DNA of 64,000 nt from Planctomycetota bacterium (GTDB lineage Bacteria > Planctomycetota > GCA-002687715 > CAIWVZ01). Shown here in pieces: positions 1 through 64,000 of the stretch (the stretch's first letter is position 1; each line of letters begins with the position of its first letter). Below the pieces are notes generated by a model that did not search any database, was not told the DNA's origin, and was given only the letters and a program-made list of their open reading frames with translations. The position numbers and the translations under genes are program-made. The stretch spans positions 282,061 through 346,060 of the forward strand of contig JBGANV010000002.1 of NCBI GenBank assembly GCA_044222185.1. The letters run 5' to 3'.

Positions 1-139
1 GCCTTGACGGGCATGGCGCACCCTGGCCCAAACAGCCGCGGCCCGCAGGACCGTCCCGCGGGCCGTGCTGAAACATGCGCATGTTGATACGAAGATGCGC
101 ATAAACATCCAGCTCCCCCCGCGAGATTTTCTCGCCGCC

Positions 140-1390
140 GCTCGGAACGCCACGCTCGGCGTGGCCGGTTGGCGAGACCGCCGGGCTCTCAATCGCGGCG
201 AGGTGGGCCGGACGACGCGCCCGCTCTGGCACCGCACGCGGCGGGTTCCCGGCAGGGCGGGAGCCCTGCCGTCCAGCCGCGTGAAACGCGGCGCTCCGGA
301 ACGCCACGCTCGGCGTGGCCAGTTGGCGAGACCGCCGGGCTCGCCGGGGAATCGCCCGCGAGGTCTCAATCGCGGCGAGGTGGGCCGGACGACGCGCCCG
401 CTCTGGCATCGCACGCGGCGGGTTCCCGGCAGGGCCGGAGCCCTGCCGTCCAGCCGCGTGAAACGCGGCGCTCCGGAGCGCCACGCTCGGCGTGGCCGGT
501 TGGCGAGACCTCCGGGCTCGCCGGGGAATCGCCCGCGAGGTCTCGATCGCGGCGAGGTGTGCCGGACGACGCGCCCGCTCTGGCATCGCACGCGGCGAGT
601 TCCCGGCAGGGCGGGAGCCCTGCCGTCCAGCCGCGTGAAACGCGGCGCTCCGGAACGCCACGCTCCGCGTGGCCGGTTGGCGAGACCGCCGGGCTCGCCG
701 GGGAATCACCCACGAGGTCTCAATCGCGGCGAGGTTGCCGCGCGACGCGCCCGCTCTGGCATCGCACTCGGCGGGTTCCCGGCAGGGCGGGAGCCCTGCC
801 ATCCAGCCGCGTGAAACGCGGCGCTCCGGAACGCCACGCTCGGCGTGGCCGGTTGGCGAGACCTCCGGGCTCGCCGGGGAATCGCCCGCGAGGTCTCAAT
901 CGCGGCGAGGTTGCCGCGCGACGCGCCCGCTCTGGCATCGCACGCGGCGAGTTCCCGGCAGGGCGGGAGCCCTGCCGTCCAGCCGCGTGAAACGCGGCGC
1001 TCCGGAACGCCACGCTCCGCGTGGCCGGTTGGCGAGACCTCCGGGCTGCCGGGGAATCGCCCGCGAGGTCTCAATCGCGGCTGCCGCGCGACGCGCCCGC
1101 TCTGGCATCGCACGCGGCGGTTCCCGGCAGGGCGGGACGAGCCGCGTGGTCTCGGAACGCCACGCTCCGCGTGGTTGGCGAGACCGCCGGGCTCGCCGGG
1201 GATCGCCCGCGAGGTCTCGATCGCGGCGAGGTGGGCCGGACGACGCGCCCGCGCTGGCATCGCACGCGGCGGGTTCCCGGCAGGGCTGGAGCCCTGCCGT
1301 CCAGCCGCGTGAAACGCGGCGCTCCGGAACGCCACGCTCCGCGTGGCCGGTCGGCGAGACCGCCGGGCTCGCCGAGATTGACGGCCGGCG
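140..1390. repeat. Tandem array of about 7 copies of a ~177-bp hairpin-rich unit in an intergenic position
   Basis: Units such as 298-475, 476-653, 654-830 and 831-1007 align almost base for base with scattered SNPs. Each unit carries several short inverted repeats (ggcagggcgggagccctgcc, cgcgtgaaacgcg, gccacgctcggcgtggc, ggcgagaccgccgggctcgcc). The first unit carries a 23-bp deletion and the unit at about 1081-1200 is degenerate. ORFs occur in all six frames and give Arg-rich nonsense. Confidence 0.85.
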
Positions 1391-1491
1391 CCGCACCAGC
1401 GCCGGCGGAGTCAGCCTCGGGCGCGGTCATTGCACGCGGCGGTCCGGAACCTGGACAGCTCTCGGCTGTTCTGTTGCAGTGAGACTGCCTT

Positions 1492-4299
1492 ATGAGACTT
1501 CCCGTCGCCGCGAGTTCGTTGCTCATCCTGATGCCCGCCATCCTCGCCGCGCAGGACTCGCGCTCATCGATTCCGCAAGCGTCGCGCGCTCCCACGGACT
1601 TGGCACGCGCGTTCGACCGCTACACCAACCACGTCCGCACCCGGTGGGATGACAGTCTCTTCTTCGTCGAGTCCGACGGCATTCCCGACCACCAGATGAT
1701 GGTGGGCATCACGGCGTGGCAGCAGCAGGTCCCATTGCCCCAGGTCTACACGGGTCAGAACGCGTGGCAGTTCCCCCTTCGACCGGCGGTCGCCGCGAAC
1801 CCGACCTCGGCGCGCACGCACTTCTTCCGCGGAGCCATCGCCATCGCCGTGAACGGGGTACCGATCTTCAACCCCATCAAGAACGACGGGACGACGGACA
1901 CGTTTCTCGCTGGCGAGCTCGACCTCTTCGGCGGCCACTCCGGTCGCGCAGACGACTACCACTACCACCTGGCGCCCGCGTTCCTGAACGCGGAGGACCC
2001 GGCCAAGCCCGTGGCCTACGCGCTCGACGGCTACCCCATCTTCGGGTTCAAGGAGCCGGACGGCTCGCCCACTCGCGCACTCGATCCCTTCAATGGCCAC
2101 GATGACCCGAAGCTCGGGTACCACTATCACGCGACGAAATCGTACCCCTACCTGAACGGCGGCTTCCACGGCGAGGTCACCGAGCGCGAGGGCCAGGTCG
2201 ATCCGCAGCCCCATGCGCATCCGATCCGCCCGGCGACGACTCCGCTGCGTGGCGCTCGCATCACGGACTTCAGGACCCTGGCCAGTGGCAAGTCCTTCGA
2301 GCTCACCTACGAGCAGGCCGGCAAGACGGGATCCGTGCACTACACGATCGTCGGCGACGGGACACACCGGTTCACCTTCACGAACACGGACGGCACGACA
2401 CACGAGGAAACCTACGCCGCCGGTCCCGTGCGCGCAGCCACGCCCGCGCCCGCGTCCCGCCCCACCGACCGCCCCAAGCCGCCACGCGGCGGACCGGACC
2501 CTGCCGATCCGAATCGCAAGCCGTGGATCGTCGACCACGTGGCAGAGATGGACCAGAACCACGACGGAGTCCTCACACGGGCCGAGATGACGACCGAGAT
2601 CCGAACGACGTTCACCGGCTACGACCGCGACGCGGACGGCAAGGTCACGGCCGCCGAGCGCGACACCCGCGACGGCGTCCGATCGGCCATGGGCGGGTTC
2701 GTGCGTGCGCACTGGGCCGAAGTCGACGCAGACCACGACGGCTCGGTCACCGCGGACGAACTCGAGCGGAGTGGCCTGTCCATGTTCGACAAGGCGGATC
2801 GGGATGGGAACGCATCCCTCTCCGCCGCTGAGCTCACTCAGCAGGCCCCGGCGCCGCCACAGGACGCGGGCCCCGCCAGCCGTCCCGCGCGCGGCGGCGG
2901 TCAGCGGCGCGGTGAGGGCCGAGGCGCCGAATCACGCCGGACGACGCGCGCGCGCCCACCGGATGGATTCCGCCTCGACGTTCCGAACCGTCCCTTCGAT
3001 CTGATCCTGACGCGCCCGACGAAGACTTCGATCACCGCCAGTCTCTACACCGCCGAGGACCTCGAAGGGTTCATCGAGTTCGGGCCCGAAGGAATTCGCG
3101 AGCGCAAGAAGTCACCCGTCCGGACGTTCTCCGCGGGCAAGCCCGCAGAGATCCTCATGGACGGCCTGAACGCCGACACGGCCTGCACGTATCGCTTCTT
3201 CCATCGCGCCGCCGGCACCAACGCCACGGACTTCGAGGGCAGCGAACCCAAGACGTTCCACACGCAGCGAGCGCGCGGCCAGTCCTTCGAATTCACCGTC
3301 CAGGCGGATTCGCACCTGGATCCCGGCACCGATCTCGCCGTGTACACCCGCACGCTCCAAAACGTCGTGATGGATCATCCGGACTTTCACGTCGACCTCG
3401 GCGACACGTTCATGACGGACAAACGCCGCGGCAACTTCCGTACGGCCCTGCTCCAATACCAGGCGCAGCGGTGGTACTTCGGGATCGTCGGTGTGGCTTC
3501 GCCGGTCTTCCTCACGGTCGGCAACCACGACGGCGAGATCGGCTGGCGCGATCAGGGCGATGCCAACGACATGCCTCACTGGTCGAATGCGCAGCGCAAG
3601 CTGTACTTCCCCGGGCCCGAACCCGGTGGGATCTACACCGGCAACACCACGCCGGATGCCGTGAACGGCCTGCTCCAGAACTACTACGCGTTCGAATGGG
3701 GCGATGCGCTCTTCGTCGTGCTCGACCCGTTCTGGGCGACGCGCGATCACCGAGGCAAGGCCGATGACCGGTGGTCGTGGACACTCGGCGAAGCGCAGTA
3801 TCGCTGGCTCACGAAAACCGTCACCGAGAGCCGAGCGAAGTTCAAATTCGTGTTCATCCACCACCTGGTCGGCGGGGCCGACGCCGAAGCCCGCGGCGGT
3901 TCGGAGGCGTCCGTGTTCGGCGAATGGGGCGGACGTGACGCTGACGGCACGCTCGCGTTCCCACAGCGCCGGCGTGGATGGGACGCGCCGATTCACGACC
4001 TGCTGCGCCGCGCCGGCGTGCAGGTCGTGTTCCACGGGCACGACCACTTCTTCGCGGAGCAGGATCGGGACGGCATCGTCTATCAACTCGTGCCGCAGCC
4101 CGGACACCTGGGCAACGATGCCGAGAAGATGGCCGCCGAATATGGCTATGCGTCAGGCACGATCCTCCCCCCGCCCGGGTACATGCGCGTGCGCGTCGCG
4201 CCCGAGGCGTCGGTGGTCGAGTTCGTACGCTCATCGGTGCGTGATGCCCGGTCGAACGGCCGCGTGGTTCATTCCTACACCCTGACGGCGCCGAAGTGA
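1492..4299 (+). CDS. Secreted multidomain protein: YHYH domain, four EF-hand-like DxDxDG loops, and a purple-acid-phosphatase-like metallophosphoesterase
   Basis: N-terminal signal peptide MRLPVAASSLLILMPAILAAQ. YHYH signatures GGHSGRADDYHYHLAP and GYHYHATKSYPYLNGGFHG. EF-hand-like loops DQNHDGVLTRAE, DRDADGKVTAAE, DADHDGSVTADE and DRDGNASLSAAE. The C-terminus carries calcineurin-like motifs GDTFMTD, GNHD and GHDHFF. A G/R-rich low-complexity linker lies at about aa 450-490. Confidence 0.7.
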   Translation: MRLPVAASSLLILMPAILAAQDSRSSIPQASRAPTDLARAFDRYTNHVRTRWDDSLFFVESDGIPDHQMMVGITAWQQQVPLPQVYTGQNAWQFPLRPAVAANPTSARTHFFRGAIAIAVNGVPIFNPIKNDGTTDTFLAGELDLFGGHSGRADDYHYHLAPAFLNAEDPAKPVAYALDGYPIFGFKEPDGSPTRALDPFNGHDDPKLGYHYHATKSYPYLNGGFHGEVTEREGQVDPQPHAHPIRPATTPLRGARITDFRTLASGKSFELTYEQAGKTGSVHYTIVGDGTHRFTFTNTDGTTHEETYAAGPVRAATPAPASRPTDRPKPPRGGPDPADPNRKPWIVDHVAEMDQNHDGVLTRAEMTTEIRTTFTGYDRDADGKVTAAERDTRDGVRSAMGGFVRAHWAEVDADHDGSVTADELERSGLSMFDKADRDGNASLSAAELTQQAPAPPQDAGPASRPARGGGQRRGEGRGAESRRTTRARPPDGFRLDVPNRPFDLILTRPTKTSITASLYTAEDLEGFIEFGPEGIRERKKSPVRTFSAGKPAEILMDGLNADTACTYRFFHRAAGTNATDFEGSEPKTFHTQRARGQSFEFTVQADSHLDPGTDLAVYTRTLQNVVMDHPDFHVDLGDTFMTDKRRGNFRTALLQYQAQRWYFGIVGVASPVFLTVGNHDGEIGWRDQGDANDMPHWSNAQRKLYFPGPEPGGIYTGNTTPDAVNGLLQNYYAFEWGDALFVVLDPFWATRDHRGKADDRWSWTLGEAQYRWLTKTVTESRAKFKFVFIHHLVGGADAEARGGSEASVFGEWGGRDADGTLAFPQRRRGWDAPIHDLLRRAGVQVVFHGHDHFFAEQDRDGIVYQLVPQPGHLGNDAEKMAAEYGYASGTILPPPGYMRVRVAPEASVVEFVRSSVRDARSNGRVVHSYTLTAPK

Positions 4300-4348
4300 T
4301 GGCCAAGGGCGACGCGTCGGGCTGGAGCGCTCACAGGAGCTTTTTCGC

Positions 4349-5794
4349 ATGATCCTTCTTCGGTGGAGCCTCGCGGCGCTCGCAGCGGCGTTCACGCTTC
4401 TGCGCACCGTTCCGCCCGAGGACACGATCAACCAGATCCTGGGCCGTCCCACGGATCGATCCATCACGCTGAGCGTCCTGTCGTCCGCCGAGATCGAGGC
4501 CTACGTCGAGTTCGGCAAGACGCGGCAGACCTGGGATGGCAAGACCGCCACTACGATCGTGAAGGCCAACGCTCCCACTGAGATCGAGTTGAAGGGGCTT
4601 CAACCGAACACCCGCTACGTGTACCGCCTGATGTCGCGACATCCGGGCGAGCCCGGATATCGCGCCGGGACGGAAGGCACGTTCCACACGCAGCGGGCGC
4701 CGGGCAGCACCTACACGTTCGCCCTGCAGGGCGATTCCCACCCGGAACGTTCGGGAAAGATGTACGGCGCCGACCTCTACCGCGTGACGATGCAGAACGT
4801 GGCGAAGGACCCACCCGACTTCTACATCACCCTCGGCGATGATTTCAGCATCGAGCGTCTCATCAGCCGCAAGACGATCGATCAAACCGGCGTAGATCGC
4901 GTCTACGCGCATCAGCGGCCGTTTCTCTCCATGGTCGGTTCGTCGTCGTCGCTCTTCCTCGTGAATGGCAATCACGAACAGGCGGCCCGCTATCTCCTGG
5001 ATGGCACGCCGAACAATCCGGCGGTGATGGCCGGCCGGGCGCGCACCAGGTATTTCCCGCTCCCCGCGCCCGATGGGTTCTACACGGGCGACGAGGAGAT
5101 GGTCGACCACATCGGCCTCCTGCGTGATTACTACGCGTGGAGTTGGGGCGATGCGCTGTTCGTGGTGATCGATCCTTACTGGCACTCGTCCGTCGCCGTC
5201 GACAACGAGGCCGGAGCCGAGCATCAGGACAAGGACGCGAAGTCGAAAGGGCGGCGCGACCAATGGGACATCACGCTGGGTGATGCTCAATACAAATGGC
5301 TGACGAAGACGCTGACGGAGAGCCGCGCGCGTTTCAAATTCGTGTTCTCACATCACGTGCTCGGCACGGGCCGCGGTGGCGTGGAATGCGCGACGGGCTT
5401 CGAGTGGGGCGGTCTCGATCGGCGTGGAGTCTCCGCGTTCGCGCAGAAGCGGCCCGGATGGGAACTTCCCATCCACCAGCTCATGGTGAAGACCGGCGTG
5501 ACGATCTTCTTCCAGGGGCACGATCACATCTATGCGCGTCAGGAGTTGGATGGCGTCGTGTATCAGTCGACGCCCAATCCGGCCGACTCCACGTATACGG
5601 CGTTCAATCGGCAGGCCTATCGCTCCGGTGACGTACTGCCCAACTCCGGGCACCTGCGAGTCACCGTGGCGCCCGAATCCGTGCGCGTGGATTACGTTCG
5701 CTCGTTCCTGCCGAAGGACGAGACGGAGAAGGTGCGAAACGGCGAGGTGGCTCACAGCTACACCGTGAAGGCGCGGTTTCCTGTTGGGAAATGA
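4349..5794 (+). CDS. Secreted purple-acid-phosphatase-like metallophosphoesterase, a paralog of the C-terminal domain of the upstream gene
   Basis: Signal peptide MILLRWSLAALAAAFTLL. Motifs GDSHPE, GDDFSIE, GNHE and GHDHIYAR. It lies 50 bp downstream of the previous gene on the same strand. Its C-terminal 300 aa are similar to 1492..4299 (for example FKFVFIHHLVGG versus FKFVFSHHVLGTG). Confidence 0.7.
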   Translation: MILLRWSLAALAAAFTLLRTVPPEDTINQILGRPTDRSITLSVLSSAEIEAYVEFGKTRQTWDGKTATTIVKANAPTEIELKGLQPNTRYVYRLMSRHPGEPGYRAGTEGTFHTQRAPGSTYTFALQGDSHPERSGKMYGADLYRVTMQNVAKDPPDFYITLGDDFSIERLISRKTIDQTGVDRVYAHQRPFLSMVGSSSSLFLVNGNHEQAARYLLDGTPNNPAVMAGRARTRYFPLPAPDGFYTGDEEMVDHIGLLRDYYAWSWGDALFVVIDPYWHSSVAVDNEAGAEHQDKDAKSKGRRDQWDITLGDAQYKWLTKTLTESRARFKFVFSHHVLGTGRGGVECATGFEWGGLDRRGVSAFAQKRPGWELPIHQLMVKTGVTIFFQGHDHIYARQELDGVVYQSTPNPADSTYTAFNRQAYRSGDVLPNSGHLRVTVAPESVRVDYVRSFLPKDETEKVRNGEVAHSYTVKARFPVGK

Positions 5795-5859
5795 CTGCTG
5801 GACCGGATCCGCTCTGGGCGCGCGGCGGCGATGTCAGACGCGATCATTGCTCGGTGCGG

Positions 5860-6266
5860 GTTCCCGGCAGGGCTGGAGCCCTGCCATCCAGCCGCGTGAA
5901 ACGCGGCGTTCCGGAACGCCACGCTCCGCGTGGCCGGTTGGCGAGACCTCCGGGCTCGCCGGGGAATCACCCGCGAGGTCTCAATCGCGGCAAGGTGGGC
6001 CGGACGACGCGCCCGCTCTGGCATCGCACGCGGCGGGTTCCCGGCAGGGCTGGAGCCCTGCCGTCCAGCCGCGTGAAACGCGGCGCTCCGGAACGCCACG
6101 ATCCGCGTGGCCGGTTGGCGAGACCTCCGGGCTCGCCGGGGAATCACCCACGAGGTCTCAATCGCGGCGAGGTGGGCCGGACGACGCGCCCGCGCTGGCA
6201 TCGCACGCGGCGGGTTCCCGGCAGGGCCGGAGCCCTGCCGTCCAGCCGCGTGAAACGCGGCGCTCC
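5860..6266. repeat. About 2.4 further copies of the same ~177-bp hairpin-rich unit, between convergent genes
   Basis: Nearly identical to the units at 140-1390 (ggcagggctggagccctgcc...cgcgtgaaacgcggcg...ggcgagacctccgggctcgcc). Confidence 0.85.
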
Positions 6267-7375
6267 TATTTCTGCGGGCGCGTCGCGGGGGGTACGCGCG
6301 GCGGCGCGGTGCGGGACAACGCTTGGAGGAATGCAACGAGAGAGTCGACGTCGTCGTCCGTGAGATCGACCGGGCGGAGCAGCGGATCGAGTGCCGGATT
6401 CGCCCCGCCGCCGCGGGCATAGAACGTGACGACGTCGCGCAGCGTCGCGAGGCTGCCGTCGTGCATGTACGGCGGCGACAGGGCGACACCGCGAAGCGAC
6501 GGCGTCTTGAACCGGCCCAGGTCGTCGGCCGACCGGGTGATCGCGGCGCGGCCGGGCTCGGGCCGGCCGTCGATGACGCCCACGCCAGTGTTGTGGAAGC
6601 TCTCGTCGGTGAAGTTCGCGCCCGAGTGGCAACGCCAGCAACCGCCCTTGCTCTCGTAGATCCACAGCCCGGTCCGTTCAGGGCGCGTGAGCGCTTCCAC
6701 CTCACCGATGCGGAAGCGATCGATCGGGCTGTCGCCGATCAGCAACGTCCTAACGTGCGTCGCGAGCGCGTGAGCCACGCCAGCCCCATCGGGCGGCCCC
6801 CCGAACGCGGTCTCGAACGCCGCCACGTACTCCGGGTTCTCGCCGATTCTCCGGACGACCCCCGCCAGGCTGAATCCCATCTCGTCCTCGGCCGCGATCG
6901 GAGCGACGACCTGCTCCTCCAGCGTGCTCGCCCGGCCATCCCAGAAGTAACGGACACCGAATGCGCGATTGAATAGCGACGGCGCATTGCGATGCGTCGT
7001 GCGCCCGTTCACGCCGCGCGAATGCGGGCGCGAATCCGCGAACCCATGATCGGGCAAGTGACACGATCGACACGCGATGGAGCCGTCCACCGACAGGGCC
7101 GGGTCGTCGAAAAGCCTCCGGCCCAATTCGGCCTTCTCGAGCGACCAGGGATTGGTCGGTGGGAACTCCAATGCCGCCGCAAGTCCGAAAGGCGGGGCGG
7201 GTTCGCCCTTGGCTGTCGCGGGGCGCGAATCCTGCGCGGGCATTCCGCCGCAGATCGACATCACCGTCACATAGACGAGGATCCGCGAATTCGCGGAGCG
7301 CGGCGCTGACCGACTGACCGCACGGTGCTCGTCCGTCGATGGCGTGGACGCCCGCGCATGGGTGGATACAGGCAT
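6266..7375 (-). CDS. Di-haem cytochrome c peroxidase (CCP/MauG family)
   Basis: Two CxxCH haem motifs (CRSCHLP and CWRCHSG). Family-typical stretches FDDPALSVDGSIACRSCH, FWDGRASTLEEQ and SFHNTGVG. The start is uncertain: a long Arg-rich N-region precedes the hydrophobic ILVYVTVMSIC segment, and alternative starts are the in-frame ATGs at 7261 and 7243 (MSICGGMPAQ). Confidence 0.8.
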   Translation of the reverse strand: MPVSTHARASTPSTDEHRAVSRSAPRSANSRILVYVTVMSICGGMPAQDSRPATAKGEPAPPFGLAAALEFPPTNPWSLEKAELGRRLFDDPALSVDGSIACRSCHLPDHGFADSRPHSRGVNGRTTHRNAPSLFNRAFGVRYFWDGRASTLEEQVVAPIAAEDEMGFSLAGVVRRIGENPEYVAAFETAFGGPPDGAGVAHALATHVRTLLIGDSPIDRFRIGEVEALTRPERTGLWIYESKGGCWRCHSGANFTDESFHNTGVGVIDGRPEPGRAAITRSADDLGRFKTPSLRGVALSPPYMHDGSLATLRDVVTFYARGGGANPALDPLLRPVDLTDDDVDSLVAFLQALSRTAPPRVPPATRPQK

Positions 7376-7477
7376 CGCCGGAGCCTATCACAACGCACTT
7401 GCGGCGTGTCCGGCGCATGCGCGCGGGCGTCGCCTGCGGGCCGCGCTCGAGAGCGCGGCCTGCCAGCCGCCGACGGA

Positions 7478-7773
7478 TCAGACCGACTTGGCGGTCTTGC
7501 GGGCGGCCTTCTTCGCCGGAGCCTTCTTCGCTTTGGGTTTGGCGGCGGGCTTGGCCGCGGCGGGCTTGGCGGGGGCGGCCATCACCGGAGCGGGAGCGGC
7601 CTTCGCAGCCTTCGCGGCCTTCTTGGCGCGCGTCTCGACCTCGGCCTTCGACGTCTTGGCGAGGTCCGCGCGGTGTGAGCGCTCGAACGTCTGGATGTCC
7701 TTGAACTGCCCTTCGGCGCTGCGAACGGCGTAGAGCTTCTTACCGGCTGAGCTGCGGTGGGTCGTGCGCTTCA
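7478..7773 (-). CDS. Small Lys/Ala/Pro-rich histone-H1-like (AlgP-type tail) basic protein
   Basis: ATG at 7773 follows a GGGGAGA ribosome-binding site. The C-terminal tail is KKAAKAAKAAPAPVMAAPAKPAAAKPAAKPKAKKAPAKKAARK. The antisense +strand ORF 7344..7733 is rejected. Confidence 0.55.
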
Positions 7774-7986
7774 TCTGCTTGAGTCTCCCCTGGAGTTCTC
7801 GATCACGATGGATCGGGAACGATCGCGTCGAACACGTATGCGCGTCGCAAACCAACGACGCGACGGCGCAGTCTACTTGCTGCGTGCATGCATGTCACCG
7901 GTGAAACGGCCGCGTTCATGCGCGGCATCGTCACGAATCACGACGGGCACCAGTCGTGCTATGACTCGCGCACGAAAGGAACGCTC

Positions 7987-10698
7987 ATGGTTTCGACGAC
8001 TCCAGCCCTCCGAATCGCACTCGCCAGCCTCGCGCTCACGACGCTCGCGTCCGCCCAGAAACTGCCGTTCGAGAAGTACAAGCTCGACAACGGAATGACG
8101 GTGATCCTGCACGTGGATCACTCGCTGCCGAACGTCACGATCAACACCTGGTATCGCGTCGGCGCCCGCAACGAACCGCCGGGACGGTCGGGCTTCGCCC
8201 ACCTGTTCGAACACCTCATGTTCATGGGCACGCGGCGCGTGCCTGGCAACGCCTTCGACGTCGTGATGGAGACCGGCGGCGGCTGGAACAACGCGAGCAC
8301 GAATCTCGATCGCACCAACTACTTCTCGTCGGGACCCTCGGACCTCCTGCCGACGCTGCTGTGGCTCGACGCCGATCGCCTCGATGAGATGGGGCGGACG
8401 ATGACCAAGGAGAAGCTCGACAAGCAGGTCGACGTCGTCCGCAACGAGATCAGGGAAAACGTGGAAAACACGCCGTACGGACGGGCCTACGAGGGGTCTT
8501 TCAGCCTCCTGTTTCCCCAGGGCCATCCCTACCACAACGGGGTCTACGGGACGCACGCCGACCTGACCTCGGCCACCGTCCAGGACGTGAAGGACTTCTT
8601 CTCGACGTTCTACGTCCCGTCCAATGCGTCGCTGGTGATCGCCGGCGACTTCGACCCGGCGGAGATCAAGCCGCTGGTGGCGAAGATGTTCGGGACCCTG
8701 CCCGCAGGCGCAGCCCCCACGCCGCGTGCGGTCGCCGACCCCCAAGTCGAGGGCGTCGTCCGCTCGACCATGCTCGACCGGGTGGAAGTCCCACGGCTCG
8801 CCATGTCCTGGATCAGCCCGGGCGGATTCGCGCCGGGAGACGCCGAGCTCATGCTCGCCGGGCAGGTGCTGACCGAGGGCCAGAACAGCCGGCTCTATCA
8901 ACGCCTCGTGCTGCAGGAGCCGCTCGCCGTCTCCGTGTCTGCCGAGCAGGAGAACAGCCGGCTCAATTCCATCTTCCGGCTCTCCGTCGAGGTCAAACCC
9001 GACGCCGACATGGAACGGGTCGAGGCGATCGTCGACGAGGAGATCCGCAAGCTCCAGGAGTCGGGGCCGACCGAAGACGAGCTCCGCCAGCGGCAGGCGA
9101 CAGCGGAGCACGAACTGCTCACGAGCCTTCAGAGCGTGGCGGCCCGGGCCGACAAGCTCAACGAATACGAGTTCTACCTGGGCACTCCGGACGGGCTCGA
9201 AAAGGACCTTTCGCGTTTCCGCGGCGCGACCGCGCAGGGCGTCGCCCAATGGACGAAGCGCGTCCTCGACCTGTCGCATCGCCTGATCATCCGCGTGCTG
9301 CCCGATGCCGTGGAGCCGGGGACGTCAGCCCGCGAGTCGCGCCCCGCCGCGGCCAGGCCTCGCCCGTTCGCTCCGCCGGCGCCGGAGACGTTCAAGCTCC
9401 AGTCGGGGATCACGGTCAACTTCTGGCCCATGCCCGACCTGCCCCTGGTGACGGCGCGGATGACGTTCCTGCCCGGTGGGCCGCTGGATTTGCCCAAGGA
9501 AGCGGGAGCCGCCGTCCTCATGGCAACCATGCTCACCGAGGGTGCCGGCGCGCGCGACTCGGGGGCGTTCTCCGCCGCGCTCCAGCAGCTCGGTGCGACG
9601 ATGTCGGCGCATGCCGATCGCGAGGCCGTGACGGTGGGCCTGTCGTCTCTCGCCCGCAACTTCGACAAGGCAGCCGAGCTTTGGGCCGATGCGGTCCTGC
9701 GACCCCGATTCGCCGAGGACACGTGGAAGGTCGTTCATGCGAACCACGTCCAGGAGCTCGAGCAGGATCGTGAGGAACCCACGACCGTCGCGCTGAAGGT
9801 CGCCACGCGCGCGCTGTACGGCGACGAGAGCCGATGGGCCTGGCCAACGGCCGGGCTCGTCGCGACCGTCGGGCCGCTGACACTGGATCGCATCAAAGCG
9901 CGCCACGCCGAGCTGGTTCACCCGTCACTCGCCACGATCTTCATCTCAGGAAGCCTCACGACGGATGAGCTGAAGCCGATCCTCGAGAAGGCGTTCGGGG
10001 GCTGGACGTCGGCCGCAACGGCCGCCAGTCGTGTGACGGACGATCCCAAGGTGCCGCCGACGCAGCGCATGCTTTTCGTCGACCGGCCGAATGCCGTTCA
10101 AACGGTCATCCGGTTTGCGTCGCGCGCCGTTCCGTTCGCCGACCCGGGGCGAGTTCCCATGCGGCTCTTGAACGTGGCTCTGGGCGGATCGTTCACGAGT
10201 CGCCTGAACCAGAACCTGCGCGAGCGAAACGGGTACACCTACGGCGCTCGTTCGTCCTTCGAATTCAATCGCACGCTCGGTGCGTTCACCGCTGGCGCCG
10301 CCGTGCGCGCCGAGGCCACGGGCGCCGCGCTGAAGGAGTTCCTGGCCGAGTTCGCGAAGATCCGCGCCGGCGATCTGTCGGATGACGAGGTCACGAAGGC
10401 TCGCCGCATGATGAAGACGGAGTTCGTCCAAGGGCTGGATTCCATGGAGGGCCGCCTCGGGTTCGCGTCCGAGCTGCTGAGAGTCGAGGCACCGTGGGCG
10501 ACGATCTCGAAGGACGTGGAGACGTCCGAGTCCGTGACCGCCGCGCAGGTCAACAAGCTCGCGAAGGATGCGCTCGCCCTCGAGCGCGGCGTGCTCGTGC
10601 TCGTCGGCGACAAGAAGCTGATCCTCGAACAGACGAAGGACCTCGGGCTCCCGGCGCCCGTCGAAGTGGATGCCGATGGTGCGCCCGTGAAGCCGTGA
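7987..10698 (+). CDS. Secreted tandem-duplicated M16 (pitrilysin/insulinase) zinc peptidase
   Basis: Signal peptide MVSTTPALRIALASLALTTLASAQ after an AAGGAA ribosome-binding site. Inverted zincin motif HLFEHLMFMGT (HxxEH). The protein is about 900 aa, equal to two M16 units, with the second, inactive-type half starting near aa 460. Confidence 0.8.
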   Translation: MVSTTPALRIALASLALTTLASAQKLPFEKYKLDNGMTVILHVDHSLPNVTINTWYRVGARNEPPGRSGFAHLFEHLMFMGTRRVPGNAFDVVMETGGGWNNASTNLDRTNYFSSGPSDLLPTLLWLDADRLDEMGRTMTKEKLDKQVDVVRNEIRENVENTPYGRAYEGSFSLLFPQGHPYHNGVYGTHADLTSATVQDVKDFFSTFYVPSNASLVIAGDFDPAEIKPLVAKMFGTLPAGAAPTPRAVADPQVEGVVRSTMLDRVEVPRLAMSWISPGGFAPGDAELMLAGQVLTEGQNSRLYQRLVLQEPLAVSVSAEQENSRLNSIFRLSVEVKPDADMERVEAIVDEEIRKLQESGPTEDELRQRQATAEHELLTSLQSVAARADKLNEYEFYLGTPDGLEKDLSRFRGATAQGVAQWTKRVLDLSHRLIIRVLPDAVEPGTSARESRPAAARPRPFAPPAPETFKLQSGITVNFWPMPDLPLVTARMTFLPGGPLDLPKEAGAAVLMATMLTEGAGARDSGAFSAALQQLGATMSAHADREAVTVGLSSLARNFDKAAELWADAVLRPRFAEDTWKVVHANHVQELEQDREEPTTVALKVATRALYGDESRWAWPTAGLVATVGPLTLDRIKARHAELVHPSLATIFISGSLTTDELKPILEKAFGGWTSAATAASRVTDDPKVPPTQRMLFVDRPNAVQTVIRFASRAVPFADPGRVPMRLLNVALGGSFTSRLNQNLRERNGYTYGARSSFEFNRTLGAFTAGAAVRAEATGAALKEFLAEFAKIRAGDLSDDEVTKARRMMKTEFVQGLDSMEGRLGFASELLRVEAPWATISKDVETSESVTAAQVNKLAKDALALERGVLVLVGDKKLILEQTKDLGLPAPVEVDADGAPVKP

Positions 10699-10892
10699 GT
10701 CCGGCGCACACCGCCTCGTGCGGCCACCGGAGCCTCTCGCCTTCAAGGGCCGGTCGGCCGCCGCGCGACGAGAGGCTCGAGCCGACCTGGAGCGAATTCG
10801 AGAGGGGTCGTGATCGGTCGTTGCCGATCCGGCTCGCGGAGTTCGAAGCGGCGTCGGTGTTCGCGCCGATCCCCACCGACTCTCCGCATCAA

Positions 10893-11330
10893 TAGCGGGA
10901 ACGCCAGGCTTCGCCTGGCCGGACGGCAGGGCTCGGCCCTGCCACGGAACGTGGATGTACTACGTTCGCTGCGGGGACACGGCAGCAGGCACGCGTCATC
11001 CGCCGTGCCGCTCGGCTGACCGCGGGGCGACCCTTCCAACGTTCGCGGCGGGGCAGAGCCCCGCCGGTCCGGCCGCGCGGAGCGCGGCGCTCCTGGGCCG
11101 ACCTTGCGCCGTTGGAACGCCAGGCTTCGCCTGGCCGGACGGCAGGGCTCGGCCCTGCCACGGAACGTGGACGTGCTGCGTTCGCTGCGGGGACACGGCA
11201 GCAGGCACGCGTCATCGGCCGTGCCGCTCGGCTGACCGCGGGGCGACCCTCTCGACGTTCGCGGCGGGGCAGAGCCCCGCCGGTCCGGCCGCGCGCAGCG
11301 CGGCGCTCCGGTCTCCGACGGCCCGGCAAC
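10893..11330. repeat. Two tandem copies of a ~220-bp hairpin-rich intergenic repeat that shares modules with the 177-bp family
   Basis: Copy 1 spans 10893-11112 and copy 2 spans 11113-11330, more than 90% identical. Hairpin modules are ccaggcttcgcctgg, ggcagggctcggccctgcc, ggggcagagccccgcc and ggagcgcggcgctcc. The gaacgcc and ggcaggg...ccctgcc modules are shared with the arrays at 140 and 5860. Confidence 0.8.
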
Positions 11331-11487
11331 GATTTTCTGTCAGGAACGCGGGCGCGGTGGGAAGGGGGCCCGGAGGCCGATCCCGCGCGCCGCCTCCGGC
11401 CTCGCGATTCCCGAAGCCAACCACCGCGGGGGAGACACCACCGTGTTCGACCGAAACTCAAACCTGCAACGGCGCGCCGGAAGGGCC

Positions 11488-14400
11488 ATGAGCACCTGGG
11501 CTGGGATGCTGCTGCTCACGGCCGCGATTCAGGCCCAGTTCTCGAACTGCTCGTCCAATTGTCACGTGGTCGGCGGCAACGTCGTCAACGGCGGGGCCGG
11601 ACCGTTCCTCGCAGGCCACGTCTACCTGGTGAATTCGTCCCTCGTGGTGCCGGGTGGCCAAACCCTCACCATCCAGGGCGGCGCCGTCGTGAAGTTCGCC
11701 GGCGTCTTGGACTTCACCATCGGCGGAACGCTGAACGTGACGGGGACCGCTGGGCAACCGGCGATCCTCACGTCCATCGCCGACGACATCGTCGCGGACC
11801 ACAACGGCAACGGGAACGCAACGTTGCCGGCCCCAGGCGATTGGATCGGACTGACCTTCAACGGCGGATCCATAGCGAGCCAGGTCACGGGCCTGAGCGT
11901 TCGCAACGCCGGGTGGAATGGGAACCCGGCCATTCGCTTCAACGCGGCCAGTCCGGCGCTGTCGCAGTGTTCCGTCGTCGCATGTCAGGCGGCGGCCATG
12001 AACCTGAGCAGCAACTCCTCACCCACCGTGACGGGCTGCACGTTCACCGGCGGATCGCGCGTCGCCGTCAACGTGCCGTGGGCCGCAGTCGCCGGCTTCT
12101 CGTCGAACACGGCGAGCGGCCAGTCGGTCTACGACGCCATCGAGGTCGACACGACGCTCGCCAGCGGCACGGTGTCGATCCAGAAGTCGAACACGATCAA
12201 CCAGAGCGGGGCGATCGTGTGCAGTGGCAACGCCACCGTGGCCGGCAGTGCCACGCTCACGCTCGGCCCTGGCGTCGTCACCAAGATCGCCGTCGTCGCG
12301 TCATTCAACGTGTTCGGCACGCTGATCACCAACGGAACCCTGGCTCAGCCGACGGTGATCACGTCGATCGATGACGACACGTTCGGCGGCGACACGAACC
12401 GCAACGCGGGGGCGAGCGCGCCTGCGGCCGGTCAGTTCGTCCAGCTCTACCTGGGTTCGGCGGCGTCGTCGAGCCAGCTCAATTCGCTGCTGGTCCGCTG
12501 CGCCGGCTGGAATGGAAACGCTGCGGTGAAATTCGACCAGTGCAACGCCACGGCGAGCGGCCTTCGCACGCAGCTCTCGGGCGGCCCCTGTGTCGACCTG
12601 AGCAACAACTCGACTCCCACGATGACGGGGTGCGCGTTCGACGGGGGCACCGTCGCCTCGACGAACATCCCCTTCGGAGCGCTCGCGGGTTTCACCGGAT
12701 GCACCGCGTCCGGAAACGCGTCGTACGACGCGCCCATCGTGACGTCGCCAACCCTCGCGACCGGTCAGTCGGCCGTCGTCTCCTCGACGAACGGGTTCAA
12801 CGGAAACGGCGTCATCGTGATTCCCACGACGCTCAGCGTCCAAGCGGGCGCCACGCTCACCTTGAACGCAGGCGTGCGCTTCAAGGTGACCGGCGTCAGC
12901 GGGATCTACGTCGCGGGTCGGCTGCTGACCAACGGCGCCACCAACAACCCGGTGGTCTTCACCTCGATCGCCGACGACACCTACGGCGGTGACACGAACA
13001 AGAATGGGGCGAATTCGGTCGCACAGCCCGGCCAGTGGGTCGAGCTCAGCATCGGCAACAGCGCCGATCTGAGCGTGATGCAGGGCCTCCTCGTCCGGTG
13101 CGCCGGCTGGAACGGCAACCCGTCCGTGCGCTTCGACCAGTCGACGGCCTCCGCGACCGGGCTGCGCACGCAGTTGTCCGGTGGGCCATGCGTCGACTTG
13201 AGCAACAACTCGCGCCCGACGCTCACCAACTGTGCGTTCGACGGCGGCACCGTCGCGGCCACCAACGTCCGCTTCGCAGATCTCTCTGCGTTCACCGGCT
13301 GCTCGGCGACGGGCAACGCGTCCTACGATGCGCCGCTGATCACCACGCCGTCGACGGCTGCGGGCGAATCTTCGACCGTCCTCGCGTCCTACGGGTTCAA
13401 CAACACCGGCGTCTTCGTGATCCCGACGACGCTGAGCGTCGTGGCGAACAGTTCGCTGACGCTCGGTCCGGGCGTCCGGTTCAAGGTGACGGGCGTCACG
13501 GGGATCTACGTCACCGGAACACTCGTCACGAACGGCACGGACGGCGACCCCGTCACCCTGACCTCCATCACCGACGACACGATCGGCGGTGACACGAACA
13601 AGGACGGCGCGGCGTCCACGGGGCAACCGGGACAATGGGTCGAGCTGAACTTCGGCGCCGGATCGAGCGCGTCGATCGTGACCGGGCTTTCCATCCGATG
13701 CTCCGGCTGGAACGGCAATCCGTCGATCCGCTGCAGCCAGGCCAACCCGACGTTCACGAAGGTGCGGACGGCCCTGTCGGCCGGCCCGTGCATCGATCTC
13801 AGCAACAACTCGGTGCCTCTCGCCCGTTTCTGCCGCTTCGACGGTGGAACCCTCGCCGCCACGAACGTGCCGTTCACTTCGTTCGCCGGGTTCAAGCAAT
13901 GCACGGCGACGGGCAACTCGCAGGCGAATGCGCCGCGCGTCACCAATCCGACCGTCGCCAGCGGCTCGACTGCGGTCGTGCGTGCCATCAACACGTTCAA
14001 CGGCAGCGGGGCGATTCACGTGCCAGGCACGATGACCGTCGCCGCCGGTGGCACGTTGGACCTGGGACCCGGCGTCGTGATCAAGATCGAGAACGTCGCC
14101 TCGGTCAACCTCTACGGCACGGCGCTCTGGCGCGGCACGGGACACGACCCGGTCGTCTTCACCTCCGTGAACGACGACACGTGGGGCGGCGACTCCAACG
14201 TCAACGGGCCCTCCGTCGGAACGAACGGCCAGTGGGTCCAGCTCTACGTCGACCCGTCGGCGACGGGCGAGCTGAAGCACGTCCGCTTGGCGTGTGGCGG
14301 ATGGAATGGCAACCCGGCCGTGGTCGCGCGCTCGGCGAACGTGACGTTCGATGCGGACCGCGTGGAGCGGTCGGGAGGCAACGGCTTCCAGATCGAGTCG

Positions 14401-15168
14401 TGCGCCGGATCCACCCTGGACAACATGGTCGCGTGGAACTGCGTCGGCACCGGCATCCGCGTCGACGGCGCGAAGACGCTCCGTCACGCGACGGCCGCCA
14501 GCTGCGGAACCGGCATCAGCAGCAACGGATCGGGCACCGGTCCGGGTCTCGCCATCAACTCGATCGCCGCCAACAACTCGACGAACTTCGCCGGCTTCGC
14601 CGCCAACGCGGTGACGTACAGCAACGGATTCGGGAGCGGAACGGGCAACGTGTCGGGTTCTCCGGCGTTCGTCAACGTCGCCGCGGGCGACCTGAACCTC
14701 ACGTCGGCATCGCCCTGCGTCGACACGGCGGACGTCGCCACGGCCTTCGCACTCGTCTTCGACCACGACGAAGGCTCGCGGCTCTCCGACGGTCGCCTGA
14801 TCGGCTCGCCGCTGCCGGACATGGGCGCGTACGAGCTCGCCGCCTATCACCTCGACGTTTCGGGCCATGCCTGGAGCTTCGAGACGATGACGGCCACGGT
14901 CGTCGGACCTCCGGGTTCGGCGGCGCTCGCCATCGGCCCCGGCGGGACGGCGGTTCCGTACGTGCCGTACGGCTTCCTCGTGCTCGGACCGCTGAACACG
15001 CTCACGGTGATCGGGATCATCCCGACGAACACGCCGTTCGTGTACACGCTGCCCGATGAATCGGCGAACGTCGGCACGACGTTCAGCTTCCAGGCCCTCG
15101 GCGTCCCGGCGACGAGCGCGACGCTCGGCGCCTTCACGAACGTCTACCGCGGCGTTCTGGACGGCTGA
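11488..15168 (+). CDS. Large secreted protein built from 5 tandem ~200-aa units, beta-helix-like, with possible Ca-binding DDTxGGDTNxNG loops
   Basis: Signal peptide MSTWAGMLLLTAAIQAQ. The block ...TSIxDDTxGGDTNxNG...PGQWVxL...LxVRCAGWNGNPxVRF... recurs at nt 11767, 12361, 12961, 13561 and 14164 (period 594-603 bp). The composition is Gly/Thr/Asn/Val-rich, typical of parallel beta-helix proteins. Confidence 0.6.
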   Translation: MSTWAGMLLLTAAIQAQFSNCSSNCHVVGGNVVNGGAGPFLAGHVYLVNSSLVVPGGQTLTIQGGAVVKFAGVLDFTIGGTLNVTGTAGQPAILTSIADDIVADHNGNGNATLPAPGDWIGLTFNGGSIASQVTGLSVRNAGWNGNPAIRFNAASPALSQCSVVACQAAAMNLSSNSSPTVTGCTFTGGSRVAVNVPWAAVAGFSSNTASGQSVYDAIEVDTTLASGTVSIQKSNTINQSGAIVCSGNATVAGSATLTLGPGVVTKIAVVASFNVFGTLITNGTLAQPTVITSIDDDTFGGDTNRNAGASAPAAGQFVQLYLGSAASSSQLNSLLVRCAGWNGNAAVKFDQCNATASGLRTQLSGGPCVDLSNNSTPTMTGCAFDGGTVASTNIPFGALAGFTGCTASGNASYDAPIVTSPTLATGQSAVVSSTNGFNGNGVIVIPTTLSVQAGATLTLNAGVRFKVTGVSGIYVAGRLLTNGATNNPVVFTSIADDTYGGDTNKNGANSVAQPGQWVELSIGNSADLSVMQGLLVRCAGWNGNPSVRFDQSTASATGLRTQLSGGPCVDLSNNSRPTLTNCAFDGGTVAATNVRFADLSAFTGCSATGNASYDAPLITTPSTAAGESSTVLASYGFNNTGVFVIPTTLSVVANSSLTLGPGVRFKVTGVTGIYVTGTLVTNGTDGDPVTLTSITDDTIGGDTNKDGAASTGQPGQWVELNFGAGSSASIVTGLSIRCSGWNGNPSIRCSQANPTFTKVRTALSAGPCIDLSNNSVPLARFCRFDGGTLAATNVPFTSFAGFKQCTATGNSQANAPRVTNPTVASGSTAVVRAINTFNGSGAIHVPGTMTVAAGGTLDLGPGVVIKIENVASVNLYGTALWRGTGHDPVVFTSVNDDTWGGDSNVNGPSVGTNGQWVQLYVDPSATGELKHVRLACGGWNGNPAVVARSANVTFDADRVERSGGNGFQIESCAGSTLDNMVAWNCVGTGIRVDGAKTLRHATAASCGTGISSNGSGTGPGLAINSIAANNSTNFAGFAANAVTYSNGFGSGTGNVSGSPAFVNVAAGDLNLTSASPCVDTADVATAFALVFDHDEGSRLSDGRLIGSPLPDMGAYELAAYHLDVSGHAWSFETMTATVVGPPGSAALAIGPGGTAVPYVPYGFLVLGPLNTLTVIGIIPTNTPFVYTLPDESANVGTTFSFQALGVPATSATLGAFTNVYRGVLDG

Positions 15169-15286
15169 TCCCACCAGGCCACGTCCCTTCGCGACTCGCT
15201 CGACGACTCCTGCTCGTGGACGCCTGGAACGGCGCGCCGACGTGCGGGTTTCGCCGAGCGGGTTCGCGACGGGTACTCTGTGTCGG

Positions 15287-17788
15287 ATGATCGAAATGGA
15301 CCGCACACACTCGCCCGATACGCCGAGCTCGTGGTTCGAGGACGACGCGACCTTCGCGGCCGTCGTCCGCGAGGCTCTGCGCGACGACTCGCCGACGCCC
15401 GGCGTACCAGGATGCAGCGAGCTGCGAGAGATCGGGCGCGGCGGTCAGGGCGTCGTCTACGCCGCGGTCCAGACGGCCACGCGGCGCCGAGTCGCCATCA
15501 AGGTGCTGACGGACGCGCCCGGCCGAACGCGCAGCGCGCGCATGCGGTTCGAGCGCGAACTCGAGCTCGTGGCGTCGCTGCACGATCCGCGGCTCGTCCA
15601 GATCTTCGACGGCGGCACGACGGACGACGGGCGTCCCTTCGTCGTCATGGAACTCGTCGACGGCGTCCGCATCGACGAGAGCCCACTCGTCCTGGCCGCC
15701 CGGGCGAGCGGCTTCGCGCGCCCCGCGGCGGATCCCGTGGTGTCGCTGTTCGCCGACGTGTGCGAGGGCCTCGATCACGCGCACCGGCGTGGCGTGATCC
15801 ATCGAGACCTGAAGCCATCGAACATCTTCGTCGACCCGACGGGGACTCCCCGCGTCCTCGACTTCGGACTCGCCAAGGCCGCCGGCCTGGCGGGCGAAGG
15901 ATTCGCCACGACGACCGGCGCGCGGTTCGTCGGCTCGCTTCCGTGGACGAGCCCCGAACAGGCCGGGGGCCGGCTCGACGCCGTGGACGTCCGCTCGGAC
16001 GTCTATGCACTCGGCGCCACGCTCTACAACCTCGTGACGGGTCGCCCGCCGTGCCCGACGGACCTGGATCTGCGGCGCGCGCTCGACGCCGTCATCCACG
16101 ATTCGCCGACTGCGCCCGCGCGACTCGACCCGCGATGCGATCGCGATCTCGAGGCCGTGATCCTGCGCGCGCTCGAGAAGGACCCGGACAAGCGCTACCC
16201 CACGGCCGGCGAGATGGGTCGCGACTTGCGTCGGATCCTCGCGGGCGAGCCCCTCGATGCGCGGCGGGACAACGCGTGGCGGACTCTCGTCAAGCTCGCG
16301 AAGCGCCGCCGCCGCCTCGCCATCGGCGCCTCGATCCTCGCCGTCGCCGCCGTCGCGGTGTTCATCACCACGTGGTCGCTGTGGCGACGTGCCGTCTCCG
16401 AGTCGAGGCGCGCCGAAGATTCGCTCGCGTTCTTCCTCGACGCCATCGGATCCGTCGACCCGGCGCGCGATGGCGCCGACGCCAAGCTCGCGGATGCACT
16501 CGATCGGGTCTCGGCCGATCTCGATCGGCGGCTCGGCGACGATGAACGGGATGCGAAACTCAAGTTCCGGATCAGACTGCGGGATCTCTACATTCGCCTC
16601 GCGCGCTACGACCGAGCGCTCGCCGAGGCGGAGGCCGTGGTGGCGCTTCAGCGCGGCGTCGAGCACGCGCCGGGGTCGGCCGAGTCCCGCTCGTACTGGA
16701 ACGGCGAGGTCCAACGCGGCCTCATCCTCCACAACCTTCGACGGGATCGGGATGCGCTGCCCGTCTACAAGGCGAGCTACGAGGGACTGCGCGCTGGGTT
16801 CGGCGACGCCGACGGCGACGCGCTCGGGGCGCTCGCGGGCATGGGCCAGGTGCTGAAGGGCCTGGGGCAGTTCGACGACGCAGAGCGGGCGCTCCGCGAA
16901 GTGATGAGGTTCACCGATGGCCAGTTGCAGACCGAGCGGCAGTCCCTGTCGCGGGCGCTGGCCGCGGACAACCTGTCGGCGATCGCCGGCATGTTCGGGC
17001 GCTTCGACGAGGCCGAGCAGCATCAGCGCGAGACGCTCCGCCTGTTCACTCTCGTGCAAGGCGAGATGGGGCCGGATGCGCTCGGTGCCGAGTCGAACCT
17101 CGGGAGCCTTCTCGCAAACATGCAGCGCTACGCGGACGCCGAGCGCGTGCTCGCGTCCACCGTCACGAAGATGAAGCAGCGGTTCGGTGCGCGCCACCCG
17201 ATGACGCTCACGACGATCCACAGTCTGGGCGTCGCACTCTCGGGCGCCGGTCGGCTCCCGGAGGCGGACACCGTGCTGCGCGAGGCGTACGAGGGGCGCG
17301 TCGCCGCTCTCGGCGCCGATGCGAGCGACACGTTGTCGACGCTCAACGAGCTGGCTCTGAGCGCCGAACGGGGCGGCAAGCTGGACGAAGCCGAGCGATT
17401 GCTTCAGTTGCGGCTCGAGAGTGGACGCAGGGTGATGCGGACGCAGCCGCTGGACGGGTTGAGCGCGCTGTCCGATCTCGGGTGGTTCCTCTGCCTCCGC
17501 GGCCGCCCTGGCGACGCGCGTCCGCTCTTCGAAGAGCTGTGCACCACGGCCGCGGGGATCCTTCCTCCGGGCCATTGGCTGAACGCCGACTACTCGGCGA
17601 ACTACGCACGCTGCCTCACCGATCTCGAGCAATTCGATCAGGCCGCGGAACGACTGAAGGCGGCGCACGCCGCGCTTTCAGAGAAGCTGGGACCGAACGA
17701 CGGGCGGACGACGCGGATCTCCAAGTTGATCGACCGCAACGCGCGACGTCGCACTGAAGCGGCCACGCGGCCATCCTCGCGTCCCTGA
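15287..17788 (+). CDS. Hanks-type Ser/Thr protein kinase with one TM segment and a C-terminal TPR domain
   Basis: LREIGRGGQGVVYAAV...VAIKVL (Gly loop and catalytic Lys), HRDLKPSNIF and DFGLAK. TM helix LAIGASILAVAAVAVFITTW, followed by about 450 aa of TPR-like helical repeats. The start was taken at ATG 15287 (alternative 15296); the ORF-track extension to 15056 overlaps the upstream gene and is Arg-rich. Confidence 0.75.
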   Translation: MIEMDRTHSPDTPSSWFEDDATFAAVVREALRDDSPTPGVPGCSELREIGRGGQGVVYAAVQTATRRRVAIKVLTDAPGRTRSARMRFERELELVASLHDPRLVQIFDGGTTDDGRPFVVMELVDGVRIDESPLVLAARASGFARPAADPVVSLFADVCEGLDHAHRRGVIHRDLKPSNIFVDPTGTPRVLDFGLAKAAGLAGEGFATTTGARFVGSLPWTSPEQAGGRLDAVDVRSDVYALGATLYNLVTGRPPCPTDLDLRRALDAVIHDSPTAPARLDPRCDRDLEAVILRALEKDPDKRYPTAGEMGRDLRRILAGEPLDARRDNAWRTLVKLAKRRRRLAIGASILAVAAVAVFITTWSLWRRAVSESRRAEDSLAFFLDAIGSVDPARDGADAKLADALDRVSADLDRRLGDDERDAKLKFRIRLRDLYIRLARYDRALAEAEAVVALQRGVEHAPGSAESRSYWNGEVQRGLILHNLRRDRDALPVYKASYEGLRAGFGDADGDALGALAGMGQVLKGLGQFDDAERALREVMRFTDGQLQTERQSLSRALAADNLSAIAGMFGRFDEAEQHQRETLRLFTLVQGEMGPDALGAESNLGSLLANMQRYADAERVLASTVTKMKQRFGARHPMTLTTIHSLGVALSGAGRLPEADTVLREAYEGRVAALGADASDTLSTLNELALSAERGGKLDEAERLLQLRLESGRRVMRTQPLDGLSALSDLGWFLCLRGRPGDARPLFEELCTTAAGILPPGHWLNADYSANYARCLTDLEQFDQAAERLKAAHAALSEKLGPNDGRTTRISKLIDRNARRRTEAATRPSSRP

Positions 17789-17852
17789 TGCGCGAGGCCC
17801 CTGCAGCCTAAGCTCCCAGCTCAGGTCGATTCGCGACGCTTCCCGTCAGGCG

Positions 17853-18488
17853 TTGGTTTTGGCCCGGAGCACGCCCGCCCGGTACTCTTCTGGCGTGCCT
17901 CTGGACGTCTCCACACATGCCAGTCTGCTCGCCAAGCTTCGCGAGACGGGCGACGCCTCCGCCTGGCGTGAGTTCGACGATCGCTACCGCGAGCTGGTTT
18001 TTTCGTTCGCTCGCCGCCGCGGATTCCAACCGGCCGACGCCGACGACGTCGCGCAAGAGACGTTGTCGATCGTGCTTCGCGCGATCGGCCGGTTCGAGTA
18101 CGACCCGAACAAGGGTCGCTTCCGAGGATGGCTCAAGACGACGGCGCTGCACGTGATGATGAAGCACGCTCGTCCCGGCGTCGATGCGCTCGATCGCGCC
18201 CGCGACGGGACCTCGGTCGTCGGTGAAACTCCGTCCGATGCCGACGCCGATGCAGCCTGGGAAGTCGAGTGGCGCCGTTATCACATCCGCGTCGCCACGG
18301 CGAAGGTCCGCGGCGAGTTCAACGGCAAGGACTTCATGGCGTTCGAACGCTGCACGGTCGGGGGCGAGTCGGCGTCCGACGTGGCGACGGCGCTCGGCCT
18401 CTCCGTCGATTCGATCTACCAGGCCAAGTCCCGAATCCTCCGCCGCCTTCGCGAGCACGTGGAGTCGCAGGTCGCGGAAGAAGGTTGA
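17853..18488 (+). CDS. ECF (sigma-70 family group IV) RNA polymerase sigma factor
   Basis: Region 2 stretch FDDRYRELVFSFARRRGFQPADADDVAQETLSIVLRAIGRFEYDP...FRGWLKTTALHVM. Region 4 HTH stretch VGGESASDVATALGLSVDSIYQAKSRILRRLRE. It lies immediately downstream of the Ser/Thr kinase and no anti-sigma factor follows. Confidence 0.7.
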   Translation: MVLARSTPARYSSGVPLDVSTHASLLAKLRETGDASAWREFDDRYRELVFSFARRRGFQPADADDVAQETLSIVLRAIGRFEYDPNKGRFRGWLKTTALHVMMKHARPGVDALDRARDGTSVVGETPSDADADAAWEVEWRRYHIRVATAKVRGEFNGKDFMAFERCTVGGESASDVATALGLSVDSIYQAKSRILRRLREHVESQVAEEG

Positions 18489-18515
18489 CGCGCAGATCTC
18501 TGACCCGGAGCGGAT

Positions 18516-18619
18516 CGTCGAAGGAGCGCCAGTCTTCCGCCGTCCCGGCGGAGACTGGCCGGATCTCCGCGCGTCCCGCGCGGGCCAACCGGCGTCGATC
18601 GCGGTGCGGTGCGAGATCA
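18516..18619. repeat. Copy 1 of a ~104-bp direct repeat containing a strong GC hairpin
   Basis: The copy at 18782-18885 is identical apart from about 3 substitutions. The hairpin is gcgccagtcttccgcc-gtcc-cggcggagactggc, followed by cgcgcgtcccgcgcggg. It begins 28 bp after the sigma gene stop. Confidence 0.8.
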
Positions 18620-18781
18620 CTGGTGGCTGAATGATCCTCGAACGTCCCGCGGCGAATCGACGGTCGCCGGACCGGACGCCGCCGCTGCCGCGGCGGGTCG
18701 ACCAGCGCTCCGTACGCGATCGTTCGAGAGGCGGGCGACTCCCGGGTTGCGGGTCTCGGGTTGCCGCGCAATCGCGTCGGC

Positions 18782-18885
18782 ATTCGAAGGAGCGCCAGTC
18801 TTCCGCCGTCCCGGCGGAGACTGGCCGGATCTCCGCGCGTCTCGCGCGGGCCAACCGGCATCGATCGCGGTGCGGTGCGAGATCA
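18782..18885. repeat. Copy 2 of the ~104-bp hairpin repeat
   Basis: See copy 1. The two copies flank a unique 162-bp segment (18620-18781). Confidence 0.8.
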
Positions 18886-18898
18886 CCCGCCTCGCCCC

Positions 18899-18928
18899 GA
18901 CCTTCGACGACGCCGACGCCGCGCTCTA
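18899..18928 (+). promoter_or_regulatory. Possible sigma-70-type promoter TTCGAC-N18-TACAAT immediately upstream of rhaM (would give a near-leaderless transcript)
   Basis: TACAAT at 18923-18928 is 13 nt before the rhaM ATG, and TTCGAC lies 18 bp further upstream. No Shine-Dalgarno site lies in between. The sigma-70 consensus is borrowed from other phyla and may not apply here. Confidence 0.2.
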
Positions 18929-18940
18929 CAATCGGCTCCC

Positions 18941-19294
18941 ATGAGCGCTCCCGCGGTGCGACGATTTGGTTCGGTGATCGGAGTCAGGGCCGAGCGGCTC
19001 GACGAGTACAAGCGGCTGCATGCCGACGTCTGGCCGGGCGTCCTCGCGCGCATTCGCGAGTCGAACATCCGCAACTACTCGATCTACCTGCGCCGCCTCC
19101 CCGACGGCGAGCATTACCTCTTCAGTCATTTCGAGTACACCGGCACCGACTACGACGCCGACATGGCGAAGATCGCCGCGGACCCCGAGACCCAGCGCTG
19201 GTGGACGTTCTGCGAGCCTTGTCAGAAACCGCTGCCCGACCGCGCGCCCGGCGAATGGTGGGCCAGCATGGAAGAGGTCTTCCACTGCGAGTGA
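18941..19294 (+). CDS. rhaM: L-rhamnose mutarotase
   Basis: The family motif RNYSIYLRRLPDGEHYLFSHFEYTGTDYDADMAKIAADPETQRWW is present. The 117-aa size is right for the family. The ORF-track N-terminal extension to 18761 runs through the repeat and is rejected. Confidence 0.7.
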   Translation: MSAPAVRRFGSVIGVRAERLDEYKRLHADVWPGVLARIRESNIRNYSIYLRRLPDGEHYLFSHFEYTGTDYDADMAKIAADPETQRWWTFCEPCQKPLPDRAPGEWWASMEEVFHCE

Positions 19295-19297
19295 CAG

Positions 19298-20167
19298 ATG
19301 CCCGTCATCGACGCCCACCAGCACTTCTGGGACCCGAACCGCGTGGCCTATCCGTGGCTCACGCCCAAGCACGGACCGCTCTACCGCGCCTTCGCGCCAG
19401 CGGACCTCGTTCCTGAAATTGCCGCCGCGGGCATCGACGGCACGGTGCTCGTGCAGGCCGCGGATTCGAACGAGGACACCGAATCCATGCTCGCCATCGC
19501 CGCGGAACACGACTTCGTGCGCGGCGTCGTCGCGTGGATTCCGCTGCTGGATCCGCCCGCCGCGAAGTCGGCGCTGGACCGTCTGCGCGCCAATTCCAAG
19601 GTCCGCGGAATCCGTCACCTCATCCACGACGAGCCCGACCCCGATTGGCTCGATCGCCCGACCGTCCAGCAGAGCCTCGCGCACGTGGCCGCGAGTGGAC
19701 TCACGTTCGACGTCGTCTCCGCACTCCCCCGTCACCTCGAGCTCGTGATGGCGATCGCCGAGCGGTTGCCCCACCTCCGTCTGGTGCTCGATCACCTCTC
19801 GCGCCCGCCGATCCGGTCACGCGGGTGGGAGCCCTGGGCGACGGTCATGGCGCGGTGCGCTGAATACCCCAACGTCTTCGCCAAGGTGTCCGGTCTCGGC
19901 ACGGAGGCCGATTGGTCGACCTGGACCGCCGCCGACCTTTCGCCCTACGTCGAACATGCCCGCCGCTGCTTCGGCGCACAGCGTCTCATGTTCGGCTCCG
20001 ACTGGCCCGTGGCGCTCCTCGCCGGTGACTACGCACGCGTCGTCCGCGAAACGCGCGCCTGCGTCGCCCACTGGTCCGCAGCCGAGCAGCGCTCGCTGTT
20101 CGGCGCGACGGCGGCGGCGTTCTATGGGATCCCGCGCGCGGTGGCGAGCGGCGGCTCCACCGCCTGA
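19298..20167 (+). CDS. Amidohydrolase-2 family metal-dependent hydrolase (sugar-acid lactonase-like, e.g. L-rhamnono/L-fucono-1,4-lactonase)
   Basis: Starts MPVIDAHQHFWDP (the HxH metal site of amidohydrolase 2). It is 289 aa. It begins 4 bp after the rhaM stop, suggesting an operon. Confidence 0.65.
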   Translation: MPVIDAHQHFWDPNRVAYPWLTPKHGPLYRAFAPADLVPEIAAAGIDGTVLVQAADSNEDTESMLAIAAEHDFVRGVVAWIPLLDPPAAKSALDRLRANSKVRGIRHLIHDEPDPDWLDRPTVQQSLAHVAASGLTFDVVSALPRHLELVMAIAERLPHLRLVLDHLSRPPIRSRGWEPWATVMARCAEYPNVFAKVSGLGTEADWSTWTAADLSPYVEHARRCFGAQRLMFGSDWPVALLAGDYARVVRETRACVAHWSAAEQRSLFGATAAAFYGIPRAVASGGSTA

Positions 20168-20168
20168 G

Positions 20169-20780
20169 TCAGGGCACCGGCGCCCCCGCCTCGACCCACG
20201 CGGCGAAGTGGCGCGCGAACTCGGAGTGTGAAAGCGGCGGCAGCGATCGGCCCTCGCCGGGGTTCCAGCTGCCGAGCACGAGCGCGTCGTGCGTCACGTG
20301 ATCGACGAGCTGTGCCAGCGACCGTCCCTTGGTCTGTGAAGGCTCCTTGAACTGAAGGGCCAGCTCTCGAGCGGAGCGTCCTTGGAAGATCATGGGTGCT
20401 TCGGGCGGAGGCAGGTGCCACTCGGGATTCCCGGGAGGCATGTGCGCTCCGGGCACGTTCTCGGCCTGGTGGCACGCCGAGCAGGTCATGCCGAAGCGGC
20501 CATTTCCCGCCGGACCTCGCTTCACTCCCTGCGGGTGCGGATGACTGTCGTCGCCCACGAGAGGCACGTCCCCCGCGGGATGACAGTTCATGCATCGTGG
20601 ATGCATGAAGACCGGATAGGCCGCGAGGAACGAGTCCCACGATCCGGAGGCGCTCCTGGCGGGCGTGATCGCGGTCGCTGACCCACGTTCGTCGGTTCGC
20701 TCCGATGCGCAGGCGGCAGCGAGCACGAAGACGACGGCGATCCAGCCGGCGTGTTCCAGATTCCTGCGGCTCGTCTTCAT
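20169..20780 (-). CDS. Di-haem c-type cytochrome lipoprotein, a likely electron-acceptor subunit for the adjacent molybdenum hydroxylase
   Basis: Signal peptide with lipobox: [24 protein letters not shown]. Two CxxCH motifs (CMNCH and CSACH). It lies last in the minus-strand operon and overlaps the large-subunit stop. Confidence 0.55.
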   Translation of the reverse strand: MKTSRRNLEHAGWIAVVFVLAAACASERTDERGSATAITPARSASGSWDSFLAAYPVFMHPRCMNCHPAGDVPLVGDDSHPHPQGVKRGPAGNGRFGMTCSACHQAENVPGAHMPPGNPEWHLPPPEAPMIFQGRSARELALQFKEPSQTKGRSLAQLVDHVTHDALVLGSWNPGEGRSLPPLSHSEFARHFAAWVEAGAPVP

Positions 20781-22951
20781 CGGAGGTCCTCCGCGCGAAT
20801 CGGGAGACGACGAATGCGTTTGCCCGTCACCGCGAACAACGCGTTCGCGAGCGCGGGCGCAACGGGAGGAACGCAGGGTTCGCCGACGCCTCCCATCTTC
20901 TCGCCGCTGTCCATCACGTGAGCTTCGACGGTCGGCATCTCGTTCATGCGCAGGATCGGATAGTCACGGAAGTTGCTCTGCTCGACGCGACCCTTGGCGA
21001 ACGTGATCTCGCCGAAGAGCGCCGCCGAAAGCGCGAACGTCGTTCCGCCTTCGACCTGGGCCTTGGCCGCGTCCGGATTGACGACGGTTCCCGGGTCGAT
21101 GACGCCGACGACGCGGTGGACGCGCGGTCGCCCGTCGGGCCCCACCGACGCTTCGACGACCGCGGCGCCGACGCTCTCGAACGAAGCGTGCATGGCGATG
21201 CCGCGCCCGCGTCCCGCGGCCAGGGGCCCACCCCAACCCGACTTCGCCGCCACGAGGTCGAGCACACGCAAGAGCCGCGGCTGCTTCGCCAGGAGCGCGC
21301 GACGAAACGCCACGGGATCCTGCCCGGCTGCGTGCGCCATCTCGTCGACGAGGGTCTCGACGACGAACGCCGTGTGCGAGTGTCCGACGGATCGCCACCA
21401 GAGCACCGGCACGACGCCGGGCGCCCGCATCCACTCGATGCGGACGTTGGGGATGGCGTAGGGCAGCTCCCGCACGCCTTCGACGGCCGTGTCGTCCACG
21501 CCGTCCTTCACGGTGAACGCCTCGAAGGGCGTCCCTGCCATCAGCGATTGACTGGTGGTTCGGTGCGACCACGCCGTCGGCATTCCCGACGCATCGAACG
21601 CGATCGTGACCGCGTGATGCGCCCGCGGCCGGTAGTACCCGCCGCGCATGTCGTCCTCGCGCGTCCAGATGACCTTGACGGGTCGACCGACGGCCTTCGA
21701 GAGCTGCACCGCCTCCCGAACGAAGTGCGAGTCGACGACGGCCCGTCGCCCAAAACCTCCGCCGAGGAGCGTCGTGTGCAGCTTGACCTGCTCCTTCGGC
21801 AATCCGGCCTCTTCGGCGGCCGCGTCGCGATCACCCGTCTGGAATTGCGTTCCGACCCACACCTCGGCGCCATCGCGGCGAACGTCGGCGACGCAGTTGA
21901 GCGGCTCCATGGGGGCGTGGGCCAGATAGGGAAGGTCATAGACGGCCTCGATCGTGCGTGCCGCCTTTGCGATGGCGCCGGGGGCATCGCCGTCGTTGCG
22001 CGCCACCGCGCCCGGCCCGCGGGCGAGGGTCGCGTACTCCTCACCCTGGGTCTTCGAATCGAGCGCGCCCTGCGGACCGTCATCCCATTGGATCTTCAGC
22101 GCGTCGCGGCCGAGGCGCGCCGCGTGGAATCCGTCGGCGACGACGGCAACCCCGCGCGGAATGGCGATGACATCCTTCACGCCGGGTGTGGCCTTCGCCA
22201 CGTCCGCATCGAAGGAGATCATCCTCCCACCGAACACCGGCGGCCTGGCAATCACCGCCACGAGCATCCCCGGCAGCCGCACGTCCATGCCGAACACGGC
22301 GCGGCCGTTCGTCTTGTCCGGCGTGTCGACGCGATTCGTGACGCGCCCGACGATCGTGAACGTCTTGGGATCCTTCAGCTCCACGTCCTTGGGCGGAGTC
22401 AGTCGCGCCGCCTCGCGCGCGAGACTGCCGAACGACGCGTGGCGCTTCGTGTTCGGGTGATGGACGTGACCGCGCTCGGCCCGGCATTCGGTCGTCGCGA
22501 CGCCCCACCGCTGCGCCGCCGCGGCGACGAGCATCACGCGGGCGGACGCTCCCGCCTTTCGGAGCCGCTCGAACTCCGTCCACGTGCTCGTGCTGCCTCC
22601 GGTCATCTGCACGCCGTAGACGGTGTGGTTGTACGCCGGATCCACGGGCGCCGACTCGGCGCGCACCTTCGACCAGTCGGCCTCCATCTCCTCGCTGACG
22701 AGCATGGCGGCCGTCGTGTACGTCCCCTGCCCCATCTCCGAGTGCGGCACGAGCACCGTCACCGTGTCGTCCTCGCCCACGCGAACGAAGGCGTTCGGCG
22801 CGAAGGGCTTACCGGATGCTTCCGGGCGCCCAGCACCCGCGGTGGCGCACCCGGCCGGCATGGTGACGCCGAGCAGGAGGCCACCGGCCGCGAGCGCGCC
22901 GAACCGCAGGAAATCCCGCCGACTGTGGCTCAAGTTGAGCACGCCGCTCAT
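20777..22951 (-). CDS. Molybdopterin-binding large subunit of an IorB/CoxL-type xanthine-dehydrogenase-family oxidoreductase (aldehyde or N-heterocycle hydroxylase), TAT-exported
   Basis: Twin-arginine signal [28 protein letters not shown]. The protein is about 725 aa and carries Moco-subunit stretches (GGGFGRR, QVEGG). The ORF-track N-extension to 23353 is rejected because it overlaps the small subunit. The start overlaps the upstream gene's stop (ATGA). Confidence 0.8.
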
Positions 22952-23418
22952 TTGGGGGCTCCCGTGCGCAGCGAATCGGCAGCGCGGTGGATCGCCGTCC
23001 GGATCCGACAGTAGGTTCCGCACCGGCAGAGGTTGCCCGACATGGCGTCGTCGATGTCGTCGTCCGACGGTGATTTCGTTTCGGCGAGGAGGATTGCCGC
23101 GGACATGATCTGCCCCGATTGGCAGTAGCCGCATTGGGGCACCTCCTCGGCGACCCAGGCGGATCTCAGCGCCGCGCCCGCGGGAGTTTCGAGCCCCTCG
23201 ATGGTGACGACGCGCTTCCCCACGGCGCGCGAGACGGGCGCCACGCACGAGCGGACCGCCTCCCCGTCGATGTGCACCGTGCACGCTCCGCAGAGCGCGA
23301 CGCCGCACCCGAACTTGGTTCCCGTGAGTCCGAGGGTCTCGCGCAGCACCCAAAGAAGCGGCGTGTCGGGCCGTACGTCGGCAGTGACCGCGTTCCCGTT
23401 GACGTTCAGTTCAAGCAT
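22948..23418 (-). CDS. [2Fe-2S] small subunit of the molybdenum hydroxylase (IorA/CoxS-like)
   Basis: Plant-ferredoxin-type cluster motif [11 protein letters not shown] and a second cluster motif [10 protein letters not shown]...CRCGTYCRI. It starts at [11 protein letters not shown] and is 156 aa. Confidence 0.8.
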
Positions 23419-23476
23419 CGGGTCGGCCTTTCCCTTGTCGGCGAAGCGACGCCGATTGTAGGCGTGAGCCGAGTCA

Positions 23477-24685
23477 ATGACAGAGCCGACGTGTGCGACT
23501 AGAATGCCCGCCATGTTCACCCGTGACTCCGTGCTCTCGGCCGTCACCACGATCGCTCACGGGTTCGCGTCTCAGCGAAGCCTGCGCCAGCAGCGGCGCG
23601 AGCTCGACGCCTTGGATTTCGACGCCCTTCGACAGGCAGGCTTCGCGCGAGCGACCATTCCAGTGGAATCGGGCGGACTCTTCACGGACACGCGCGGATC
23701 GGTGCGCTTCCTCGCTGAGCTGTTGCGAATCCTCGCCACGGGTGATTCGTCCGTGGCCCTCGTCGCCGCCATGCATCCGGCCGTGATCTCGTACTGGCTC
23801 GTGCTCGCCGAGATCGCCGGCGCCAAGCGCGAGCAATGGATCGCACAGAGGGATCGCATCTCGCTTGCCGTGCGGGGCGGTGCATGGTTCGGGACGATCA
23901 CCTCTGAACCCGGCAGCGGCGGAGACATCGCGAAGACCAAGGCCGTGGCCATCCCGGGCGCCGACGGCGGACCCTGGGAGCTCACCGGGGCGAAGCACTT
24001 CGGGAGCGGCTCAGGAATCACGTCGTTCATGGTGACGACGGCGCGGGTCGGCGGGATCGGGGCTCCGGACATCTTCCTGTTGGACACCCGCACGACGGAT
24101 TGGAGCGGGGCGTCAGGAATGAAGCTCGTCGCTCCCTGGGACGGTCACGGGATGACGGCGACCCAGAGCCACGCGTTCCAGTTCACGTCCTTTCCGGCCG
24201 AGCGCCACGCGTTCGCCGACAGTCTGGAGTTCATCCTCGCGGCTTCCGGAGGCTTCATCGGCTGCCTGTTCGCCGCTGTTTTCGTGGGAATCGTCGAGAC
24301 GGCAGTGGCCGAGGCCGAGCGAGCTCTGACCCCGCGCCGTGCCGACCTGCGCCCCTTCGAGCAGTTCGCATGGACACAGGCGGTGACCGATGCGTGGCTC
24401 GTGCGGCAGGCCTATGAAGGGATGCTGCGCTCGGTCGAAGCCGACGGCGGTACGCCCGTGGACGTGCTGCGCGGCAAGGCGGCCATCGCCGAACTCGCCG
24501 AATCGACGCTCCGCAACCTCTGCACCGTCGTCGGCGGCGGGACGTACTCGCGTCGTTCGCCGTTCGGGTTCTGGTTCGAGGACGTACGTGCGCTCGGGTT
24601 TCTGCGCCCGCCGCTCCCCCTCCTTCACGACCGACTGTTCCGCGCGTCGTTCGCTGCGACGGCGTCGAGCGCGCAGGACGTGTGA
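23477..24685 (+). CDS. Acyl-CoA dehydrogenase-fold flavoprotein (possibly a group-D flavin-dependent monooxygenase)
   Basis: [46 protein letters not shown] resembles the ACAD middle/C-terminal domains, as in DszC/HpaH. The true start may be the ATG at 23504 (MPAMFTR). Confidence 0.55.
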
Positions 24686-24930
24686 ACTCGAAGCTCAGCG
24701 GACCGTGTAGCCGATCGGCGTGGAGATGCAGCCCACGGCTGCCCCCGTCACGTCGACGCTGATCGCGCCGCGCGAACGACCCGGCGGCAGGCTGAAGGGA
24801 CCGAACGTCGCGGTCGTCGACGAACCCCGTGGGTCAGATGTCCACGACCTGCCAGCCCGGACCGCCAAAGCGCGCGCACCGGGCGCCGCGGCGTTTCGCA
24901 GGCTGCCTCTCGCTCACGCACGGTCTCGTT

Positions 24931-26739
24931 TCACGGGATCCGAAGTCGCGCGTAGCTCGAGATCCGGAAGCCCGGCGGCAAGAGCGACCCGCAGACGGCC
25001 TGGGCGCCGAACGTGAGCCCATGCAGGTTCGGGTCGTTCGGAACGACGAAGCCGAGGGTGGCCGTGTCGCCGATCCCCGTGGTGAGCGTCCCCACCTCGA
25101 AGACGGGCCACATCCACACGACGCCGGGCAGACCGAGGTCGAGCGCTGGGTTCAACTCGTTGAAGCCCATGACGAACGTCGCCGGATTCCCCGCCGGCCA
25201 CTGGACCCTCACGAAGCCGTTGCCCCCGAGCTGATACGCCGCCGCGGCATCGGAGGTGGTCAGCGCGGGATGACCGTTCAGCGGATCGATGTCGGATGCA
25301 TTGGGAAGCCCGTCACCATCGGCGTCGCCCCCGTACTGGAACAGGCCCATCATGCCCAGCCCCATGTGCATGACGTCGTGGCAGTGGATCACCCAGCGCC
25401 CGGGATTGTCGGCGATGAACTGCAACGACTGACTGCTCGCGCCGAGGCCGATCGGGCGGATCAGGATCGTGTCCTTGATCGGCGGCGCGGTCGTTCCGCC
25501 GGCCGTGTTCATCAGGCGCATGCGATGCCCGTGGAAGTGGATCGGGTGCCACATCTCCCCGGTCATCATCATCATCGGCATGGTGTTGTTCAGGTTCAGT
25601 TGAACCTGGTCGTTCGGCGAGACGGCGAACGGAGTGACGTTGGGCCACGCCTGGCCGTTGAACGTGAACGCCATCGTCATGGATCCCATCATCCCGCTCA
25701 TGGTCATCCCGAGGGCGATGGAGTAGTTGCGGTTCGGGGCCGCAGTGATGGCGGGGACTGGATCGGCCGCGGCCAGGTTCGTGTAGTCGAGCAGCGTGCC
25801 CGTCGAGACGTTGGCAGGGACGAACGATGCCGAGGGCACCGGGTTCGTCGCGCCGGCATAGGCGACGACCGCTCGAACGAGGGTCGCATTTCGGTTGGTG
25901 ATCGCAGCAGCCGCGAGGCTCCACACCCCCGGATTCGTCAGATCGACGATGACGTCATAGCGCTCGCCGACCCCGATCGGGATCGCCTGGCGCACGACGG
26001 GAACGACGCGCCGTCCATCGGCATGAGTGACCGTCATGGGATGGCCGTCGAGCGCCACCACGTAGTGCGTCATGGCCGCCGCGTTGATGAAACGCAGGCG
26101 GAGCCGCTGACCGGCCGTCACTCCGATGGGAACCTGGCCCGCGCTCGTCTTGCCGTTGATGAGGTTGCCGGTGAACGCACTCGTCCCAGGGAACGCCGGC
26201 ATCGTCATGGAGCCCATCATTCCCATGCTCATGCTCAACGGGCCGACGGAGTCGTCGAGGATGATGGTGCGCTCCAGATCGAATGGTGGATCGGCGGCCG
26301 GGTTGGCGGGATCGACGATGAGCGCGCCCTGGAGGCCCGTGTTCATCTGGTTCTCCGCGTGCGGATGGAACCAGAACGTCCCGGACTCGTTCGCGACGAA
26401 CTGGTAGGTGAACTCCTGGCCCGGCGCGACCGCCGGACGGGACACCCCGGGGACGCCGTCCATCCCCGCGGGGATCTCCAAGCCGTGCCAATGGATCGAG
26501 CTGGGCTCCGCCAGGTTGTTCACGAAGCGAACCTTCAGCGTCTGGCCTTCGGTCACGCGGAGCACGGGGCCCGGCATGGTGCCGTTGTAGGCCCCGACCG
26601 TCAGTGCCGTTCCCGGCTGGGGCTGGACCGTCGCGAGTCCGGCGGTCACGGTGTATTCGACGACCTGGGCGCGGAGGGCGCTCGCCAGCGCGAGAGCAAC
26701 CAACGGCAACGTGAAGTTTCGACGAACGAAGAGCCTCAT
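24931..26739 (-). CDS. Secreted three-domain multicopper oxidase (CueO/PcoA-like) with Met-rich segments and an unusual ~130-aa C-terminal extension
   Basis: Signal peptide MRLFVRRNFTLPLVALALASALRAQ after a GGAG ribosome-binding site. Copper ligand motifs are HWHG, HPHAENQ, HPIHFHGH and HCHDVMHMGLGMMGLF. Met-rich stretches are MSMGMMGSMTMP, GMTMSGMMGSMTMAF and MPMMMMTGEM. The ORF-track N-extension to 27087 is rejected. Confidence 0.8.
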   Translation of the reverse strand: MRLFVRRNFTLPLVALALASALRAQVVEYTVTAGLATVQPQPGTALTVGAYNGTMPGPVLRVTEGQTLKVRFVNNLAEPSSIHWHGLEIPAGMDGVPGVSRPAVAPGQEFTYQFVANESGTFWFHPHAENQMNTGLQGALIVDPANPAADPPFDLERTIILDDSVGPLSMSMGMMGSMTMPAFPGTSAFTGNLINGKTSAGQVPIGVTAGQRLRLRFINAAAMTHYVVALDGHPMTVTHADGRRVVPVVRQAIPIGVGERYDVIVDLTNPGVWSLAAAAITNRNATLVRAVVAYAGATNPVPSASFVPANVSTGTLLDYTNLAAADPVPAITAAPNRNYSIALGMTMSGMMGSMTMAFTFNGQAWPNVTPFAVSPNDQVQLNLNNTMPMMMMTGEMWHPIHFHGHRMRLMNTAGGTTAPPIKDTILIRPIGLGASSQSLQFIADNPGRWVIHCHDVMHMGLGMMGLFQYGGDADGDGLPNASDIDPLNGHPALTTSDAAAAYQLGGNGFVRVQWPAGNPATFVMGFNELNPALDLGLPGVVWMWPVFEVGTLTTGIGDTATLGFVVPNDPNLHGLTFGAQAVCGSLLPPGFRISSYARLRIP

Positions 26740-27079
26740 GAGTCGATCTCCGGTGATTCGCTCCCGGCAACGGCGAGCCGGTTCGATTTGGACGCAGTCT
26801 ACGGTGCCGCGGCGCCTGCCTGTGTCGTCTGCGCCGGAAACCGTTGGGAACTGCGGCCTCCGACACCCTCCCCCACTCGCCAGACTTCGTACTCGAGCGA
26901 GTCCCACAGCCACGACGACACGCCGGCGAGCGGGTTCGACTCCCTGCGGAAACCGCGCGACGCCGGAGCCGTGACGCGCGACATCGCCCCACACTCTCCA
27001 CGGCTCCGTTCGAACGCCCCCGCTCCAATGCCAGCGAGGCCCTTCCTGTTTCGCGCATGTCCACGCACAACTACCACCG

Positions 27080-28546
27080 ATGACCAAGGTCGTGTTGTTG
27101 ACGGGGGCTACGGGATACGTGGGCGGACGCCTCCTGCCCCTCCTCCTGCAGCGTGGATGTCGGGTTCGGTGCCTGGCGCGGAAGCCCGAGGCGCTTCGCG
27201 GGCGCGTGCCGGCAGAGGTCGAGGTCGTCGCGGGAGACGTGCTCGACGCGGAATCGCTCGCCGCAGCGATGAAGGGCGTGGATCACGCCTACTATCTCGT
27301 GCACTCCATGGGGTCGGCGGGCGACTTCGCCGAGTCCGATCGGCTGGGTGCGGCGAATTTCGCCGCGGCTGCCGCGAAATCCGGCGTGAGAAGCCTCATT
27401 TACCTGGGTGGGCTCGGGGAGTCGTCGGCGCAACTGTCGCCGCATCTGCGGAGTCGTCAGGAAGTCGGCGACGTGCTGCGCGCGTCCGGCGTCCCCGTCG
27501 TCGAATTCCGCGCCTCCGTGATCATCGGGTCCGGGAGCCTCTCGTTCGAGATGGTCCGCGCGCTGACGGAGCGGCTGCCGATCCTCGTCACGCCGCGCTG
27601 GGTCCGCGTGCCGGCGCAACCCATCTTCATCGGGGACGTGCTCGCCTATCTCCTCGCCGCGTTGGACGTGCCCCGGGGACGGGAGCGCATCTTCGAGATC
27701 GGCGGCGCGGACGTGGTCTCCTACGGCGACGTCATGCGGGAGTACGCGCGCCAGCGAGGGCTTCGGAGGTGGATGATCCCCGTACCCGTCCTCACGCCGA
27801 AACTCTCGAGTCTGTGGCTCGGACTCGTGACGCCGCTCTACGCGCGGATCGGGAGGAAACTCATCGACAGCATGCGCCATCCGACGGTCGTTCGCGATGC
27901 GGCCGCGCGGAATGAGTTCGCGCTCGGGCCCATCGGCGTGCGCGAGGCCATCGCACGAGCGCTGCGCAACGAGGATGCGGATTTCGCCGTCACCCGCTGG
28001 TCGGATGCCTTCTCGGCCGCACGCACGCCCCAGCCGTTCGGCGGGACGCGTCTTGGGAACCGGCTCGTCGACTCGCGGTCGCTTCCGGTTGCGGCCCCGA
28101 CGGCGGCCGTCTTCGCGGCAGTCGAGCGCATCGGCGGAGCGAACGGCTGGTACTACGCGCAATCGTTGTGGCTGCTGCGCGGGTGGGTCGACCTCCTCGT
28201 CGGCGGCGTCGGAATGCGGCGCGGTAGACGGAACCCGACTCGTCTGGCAGTGGGCGACGTCCTCGATTGCTGGCGGGTCGAGTCCATCGAGCCAGGACGC
28301 CGACTGCGACTCGCGGCGGAGATGATTCTTCCGGGGCGCGCGTGGCTCGAGTTCGAGGTGACGGGTTCCGGCGACGGGAACGCGTCACAGCTCCGGCAGA
28401 CGGCGATCTTCGACCCTCGTGGCCTGGCCGGTCTCGCCTACTGGTACGGCATCTGGCCGCTTCACCAGCTCGTCTTCGCGGGGATGATCCGAGGGATCGC
28501 ACGCCGTGCCGTCAGGGAGCAGAAGTCCGGCTCGCAGTCCGGCTGA
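27080..28546 (+). CDS. NAD(P)-binding SDR/epimerase-like domain fused to a DUF2867 C-terminal domain
   Basis: Rossmann motif VVLLTGATGYVGGRLL. The C-terminal half matches the DUF2867 pattern (GWYYAQSLWLLRGWVDLLVGGVGMRRGRR...DCWRVE...AWLEFEV...YWYGIWPLH). Confidence 0.65.
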   Translation: MTKVVLLTGATGYVGGRLLPLLLQRGCRVRCLARKPEALRGRVPAEVEVVAGDVLDAESLAAAMKGVDHAYYLVHSMGSAGDFAESDRLGAANFAAAAAKSGVRSLIYLGGLGESSAQLSPHLRSRQEVGDVLRASGVPVVEFRASVIIGSGSLSFEMVRALTERLPILVTPRWVRVPAQPIFIGDVLAYLLAALDVPRGRERIFEIGGADVVSYGDVMREYARQRGLRRWMIPVPVLTPKLSSLWLGLVTPLYARIGRKLIDSMRHPTVVRDAAARNEFALGPIGVREAIARALRNEDADFAVTRWSDAFSAARTPQPFGGTRLGNRLVDSRSLPVAAPTAAVFAAVERIGGANGWYYAQSLWLLRGWVDLLVGGVGMRRGRRNPTRLAVGDVLDCWRVESIEPGRRLRLAAEMILPGRAWLEFEVTGSGDGNASQLRQTAIFDPRGLAGLAYWYGIWPLHQLVFAGMIRGIARRAVREQKSGSQSG

Positions 28547-28630
28547 CGGCGGACGGACCGTGGATCGAGACGCCCTGACGTCGCCCTCGTGACGACGGGG
28601 CGCGTGAGCGTCAGGCTGCCACCGTCGCGC

Positions 28631-31036
28631 TCAATCGTTCGGCAGCTTGGACATCGCGGCCATGACGTCGTTCAGCCGCCTCTCGTTGCCGAGTCGCGCG
28701 AAATGGGTGCGCGCCCAGGTGAACAGTTTGCGTGCCTGCTGCGTGCGACTTGGGAACTCGGCCGCCACGCGCGCGGTCGTGACGAGGATCTCCGGGTCCT
28801 GGGGCTCGAGCTCGAACACCACGTCGACGAAGTTCTCCGCCTCTTCCTTCGAGACGATCTCCGGATGGTCGAGATGGATCGCCAGCAGACGCCACGGTGC
28901 CAGCGGAGCCTGGGGGTAGTCCCGCAGGATCGACCGATAGTTCTCCGCGGCCTCCTTCCACTTCTGGTCACGTTCGTCCAGTCGGGCGAGGACGAACCGC
29001 GCGCCCTCGCTGCCCTTGCGGATGCGAAGCGCTTCTTCGGCGTAGGCGCGCGACCTGACCGGGTCCCGATCGAGCACCGTCAGCGCCAGCATCTCGTAGA
29101 CGATGTTCGCGGAGACGCGCACCCGGTCGGCGCGCTGTTGCTTCAACTCGTTCTCGACAGTGCGTAGCGCCGCGTCGAAACGGGCGTTCCCGTCGGCCGT
29201 GGTGTCGAGGGATTCCATGGCGACGGCGACTGCACCGATCAACGGTTCGTCAGGCGCCAGCTTGAGCGCTTCTGCAAGCGTCTCCTTCGTCGACTTCACG
29301 AGTTCGGCGCGTTCGTCCCGATCGGCCTCGCGGATCTGGGAATAGCCCATGGAGACGAGCATGGTCCTGGCGATGACGTGATTGGGGTCCAGGTCGAGGA
29401 AGCTCTGGAGGATCTCCGTCGCCTTCTGGAATCGGCGGAGGCGGAAGTTCGCCAGCGCGAGGCCGAAGCGGCTCTGGGGCCAGGTCGGGTTCAGCTGCTT
29501 GGCTTTCTCGAAGGCCTCGGCGGCGTCGCGCGAGCGACCATTCGTCACGAGGAAGATCCCGAGCGACGTCAAGCGGACGGGATCGGAGATGCCCTCGATC
29601 TTCGCCGACTCGAGCACGGTCTTGGCTTCCGCTTCGCGACCCATGAATCTCAGCACGGTTCCGCGAGCGAAGCGGAGTGCGGCATCGTTGGGCGCGATCT
29701 TCAGTCCGCGATCGAACTCGGCGAGAGCCCGATCCGGCTGATCCGTGTTGAACTGTACGAGTCCGCGCTGGAGATAGACCTCGACCAGCGACGGGTCCAA
29801 CTGCTGCGCCTCGTCGAGCAGCGGGAGCACGTCGGACGGCTGTCCACCGATGGCGCGCATGAGGCTGCTCTCGAGTTTGGATCGGGCGAGTTGCTTGTCG
29901 TTCGCCTGACTGCGGACGAGTTGCCAGCCGATGATCACCGCGGCCACGACCACGAGCGCGGTGATCCCGACGGAAACGCGCCGGCGCCGCACGAACTTGA
30001 TGATCCGCGTGAGCGTTCCCGCGGGTCGCGCGAGGATCGGCTCGTCCCTGAGGAAGTGCTCGAGGTCGTCGCCGAATTCGGCCGCCGTCGCGTAGCGGCG
30101 CTCCGGATTCCGCTCCATCGCCTTCAGGCAGATCACTTCCAGGTCGCAGGGAACGTCCGGGTTGTGGCGGCTCGGCGGAACGGGGTCGTCCGTCTGGATC
30201 CGCTGGATCATCAAGTGCGTGGAGGTCTCTTCGTACGGTCTGCGACCCGCGATGATCTCGTAGAGCGTGACGCCGAGCGCGTAGATGTCGCTGCGTCGCG
30301 TGATGGCTTCACGGCTCGCGGACAGCTGCTCGGGGCTCATGTACGCGAGCGTCCCCATGACCTCGCCGGAGAGCGTCAGCGTGTCGCCCGCGGCTTCCGT
30401 GCGAGCGAGGCCGAAGTCGGCGATCTTCGCCACGTCGTGGAGATCGACGAGGATGTTGGCCGGCTTGATGTCGCGGTGGAGGAGGCCTGCTTCGTGCGCC
30501 GCGTGCAGACCCCGCGACGCCGCAATGAGGATGCGCAACAGGCGGCGCGTCTCCGTCGCTTCGGGGCGATCTCCGGGCCCACTCGGCGCGGAGACTCTCA
30601 GCGGGCTCCCGGCAGGGACGTCGACCGACGTGGACGGCGACAGGACCTGATCTCCCAGCCGAACGGTCGACGTCGACTCGGCCGACGGAACCGTCAGCGG
30701 GTTTGCCGCGCCCGAGCGCTGGCGAAGCAGCCTCTCGAGCGGGCTGCCCTCGACGAACTCCATGGCGATGAACTGCTGCCCGTCCGACTCGCCGTAGGCG
30801 AACACCTGCACGATGTTGGGATGTGTGAGCTTGGCTGCCGACGCCGCCTCGCGGCGGAATCGCTCGACGACCTGACGGTTCGAACGGTTGATCCCCAGGA
30901 TGACCTTCAACGCCACACGCCGGTTCAGCGACGCCTGTCGCGCTTCATAGACCACGCCCATGCCGCCGCGACCGATCTCGCGAACGATCTGGAAGTCGCC
31001 GATGCGAAGCGGTGATGAAAGCGGTTCGATGGTCAC
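28631..31036 (-). CDS. Hanks-type Ser/Thr protein kinase with a TM segment and a C-terminal TPR domain; paralogous in architecture to 15287..17788
   Basis: IGRGGMGVVYEARQ...VALKVI, HRDIKPANILV, DFGLAR and SPEQ. TM helix VGITALVVVAAVIIGW, then TPR-like repeats. Confidence 0.8.
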   Translation of the reverse strand: MTIEPLSSPLRIGDFQIVREIGRGGMGVVYEARQASLNRRVALKVILGINRSNRQVVERFRREAASAAKLTHPNIVQVFAYGESDGQQFIAMEFVEGSPLERLLRQRSGAANPLTVPSAESTSTVRLGDQVLSPSTSVDVPAGSPLRVSAPSGPGDRPEATETRRLLRILIAASRGLHAAHEAGLLHRDIKPANILVDLHDVAKIADFGLARTEAAGDTLTLSGEVMGTLAYMSPEQLSASREAITRRSDIYALGVTLYEIIAGRRPYEETSTHLMIQRIQTDDPVPPSRHNPDVPCDLEVICLKAMERNPERRYATAAEFGDDLEHFLRDEPILARPAGTLTRIIKFVRRRRVSVGITALVVVAAVIIGWQLVRSQANDKQLARSKLESSLMRAIGGQPSDVLPLLDEAQQLDPSLVEVYLQRGLVQFNTDQPDRALAEFDRGLKIAPNDAALRFARGTVLRFMGREAEAKTVLESAKIEGISDPVRLTSLGIFLVTNGRSRDAAEAFEKAKQLNPTWPQSRFGLALANFRLRRFQKATEILQSFLDLDPNHVIARTMLVSMGYSQIREADRDERAELVKSTKETLAEALKLAPDEPLIGAVAVAMESLDTTADGNARFDAALRTVENELKQQRADRVRVSANIVYEMLALTVLDRDPVRSRAYAEEALRIRKGSEGARFVLARLDERDQKWKEAAENYRSILRDYPQAPLAPWRLLAIHLDHPEIVSKEEAENFVDVVFELEPQDPEILVTTARVAAEFPSRTQQARKLFTWARTHFARLGNERRLNDVMAAMSKLPND

Positions 31037-31176
31037 GTTCCGATCCCAGTGGGGACGAGCGGGAAAAATGAGGCAGAGGATACCGGCCTTCCCCGGTCCG
31101 ACGGAAGGCGGCGATCGGAGGTCGTGGGACCCTCAGGCACCCGGCGATCGGGGCCAGAGCGGAGCCGCGGAGTGGC

Positions 31177-31692
31177 TCAGAGCGTGCGCTGGTAGAAGGT
31201 GTCGCAGGCGCCGTGGCCCGTCTCACCGCGCGGCGAACAGATCGAAGCAAACCCGCGCCGCTCGTAGAGCTTCCGCGCGGCCGTCATGTTGTGCCTGGTC
31301 TCGAGGTACATCGTCCGATAGCCGACACGCCGGGCGGCTTCGATGCAGAGGTCGATCAGCTTGCTGCCGTTTCCGAACCCGCGGCCCTCGGCGAGCAGAT
31401 ACATCTTGCGCAACTCGCAGATTCCGTCCCGCGGATCGGATCCGGCGAGCGGGCCGAATCCCGCGCCCCCGACGACACGGGCGTGACCGTCGCCGTCGAC
31501 GCGCTCGAGCACCCAGTAGCTCGCATCGCCGCCCGGATAGGCGCGCGACATGTAATCCAGCTCGGCGTCACTGCTCGCGAACCCAGGGCCCACGCAGGCG
31601 AACTCCGCCAGCGTCTGCCTCACGATCGCACCGATTGCGACGTCGTCGGTCGCGTCGATCGGCCGGATCCGCCACGTCACGTCCTTCGCCAT
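31177..31692 (-). CDS. GNAT family N-acetyltransferase
   Basis: The motif region LLAEGRGFGNGSKLIDLCIEAARRVGYRTMYLETRHNMTAARKLYERRGF is typical of GNAT. It begins 2 bp after the stop of the M61 peptidase gene. Confidence 0.65.
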   Translation of the reverse strand: MAKDVTWRIRPIDATDDVAIGAIVRQTLAEFACVGPGFASSDAELDYMSRAYPGGDASYWVLERVDGDGHARVVGGAGFGPLAGSDPRDGICELRKMYLLAEGRGFGNGSKLIDLCIEAARRVGYRTMYLETRHNMTAARKLYERRGFASICSPRGETGHGACDTFYQRTL

Positions 31693-31693
31693 G

Positions 31694-33733
31694 TCACCGG
31701 CTCCTGGACTCGGCGACCCTGCGCTCGCCGATGAGCGACCGGCGGATCTCGAGTTCCAGCGGCGTCGCCTTGGGATCGAGCTCGAGCTTGAAGTTCTCGA
31801 CGATGCGCGGCGACGTGCGATGCTCGATCACCTTCTCGACACCCGAACGCCGTACGGTCACCTTCACCACGTCCCCGGGCGTGGGAACCGCCAGCGCCGC
31901 GCGAGCCTGCGCCAGGTTGGATATGGCCGTGCCGTTCACGGCGACGATCTGATCGTCGCCCATGAATCCACTCTTCTCCAAGGCCGAGTCTGAGGGTGGC
32001 GAGCCGATGACGATCCGGTCCTCGATGGCGCGCAGACGGAGTGCGGCCGAATCGGGTGACGCCGGGATCGTGACTTCGATCGTCTTTTCGTCCGTCGCGC
32101 GGCGGATCTTGATCGCGACCTTCTGTCCCACGTCGGCGCGCCGCAACGCCCGCGTGAGCGCTCCGCCCGAGCCCACCTCGACGCCGTCGACGGCGAGAAC
32201 GACGTCGCCCGTCTTCAGTCCGGCTCTTCCGAACGCCGACTGCTCGTCGACCCGCACGGCCACTCCGTTTTCCGCCGACGTCACTTCGAAGGCGACGGCG
32301 GGCACGACGCGTTTCGTGACGGCCGCGGTGCAACCCATGAAGCGGAAGTAGTGTCCCCAGTCGATCTCCTGTGCGGACGAGACGTGGCGCAGGAAGAAGT
32401 CGTGGAGGTCCACGCCGGTAGCGTCGTAGATGGCCGTGACCACGTCTTCCGACTGGAACCCGACGGGTCCCGAGAAGCGCTGGAACATCAACCGCATGGC
32501 GTCGTCGAGGCACTTTGCGTTCTCGGTCCGCCCGCGGATCTCCAGGTCCATGAGGAGGCCCAGGATCTCACCCTGGGTGTAGTAGCTGATCGCGCCGCTG
32601 AGGTACGCGCTGTCCCAAACGGTCCATGACGCCTCCTCGGGCGAGATCACGCGACTCGCCGGATTGCCGACGAACCCCGAGATCGTGCCGTCGTAGGAGC
32701 TGATGAACTGCTCTTCGCTCATCAGCCCGGCGCGGGCCAGGATGATGTTGGCGTAGTAGCTCGTGAGACCTTCGCTGATCCACAGGCTCTTCGTGCGCAC
32801 GGGGCCGTCGTAGTCGAACGGCCCCAGTGCCTTGGGCCGCAGCCGTTTGACGTTCCAGGTGTGGAAGAACTCGTGAGCCGTCACCCCCTGCAGCGCGTTC
32901 GGGTTCTGGCGTAGCGCCGTCGAACTCGTGCCGATGGTCGTCGACGTCAGATGCTCGAGTCCGCCGCCTCCGCCGTTGGAGTAGATGAACGTGTAGTGCT
33001 CGTACGGCACGCCACCCATGATGTCGCTCGCCGCGACGACGATCCGACGCACGCAATCGACGACCTTCGGTGGATCGAACGGGATCGCCTTGCCCTGGTT
33101 GTCGTAGGCGACGCGGCACGGCACGCCCTTCACCTCGAAGTTCCAGGTTTCGATCTTTCCGAGGAGGACGGGGCAATCGAGGAGCCAGTCGGCGTTCTTC
33201 GCCGTGAACACCATGGGATCGAACGTGGGCGACAGGCCCGTGCCGACCTTCCAGTCGGCCGGGAGCTTGAACCGCACGTGGGCGGGCAGCTCCTTGTGGT
33301 CGCGCCAGTAGAGATAGTTGCGGGGGCCGTCCAGGAGCCCGCCATGCTGCGTCAGATAGCTGCGGTTGTTGACGCCGCGACCGGGCTTGTCGAAGGTCCA
33401 CCGCACCGTGATCCGAGTCGCACCCTTGGAATCGACCACCCAGGTGAGGTCGTTCGGATGCGTGACGGCGCGCGCAGCTCCGCGCTCGTCGACGGCCACG
33501 ACGTCCTTGATCTGCTTGGCAGCGTTCATCAGGCGGTATGAGCCCGGCGCCCACGCGGCGACCGACAGCGCCACTTCCGCGCGGTCCGGCCCGAAGATCT
33601 CCAGCGCGTGGTGGAAGGCGTCGAAATCGTCGTCCCTGACCTCGACCTCGTACAGAAGCCTGGGCGCACCCTGACCGGCGGCCAGGGTCGCGGCAAACAG
33701 GATCGCGGCGAGAACTCGGATCTGGCGAAGCAT
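31694..33733 (-). CDS. Secreted M61 glycyl aminopeptidase-like metallopeptidase with C-terminal PDZ domain(s)
   Basis: Signal peptide MLRQIRVLAAILFAATLAAGQ after a GGGAG ribosome-binding site. Zinc motif VTAHEFFHTWN (HEFFHxWN is characteristic of M61). The C-terminus has PDZ-like stretches (LKTGDVVLAVDGVEV and GDDQIVAVNGTAI). Confidence 0.7.
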   Translation of the reverse strand: MLRQIRVLAAILFAATLAAGQGAPRLLYEVEVRDDDFDAFHHALEIFGPDRAEVALSVAAWAPGSYRLMNAAKQIKDVVAVDERGAARAVTHPNDLTWVVDSKGATRITVRWTFDKPGRGVNNRSYLTQHGGLLDGPRNYLYWRDHKELPAHVRFKLPADWKVGTGLSPTFDPMVFTAKNADWLLDCPVLLGKIETWNFEVKGVPCRVAYDNQGKAIPFDPPKVVDCVRRIVVAASDIMGGVPYEHYTFIYSNGGGGGLEHLTSTTIGTSSTALRQNPNALQGVTAHEFFHTWNVKRLRPKALGPFDYDGPVRTKSLWISEGLTSYYANIILARAGLMSEEQFISSYDGTISGFVGNPASRVISPEEASWTVWDSAYLSGAISYYTQGEILGLLMDLEIRGRTENAKCLDDAMRLMFQRFSGPVGFQSEDVVTAIYDATGVDLHDFFLRHVSSAQEIDWGHYFRFMGCTAAVTKRVVPAVAFEVTSAENGVAVRVDEQSAFGRAGLKTGDVVLAVDGVEVGSGGALTRALRRADVGQKVAIKIRRATDEKTIEVTIPASPDSAALRLRAIEDRIVIGSPPSDSALEKSGFMGDDQIVAVNGTAISNLAQARAALAVPTPGDVVKVTVRRSGVEKVIEHRTSPRIVENFKLELDPKATPLELEIRRSLIGERRVAESRSR

Positions 33734-33910
33734 GGGGACTCCCAAGTGGATGCAACCGGTCATGCGTGGCGAACAGTCTGCCCCCGGCGGGTCGCCCATC
33801 ATACGGGAGAACTCGTCGTCCGCCTCCCGATGGCGCCAGCGCCCATGCGGATAGGATGTCCGCTCGTCGCGCCGGGCCCGGGAGCCGGTCTGCCGCGACC
33901 GGAGCCAGTG

Positions 33911-35149
33911 ATGTCACCACGCCGTCTCGTTCCGCTCGTCGTCCTCTTCGGGCTCGTCTCCGTCCTCGCGCCGGCGCAGGCGGCGGCGTCCCGCCCGACG
34001 ATGAAGGGCACGCTGACGACCGAGAAGGGAGTCCGCGTCCTGCGACTCCATGGCTCGCACGAGGAGATGGGTTTCGCCCACGGATACCTGCTCGCCGCGG
34101 AGATCGTGGAGGGACTGGAGAGCTACATCATCAACTCTCCGGTCGTACTCGGCGCGAAGTCGTACACGGAGGTCGTGCTTCCGAAGGTGAAACGACTCAT
34201 CGCGTTCTCCCCCGAGCACGAGGCCGAGCTCCGCGGGATGCTCGCCGGCATTCGCGAGGGCTTGGGCGGCAAGGCGCCCGTCCCGCTCCTCGGACGCGAG
34301 CTGGAGTTGATCGACCTCCAGGCGCTGAACAGCTACGGGGACTGGTACCGCTTCGCATGCTCGAGCTTCTCCGTCTGGGGAAAGCTGTCGGCGGACGGCA
34401 AGGTGATCACGGCACGGAACTTCGACTTCCCGCCCAAGCCGATCCTCGAAAAGACCCAGCTCCTGATCGGCTACGCGCCGGCGGACCTCGCCGAGAAGCG
34501 CTGGGTCAACGTGGCGTTCCCGGGGATCATCGGACTGATCTCGGGCATGAGCGAAGACGGCGTGGGCCTGTTCGTGCACGACGTGGCGCCGAAGAAGGGA
34601 GCGGAGTCGGCCGGCGTCCATTCGCGGCTGCTCGCCCTCAGGGACGCGATCGAGGCCGCACCGGCGGCGGACGCCGTCGTCACCGTCCACAAACTCCTGC
34701 GCGACCGCACGACGTGGATGGGCAACAACGTGCACGTGACGTCGCCCTGGGACGGGACGCTGCGCCCTGCCGGAATCATCGAATACGACGGCCTCGAGTC
34801 GCTCGACGAGGGCGCGACGCTCCGTCTCTCGGACGACGCGGACGAGTACGTGCTCTGCACCAATCACTACCGGCTGCGTGCGACCCCGCAGAAGTGCTCC
34901 CGTTACTCCCGACTCTCGAAGCAACTCGCCGAGCTGGCGGAGAAGGGGAAGAAGGTCGACCCGACCGTGGCGCGGTCGCTGATGTCGTCGATCACGCAGG
35001 ATTCCTTGTTCTCCCGCACGGTTCATACCGTCATCTTCCAGCCGTCCGACAAGCGTCTCTCCGTGATGATGACGCATGGCGGCAAGGTCGCGCCGGCCTC
35101 GGAGCCGGTGACGTTCACGCTGGACGAATTGCTTCCGCCACGACGATGA
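33911..35149 (+). CDS. Secreted Ntn-hydrolase of the C45 (acyl-CoA:6-APA acyltransferase-like) family
   Basis: Signal peptide MSPRRLVPLVVLFGLVSVLAPAQA after a GGAG ribosome-binding site. A putative autoprocessing nucleophile lies in FACSSFSV, followed about 20 aa later by ARNFDF (compare C...NWDF in isopenicillin-N acyltransferase). Confidence 0.5.
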   Translation: MSPRRLVPLVVLFGLVSVLAPAQAAASRPTMKGTLTTEKGVRVLRLHGSHEEMGFAHGYLLAAEIVEGLESYIINSPVVLGAKSYTEVVLPKVKRLIAFSPEHEAELRGMLAGIREGLGGKAPVPLLGRELELIDLQALNSYGDWYRFACSSFSVWGKLSADGKVITARNFDFPPKPILEKTQLLIGYAPADLAEKRWVNVAFPGIIGLISGMSEDGVGLFVHDVAPKKGAESAGVHSRLLALRDAIEAAPAADAVVTVHKLLRDRTTWMGNNVHVTSPWDGTLRPAGIIEYDGLESLDEGATLRLSDDADEYVLCTNHYRLRATPQKCSRYSRLSKQLAELAEKGKKVDPTVARSLMSSITQDSLFSRTVHTVIFQPSDKRLSVMMTHGGKVAPASEPVTFTLDELLPPRR

Positions 35150-36438
35150 ATCGCAGTTTCCTGGTGTTCGTCGCGCTCGCTTGCGCGCTGCGCGGTCAGG
35201 AGTCGGCGCCAGCCGGATCTTCGGCCACGCCTCCGAGCGCCGAGCTGCGGGCCGCCATCGAGGCCTACCTCGACGAAATCTCCGATGGTGTCGCGGCGGG
35301 GCTCCTCGAGAAGCTCGTCGCGCGCAAGGACGCGGACGGCTACTCCGTGCTCGAAGCGTTGAAGACGTGCTCGGTTCCGCTCGCCGCGACCATGGAGGAC
35401 CTGGTGCCGTATCGGGACCAGCACCTCATGACGCGAGCCCAGCTCCCGTCGAGTCACGCGCGCACGGGCCCGAGACGGCCCATCGTCTTCGACATCTCCG
35501 GCGGAGGGGCGGTGGCGCACCTGAAGCTCGACGACGCCATCGTCTGCTTCGTCCACGGCGAGACGGAGATGAACAAGTACACGCCGCCCGAGTTCAGCGA
35601 CGAAGGGCGGGACGGCTTCCTGAAGGTGCTGCGTCGGACGTGTCATCGCGCGCATGGAGATCCGAACCGCATGTGGCTGTGCGGGTTCTCATGGGCCGGA
35701 CACGCGTGCTTCGACACGGCGATGCACCGGCCGGACGTCGTTCGCGGAATCATCCCGCTGGCTGGCGCGCCGCGTCACGTCGCGTTCAGGCTGCTTCCCA
35801 ATCTGCGCACGACGGAAGTCGACGCGTTCACGGGCAAGAAGGACGATCCGATCCTCGTCTGGAACCTGGAGGAGGTCGGCCGGCTCGCCAACGCGCAGAA
35901 GCTCGTCTATCGGCTCACGACCGATCCAGAGGCGGGTCATACCCTCCCGTTGCGCGGCATCGACACGGTGGCGAAGACGGTCTCCGTCATTCCTCCACGC
36001 GATGACGGCAAGATCCTCTCGGGTGTGATTCTCGGCGACTCGGCCTTGGTCGAAGGTCCGTTCCTCCGCATGGACGCCATCGATGCGTCACGCGTGAAGG
36101 AGCCTGATCGCATCACGGTGCAGCCCGGTCTCTCGGAGGAGGAGCTGCGCCGCGTGCGCATCAAGTCCGTCGAGAAGAAAGTCGTCAAGCTCACCTGGAG
36201 TCTCGAGACGGCGAAGGGCGGCGCGTCGACGCTCTCGGTGGTTCCGGACGGGGTCACGGGATTCACGATCTTCCTCCGCGAGCCGTGGTTCACGCCGGGC
36301 CAGCACGTGACGGTTCGCGCCAAGGGCAAGACCCTCTTCAACGGCGCACTCGTGCCCGATCCGCAGACGCTCCTCTCGGAGGCGCGCCGTACCGGCGAGC
36401 GGCTGCGCCCCACGTTCCGGGCGATCCAGGTCCGCTGA
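35146..36438 (+). CDS. Secreted alpha/beta-hydrolase fold esterase (PHB-depolymerase/esterase-like)
   Basis: The ATG overlaps the upstream stop (ATGA). Signal peptide MNRSFLVFVALACALRG. Nucleophile elbow GFSWAG (GxSxG). The ORF-track ORF 33766..36438 is this frame carried upstream through the C45 gene and is rejected. Confidence 0.55.
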   Translation: MNRSFLVFVALACALRGQESAPAGSSATPPSAELRAAIEAYLDEISDGVAAGLLEKLVARKDADGYSVLEALKTCSVPLAATMEDLVPYRDQHLMTRAQLPSSHARTGPRRPIVFDISGGGAVAHLKLDDAIVCFVHGETEMNKYTPPEFSDEGRDGFLKVLRRTCHRAHGDPNRMWLCGFSWAGHACFDTAMHRPDVVRGIIPLAGAPRHVAFRLLPNLRTTEVDAFTGKKDDPILVWNLEEVGRLANAQKLVYRLTTDPEAGHTLPLRGIDTVAKTVSVIPPRDDGKILSGVILGDSALVEGPFLRMDAIDASRVKEPDRITVQPGLSEEELRRVRIKSVEKKVVKLTWSLETAKGGASTLSVVPDGVTGFTIFLREPWFTPGQHVTVRAKGKTLFNGALVPDPQTLLSEARRTGERLRPTFRAIQVR

Positions 36439-36502
36439 CGCCACGCGGTTGCCGGGTCGTGGATTCCGTGGTGTCATGGTGCCACGACGATCGGGAGACT
36501 GC

Positions 36503-37615
36503 ATGTCGAGAGAGGCCCTCGTACGGTTCGTCTGTGCGTTGTTCGCCGTGGTCGCCATCGGCTGGGCGCAAGCAGGCGGCCCCGTCGCACGACCGGCCTC
36601 CGCCGAGCCGCCTGCGTCGCGGCCGGCCATGGACGTGCCGCGCCCGCCGTTTCCCTACTACGTCGAAGAGGTCACGTTCGAGAACAAGGCCGCCGGGATC
36701 ACGTTCCACGGAACCGTGACGCGCCCCGAGGGAAGGGGGCCGTGGCCCGCGGCGGTCCTCATCGCTGGAGCCGGCGCTCACGATCGCGACGAGACGGTCG
36801 GCCTGCACAAGCCGTTCATGGTGATTGCCGATCGCCTCACGCGTCAGGGCATGGCGATCCTGCGTTACGACAAGCGCGGAGTGCGCGGCACCCGCGGCGA
36901 CGTCATGAAGGCCACGAGCGTCGACCTCGCGAAGGACGCCGAGGCCGGGTTCGACTATCTCCGAGGACGACCGGACGTGGACGCGAGCCGCGTCGGCGTG
37001 ATCGGGCACAGCGAAGGCGGGATGCTCGTCTTCATCATCACGGGGAGCCGGCCTGAAGTCGCATTCGCCGTTTCACTCGCGGGCGTGAGCACGGACTGCG
37101 AGACGGCGTCCAAGCAGTTCGCACTGCTGCTCGCCCGCGGGGCAGGAGTGTCCGAGCTCATACTGATCCCGGGGCGCCTGCTCATCGGGCGGATCATCGA
37201 CGTGCTCAAGGCTTCGAAGGATCAGGCATCGGCGGAAGCCGAGTTGCGGACGTTCGTGCCGGCCGAGTTCATCCCCTTCGTCGCCTCGCCGTGGGTGCGC
37301 TTCTTCGTGACGTACGACCCGCGACCGTCCATCGAGCGCACGCACTGCCCGGTGCTCGGGATCTACTGCGAGAACGACGTCATGGTGTCGCCGACCACGA
37401 ACGCGCGCGCGTTGCGGCTCGCCCTCGTGCGAGGAGGCAACACCACCTTCGACGTGGAGACCTTCCCCGAGACGAATCACATGCTTCAGCCTGCGTCGAA
37501 GCGGCAGGCCATGGATTTCACGTCGAGCGCGTTCTCCATCGCCCCGCCGATCATGGAGAAGCTGACGACGTGGCTCGCGGCTCACGTGGGCAGGCCCGCC
37601 GGCGACTACAAGTGA
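36503..37615 (+). CDS. Secreted alpha/beta hydrolase (dienelactone hydrolase / S9-like)
   Basis: GGGAG ribosome-binding site, then MSREALVRFVCALFAVVAIGWAQA. The active-site Ser lies in VIGHSEGG, and a His lies in TNHML near the C-terminus. Confidence 0.6.
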   Translation: MSREALVRFVCALFAVVAIGWAQAGGPVARPASAEPPASRPAMDVPRPPFPYYVEEVTFENKAAGITFHGTVTRPEGRGPWPAAVLIAGAGAHDRDETVGLHKPFMVIADRLTRQGMAILRYDKRGVRGTRGDVMKATSVDLAKDAEAGFDYLRGRPDVDASRVGVIGHSEGGMLVFIITGSRPEVAFAVSLAGVSTDCETASKQFALLLARGAGVSELILIPGRLLIGRIIDVLKASKDQASAEAELRTFVPAEFIPFVASPWVRFFVTYDPRPSIERTHCPVLGIYCENDVMVSPTTNARALRLALVRGGNTTFDVETFPETNHMLQPASKRQAMDFTSSAFSIAPPIMEKLTTWLAAHVGRPAGDYK

Positions 37616-37657
37616 AGCCACCGGCGAGCTGAAAACGTCAGACGTCCGTCAGAATCG

Positions 37658-37972
37658 TCACTCCAACGTGTGAGTCCCGTGCGCGACGGCGCCGCCCGCC
37701 CGGATCGCGGCCGCGACGAGCGTCGCCTCCGCCAGCTCCTGCTCAGTCGCGCCTGCCTTGCGCGCTTTCTTCGCGTGAAGCTCGATGCAGTATCCGCACT
37801 GGGTCGTCAGGCCCACGGCGACGGCCATGAGCTCCTTGTACTTCAGCGGAATGGCGCCCTCGCCGAATGCCGCCGCGTCGAAGGCGACGAAGCCCTGCAT
37901 GGCGGCGGGAGCCAATTCGGCGAGGCGTTTCATCTTGGTCAGGTTCTTCATGTCGTACATCGTGGTCTCCAT
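37658..37972 (-). CDS. AhpD-like (carboxymuconolactone decarboxylase family) small protein
   Basis: The CGYCIELH (CxxCxxxH) motif matches the AhpD core, and the protein is about 100 aa. A start at 37960 (MYDMKN) with a GGAG ribosome-binding site is also possible. The 288-aa ORF-track extension is rejected. Confidence 0.65.
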   Translation of the reverse strand: METTMYDMKNLTKMKRLAELAPAAMQGFVAFDAAAFGEGAIPLKYKELMAVAVGLTTQCGYCIELHAKKARKAGATEQELAEATLVAAAIRAGGAVAHGTHTLE

Positions 37973-38055
37973 TCGTCGTGACTCGTCCGAGGCCCTGGGG
38001 GTGCAGGCCGCGGCACGTCGGAGACAACCTACGGATCGCGTCGCCGATCGGGAGT

Positions 38056-38072
38056 GCACTCGAGTTGCACCC
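38056..38072. promoter_or_regulatory. Candidate TetR operator: inverted repeat GTGCA-ctcgagt-TGCAC in the divergent intergenic region
   Basis: The palindrome gtgcactcgagttgcac lies between the AhpD-like gene (minus) and the TetR gene (plus), 45 bp upstream of the TetR ATG. Confidence 0.25.
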
Positions 38073-38116
38073 CCCATGCGTCCCCCTGATACGTTCACAC
38101 CTCTCGGAGGACAGTC

Positions 38117-38797
38117 ATGCCCTCGCCTGGGAAGAAGACCGTGACCGAGCTGTTCGGGCTCCCGGCACCGCCGCGAACGGGTCGTGGGCGACTCATCGCT
38201 GCGGCGATCGACCTTTTCTATCGCCACGGTTTCAGCGCTGTCGGCATCGACCAGGTGATCGACGCGGCGGGCGTCACGAAGACGACGTTCTACAAGCACT
38301 TCGAGAGCAAGGACGAGCTCATGGTCGCGGCCGTCGAACGTCGCGACGAATGGGAGACGGAAGCCTGGCAACGCGCCGTGCGGACCATCGCCGGAGACGA
38401 CCCGCGGAAGTGGTTCCTGGGAATGCTCGACGTGATGGACGTCTGGTTCAACGACCCGGACTTCCACGGATGCATGTTCCTCAACACGGCGGTGGAGTTT
38501 CCCAATCCCCACGATCCCGTGCACAAGGCGGCGGTCGCGTACAAGCGCCGCGCGCGGGACGGCTGGCGCGACCTGGCACGATCAGCGGGTGCCGACGCCA
38601 CCTCGGCGGACGCGTTCGCCGACTGCTACACGGCATTGATCGAAGGCGCGTTGATCCTGCGGCAAACGCACGGACGCAACGACGCCGCGCGCGTCATCCG
38701 CCCGCCCGTCGAGCAACTGATGCTCGCGCACCTCCCCACCGTCGCGAAGAAGCGTGAAGGGCGACGCACTCGCGGGTCGCGGGCGAGCGGCTCCTGA
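38117..38797 (+). CDS. TetR/AcrR family transcriptional regulator
   Basis: N-terminal HTH stretch GRLIAAAIDLFYRHGFSAVGIDQVIDAAGVTKTTFYKHFESKDEL. Confidence 0.8.
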   Translation: MPSPGKKTVTELFGLPAPPRTGRGRLIAAAIDLFYRHGFSAVGIDQVIDAAGVTKTTFYKHFESKDELMVAAVERRDEWETEAWQRAVRTIAGDDPRKWFLGMLDVMDVWFNDPDFHGCMFLNTAVEFPNPHDPVHKAAVAYKRRARDGWRDLARSAGADATSADAFADCYTALIEGALILRQTHGRNDAARVIRPPVEQLMLAHLPTVAKKREGRRTRGSRASGS

Positions 38798-38815
38798 GCG
38801 GCGCGGCCTCCGCAA

Positions 38816-40384
38816 TCATCGCGTCGCCCGAGCCCGGGACTTCCCGCCCTTCAACCCCAAGGCGCGCAGCTTCGATTCGAGCGTCGTCGGGCGAAGCCCC
38901 AGGAGCTCCGCGGCGCCGCCGGCCCCCGAGACCTTCCCGCCCGCCCGCTCGAGCGCGGCGGCGATGACGTCCCGTTCGCGTCGCTTCAGATCGGCCAGCG
39001 TCGTCGCGTCCGGTGCATCGCCCTCGGACTGACCCGCGCCCGGCGTCACCACCGTCGACGCGGGCGTCACCAACTCGGGGACGTGCAAGGTTCCCCGCGG
39101 CGACAGGATCACGGCACGCTCGACGACGTGCTGAAGCTCGCGGACGTTGCCCGGCCAGTGGTACTCCTGAAGCGTCCGAACGGCTGCGTTGGTGATGCGA
39201 GGCGCCGCCACTCCCAGTCGCTTCGCGGCGTTCGCCACGAAGTGCGCGGCCAGATCGGGGATGTCCTCGCGTCGCATGCGGAGCGGCGGAACCTCCACGG
39301 GGAACACGGACAACCGATAGAACAGGTCCGGCCGAAATCGCCCCTCGGTGGCTTCCCTGGACAGGTCCCGGTTCGTCGCCGCGATCACGCGGACATCCGT
39401 CTTGCGAGTGCGACCTTCGCCCACGCGCTCGAACGTCCCCTCCTGCAGGACCCGAAGGAGCTTGGGCTGCTGCGCCAGCGGGATCTCGCCCACCTCGTCG
39501 AGGAAGAGCGTGCCGCCGTCGGCGATTTCGAAGCGGCCGGCGCGATCGCGCAGCGCACCGGTGAAGGCTCCGCGCTGGTGCCCGAAGAACTCGCTCTCGA
39601 ACAGCTCGGCGGGAATCGCCGCGCAGTTCACTTTCACGAGGGGACGTTCGCGACGGCGGCTGCGGTCGTGGATCGCACGCGCGACGAGTTCCTTCCCCAC
39701 GCCGGACTCCCCAAGGACGAGGACGTTGGCGTCCGTCGGAGCCACCATCTCGATCTGGCGCAGCACTTTGTCCAACGCGGGGGAACGGCCCAGGATGTCG
39801 CCGAACGGCGCCGTGATCTCCTCGCGCAGATAGGTGTTGTCCTGCTCGAGCCGCGCGCGGAGGCGGTCGATCTCCTCGAAGGCGCGGGCATTCGAGATCG
39901 CCACGGCCGCGTGGTCGGCGAACGTGCGGAGCCAGGCGAAGTCGTCCGTCGTGATCGGTGAGCGGTCGAAGAACGCGAGGACACCGAGCACCTCGCCTCG
40001 AAACACCAGGGGCTGGGCGGCGAAGGACACCACCGACTCGGCCCGCACCCACTCGGGGTTGCAGATCCACGCGTCGTCGAGCGTGAGGTCGGCGAGCAGC
40101 ACACCCTCACCGCTCGCGGCGACGCGTCCGATCTTGCGATCACCGAGCTGGAACCGTGAGAAGTGCCCGTCGAGCCTGCGCGGGTCCGCACCCGGGCTCC
40201 GAAGCCGTCCCGCGCTCGCCGCCAGTTGGAGCCACTGCTGTCGCCCACGGTCGTCGTCGCGGGACTCCACAAGCCAGATCCGGGCGAGGGCCACGTTCGG
40301 GCAGTGGGCGACGCTCTCGACGATCTCCCCCAAGACGTCCTTGGTGGCGCGGGCGGCCGTGATGGCGAGCATCACGTTCTGCAT
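38816..40384 (-). CDS. Sigma-54-dependent enhancer-binding protein with an N-terminal GAF sensor domain (GAF-AAA+-HTH)
   Basis: Walker A GESGVGKE, the GAFTGA sigma-54 contact loop (FGHQRGAFTGA), the AAA+ sensor-2 region, and a C-terminal Fis-type HTH. The N-terminal ~170 aa is GAF-like. The start was taken at ATG 40384; the ORF-track extension to 40738 is rejected. Confidence 0.8.
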   Translation of the reverse strand: MQNVMLAITAARATKDVLGEIVESVAHCPNVALARIWLVESRDDDRGRQQWLQLAASAGRLRSPGADPRRLDGHFSRFQLGDRKIGRVAASGEGVLLADLTLDDAWICNPEWVRAESVVSFAAQPLVFRGEVLGVLAFFDRSPITTDDFAWLRTFADHAAVAISNARAFEEIDRLRARLEQDNTYLREEITAPFGDILGRSPALDKVLRQIEMVAPTDANVLVLGESGVGKELVARAIHDRSRRRERPLVKVNCAAIPAELFESEFFGHQRGAFTGALRDRAGRFEIADGGTLFLDEVGEIPLAQQPKLLRVLQEGTFERVGEGRTRKTDVRVIAATNRDLSREATEGRFRPDLFYRLSVFPVEVPPLRMRREDIPDLAAHFVANAAKRLGVAAPRITNAAVRTLQEYHWPGNVRELQHVVERAVILSPRGTLHVPELVTPASTVVTPGAGQSEGDAPDATTLADLKRRERDVIAAALERAGGKVSGAGGAAELLGLRPTTLESKLRALGLKGGKSRARATR

Positions 40385-40418
40385 GGCGGCGAGGTTCACG
40401 GGGCGCAGATTGACGGAG

Positions 40419-40470
40419 TTTCGTGAATCCCCCAACGAAGATTCGTGAATCACGAGATCTCGTGAAGGCA
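40419..40470. promoter_or_regulatory. Candidate enhancer (UAS): three TCGTGAA half-sites arranged as overlapping palindromes
   Basis: ttcgtgaatc at 40420; tcgtgaatcacga (TCGTG-AAT-CACGA) at 40443-40455; cacgagatctcgtg at 40451-40464. These lie 70-130 bp upstream of the -24/-12 element and in the upstream region of the divergent EBP gene itself. Confidence 0.4.
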
Positions 40471-40535
40471 CGCCGAAGCCTTCGAACGACGTAAGTGAAT
40501 GCAATCCAAGGATTTGATGAGTGTCAGGTGTTCCG

Positions 40536-40552
40536 GCACGAGGACTGCAAAG
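40536..40552 (+). promoter_or_regulatory. Sigma-54 (-24/-12) promoter: cGGCACGaggacTGCAa
   Basis: GG at 40537-38 and GC at 40549-50 have the canonical GG-N10-GC spacing. The sequence matches the TGGCACG-N4-TTGCA consensus at 10 of 12 positions. The AhpD-like gene's ribosome-binding site and ATG (40618) lie about 55 nt downstream. Confidence 0.5.
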
Positions 40553-40617
40553 AGGGGGTGGAGGTCGCCCCGATCCGGGGCGGCCGCGAAGTGAACTCAT
40601 CGACAAGGGAGACGACC

Positions 40618-41175
40618 ATGTCACGCATCCAGATCCTCGATCCGAAGACCAGCCAGGGCCGCGCGAAGGAACTCCTCGATGCCGTCCAGAAGAAGCTGGG
40701 GGTGACCCCGAACATGATGCGCGCGCTCGCCAACTCACCGGCGGCGCTCCAGGCGTACCTGGACTTCGGCGGCGCGCTCGCCGGCGGAGCGTTGTCGACG
40801 AAGGTGCGGGAGCAGATCGCGCTCACCATCGGCGAGATCAACTCCTGCGGGTACTGCCTCTCGGCCCACACGCTGCTGGGCGGCAAGGCCGGGTTGACGC
40901 CCGAACAGGTCCTCGCGGCGCGCCGAGCGACCGCCGATGACCCCAAGGCGAACGCCATCCTGCACCTCGCGAAGGAGATCGCGCTCCGCCGCGGCGAATT
41001 GCGCGATCAGGATCTGCGGGCGGCGCGTGACGCGGGCGTCACCGACGGCGAGATCGCCGAGGTCGTCGGGGCTGTCGCGCTCAACATCTTCACGAACTAC
41101 TTCAATGCGGTCGCCGTCCCGCCCATCGACTTCCCCGAAGTGAAGCCCGGCGTCGCCGCGGCCGCCCACGCTTGA
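40618..41175 (+). CDS. AhpD-like (carboxymuconolactone decarboxylase family) protein, a two-domain paralog
   Basis: GGGAG ribosome-binding site, then MSRIQILDPKTSQG. The AhpD core motif is CGYCLSAH. The protein is 185 aa. Confidence 0.7.
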   Translation: MSRIQILDPKTSQGRAKELLDAVQKKLGVTPNMMRALANSPAALQAYLDFGGALAGGALSTKVREQIALTIGEINSCGYCLSAHTLLGGKAGLTPEQVLAARRATADDPKANAILHLAKEIALRRGELRDQDLRAARDAGVTDGEIAEVVGAVALNIFTNYFNAVAVPPIDFPEVKPGVAAAAHA

Positions 41176-41189
41176 CATCCTCGCGCCGC

Positions 41190-41690
41190 CGAAACGCCAG
41201 GATCCCCGATCTCATTAACGGGGAGCGCCAGGATCCCCGATCTCATTAACGGGGAGCGCCAGGATCCCCGAGTCCGACGAGGGGTCCTGGCCGGTTGGCG
41301 AGACCTCCGGGCTCGCCTGATCTTCAACACCCCTCCAACCCGCCAACGGCCCCCCCGCTCGCATCATCGCGTGCGAACGTCGCTGCGACCTCCCGGCAGG
41401 GCAGGAGCCCTGCCATCCAGCCGCGTGAAACGCGGCGCTCCGGAACGCCAGGATCCCCGATCTCATTCACGGGGAGCGCCAGGATCCCCGAGTCCGACGA
41501 GGGGTCCTGGCCGGTTGGCGAGACCTCCGGGCTCGCCTGATCTTCAACACCCCGCCAATCCGCCCACGGCCCCGCCGCGCTCGCATCACCGCATGCGAAC
41601 GTCGCTGCGACCTCCCGGCAGGGCAGGAGCCCTGCCATCCGGCCGCGTGAAACGCGGCGTTCCGGAATCGCCGCGCGCGTCGCGGGCGCT
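41190..41690. repeat. Intergenic repeat: a 31-bp unit x2, then about 2.2 copies of a 221-bp hairpin-rich unit sharing modules with the 177-bp family
   Basis: cgccaggatccccgatctcattaacggggag is repeated. The 221-bp units begin at about 41253 and 41474 and contain ccaggatccccgagtccgacgaggggtcctgg, ccggttggcgagacctccgggctcgcc, ggcagggcaggagccctgcc and cgcgtgaaacgcggcg. Confidence 0.8.
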
Positions 41691-41763
41691 GACTATGATG
41701 GCGGTCCATTTCGCCGCGCCAGCTCGCTCAGGAACTGCGGGTCGGCACGTCGCTGGAGGCCCC

Positions 41764-44700
41764 ATGAAGACGACGTCCATCGCATGCACGGCACTGCTCG
41801 CCCTGGTCACCCTCGCGCCCACCTTCGGGCAGGGACCCCGGCCACTGACGCATGACGACTACGAGCAATGGAAGTCGTTGCGCGGCACGTCCTACAGCCT
41901 GGACGGCAAGTGGGTCGCCTACCAGATCGAGCCCCAGTGGGGTGATGGCGTACTCGAGATCCGCCAGACCGACGGCGACGTCGTCTATCACCACCCCCTC
42001 GGGTCCGGTGCTCGCTTCTCCAACGACGACCGCTACGTCGTCTTCACCATCAACAAGTCGAAGGTCGAGGAGCGCAAGAAGAAGATCGACGACCTCGTGA
42101 AGAAGGCCGAAGGCGCGGAGAAGAAGGAGGGGTCGACCGAGACCTCGAACGAGCCCGGTGGAGGCGGCGCGGCGCGGCCTGCGGGCGCACCGGCAGGGCT
42201 CGCGGGTCGCGGCCCGTTCGGCGGCGGCCGTCGCGGCGGCGCTGGCGGCCCCGGCGGTGCGCCTGGCGCACCAGCGGGCGATGAGGCGTCTCGCGATCGC
42301 GGCGACCTGGGAATCATGGACCTCTCGACCGGGAAGGTGGAGATCATCCCGAAGGTGAAGGGGTTCGCGCTCCCCGAAGAGTTCGCCGTCCTCGTCTATC
42401 ACCTGGACAAGCCCGAGCCGCCGAAGGATGACGCGTCCGCCGACAGCCGGCCGGGCGCGGACAGCCGTCGTGCCGAGTCGAGGCCGGAGGAGGGTGCAAG
42501 CGCCGAGTCGCGCGGCCCCGAGTCGCGCCCCGAGGGCGGTCGCTTCGCCGGTGGGCGCCGGGGCGGCCGGCGCGGACCGGGCGCACCCGGCGGCGCGGGT
42601 CCCGGCACCGCGAGTGCTCCGACGAGTCGCCCCGAATCCCGCCCCGAAGATCCAATGGAGAAGAAGCGGCAGGACGGATCCGTGCTCGTGATCCGCGACC
42701 TCGCCACCGGCGTGGAGCGCAAATTCGAGGACGTCGTCAACTACGGCCTCACACGCAAGGCCACGTGGCTTTGGTGGAACACCTCCGCCAAGAAGCCTGA
42801 CGCGAAGAAGACCTACGGCCTCTTCGCCGTGAAGCTCACCGGTGGCGACGTGCGCACGCTCGTCGACGGCTTCGCGGACTTCGGCAACATGACGTCGGAT
42901 CGCGAGGGGTCGGTTCTGGCGTTCACCAGCAACAAGAACGACTTCGCCGCGGAGAAACCGCGGAGCGACATCTGGATCTGGAACTGCGACGATCGGCCGG
43001 CCGAGCGGATCGTCCATCCGGAAACCCCCGGCATGCCGAAGACGAAGGTCCCGGGCGGCGGGCTCGGCTTCTGCCGCGACGGCAGCGTTCTCGCGTTCTC
43101 CGTGCAGGATCTGCCGGAGCCGGACGCGACGCCGATCCTGCCGGACGAGAAAGTCGTCCTCGACATCTGGCACTGGAACGACGGGCAGTTGCAGACCGCC
43201 CAGGCGAAACGCACGGGACGCCGCAACAGCAACTGGACGGCCGTCTGGCATCGCGCCGAACGACGTCTGCAGGTGCTTGGTGACGCGACGGTCGAGAGCG
43301 TCCGCTTCCTCACGCGCGACGGATCGCGAGGCCTCGCGACCGACGACACGCCCTACGAGAAGCTCTCGACCTGGGACACCCGCTATTCGGACGTCTACGT
43401 CGTCAACACGCTCGACGGGTCGCGGACGAAGGTCCTCGAGAAGCTCCGTGGCACGGTGAGCAACTCCCCCGAGGGCCGCTACCTCGTGTGGTTCGGGACC
43501 GACTACCACTGGTGGTCGCTGGACGTCGCAACGCTCCAGAAGCGCGATCTCACCGGCTCGCTGCCCGTGGCGTTCCAACAGACGGATGACGACCATCCCG
43601 CGGCCGATCCCGCGTGGGGGATCGCGGGATGGACCGAGCACGACGCCGAGATCGTGTTGAACGACCAATTCGATCTTTGGCGCGTATCGCCGGCCACCGG
43701 CACCTCGGCCTGCGTCACGGATGGCTACGGCCGCGCCGAGACGACGCGCCTGCGACTCGAGATCCTCGACCGCGAGCAGGAGCACCTCCCGACCGAGCTG
43801 CTGCTCTCCGCCGTGAACACCGAAACGATGGCCGAAGGCTATTTCACCGACTCGCTGACGGAGCCGCGCAAGCCCCTCCGCCTCGTGAACGTCGACAAGA
43901 ACTTCGGTGGACTCACCAAGCCGAAGAAGACGGATCGGCTGTTCTTCACGCTTTCCACCTTCGCCGACTTCCCCGACCTGTGGACCGCGCAACACGACTT
44001 CACGGGGATGAAGAAGCTGTCGGCTGCGAACCCTCAGCAGGCGAACTACCGCTGGGGCAAGGCCGAGCTCGTGCGATGGATCAACGGCGACGGCAAGACG
44101 CTGAAGGGCGTGCTCGTCAAGCCTGACGGATTCGATCCCGCGAAGAAGTACCCGATGATGGTCTACTTCTACGAGCGGATGTCCCAGAGCCTGCACGAGT
44201 ACGTCGCGCCTTCGCCGGGCACGTCGCCGATCGCGTCGTACTACGTCAGCAACGGCTATCTCTGGTTCATGCCCGACATCGTCTACGAGGTGGGCTACCC
44301 CGGTGAATCGTGCGTGAAATGTGTCGTCTCCGGAGTGGAGTCGCTCATCGCCAAAGGGTTCGTGGACGAGAAGGCCATCGGCGCGGCAGGACACAGCTGG
44401 GGCGGATACCAGACGGCATTCCTCGTCACGCGCACGAACATCTTCGCGGCCGTCGAATCCGGGGCCCCAGTCTCCAACATGATCTCGGCCTATGGCGGGA
44501 TCCGCTACGAGACGGGCATCTCGCGTCAGTTCCAATACGAGAAGGATCAATCGCGCATCGGCGGAACGCCGTGGCAGTACCCGATGCGCTATTGGGAGAA
44601 CTCGCCGATCTTCTTCGCGGACAAGGTGAAGACTCCCGTGCTGATCCTCCACAACGACGCGGATGGTGCGGTGCCGTGGACGAATGGCATCGAGTACTTC

Positions 44701-45009
44701 ACAGCCCTGCGTCGACTCGAGAAGGAAGCCTACTTGTTCAATTACTCGGGCGAGGGCCACGGCCTGTCGAAGGTCCCCAACAAGAAGGACTGGACGCGCC
44801 GCATGTCCGAGTACTTCGGCTATCACCTGAAGCACGAGGCCATGCCCGCGTGGATGGCGAACGGCGTCCCCTATGCGGAGCGTGACAAGGAGAAACTCCC
44901 GCACACTCCGAGCTACGTCGAAGTGACCGCCCGCCGCGCGGAGAGTCGCGCGTCGGCGACGCCCAAGCCCGTCGCCGTCGACGCATCCCAGGCGAAGTCG
45001 GGGCAGTGA
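41764..45009 (+). CDS. Secreted S9 family serine peptidase (prolyl oligopeptidase/DPP-like beta-propeller plus alpha/beta hydrolase) with a ~170-aa low-complexity G/P/R/E-rich insertion
   Basis: GGAGG ribosome-binding site, then MKTTSIACTALLALVTLAPTFGQG. The catalytic Ser lies in GHSWGGYQT, with Asp/His in HNDADGAVPW...GEGHGL. The low-complexity insert spans about nt 42100-42650. The ORF-track extension to 41371 runs into the repeat and is rejected. Confidence 0.75.
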   Translation: MKTTSIACTALLALVTLAPTFGQGPRPLTHDDYEQWKSLRGTSYSLDGKWVAYQIEPQWGDGVLEIRQTDGDVVYHHPLGSGARFSNDDRYVVFTINKSKVEERKKKIDDLVKKAEGAEKKEGSTETSNEPGGGGAARPAGAPAGLAGRGPFGGGRRGGAGGPGGAPGAPAGDEASRDRGDLGIMDLSTGKVEIIPKVKGFALPEEFAVLVYHLDKPEPPKDDASADSRPGADSRRAESRPEEGASAESRGPESRPEGGRFAGGRRGGRRGPGAPGGAGPGTASAPTSRPESRPEDPMEKKRQDGSVLVIRDLATGVERKFEDVVNYGLTRKATWLWWNTSAKKPDAKKTYGLFAVKLTGGDVRTLVDGFADFGNMTSDREGSVLAFTSNKNDFAAEKPRSDIWIWNCDDRPAERIVHPETPGMPKTKVPGGGLGFCRDGSVLAFSVQDLPEPDATPILPDEKVVLDIWHWNDGQLQTAQAKRTGRRNSNWTAVWHRAERRLQVLGDATVESVRFLTRDGSRGLATDDTPYEKLSTWDTRYSDVYVVNTLDGSRTKVLEKLRGTVSNSPEGRYLVWFGTDYHWWSLDVATLQKRDLTGSLPVAFQQTDDDHPAADPAWGIAGWTEHDAEIVLNDQFDLWRVSPATGTSACVTDGYGRAETTRLRLEILDREQEHLPTELLLSAVNTETMAEGYFTDSLTEPRKPLRLVNVDKNFGGLTKPKKTDRLFFTLSTFADFPDLWTAQHDFTGMKKLSAANPQQANYRWGKAELVRWINGDGKTLKGVLVKPDGFDPAKKYPMMVYFYERMSQSLHEYVAPSPGTSPIASYYVSNGYLWFMPDIVYEVGYPGESCVKCVVSGVESLIAKGFVDEKAIGAAGHSWGGYQTAFLVTRTNIFAAVESGAPVSNMISAYGGIRYETGISRQFQYEKDQSRIGGTPWQYPMRYWENSPIFFADKVKTPVLILHNDADGAVPWTNGIEYFTALRRLEKEAYLFNYSGEGHGLSKVPNKKDWTRRMSEYFGYHLKHEAMPAWMANGVPYAERDKEKLPHTPSYVEVTARRAESRASATPKPVAVDASQAKSGQ

Positions 45010-45119
45010 TCTCGAACGCGAATGCGCTTCCGACCGACGATGGCATTGGCGGGCGTGCCGCGGCTGAGCGAGCCGCGCGCCCCCGCCAGCGTTGGAGCCT
45101 GGCGCGTCGCATCGTCGTG

Positions 45120-46358
45120 ATGCTCGCGTCGTGCGCGACAGTCCTCGCGCAGTACACGATCTCGTCCGTGACGTCGTCGCCGTCGTGCGGCACGGCTCCG
45201 TTGACGGTCAACGTGACCGTGACGACGGTGCCGGCCGTGGGTGCGACCTACATGCTGAATTTCGGTGACGGGGCCACGGGGTATGGAATCTCCGGCACTG
45301 GCGCCACGTCTCACACGTACACCACTCCGGGCGTCTACCAGCCGTCGTGCTTCGTGTTCGCCTGCGCGCCGTTGATCTCGTGCTTCATCACGGGGAGCCC
45401 GGTCGTCGTCGACGCCCCTGGATTCCTCTCGTCCGTCGTTCCTCCGGCAGGGCCGTCCTCGGGCGGGACGACGGTCACGCTGAATCTGGCTGGCAACCTC
45501 AACGGCACCAGCGTCACGGGCGTCTACTTCGGTGGCGTTCCCGCCTCCAACGTCGCGGTGTCCAGCCCGAACACGATCAGCTGCACCACGCCGGCGATCA
45601 CCACATCGGTGCCCATCGCACCGCCGATCCTCATCGCGCTCGGCGGCACGAACTGCCCGCCGCTCGTCGGCTCCGGGTTGTTCACGTTCGACCCGGGCCT
45701 CGCCATCGCCGCGGCCCTTCCATCGAATCTCGTTCCCTTCGTGTCTACCTACACCCTGCTCGGGAGCGGCTTCGTTCCGGGGCCGATCGGCACATGGGCG
45801 AATGGGATCCCCGTCGCCGCGCTGCCTGGCCCCATGATCGCCGGCTTCGACACGCTCTCGGTCACGCTCCCGGCGACGGTGACGCAGTCCGGTGCGTCCG
45901 TGATCCTGGAACTGACGCAGCCGGCGCCGCCGAGCCAGTCGCGCCCATTCGCACTTCACGTATCCGGATTCGACAACGCGGGAATCGTGACGATCTCGCC
46001 GCTGGGCTTCGGGCCCGGATCCACCGCCACGACCCGTGTCACTGGCCTCGACGCCGGAACCCCCGTGCTGCTCGCCCTCGACTCGACGCCGCCGTCCGTC
46101 GTGACGACGATCGGCGCACCCGCGAGTCACTTCGCCCTGGAACTCGGAAGCCCCTGGGTCACCCCGCTCATCGACGGGATCGGCGCGTTCGGAAGCGCGT
46201 GGCCGCCCGGAGTCGCCAGCAGCCTCGGCGAGTTGACGTTCGTGCATGCGCTTCCAACTCCACCGTTTGGATGGAGCGCCAAGCTGCAAAGCGCGTGGCT
46301 CAGTCCGTCGGCGCCGCTTGGCTACCGACTGACCTGGGCGTTTCCGGCGAACCTGTGA
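45120..46358 (+). CDS. Secreted protein with an N-terminal PKD-like domain and IPT/TIG-like Ig-fold domains
   Basis: The PKD-like domain is SPSCGTAPLTVNVTVTT...YMLNFGDGATG...SHTYTTPGVYQPS. The IPT/TIG-like region is SVVPPAGPSSGGTTVTLNLAGNL...GVYFGGVPASNVAVSSPNTISCTTPA. The start is uncertain: the ATG at 45120 gives a short signal MLASCATVLAQ, and the ORF track begins at a GTG at 45006. Confidence 0.5.
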   Translation: MLASCATVLAQYTISSVTSSPSCGTAPLTVNVTVTTVPAVGATYMLNFGDGATGYGISGTGATSHTYTTPGVYQPSCFVFACAPLISCFITGSPVVVDAPGFLSSVVPPAGPSSGGTTVTLNLAGNLNGTSVTGVYFGGVPASNVAVSSPNTISCTTPAITTSVPIAPPILIALGGTNCPPLVGSGLFTFDPGLAIAAALPSNLVPFVSTYTLLGSGFVPGPIGTWANGIPVAALPGPMIAGFDTLSVTLPATVTQSGASVILELTQPAPPSQSRPFALHVSGFDNAGIVTISPLGFGPGSTATTRVTGLDAGTPVLLALDSTPPSVVTTIGAPASHFALELGSPWVTPLIDGIGAFGSAWPPGVASSLGELTFVHALPTPPFGWSAKLQSAWLSPSAPLGYRLTWAFPANL

Positions 46359-46382
46359 ACCGGTTCGACCTGGGTGAGCTGG

Positions 46383-48290
<1,908 letters not shown>

Positions 48291-48494
48291 GCACGAGCTT
48301 CAGCAGGCGCGGGACCCGCCAGGGGGCCCGCTTGCGACGCAAAGGGGAAGTGCGTCTCAACGCCACGAAGGCTGATTTCCGGGTCGCAAGCCTACGGAGC
48401 GGACGCTTGCGTGTCGATGGCTCATCCGGAACGACGCCAGGTTGTTGCGGCCGAGCTGGTGCCAGACGCTCCGCGATCGAATAAACTCGAAACC

Positions 48495-51170
48495 ATGCCC
48501 GACAGTCGCCGGAATCTGCGGACTTGCCTGACGGCGCTCGCCGTGTGCGGGACCCTGTCCGTCGGCGGTGTCGTCGCCTGGTGGCTTCTGTCCGAGCCGG
48601 ACCTCGCCCGTTCGGACGTGGCGACCTCGGCAGTCGACGCGCCGGCGATGCTCGGTCAGCTCGAGTCCCGCGCGCACGACGCACCGTCGTCACGGCGGAA
48701 TCGCATCACGCGAACCGCCGACGCCTCACAGCCCCTCCGCGGACCGGCCGCGGCCCCACTCTCGGAGATCGCGACGGGATCCGTTCGCCTCCACGTCATC
48801 GACGCGGACACGCGGCTCCCGATCGGCGGCGCCGACGTTGCCGTACGCGACGGCACCCAGGCCCGCACGTTGACGACGAGCGCGGGACCTGACGGTGTCG
48901 CCATCGTCGACGAAGTCCCCGCGTCGCGCGGTGCACTCGTGCGCGTGGTCGCACGCGGCCATGCACCGGTGACGATCGAGAACGTGACCGTCATCAACGG
49001 TGAGACGACGGATCTGGGCGACGTCAAACTCGAACACGGAATCGGGATCCGCGGTCGAGTCCGGTCCGAGGCCGGCGAGCCCGTTCCCAATGCGCAGGTC
49101 TCGCTACACCGAACGCGCGCGCTGAAGACGACGGCGACCTTCGACCTCGTGGCGATGTACGACGAGATCTGGGAGCCGGCGAAACCCGTCGACGCGACGA
49201 CGTCCGATGAAACCGGTTCGTTCTGGTTCGCGGCAGTCGGCAACGGTGACTACACGGCCGAGGTCCGTGCCGCCGGTTTCCAGGTGGCATTCACCGCCCC
49301 GTTCGCCGTCCTCCAGGACGTTCCCCCGGATCCGCTCGACGTGGTCGTGCAGACGGGCACTCTGTTCAAGGCGCTCGTGAAGAACGAGGCGGGACTGGCG
49401 GTCGCGGGTGCCGAGGTCTTGATGCTCCAATCGCCGCGCGGGCTGCCGTTCAACATGCGGACGCAGAAGACCGCGACGGATGGCGACGGCGCGTTCCAAT
49501 TCGACACGGCTCCCCTCGAGCCGTTCCAGATCCACATCCGTGCCGGCGGATTCGCTCCCTACAGCAACACGGAAGTCGTCGCGAAGGTCGACCCGGTCGA
49601 GTTCGTTCTGAAGCGCGGGGCGACGATCCAGGGGCGCGTCTACGACGTCGCGACGTCGAAGGGCCTGGGCGGCGTCCGCGTCGCGGCCGCAGTCGCGAAC
49701 AAGTTCCAAGGGTTCTCATCCACGATCTCGGCGGACGACGGTTCCTACACGCTGAAGGACGTGCCAGCAGGGAACCGCGTGACTCTCGTCGCCAAGCGTG
49801 GCGGATACGCGCTGTTCCCGCCGCTCGGCGACGAACGCAACGCCTTCGGAACCGTCGGCCTCGAGGTCGAAGGCGTGCTCCCGGACTCGATCGCGACGAA
49901 GGACATCCCCATGGCGGGGAACAGCGTCGTGACGGGACGAGTGATCGACGGCGACAGCGGTGCGCCCATCGCAGGCGCGGACGTCATGCTCCTGCGCGGA
50001 GGGAACGCCCGTGGGATCGCCCAGTTCCAGGCTCCGACGACGCGGTCGGCACTGGACGGCACGTTCACGCTCATGCCGGCGGCGGCGGGAGCGTTCCGCA
50101 TCTACGCCTGGGCGCCTGGCTACGTTCTCGCGCCGACGGACCGCAAGAAGACGTTCGAACCGAACGCCAACGACGTGGCCGCCATGGCGCGCGTCGAGCC
50201 GGAGGCGACGCGGAAGGACGTCGAGGTCCGCCTCGTGCGCGGCACGGAGATCGAAGTCGAGGTTCGCGACGCCAACGGGCGCGGCATCCCCGACGTCTCG
50301 CTCCGCTGGACGGATGACGCCGCGCCCTTCGAGCTGAACGTCATCTCAGAACCCTACCGGCAGGCGACGATGCTGACGGACGCCTCGGGCCACGCCACCT
50401 TGGACGGACTTCCTCGATCGAAACGCATCCGCGTGGACGCGTCGCGCGCGGATTTCACGGCGGGCGGGACGGCGACGGTCGACACGGACGACGGCCAGCT
50501 GAAGCGCGCCGAGATCACGATCACCCGGGGCGCGACGATCATCGGCCGCGTCTGCAAGCCCGATGGGCGCGGAGCCGCGGGCATTCCCATTCGCTACGTC
50601 CCCCGCGCGGGAGCACCGCCGGCGCCGCGCGTGGTGTTTGGCACGCGCAACGACCCGTACCGGGCGGTGAGCAGCGCCAACGGCTCGTTCGTGCTCGAGG
50701 GGATCCGCCAGGGCGACGGCCGGCTGGAACTCGCCACCTCCGATCCCGAGGGTGTCACCGAGTCGGCGGCGTCACCGCTCGCCTCGCCGGAGAAGTGGCT
50801 CCTCGACGCACCGTCCGTGCATCTGCCCGTCTCCGAGGGCCAGGAGGAACGGATCACGCTCTACATCGTTCCGTCGCTGGCGATCGAGGGGCGCGTGCTC
50901 TTCCCCTCGCGGCGTCCGGCCGCGGGCCTTCCCGTGAAACTGCGCGGCGAGGGCGTGCTCGCCGCCGTCTCGAAGGAAGTGAAGTCGGACGGAGGCGGCG
51001 GGTATCGCTTCGGCGGCTTGCGGCCGGGGCGCTATCGCCTCTCGACGGAGTACATCCAGAAACCCCCGCCGAATCAGAAGCCGCCCGGTCGCCCGCGGCG
51101 CTTCACGGCGGGCCGCTCCGAGCTGGAAGCGGGAACGGGCAGCGTCGACCTGGTGCTGGTCGGACGATGA
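48495..51170 (+). CDS. Membrane-anchored or secreted protein composed of repeated carboxypeptidase-regulatory-like (prealbumin/CarboxypepD_reg) beta-sandwich domains
   Basis: N-terminal signal-anchor LTALAVCGTLSVGGVVAWWLL. A recurring V/I-x-G-R-V-x-D-x-x-G-x-P-I/V-x-G-A-x-V block appears at least 6 times (IRGRVRSEAGEPVPNAQVSL, IQGRVYDVATSKGLGGVRVAA, VTGRVIDGDSGAPIAGADVML, and so on). The ORF-track N-extension to 46374 is antisense to the HK gene and is rejected. Confidence 0.55.
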   Translation: MPDSRRNLRTCLTALAVCGTLSVGGVVAWWLLSEPDLARSDVATSAVDAPAMLGQLESRAHDAPSSRRNRITRTADASQPLRGPAAAPLSEIATGSVRLHVIDADTRLPIGGADVAVRDGTQARTLTTSAGPDGVAIVDEVPASRGALVRVVARGHAPVTIENVTVINGETTDLGDVKLEHGIGIRGRVRSEAGEPVPNAQVSLHRTRALKTTATFDLVAMYDEIWEPAKPVDATTSDETGSFWFAAVGNGDYTAEVRAAGFQVAFTAPFAVLQDVPPDPLDVVVQTGTLFKALVKNEAGLAVAGAEVLMLQSPRGLPFNMRTQKTATDGDGAFQFDTAPLEPFQIHIRAGGFAPYSNTEVVAKVDPVEFVLKRGATIQGRVYDVATSKGLGGVRVAAAVANKFQGFSSTISADDGSYTLKDVPAGNRVTLVAKRGGYALFPPLGDERNAFGTVGLEVEGVLPDSIATKDIPMAGNSVVTGRVIDGDSGAPIAGADVMLLRGGNARGIAQFQAPTTRSALDGTFTLMPAAAGAFRIYAWAPGYVLAPTDRKKTFEPNANDVAAMARVEPEATRKDVEVRLVRGTEIEVEVRDANGRGIPDVSLRWTDDAAPFELNVISEPYRQATMLTDASGHATLDGLPRSKRIRVDASRADFTAGGTATVDTDDGQLKRAEITITRGATIIGRVCKPDGRGAAGIPIRYVPRAGAPPAPRVVFGTRNDPYRAVSSANGSFVLEGIRQGDGRLELATSDPEGVTESAASPLASPEKWLLDAPSVHLPVSEGQEERITLYIVPSLAIEGRVLFPSRRPAAGLPVKLRGEGVLAAVSKEVKSDGGGGYRFGGLRPGRYRLSTEYIQKPPPNQKPPGRPRRFTAGRSELEAGTGSVDLVLVGR

Positions 51171-53560
51171 TGCTCCGCGCGCTCGCCGTCACCGGTCTCG
51201 TCGTCGCGTGGAGCGCAGCGCAGGCGTTGACCCTCCCGCTGGACGTGCCTGGTGAGGGTTGGAACGGCGTCACCATCGTCGCCGACGGAGTCCGCGGCGC
51301 GGCCGCGCGCTTCGCCGCACCCACGGCGCGGATCGATGCGGGCCCGTTGCCGATCACGTCCTCGGAGTCGTTCGCCCTTTCCGGCTTCATCCGGACGCGC
51401 TCGCCCGAGTTCGCCACGGTGCTCATCGCTCGCGACGGCGAGGAAGTCGGGGTTTCGATCGTCGTGGGTCGATCGCCCGGCCGCCTGTCATTCGAGGCCT
51501 GGTCGTGGAGGAACGTGAAACTCCTCTCGCGCGGACGCGTGGACGACGGCCGCTGGCACGCGTTCGAGGTCAGCTACGACGCCGGTTCGCGGACCGCGGC
51601 GCTCTACGTCGATGACAGCCTCCAGGCGTTCTCGTCGCTGGGCGCGGGCCAAGCGCGCGGTGCGCAGCTTCGGCTCGGGAACAACATCGGGTGCGAACAG
51701 CCGTTCACCGGAGATCTGGACGAAATCCGGTTCGATCGGAAGTCCAGTCGACCCTCGATCCATGCGCTCGCCGCCCCGATCGCCGGCGAAGAGGCGAGCG
51801 GCGCGGCACTCGGCGAGCTGCGCTCGCGCATCCTCGAGCGGCCGGGCAAGACCTACGCGTCGCTCGCAAAGGACGAGTGGCTCTCACGGCGCACCGTCGT
51901 GCGCCGCGACCTTTCGGATGCGCTCGGGCTCGTGCCCGAACCGGCCCGAGGTCCGCTCGACTTCATCGTGCACGGCGAGATGGAGGAGCAGGGATGCCGC
52001 GTCCAGCGCGTGTCGTGGAACGGCTGGCCCGGAACTCGGGCGACCGGCTGGATGTGGCTCCCGATGAAGATCGAAGGACGGCTGCCAGCCGTCCTCCATC
52101 CGCACGGTCACTGGCCCGATGGTGCCATCGATGGCGTGGTGCAGGCACGCGCACGTCGATTCGCGCGGGTCGGCTACGTCTCGCTCGTCGTCGACAGCGT
52201 TCACGTGGAGGACGTCGCCGCGGGTCTTTCCTCCATCGGTGTGATGACGTGGAACAACGTGCGGGCGCTCGATCTTCTCTGCGCGCGCACCGACGTGGAC
52301 CCGGCGCGCATCGGCGTGACCGGTGCATCGGGCGGCGGTCAACAGACCATGTACCTCATCGCGCTCGACGACCGCCCCGCCGCGGCGGCCCCCATCTGCA
52401 TGGTGTCCGAGTTCTCGACGATCGTCGAGCATGGGTTCGCGCACTGCGGGTGCAATCACGTGGCGCGCGTCGGCTTCATCACGGATCAGCCGGAGATGTG
52501 CGCCATGTTCGCCCCGAAACCTCTCGTCATCGGAACCGTGACCGGCGACTGGACGAAGACGTTCCCCTCGGTCACGCGCCCGAAGTTGGCGGCGATCTAC
52601 GCGACGCTCGGGAACCCGGAGGCGTTCCAGTCGCGTCACCTCGCGGCAGGTCACAACTACGACCGCGCGTTTCGCGAGATGGTCTATGCGTTCTTCGATG
52701 AACACGTCGCCGGTGTGACACGCGATGCGACGGAGCCGGCCGCCGCCACCACGTCGATCCACGAGCTCCGCGCACTCGGACCGCCACAGCCATCCCTGGA
52801 TCGCGCGACGCTGGCACGTGAGCTGCGGGCACGACGCCCCAGGATCGCCGACCTGCGAGCGGCCGCCCCGTCCCTCCCCTGGGCTCCGCGAAAACGCGAG
52901 CTCGTGCCCGCGAATGCCGCCGCGAGCGCCGGCGCCGAGTGGGCGCGTTTCGTGGCGCGCGCCGCCGAGTTCGCCTCCGGAGACCCGCTGCCGGTGCTCA
53001 TCCGGGATCGCAAGCCCGACTCCGAATGGGTCGTCGTGTCGAGCCTCCAGGGCAAGCTCGCCCTCGCGACGTCACCCCCGTCGTGGATGAAGGATCTGGA
53101 CCGCGTCGCGCTCTACGATCCCCACCTCGTGGGTGAGAGCGCGGCGTTCCTCGGGGGGTGGCGACGCAACGGCATCCTCTTGGGCTGCGGAGAGGGCTAC
53201 ATGCTCGCCCAGGACCTGGCTGACGTCGTGACGTCCTTGCCGGGGACCGGTCGTGTGACGGTGGTCGCGCTGGGCCAGGCGGGCCCATCCGCGCTGATCG
53301 CCGCGCAGTTCACTCCGCGCATCGGCTCCTTGGTGATCGAGAACCTGGGTCCGACGTTCGCGAGTGACGGCAATCGCATCCCGCTCTGCCCGGAGATCCT
53401 TCGCTTCGGAGACCTTGCGGAGCTGGTGGCGGCCGCGGGTCGTCGCCGGATCGTGCTGGGCGGTGCGCCCGCCGACTCGGGGTTGCCGCCCACGGCGCCG
53501 CTCACTCCAGAAGCCGTCGGCGCGGCCCTTGCGACGACGGAATCGCGGCCGCCTCGCTGA
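51167..53560 (+). CDS. Secreted protein: concanavalin-A-like/LamG domain plus an acetyl-xylan-esterase-like alpha/beta hydrolase
   Basis: The ATGATG start overlaps the upstream stop (ATGA). Signal peptide MMLRALAVTGLVVAWSAAQA. The LamG-like region is FALSGFIRT...WHAFEVSYD...LYVDDSL...FTGDLDEIRF. The nucleophile elbow is GVTGASGGG with downstream His/Asp. Confidence 0.55.
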   Translation: MMLRALAVTGLVVAWSAAQALTLPLDVPGEGWNGVTIVADGVRGAAARFAAPTARIDAGPLPITSSESFALSGFIRTRSPEFATVLIARDGEEVGVSIVVGRSPGRLSFEAWSWRNVKLLSRGRVDDGRWHAFEVSYDAGSRTAALYVDDSLQAFSSLGAGQARGAQLRLGNNIGCEQPFTGDLDEIRFDRKSSRPSIHALAAPIAGEEASGAALGELRSRILERPGKTYASLAKDEWLSRRTVVRRDLSDALGLVPEPARGPLDFIVHGEMEEQGCRVQRVSWNGWPGTRATGWMWLPMKIEGRLPAVLHPHGHWPDGAIDGVVQARARRFARVGYVSLVVDSVHVEDVAAGLSSIGVMTWNNVRALDLLCARTDVDPARIGVTGASGGGQQTMYLIALDDRPAAAAPICMVSEFSTIVEHGFAHCGCNHVARVGFITDQPEMCAMFAPKPLVIGTVTGDWTKTFPSVTRPKLAAIYATLGNPEAFQSRHLAAGHNYDRAFREMVYAFFDEHVAGVTRDATEPAAATTSIHELRALGPPQPSLDRATLARELRARRPRIADLRAAAPSLPWAPRKRELVPANAAASAGAEWARFVARAAEFASGDPLPVLIRDRKPDSEWVVVSSLQGKLALATSPPSWMKDLDRVALYDPHLVGESAAFLGGWRRNGILLGCGEGYMLAQDLADVVTSLPGTGRVTVVALGQAGPSALIAAQFTPRIGSLVIENLGPTFASDGNRIPLCPEILRFGDLAELVAAAGRRRIVLGGAPADSGLPPTAPLTPEAVGAALATTESRPPR

Positions 53561-53612
53561 CTCCCGCGCGCACCAGCGCTCGGATGTCAGCGGACGGCCG
53601 CGTCGGACTCGC

Positions 53613-54803
53613 TCAGAACTGCAACGAGTCCGTGTTGCTCGTGTCGAACACCGTGTTCTGGCCCGAGCCCGTCACGACGACGGCCTGGAACCACAGGGTG
53701 AGACCCGTGGGGATCATGGCGTTCGGCGGCAGCGCATGCGACCGCGTCAGGGTCCCGCCAGCGGGGATCGTTCCAAACATGTGCATCTGGAGCGGCTGAC
53801 CCAGGCACAGCGAGAGGCTGCCCGGCGGGAACGACAGTGACCCGAGATTGCGCGACTCGACGAGGATCACGTGGCCGCCGGCCGTGCCCGTGACGCTCGT
53901 GGTGATCGTGCTGCCCGGCGTCACGACGCCGTCAGGCGTGATCGTGAGTTGCACCGTCCCCGGCGTGCACGGAGGTGGAGGCGGAGCGGCGGCGAACGTC
54001 ACCGTCTGCGTGTTGCTCGTGTCGACGGTGGGTGTCGTCGCACCGCCCGCGATCGTCACGGCCTGGAAGACGCGGACGGTGCCAGCGGGAGCATTCGCAG
54101 GCGTCGGGATCTGGATCGTCCGCGTGCCACTGGCAGGAAGCGGTCCAAGCGGCTGGCTCGTGAACGGGGCGTTCAGGCAGATGACGGTGCCCGCGAGCGG
54201 CCCGCCGCCGGGCCCACCGAGCGTCGTTGCGCCGGCGTTCGGCCCGCTGAAGAGCACGACGTTCGCACCTGCCGCGCCCGTCACCGTCACCGAGAGCGGA
54301 GTGCCGGCCGCCGGGTTGCTCGGCGTCACGGCGAGGACGACCGTGCCCGGGTTGCACGTGGGCGGCGGCGGCGGCGGTCCCACCGTGGCCGTGACGACGT
54401 TGCTGGTGTCGACGGTGTGCGACGGGGACTGCGGGCCACCCGTCACCGTCACGGCTTGAAAGTTGACCGTGGCGCCGGCGGTGGAGGGCATGGGAACCTG
54501 CACCGTGCGCGTCCCCGACTGGGGCAGCATGCCGATCGACATGGAGTTGAATGGTGACGCGAGGCAGATGACGGTGCCGTTCAACGGCCCTTGCCCGGCC
54601 AGTGTCGTCTGACCGAGATTGGGACCACGATAGAGGAACACGCCAGCGCCAGCCGTGCCGGTCACCGTGACGTTCACCGGCGCGCCCGCCGCTGGACTCG
54701 ACGGCGACACCGAGAGCACGACGGAACCCGTCGGGCATTGGCAGATCGCAGCGGCGGCGATCAGCAACGCGGCTGACACCGAAACGAAATGACTGACCTT
54801 CAT
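53613..54803 (-). CDS. Secreted protein of unknown function built from 3 tandem ~125-aa repeats separated by Pro-rich linkers
   Basis: Signal peptide MKVSHFVSVSAALLIAAAAIC. The repeats are CPTGSVVLSVSPSSPAAGAPVNVTVTGTAGAGVFLYRGPNLGQTTLAGQGPLNGTVICL..., CNPGTVVLAVTPSNPAAGTPLSVTVTGAAGANVVLFSGPNAGATTLGG...GTVICL..., and CTPGTVQLTITPDG.... The linkers are PPPPPP. Confidence 0.5.
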   Translation of the reverse strand: MKVSHFVSVSAALLIAAAAICQCPTGSVVLSVSPSSPAAGAPVNVTVTGTAGAGVFLYRGPNLGQTTLAGQGPLNGTVICLASPFNSMSIGMLPQSGTRTVQVPMPSTAGATVNFQAVTVTGGPQSPSHTVDTSNVVTATVGPPPPPPTCNPGTVVLAVTPSNPAAGTPLSVTVTGAAGANVVLFSGPNAGATTLGGPGGGPLAGTVICLNAPFTSQPLGPLPASGTRTIQIPTPANAPAGTVRVFQAVTIAGGATTPTVDTSNTQTVTFAAAPPPPPCTPGTVQLTITPDGVVTPGSTITTSVTGTAGGHVILVESRNLGSLSFPPGSLSLCLGQPLQMHMFGTIPAGGTLTRSHALPPNAMIPTGLTLWFQAVVVTGSGQNTVFDTSNTDSLQF

Positions 54804-55014
54804 GAAGATTCTCCAATGACGCGGACGGACCCGGGGGTCGGAACCGTCCCGTAGAAGCCGGGCTTTGAAGTGTCGGGAAACGCCAGGGTTCCGGACAGGC
54901 GGCCAAGTGCGGAGTCGCGGGCCGACGGGAGCTCAAAAACCGCGATCCCACGCTCCCCATCGGCGGGCCCAGCCGCTATCTTCCCGCCTCGTTTTCGCAC
55001 GGAGGTCCCAGCTC

Positions 55015-56643
55015 ATGTCGAACGCCCAGTGGCGCACACCGCAACCGACGAACGAACCGATCCTGAGCTACGCGCCCGGCAGCCCGGAGCGCGGGACGCT
55101 GCAAACGAGACTCACCGAGCTTTCGAGTCGGGAGATCGAGATCCCGCTCGAGATCGGCGGCAAGGCCGTCACGACGGGGAAGCTGGGTGAGGCGCGCAAG
55201 CCGCACGCCCATCGACACCTCCTCGCCCGGTTCCACAACGGAAGCGCCAAGCACGTCGACGACGCCGCGCGGGCCGCGGCGCAGGCGTGGCCGTCGTGGT
55301 CGACCATGGCGTGGGAGGACCGCGCGGCCATCTTCCTGAAGGCCGCCGATCTCCTCGCGGGTCCGTGGCGCGCCACGCTCAATGCCGCGACGATGCTCGG
55401 GCAAAGCAAGAACCCGTTCCAGGCCGAGATCGATGCGGCGTGTGAGCTGATCGACTTCTGGCGCTTCAACGTCCACTTCATGACCGAGCTCTACGCCGAG
55501 CAACCGCTGTCGGGGCCGGGCATGTGGAACCGGTCGGAGTACCGGCCTCTGGAAGGGTTCGTGTTCGCCGTCACGCCGTTCAACTTCACTTCGATCGGCG
55601 GCAACTTGCCCACGGCGCCCGCGCTCATGGGCAACACCGTGATCTGGAAGCCCGCTTCGACCGCGGTGTACTCGGCCCACTTCATCATGCAGCTCCTGAA
55701 GGAAGCCGGGCTGCCGGATGGCGTGATCAATCTCGTGGCGGGATCGGGATCGGAGATCGGGTCGCCGGCGATCGCGCACCCCGACTTCGCCGGGCTTCAC
55801 TTCACAGGCTCGACGGGCGTCTTCAACGGCATGTGGAAGCAGATCGCGGAGAACCTGCCGCGGTACCGCGGATACCCGCGAATCGTCGGCGAGACCGGCG
55901 GCAAGGACTTCGTCTTCGCCCACGCGAGCGCGGACGTGGCGGCGCTTTCCGTCGCGCTCGTCCGCGGCGCGTTCGAGTATCAGGGACAGAAGTGCTCGGC
56001 CGCGAGCCGGGCGTTCATTCCCGCCACGCTCTGGCCCAAGGTCCGTGAACAGGTCTGCGCCATGCTCTCCGAGATGAAGATGGGTCCGCCGGAGGACTTC
56101 TCGAACTTCATCAACGCCGTCATCGACGGCGCCGCCTACAAGTCCATCAAGGGCTACGTCGACTACGCCAAGGCCAATTCGGCCGACGCTGAGATCGTCT
56201 TCGGTGGCAACTGCGACGACAAGGATGGCTGGTTCATCCAGCCCACGGTCGTCCGCACGCCGAACCCCAAGTTCAAGCTGCTGTGCGAAGAGATCTTCGG
56301 ACCCGTGCTCACCGTCCACGTCTACGACGATCACAAGCTCGACGAGACGCTCGCCGTCTGCGACCAGGGTTCCGCCTACTCACTGACGGGAGCCATCTTC
56401 GCCCAGGACCGTCACGCGATCGTGAAGATGGCTGCCGCGCTGCGCCACACGGCCGGCAACTTCTACGTCAACGACAAGCCGACCGGCGCCGTCGTCGGCC
56501 AGCAACCGTTCGGCGGTGGCCGCGCATCCGGCACGAACGACAAGGCCGGAAGCAAGCTGAACCTCGTTCGATGGGTTTCGGCCCGCACGATCAAGGAGAA
56601 CTTCGTTCCTCCGAAGACCTGGCGTTATCCGTTCCTCGGCTGA
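55015..56643 (+). CDS. pruA: Delta-1-pyrroline-5-carboxylate dehydrogenase (aldehyde dehydrogenase superfamily)
   Basis: GGAGG ribosome-binding site, then MSNAQWRTP. Catalytic region GETGGKDFVFAHASAD...YQGQKCSAASRAFI and C-terminal FGGGRASGTNDKAGS. These closely track characterised bacterial P5CDH (VETGGKD...FQGQKCSAASR...FGGFKLSGTNAK). Confidence 0.8.
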   Translation: MSNAQWRTPQPTNEPILSYAPGSPERGTLQTRLTELSSREIEIPLEIGGKAVTTGKLGEARKPHAHRHLLARFHNGSAKHVDDAARAAAQAWPSWSTMAWEDRAAIFLKAADLLAGPWRATLNAATMLGQSKNPFQAEIDAACELIDFWRFNVHFMTELYAEQPLSGPGMWNRSEYRPLEGFVFAVTPFNFTSIGGNLPTAPALMGNTVIWKPASTAVYSAHFIMQLLKEAGLPDGVINLVAGSGSEIGSPAIAHPDFAGLHFTGSTGVFNGMWKQIAENLPRYRGYPRIVGETGGKDFVFAHASADVAALSVALVRGAFEYQGQKCSAASRAFIPATLWPKVREQVCAMLSEMKMGPPEDFSNFINAVIDGAAYKSIKGYVDYAKANSADAEIVFGGNCDDKDGWFIQPTVVRTPNPKFKLLCEEIFGPVLTVHVYDDHKLDETLAVCDQGSAYSLTGAIFAQDRHAIVKMAAALRHTAGNFYVNDKPTGAVVGQQPFGGGRASGTNDKAGSKLNLVRWVSARTIKENFVPPKTWRYPFLG

Positions 56644-56817
56644 TTCCGGGAACGCGCGCATCTCGCGTCCCTCCGTGGGAGCTGCCTCGGCCTGACCTCG
56701 TTCGGCCGGGACGGAACATTTGGGAGTCGCCCACCGGGAGAGTCGCTGCGCTCGGCGCCGTCGCGCGCGAGATCAGCGGCGCATCGCCCGCACGGCCGCA
56801 ACCGGGACCACGGGGCT

Positions 56818-57657
56818 TCACCCAGGCTTGGTCTCAGTTGGGATCGCGGCGAGACGGGTGAACGTTCCCGCCTCGTCGACGCTGCCGAACGCGGGCGGTG
56901 GGCCCTCGAGCAAGGCGACCCAGTCGGCGGACTCGATCCGGACGACGTCGATCGACTGGCCGACCTTCGCGGCGAACTCCGCGGTGCCCTGCGCGTCGCG
57001 ATGGGTGACCGCCACCAAGCGGCGCGTGCGACTCGAGAAGTCGAGCTCGCGGGCTGCGGCGATGCAGTGCTCACACCCGGGATCGAACACGAACACGTAG
57101 GCGTTCGACACTCCCGCGATCCGCACACGATGTTCGACACCCGTCGGCGGTGCGCCTGACGCGCAGACCCACGCGACGACGGCGACCACGATGGCACCCG
57201 CGGCACTCGTGTGGACGAGCCCGGAGCGGCTCCACTCGCTGCCGGTCGACAGTCGATGCCAGCGCGCGACGAGCGCGACCGCCAGCAACTCCAACGTCGC
57301 GACGACTCCGAGCCATTTCGGCACCGCGGCCCACGCGCCGAAGCATCCACAACTCGAGCCTCGTGCCCACATCACGAGATGGTGAACGCCCAGGCCCGCA
57401 GCGAGGCCGATGGCGCCGCGTGCTCCGACACGGTTTCGGACGAACAGCGCGAAGACGCAGGCCAGGGCGTCGACCGCCACGACGATCCCGCCCAGGAGGC
57501 GTGCGGGCACGTCGATCCCGTACCCGCTGCGAATCGCATCGTGAATCTCGGCAGCGGCGACGTGTGGAGCTGCAACCTTGGCGACGAGCGCCACGGCGAA
57601 GATCGCGGCCCCGACGAGGCCCGCTGCGGCGATGGCCCTGGCTCCGTTGATCGTCAC
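56818..57657 (-). CDS. MauE/DoxX-like membrane protein (SCGCFG motif) fused to a C-terminal thioredoxin-like CxxC domain; a putative membrane thiol-disulfide oxidoreductase
   Basis: Five TM helices and the MauE signature GSSCGCFGAW. The C-terminal thioredoxin-like segment is VFVFDPGCEHCIAAAREL. A GTG start at 57657 overlaps the upstream stop as GTGA. The ORF track lists a GTG at 57750, which would overlap the upstream gene by 97 nt. Confidence 0.6.
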   Translation of the reverse strand: MTINGARAIAAAGLVGAAIFAVALVAKVAAPHVAAAEIHDAIRSGYGIDVPARLLGGIVVAVDALACVFALFVRNRVGARGAIGLAAGLGVHHLVMWARGSSCGCFGAWAAVPKWLGVVATLELLAVALVARWHRLSTGSEWSRSGLVHTSAAGAIVVAVVAWVCASGAPPTGVEHRVRIAGVSNAYVFVFDPGCEHCIAAARELDFSSRTRRLVAVTHRDAQGTAEFAAKVGQSIDVVRIESADWVALLEGPPPAFGSVDEAGTFTRLAAIPTETKPG

Positions 57658-58811
57658 GCCGCCGCTCCAGCAGCCTGCCGGCGGCGACGCGCGACGACTC
57701 GGGGAACCGCGAACGCGCCCGCGCAGAGAGCGACAACCCCGAGGGCCCACGCCGCCATGGGGATGGCGTGCGTGTCGCGTCCGGCGCCGAGCTTGGGAGC
57801 GCAGGCCGCCAGTCGCTCGATCAGTTCGTCGCCGGAGGTGGTCCCGTCCGTCGCATAGGACGTCCTGCCCGTTCGACCGTCCAGGATCTTGGCGACGGCA
57901 CCGAGCTCACGCGCCGGTTCGATGGCGAGCGTCGTGCCCGCGGGCAGCGGCGCGATGCTCGCCACGTCGACCTTCGACCGCAGCATCCCGAGCCGCGTCC
58001 GAAACGAGGCCGCCGTCGGCATCACGACGGGACCGAAGGTGCGGAAGTCCCCGAATTCGACGACGCGCGCCACTCCACCCTGGATGCCGCCGAGGATCGG
58101 AACCACGGGAAAGTCCGGCAGGAGGAGGTCGTTCGGCATGTTCTCTCCGCCCTCCTGAGGTGCCTTGCAGACGACCGGAGTCTCGAGGAACTCGACGGTC
58201 GTGAGTCGCAGTCCTCCGTCGATCCGCTCGAAGTGGCAGCGCCATCCGAGCAGGCCGGTGACGGCTCGACCGGCCATCGCGGCCTTCACGACCTCCTCGT
58301 GGAGTCCGAACAGGACGATCAGTCCCGTGGGCGTTCGCTCGGCGCTGACGATGGGCGTGCTCTGCACCTGGTCGATCCAGGGCGAGCGCCCGAACGGGCG
58401 GAGGTACGCCATCACGGGTGACGTGGACATCTCCACGAACTCCTCGTGCGGACGGATGAGCGCGTCGCAGTAGCCTTCACGGCGAGTGTTGAAGATCTGG
58501 ACGCCGTCGCGCCACGTCGTCACCTGCAGCGGGGTCGATCCATCCTGCAACGCGAGCTTGGCCCACCGCGCTGCCCCGGTGATCGGATTCCCCTGAACCT
58601 CCCACCGGCCGACCTCGTGGACGTTCGAGCCTCCCGCGGCCGCGGCTTCGCAGCGGTCACGCCATCCGACGTTCCAGGATGGCGCGAGATCGGCCTTCGC
58701 GGCCGCGAGCAGGAGAAGCCTCGCCTGCGCGACCGGCAGCGATTGCGCCGTGGCGCCGGCAGACAGCAGTACGGCCGTGATGACGATCCGAACGTTGTGT
58801 TGTCTCGACAT
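57654..58811 (-). CDS. Secreted protein of unknown function with a C-terminal hydrophobic segment and an Arg-rich tail
   Basis: GGGGAGAG ribosome-binding site, then MSRQHNVRIVITAVLLSAGATAQS (signal peptide). The C-terminus is HAIPMAAWALGVVALCAGAFAVPRVVARRRRQAAGAAA, a TM helix followed by a basic tail reminiscent of sortase/exosortase-type sorting signals. It has 4 Cys. Confidence 0.45.
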   Translation of the reverse strand: MSRQHNVRIVITAVLLSAGATAQSLPVAQARLLLLAAAKADLAPSWNVGWRDRCEAAAAGGSNVHEVGRWEVQGNPITGAARWAKLALQDGSTPLQVTTWRDGVQIFNTRREGYCDALIRPHEEFVEMSTSPVMAYLRPFGRSPWIDQVQSTPIVSAERTPTGLIVLFGLHEEVVKAAMAGRAVTGLLGWRCHFERIDGGLRLTTVEFLETPVVCKAPQEGGENMPNDLLLPDFPVVPILGGIQGGVARVVEFGDFRTFGPVVMPTAASFRTRLGMLRSKVDVASIAPLPAGTTLAIEPARELGAVAKILDGRTGRTSYATDGTTSGDELIERLAACAPKLGAGRDTHAIPMAAWALGVVALCAGAFAVPRVVARRRRQAAGAAA

Positions 58812-58825
58812 GACACTCTCCCCGC

Positions 58826-64000: not shown

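Follow-up and report, generated by a model that had tools for sequence, protein, structure and literature searches.

Five intergenic loci in the window (the whole 64-kb stretch of DNA that was analysed) carry tandem copies of related hairpin-ended repeats, which together make up 2.9 kb, or 4.5% of it. The repeats are real and lie far above chance, and they seem to add a new family to the REP/BIME/REPIN elements rather than to constitute a novel type of system. With a probability of about 0.55, we interpret them as a lineage-specific REP/REPIN/BIME-like element of Phycisphaerae that first dispersed to different sites and then underwent local amplification. The initial annotation had described a 177-bp unit repeated about seven times, a second array of the same unit, and related units at two further loci. 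TRF and blastn bore out the unit and its two arrays, with coordinates a few bases off. All four loci stood, but not their count, since a fifth, more distant locus was found at 18518-18886.

All five loci read in one orientation on the + strand and all are tandem; no solitary unit was found within the window. Array A (144-1374), delimited by TRF, blastn, alignment, and covariance model R1 (CM R1), starts exactly with the head GGAACGCC and contains seven 177-bp-type units of 150-177 bp followed by a 49-bp partial eighth at 1326-1374. Its units start at 144, 298, 475, 652, 828, 1004, 1154, and 1326 according to blastn and regex searches, with internal deletions in unit 1 (154 bp) and unit 6 (150 bp). 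TRF reported 5.4 copies of a 177-bp period at 187-1137 (95% matches, score 1671), and overlapping rows carry the array on to 1443, where a 322-bp row ends. The stretch at 1375-1443 (+ strand), recognised from the sequence and this 322-bp row, is a degenerate edge of array A with a diverged centre, in which a CATTGCACGCGGCGG remnant is retained and both 3' hairpins are absent. Array B (5812-6266; TRF, blastn, and alignment) consists of a degenerate partial unit at approximately 5812-5912 and full units at 5913-6089 and 6090-6266, and TRF placed 2.3 copies of the 177-bp period at 5856-6266 (97%). Array C (10898-11309; TRF, blastn, and CM R1) contains two 196-bp units (10898-11093 and 11114-11309) separated by a 20-bp linker, and was reported by TRF as 1.9 copies of a 216-bp period over the same interval (95%). 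Array D (41193-41667; TRF, blastn, CM R1, and fold) has a 220-bp period, with units of 189-191 bp at 41253-41441 and 41473-41663 that are 95% identical. TRF also detected in array D 2.5 copies of a 31-bp sub-repeat at 41195-41271, which correspond to a duplicated tag and 5' arm of its outer hairpin. The fifth locus, detected by blastn and CM R1, holds 1.4 copies of a 266-bp period, each copy starting with GGAGCGCC and continuing with a 13-14-bp bulged hairpin, GGCCGG, and a second hairpin. CM R1 had not been trained on this locus and matched it at 18523 and 18789 with E = 0.014-0.019. As the initial annotation had held, there is no obvious assembly artefact: the Logan short-read contig SRR28480390 matches over 2512 bp at 100% identity and terminates within array B, which confirms one unique-to-repeat junction. 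Array copy numbers are those of the original assembly only.

The units are built on a common plan. Module M, of approximately 47 nt, consists of an unpaired GGARC tag, a hairpin with a 7-bp stem and a 3-nt loop, YGG, and then an 8-9-bp GC hairpin. A unit comprises a left M, a poorly conserved centre of 80-120 bp, and a right inverted M ending in GGCGYTCC, and in effect has hairpin-containing terminal inverted repeats of about 47 bp, imperfect ones that start with GGARCGCC and end with GGCGYTCC. The left-end module at 298-347 (+ strand) exemplifies M(+), with a GGAAC tag, the hairpin GCCACGC-TCG-GCGTGGC, CAG-TT, and the hairpin GGCGAGaCC-GCC-GGgCTCGCC; it is supported by its DNA fold (-17.4 kcal/mol, z = -2.9) and by covariation. 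The right-end module at 425-474 (- strand) exemplifies M(-), with a GGAGC tag, the hairpin GCCGCGT-TTC-ACGCGGC, TGGAC, and the hairpin GGCAGGGC-TCCG-GCCCTGCC (DNA fold -22.5 kcal/mol, z = -4.6). The tag was GGAAC or GGAGC in 31 of the 31 modules listed, GGAGC accounting for about one third. CM R1 recovered every module, placing M(+) on the + strand and M(-) on the - strand without exception. The 26-nt 3'-end pattern TCCRGCCGCG-N5-CGCGGCGYTCC occurred 13 times, each on the + strand, where 0.03 occurrences would be expected by chance. Successive units of arrays A, B, and D adjoin one another head to head, with GGCGCTCC joined directly to GGAACGCC. The related units do reuse hairpin modules, as had been claimed. 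U177 and U221 have in common GGCCGGTTGGCGAGACC-N-CCGGGCTCGCC and the 3' 50 nt (96% identity), and the GGCAGGGC hairpin is reused in opposite orientation in the 216-bp unit. Array D shares H2 and the 3' module with the 177-bp unit, and its outer hairpin is longer, with a bulged T. A complete M and its inverted copy also frame each unit of array C, and the same module architecture is found at both ends of three subfamilies.

The hairpins of the module have been maintained through compensatory substitutions, and the centre has not. In the outer stem, 99% of cells were paired and three of the seven pairs showed two-sided changes; its covariation score was reached in none of 500 shuffles, and slid controls were 17-45% paired. 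The inner stem contributed one compensatory pair, A:T to G:C in the 216-bp unit. Within one unit, the left and right modules diverge precisely at the compensated positions, indicating that local hairpins are kept and not a long-range pairing of the ends, and the predicted fold of the 100-nt junction consists of four local hairpins. In the centre, SNPs in some copies disrupt several predicted pairs with no compensation, and the centres cannot be aligned between subfamilies. The earlier suggestion of a structured RNA accordingly held for the four terminal hairpins only. It is very unlikely that the units or whole arrays are transcribed as functional multi-hairpin RNA, either from a series of non-coding RNA genes or as a single long structured RNA. 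Such RNA would fit the covariation of the terminal hairpins, the very stable predicted folds (z ~ -4.2 for two units), and the single shared orientation, co-directional with the upstream gene in all four cases where that gene is known; tandem small-RNA gene arrays also exist in other bacteria. However, both strands fold equally well, the centre lacks covariation, and a search for a Sigma-70 promoter-like or canonical terminator signal in each unit found none. Moreover, the inverted ends share one tag and one loop bias, but on opposite strands, a symmetry expected for recognition of DNA ends and of no obvious use in a single transcript. Rfam 15 gave no match over the window at the gathering score, and no family was matched even at E <= 10, where only weak matches to assorted families appeared, chiefly microRNA hairpins from eukaryotes and viruses (highest score 29.7 bits at E 0.15, the gathering score being 89; lowest E 0.05). 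A tRNA or tmRNA reading was rejected.

The arrays are intergenic, as first annotated, and non-coding. GC1, GC2, and GC3 are flat at approximately 0.75 within them and approximately 0.65, 0.5, and 0.85 in the flanking genes, which carry Pfam domains. A protein-coding tandem repeat was rejected on the grounds of this flat composition, frame-breaking unit lengths (154, 176, 150, and 172 bp), and the lack of homologues; a six-frame translated array query against 5.8 billion proteins, aimed at spurious ORFs called on similar arrays anywhere, gave no match. The 177-bp consensus unit nonetheless has four of its six reading frames open, and long ORFs over the arrays appear in the ORF scan, which invites false gene calls. 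CRISPR was likewise rejected, in agreement with the initial annotation, since the whole 177-bp period repeats at 93-98% identity with no unique spacer between copies. So was an integron attC array (CALIN), the RYYYAAC / GTTRRRY core motifs being found in none of four arrays. A sigma-54 promoter at the conserved TGGCAT was discarded by eye, because neither the -24/-12 spacing nor the -12 element fits. With regard to replication, GC skew is weakly negative throughout and gene-strand bias weakly positive.

The position of the arrays relative to genes bears on a possible host function. In all four cases with a known upstream gene on the + strand, the array begins 18-200 bp past its stop codon. Array B occupies the space between convergent genes as far as a stop codon: it terminates exactly with GGCGCTCC, whose last base overlaps the TAG stop of a cytochrome c peroxidase gene (6266-7375, - strand). 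Array D had been described as directly upstream of an S9 peptidase gene, but the ATG, at 41764, lies about 100 bp beyond it. Transcription arriving from either side would meet the same pair of strong GC hairpins first. This arrangement would suit immobile cis-elements evolved by the host, such as bidirectional terminators, insulators, or protein-binding sites, spread by segmental duplication and gene conversion only. We consider that origin decidedly improbable, because the sequences on either side of the five loci show no relation to one another, so segmental duplication does not explain the spread. In addition, the hairpins have no downstream T-run except weakly at 6245-6275, a 1.2-kb array goes far beyond what a terminator needs, and most other gene ends in the window are without such an element. 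Within the REP/BIME-like reading, effects on the host would probably be a side product: 3'-end formation, mRNA protection, or insulation between neighbours, as proposed for REP/BIME. A terminator or stabiliser effect is no more than inferred.

The array boundaries point to how the units could have moved. Boundaries fall on tags at 144, 6266, 10898, 11309, and 41663, with dissimilar flanks, and no direct repeat that could be a target-site duplication was found in the flanks at 144, 6266, 10898/11309, and 41663. Like MITEs such as Correia/NEMIS, ERIC, and RUP, the units are small, non-coding, intergenic, bounded by inverted repeats, and hairpin-forming when transcribed. Their size of 177-220 bp is typical of MITEs, and the inverted repeats open with a perfect 8-bp GGAGCGCC/GGCGCTCC pair. 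A classical MITE, the deletion derivative of an IS with a DDE transposase moved by cut-and-paste through its terminal inverted repeats, is nevertheless quite unlikely. All five clean array boundaries are free of target-site duplication, no IS with these ends is present in the window, and the units are always tandem, stacked head to head with no spacer at any junction in arrays A, B, and D, which is unusual for MITEs. Furthermore, the inverted repeats differ precisely where the local hairpin of each arm is preserved, which argues for recognition of hairpins and not of duplex ends.

Tandem copies at five of five loci, zero-spacer junctions in three arrays, and the lack of target duplication would also be compatible with a non-autonomous rolling-circle element of the HUH-Y2 type (IS91/ISCR/Helitron-like), in which termination failure yields head-to-tail concatemers in the act of transposition itself. 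The tag contains GAAC/GTTC, the IS91 target tetranucleotide. We regard this origin as highly improbable: about one third of the tags are GGAGC and not GGAAC, such elements have two different ends instead of inverted repeats, the units of array C are separated by linkers, and no such transposase is encoded in the window. Units of arrays A and B are 1-11 substitutions apart, and their variants occur in a mosaic across both arrays, which, judged from the sequences, would indicate concerted evolution. These mosaic variants and the degenerate array edges fit recombination at least as well as a rolling-circle element.

Under the REP/BIME-like reading that we prefer, we infer that units reached separate intergenic sites through transposition in trans, by an enzyme that would recognise tagged single-strand hairpins and would be encoded elsewhere in the genome. 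The likeliest candidate would be an HUH-Y1 enzyme of the RAYT/TnpA-REP type, or of the class-3 type enriched in Planctomycetes. Unequal recombination, slippage, or gene conversion would then have enlarged and homogenised the arrays at their sites. A partner RAYT transposase had been suggested initially, but none is encoded in the window, where Pfam revealed no transposase of any kind, including RAYT (Y1 HUH, PF01797), among 38 ORFs. A scan for HUH...Y motifs in all compared loci likewise detected no Y1 transposase, its single match lying inside the M16 peptidase match of locus L177.

The kinship with REP and BIME elements proposed in the initial annotation was supported by tagged GC-rich hairpins in inverted pairs, mosaic modules, intergenic position, and tandem arrangement. 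As in E. coli REP/BIME, short GC-rich stem-loops with an unpaired conserved end tag lie between genes, and head-to-head 'heterodimers' of two different stems form mosaics and tandem dimer clusters. Here the structure-conserved stems are 7-9 bp, and the modules stand on opposite strands at the unit ends. The tag sets the present elements apart: the two described REP super-families are defined by an unpaired GTAG or CGTC (Di Nocera et al. 2013, PMC3733652), and GGARC is neither. They further differ from REP/BIME in having two hairpins per module, 177-220-bp units with a long centre, and having been seen in one genome only. Also against a REPIN reading, the lengths of both unit and centre exceed those typical of REPINs, and all five loci are tandem whereas REPINs are mostly single. 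The two inverted REPs of a REPIN are separated by a short spacer and fold into one long hairpin; here inverted modules are present, 80-120 bp apart, and their predicted fold is one of local hairpins.

The closest precedent comes from P. fluorescens SBW25 (Bertels & Rainey 2011), where ordered tandem REP arrays have a 184-bp period (72 + 112) with 12 REPs per array, tandem REPIN clusters exceed 700 bp, and array orientation is replichore-dependent (PMC3116915). Both systems consist of tandem hairpin repeats with flanking sequence, at 184 bp there and 177 bp here, and the SBW25 arrays, of up to 12 REPs and approximately 1.1 kb, are likewise several, consistently oriented, and extragenic, with two REP types alternating. 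The description of array A as unusually long for a prokaryote was therefore overstated. In contrast to the double hairpin and GGARC tag found here, SBW25 REPs are single short GTAG-tagged hairpins. Most SBW25 REPINs are solitary, and three cognate RAYT genes each lie beside a cluster (PMC3116915), whereas every locus here is tandem with no RAYT in the window.

No copy of the repeat was found outside the source genome in the databases and related loci searched. A 31-base specific pattern had no match in the GTDB species-representative genomes, nor did blastn against plasmids or two patterns against IMG/VR viral contigs give any match; sampling of the source lineage is poor. A generic 26-nt end pattern matched 102 times in JGI metagenomes, all by chance, and none of these matches had the TGAAA loop or flanking modules. 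Across 84 loci (1.48 Mb; Phycisphaerae and other M16 peptidase carriers), blastn, regex, and CM R1 searches produced only sub-threshold matches (E 0.6-1.9), and the two of these that were inspected lay in sequence that reads, by eye, as coding. The best homologues (<= 70% identity) were not syntenic and were without such repeats. As a parallel, another Phycisphaeraceae MAG carries an unrelated hairpin of its own, once alone and once in a 146-bp tandem array that directly follows the orthologous M16 peptidase gene.

A more specific possibility concerns the enzyme. Class-3 HUH-Y1 genes occur mainly in Planctomycetes and Acidobacteria and are flanked by atypical hairpins of up to ~600 copies per genome (Quentin et al. 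2018, PMC6006769). The likeness consists in the same phylum, in atypical hairpins, which for class 3 can number hundreds per genome, and in CGGA preceding the inner hairpin of some modules, in agreement with the short conserved CnGA foot that was described on the 5' side of the stem; this match covers three specified bases only and fails in many modules (TGGA, CGGT). The link to class-3 HUH-Y1 is a lead and not a result. It is unlikely, though worth stating, that the GGARC double-hairpin module represents a third, as yet undescribed 'tagged REP' lineage, specific to Phycisphaerae/Planctomycetota and moved by one of the little-understood class-3 HUH-Y1 enzymes or by a rolling-circle HUH enzyme, with the arrays as a direct product of transposition. 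Insertion beside the element's own head, and not later recombination, would then build the arrays. Such a lineage would give an orphan enzyme class a defined substrate (tag and bulged-T hairpin) and would explain mechanistically how REP arrays originate.

To our knowledge, work on REP-like elements is extensive for Proteobacteria and scant for Planctomycetota. The window offers a clean, well-resolved example from this phylum, whose end module is an unusual double hairpin and whose compensatory evolution is clear, and the hairpin of the other Phycisphaeraceae MAG constitutes a second, unrelated family in the same gene neighbourhood. Short-read assemblies are broken by arrays of this sort; both the Logan contig and the L130 contig stop within a repeat. 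As it stands, the family is an ordinary, nicely documented kind of bacterial repeat. If its partner enzyme is found, it could help to explain the origin of ordered REP arrays and the role of class-3 HUH-Y1 enzymes.

Tandem repeats of one family occupy four loci, arrays A (144-1374), B (5812-6266), C (10898-11309) and D (41193-41667), and Tandem Repeats Finder, blastn and regular expressions agreed on their presence. Tandem Repeats Finder reported a 177-bp period with 5.4 copies at 187-1137 (95% matches, with overlapping rows extending to 1443), a 177-bp period with 2.3 copies at 5856-6266, a 216-bp period with 1.9 copies at 10898-11309, and a 31-bp sub-repeat with 2.5 copies at 41195-41271. 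Unit starts were set by single-unit blastn against the window and a regular expression for the tag; those of array A lie at 144, 298, 475, 652, 828, 1004, 1154 and 1326, and the array therefore consists of seven units of 154, 177, 177, 176, 176, 150 and 172 bp and a 49-bp partial unit that stops at 1374 and gives way to a degenerate tail. Array D has a period of 220 bp, with units at 41253 and 41473. A conserved 26-nt 3' end, TCCRGCCGCG-N5-CGCGGCGYTCC, occurs 13 times in the window against 0.03 expected, on the + strand in all 13 cases. The initial annotation had counted four loci; all four were recovered, but the family has a fifth, more distant member at 18518-18886 (266-bp period, 1.4 copies), which has an ECF-type sigma factor gene (17853-18488) on one side and the next + strand gene on the other. 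In every copy there, GGAGCGCC comes first and is followed by a long bulged hairpin, then GGCCGG and another hairpin; no clear inverted module was found at the 3' end of this locus. The family totals 2.9 kb (4.5% of the window), in which no solitary unit was seen. A Logan short-read contig matched at 100% identity over 2.5 kb and ends within array B.

When all ends are listed in one orientation, both ends of every unit carry one module of about 47 nt (M), and the opening of the 18518-18886 copies is a module of this kind. The outer part of M comprises an unpaired GGARC tag followed by a 7-bp stem with a 3-nt loop (GCCNNNN-TYN-NNNNGGC), and the inner part comprises YGG, two bases and an 8-9-bp GC stem, either GGCRGGGC-TCNN-GCCCYGCC or GGCGAGaCC-NCC-GGgCTCGCC. 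In each unit, M on the + strand is followed by a centre of 80-120 bp and by M on the - strand with a terminal GGCGYTCC. Units abut head to head with zero spacer in arrays A, B and D (GGCGCTCC|GGAACGCC), and array C has a 20-bp linker between units. Both the 220-bp unit and the 18518 locus have a longer outer hairpin whose 5' arm contains a bulged T. The 31-bp sub-repeat of array D (41193-41271, 41442-41472) is a duplication of the outer hairpin's 5' arm together with the GGARCGCC tag, with two copies ahead of the first 220-bp unit and one ahead of the second; an alternative TCCCCG...CGGGGA hairpin is possible in it. Several array edges coincide exactly with heads (A left, 144; B right, 6266; C, 10898 and 11309; D right, 41663). 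At the flanks of these edges no target-site duplication was found, which argues against a DDE-type MITE. The flanks are also unrelated to one another, which speaks against immobile host cis-elements spread via segmental duplication.

The outer hairpin is paired in 99% of cells across the three subfamilies (the 177-bp, 216-bp and 220-bp units), with both sides changed in three of its seven pairs (A:U/G:C, C:G/G:C, C:G/U:A). Its covariation score was reached by none of 500 shuffles, and sliding the partner as a control lowered pairing to 17-45%. In the inner hairpin, an A:T pair is replaced by G:C in the 216-bp unit. Where the two modules of one unit differ, they do so exactly at compensated positions, indicating that each arm's own hairpins are preserved and not end-to-end pairing; a 100-nt stretch spanning a junction is predicted to form four separate local hairpins instead of a single long one. 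The structured-RNA reading suggested earlier has support for the terminal hairpins, kept by compensatory changes, but not for the centre, where uncompensated SNPs disrupt several predicted pairs in some copies and which can hardly be aligned from one subfamily to another. For a stretch of two units, folding is as stable on one strand as on the other (z ~ -4.2). An array of RNA genes is disfavoured by this unconserved centre, by the failure to find a sigma-70-type promoter for each unit, and by the unit symmetry, which indicates DNA ends. No canonical terminator was found per unit either, and the window contains no tRNA or tmRNA genes. Rfam gave no match at the gathering score; at E <= 10 there were weak matches far below it, to assorted families, mostly microRNA hairpins.

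A 177-bp unit spans 59 codons, and its consensus is open in four of six frames. A coding repeat was nevertheless ruled out: array ORFs have flat GC1=GC2=GC3 of ~0.75, against ~0.65/0.5/0.85 in flanking genes, unit lengths break the reading frame, and a six-frame translated query had no match among 5.8 billion proteins. Long spurious ORFs, the largest of 327 aa, cross the arrays (regions 1-1652, 5758-6705, 10889-12374 and 41324-41763), and GTG-started extensions of real genes, such as 41371-45009, intrude into them. In this 68% GC genome, open frames across the arrays are a pitfall for automatic gene callers.

Units of arrays A and B are 1-11 substitutions apart, and the distance of B units to A units does not exceed that among A units. 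They share variants in a mosaic manner (e.g. columns 57/61, column 105 and the loop at column 139), and the array edges are degenerate. We read these features as probable traces of unequal exchange and gene conversion in already formed arrays. We also retain as an unlikely alternative the formation of the arrays as rolling-circle concatemers, with which the tandem copies at every locus agree, although the inverted ends, the variable tags and the array C linkers count against it.

The intergenic placement noted initially for four loci holds for all five, and their polarity is identical. Where the left neighbour is known (four of four cases), arrays start 18-200 bp 3' of the stop codon of a + strand gene. 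Array B fills the entire gap between two convergent genes, and its last base (6266) is shared with the TAG stop (6266-6268) of a di-haem cytochrome c peroxidase gene (6266-7375, - strand). Neighbours are ordinary chromosomal genes encoding phosphoesterases, M16 and S9 peptidases, Ser/Thr kinases, an ECF-type sigma factor and a sigma-54 activator, and none of the 38 window ORFs scanned is a transposase. Elsewhere, the window encodes two large proteins of repeated CarboxypepD_reg-like domains (48300-51170, with seven matched stretches, and 60498-63149) and two TPR-containing Ser/Thr kinases (15056-17788 and 28631-31036); ORFs without a Pfam match include 33608-35149, 53613-54803, 57654-58928 and 58826-60460.

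The family was not found in GTDB species-representative genomes, viral contigs or plasmids, nor by blastn, regular expression or covariance model in 84 related loci (1.48 Mb), and 102 matches in JGI metagenomes were all due to chance. By M16 peptidase, the closest GTDB relatives are Phycisphaerae/Phycisphaerales MAGs at only ~55% identity. The next homologues of one window protein are at most 70% identical and not syntenic, indicating that the lineage is poorly sampled. A Phycisphaeraceae MAG contig (CAYPEI010000032.1) carries an unrelated 146-bp multi-hairpin tandem repeat (2.2 copies, 12673-12993) immediately after the stop codon of the orthologous M16 peptidase gene; the end of the contig falls within this repeat. 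The hairpin CACGGGCA-TCC-TGCCCGTG of the repeat also occurs as a solitary copy upstream of that gene (9857-9878), and its second hairpin, GGGCAGGCG-TCC-CGCCTGCCC, is similar to GGCAGGGC-TCCN-GCCCTGCC, the inner hairpin in the window. The tandem multi-hairpin phenomenon is therefore not unique to the window genome. In a Phycisphaerales MAG contig (L137), a tandem array of ~54-bp period at 3328-3630 contains long G runs and the near-palindrome GGCGAGCCCGGGCTGGCGCC.

On architecture, the REP/BIME-like reading first proposed is supported, and we read the repeats as a new, lineage-specific REP-like family. They share with REP, BIME and REPIN elements the inverted pairs of tagged GC hairpins with different stems, mosaic reuse of modules, intergenic sites, tandem reiteration including flanking sequence, and consistent orientation. 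Di Nocera et al. described REP clusters as dimers tandemly reiterated with flanking DNA, and also heterodimers whose stems differ (PMC3733652). The view that the 1.2-kb array is exceptionally long was not supported, since P. fluorescens SBW25 has ordered tandem arrays of 184-bp period with 12 REPs each, which point forward on one chromosome side and in reverse on the other, and tandem REPIN clusters of > 700 bp (PMC3116915). On the other hand, the described REP super-families are defined by a GTAG or CGTC tag, whereas the repeats here carry GGARC, typical REPINs are shorter, and the window lacks a solitary unit; the claim is therefore that the repeats work like, and form a new family within, the REP-like kind, not that they belong to the GTAG REPs.

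Quentin et al. reported a class-3 HUH-Y1 family, mainly in Planctomycetes and Acidobacteria, whose genes have atypical flanking hairpins in up to ~600 copies per genome (PMC6006769). A hairpin-recognising enzyme, most likely of the HUH-Y1 type, may have dispersed the units in trans, and the arrays would then have been amplified and homogenised locally by recombination, as the variant sharing between A and B and the degenerate edges suggest. Given their position and the same two strong hairpins that transcripts from either side meet first, the units may act as terminators, stabilisers or insulators as a side-effect. Upstream of array A lie a 12-13-bp GC hairpin, CGGCCCGCaGGAC-c-GTCCcGCGGGCCG (~38-66), and, 3' of it, two palindromes with a ATGCGCAT core, ACATGCGCATGT (~73-84) and ATGCGCAT (~97-104), which might serve as a terminator and as operator sites. 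Should the promoter of the gene at 1492-4299 lie at 38-110, array A would be within a 1.3-kb leader.
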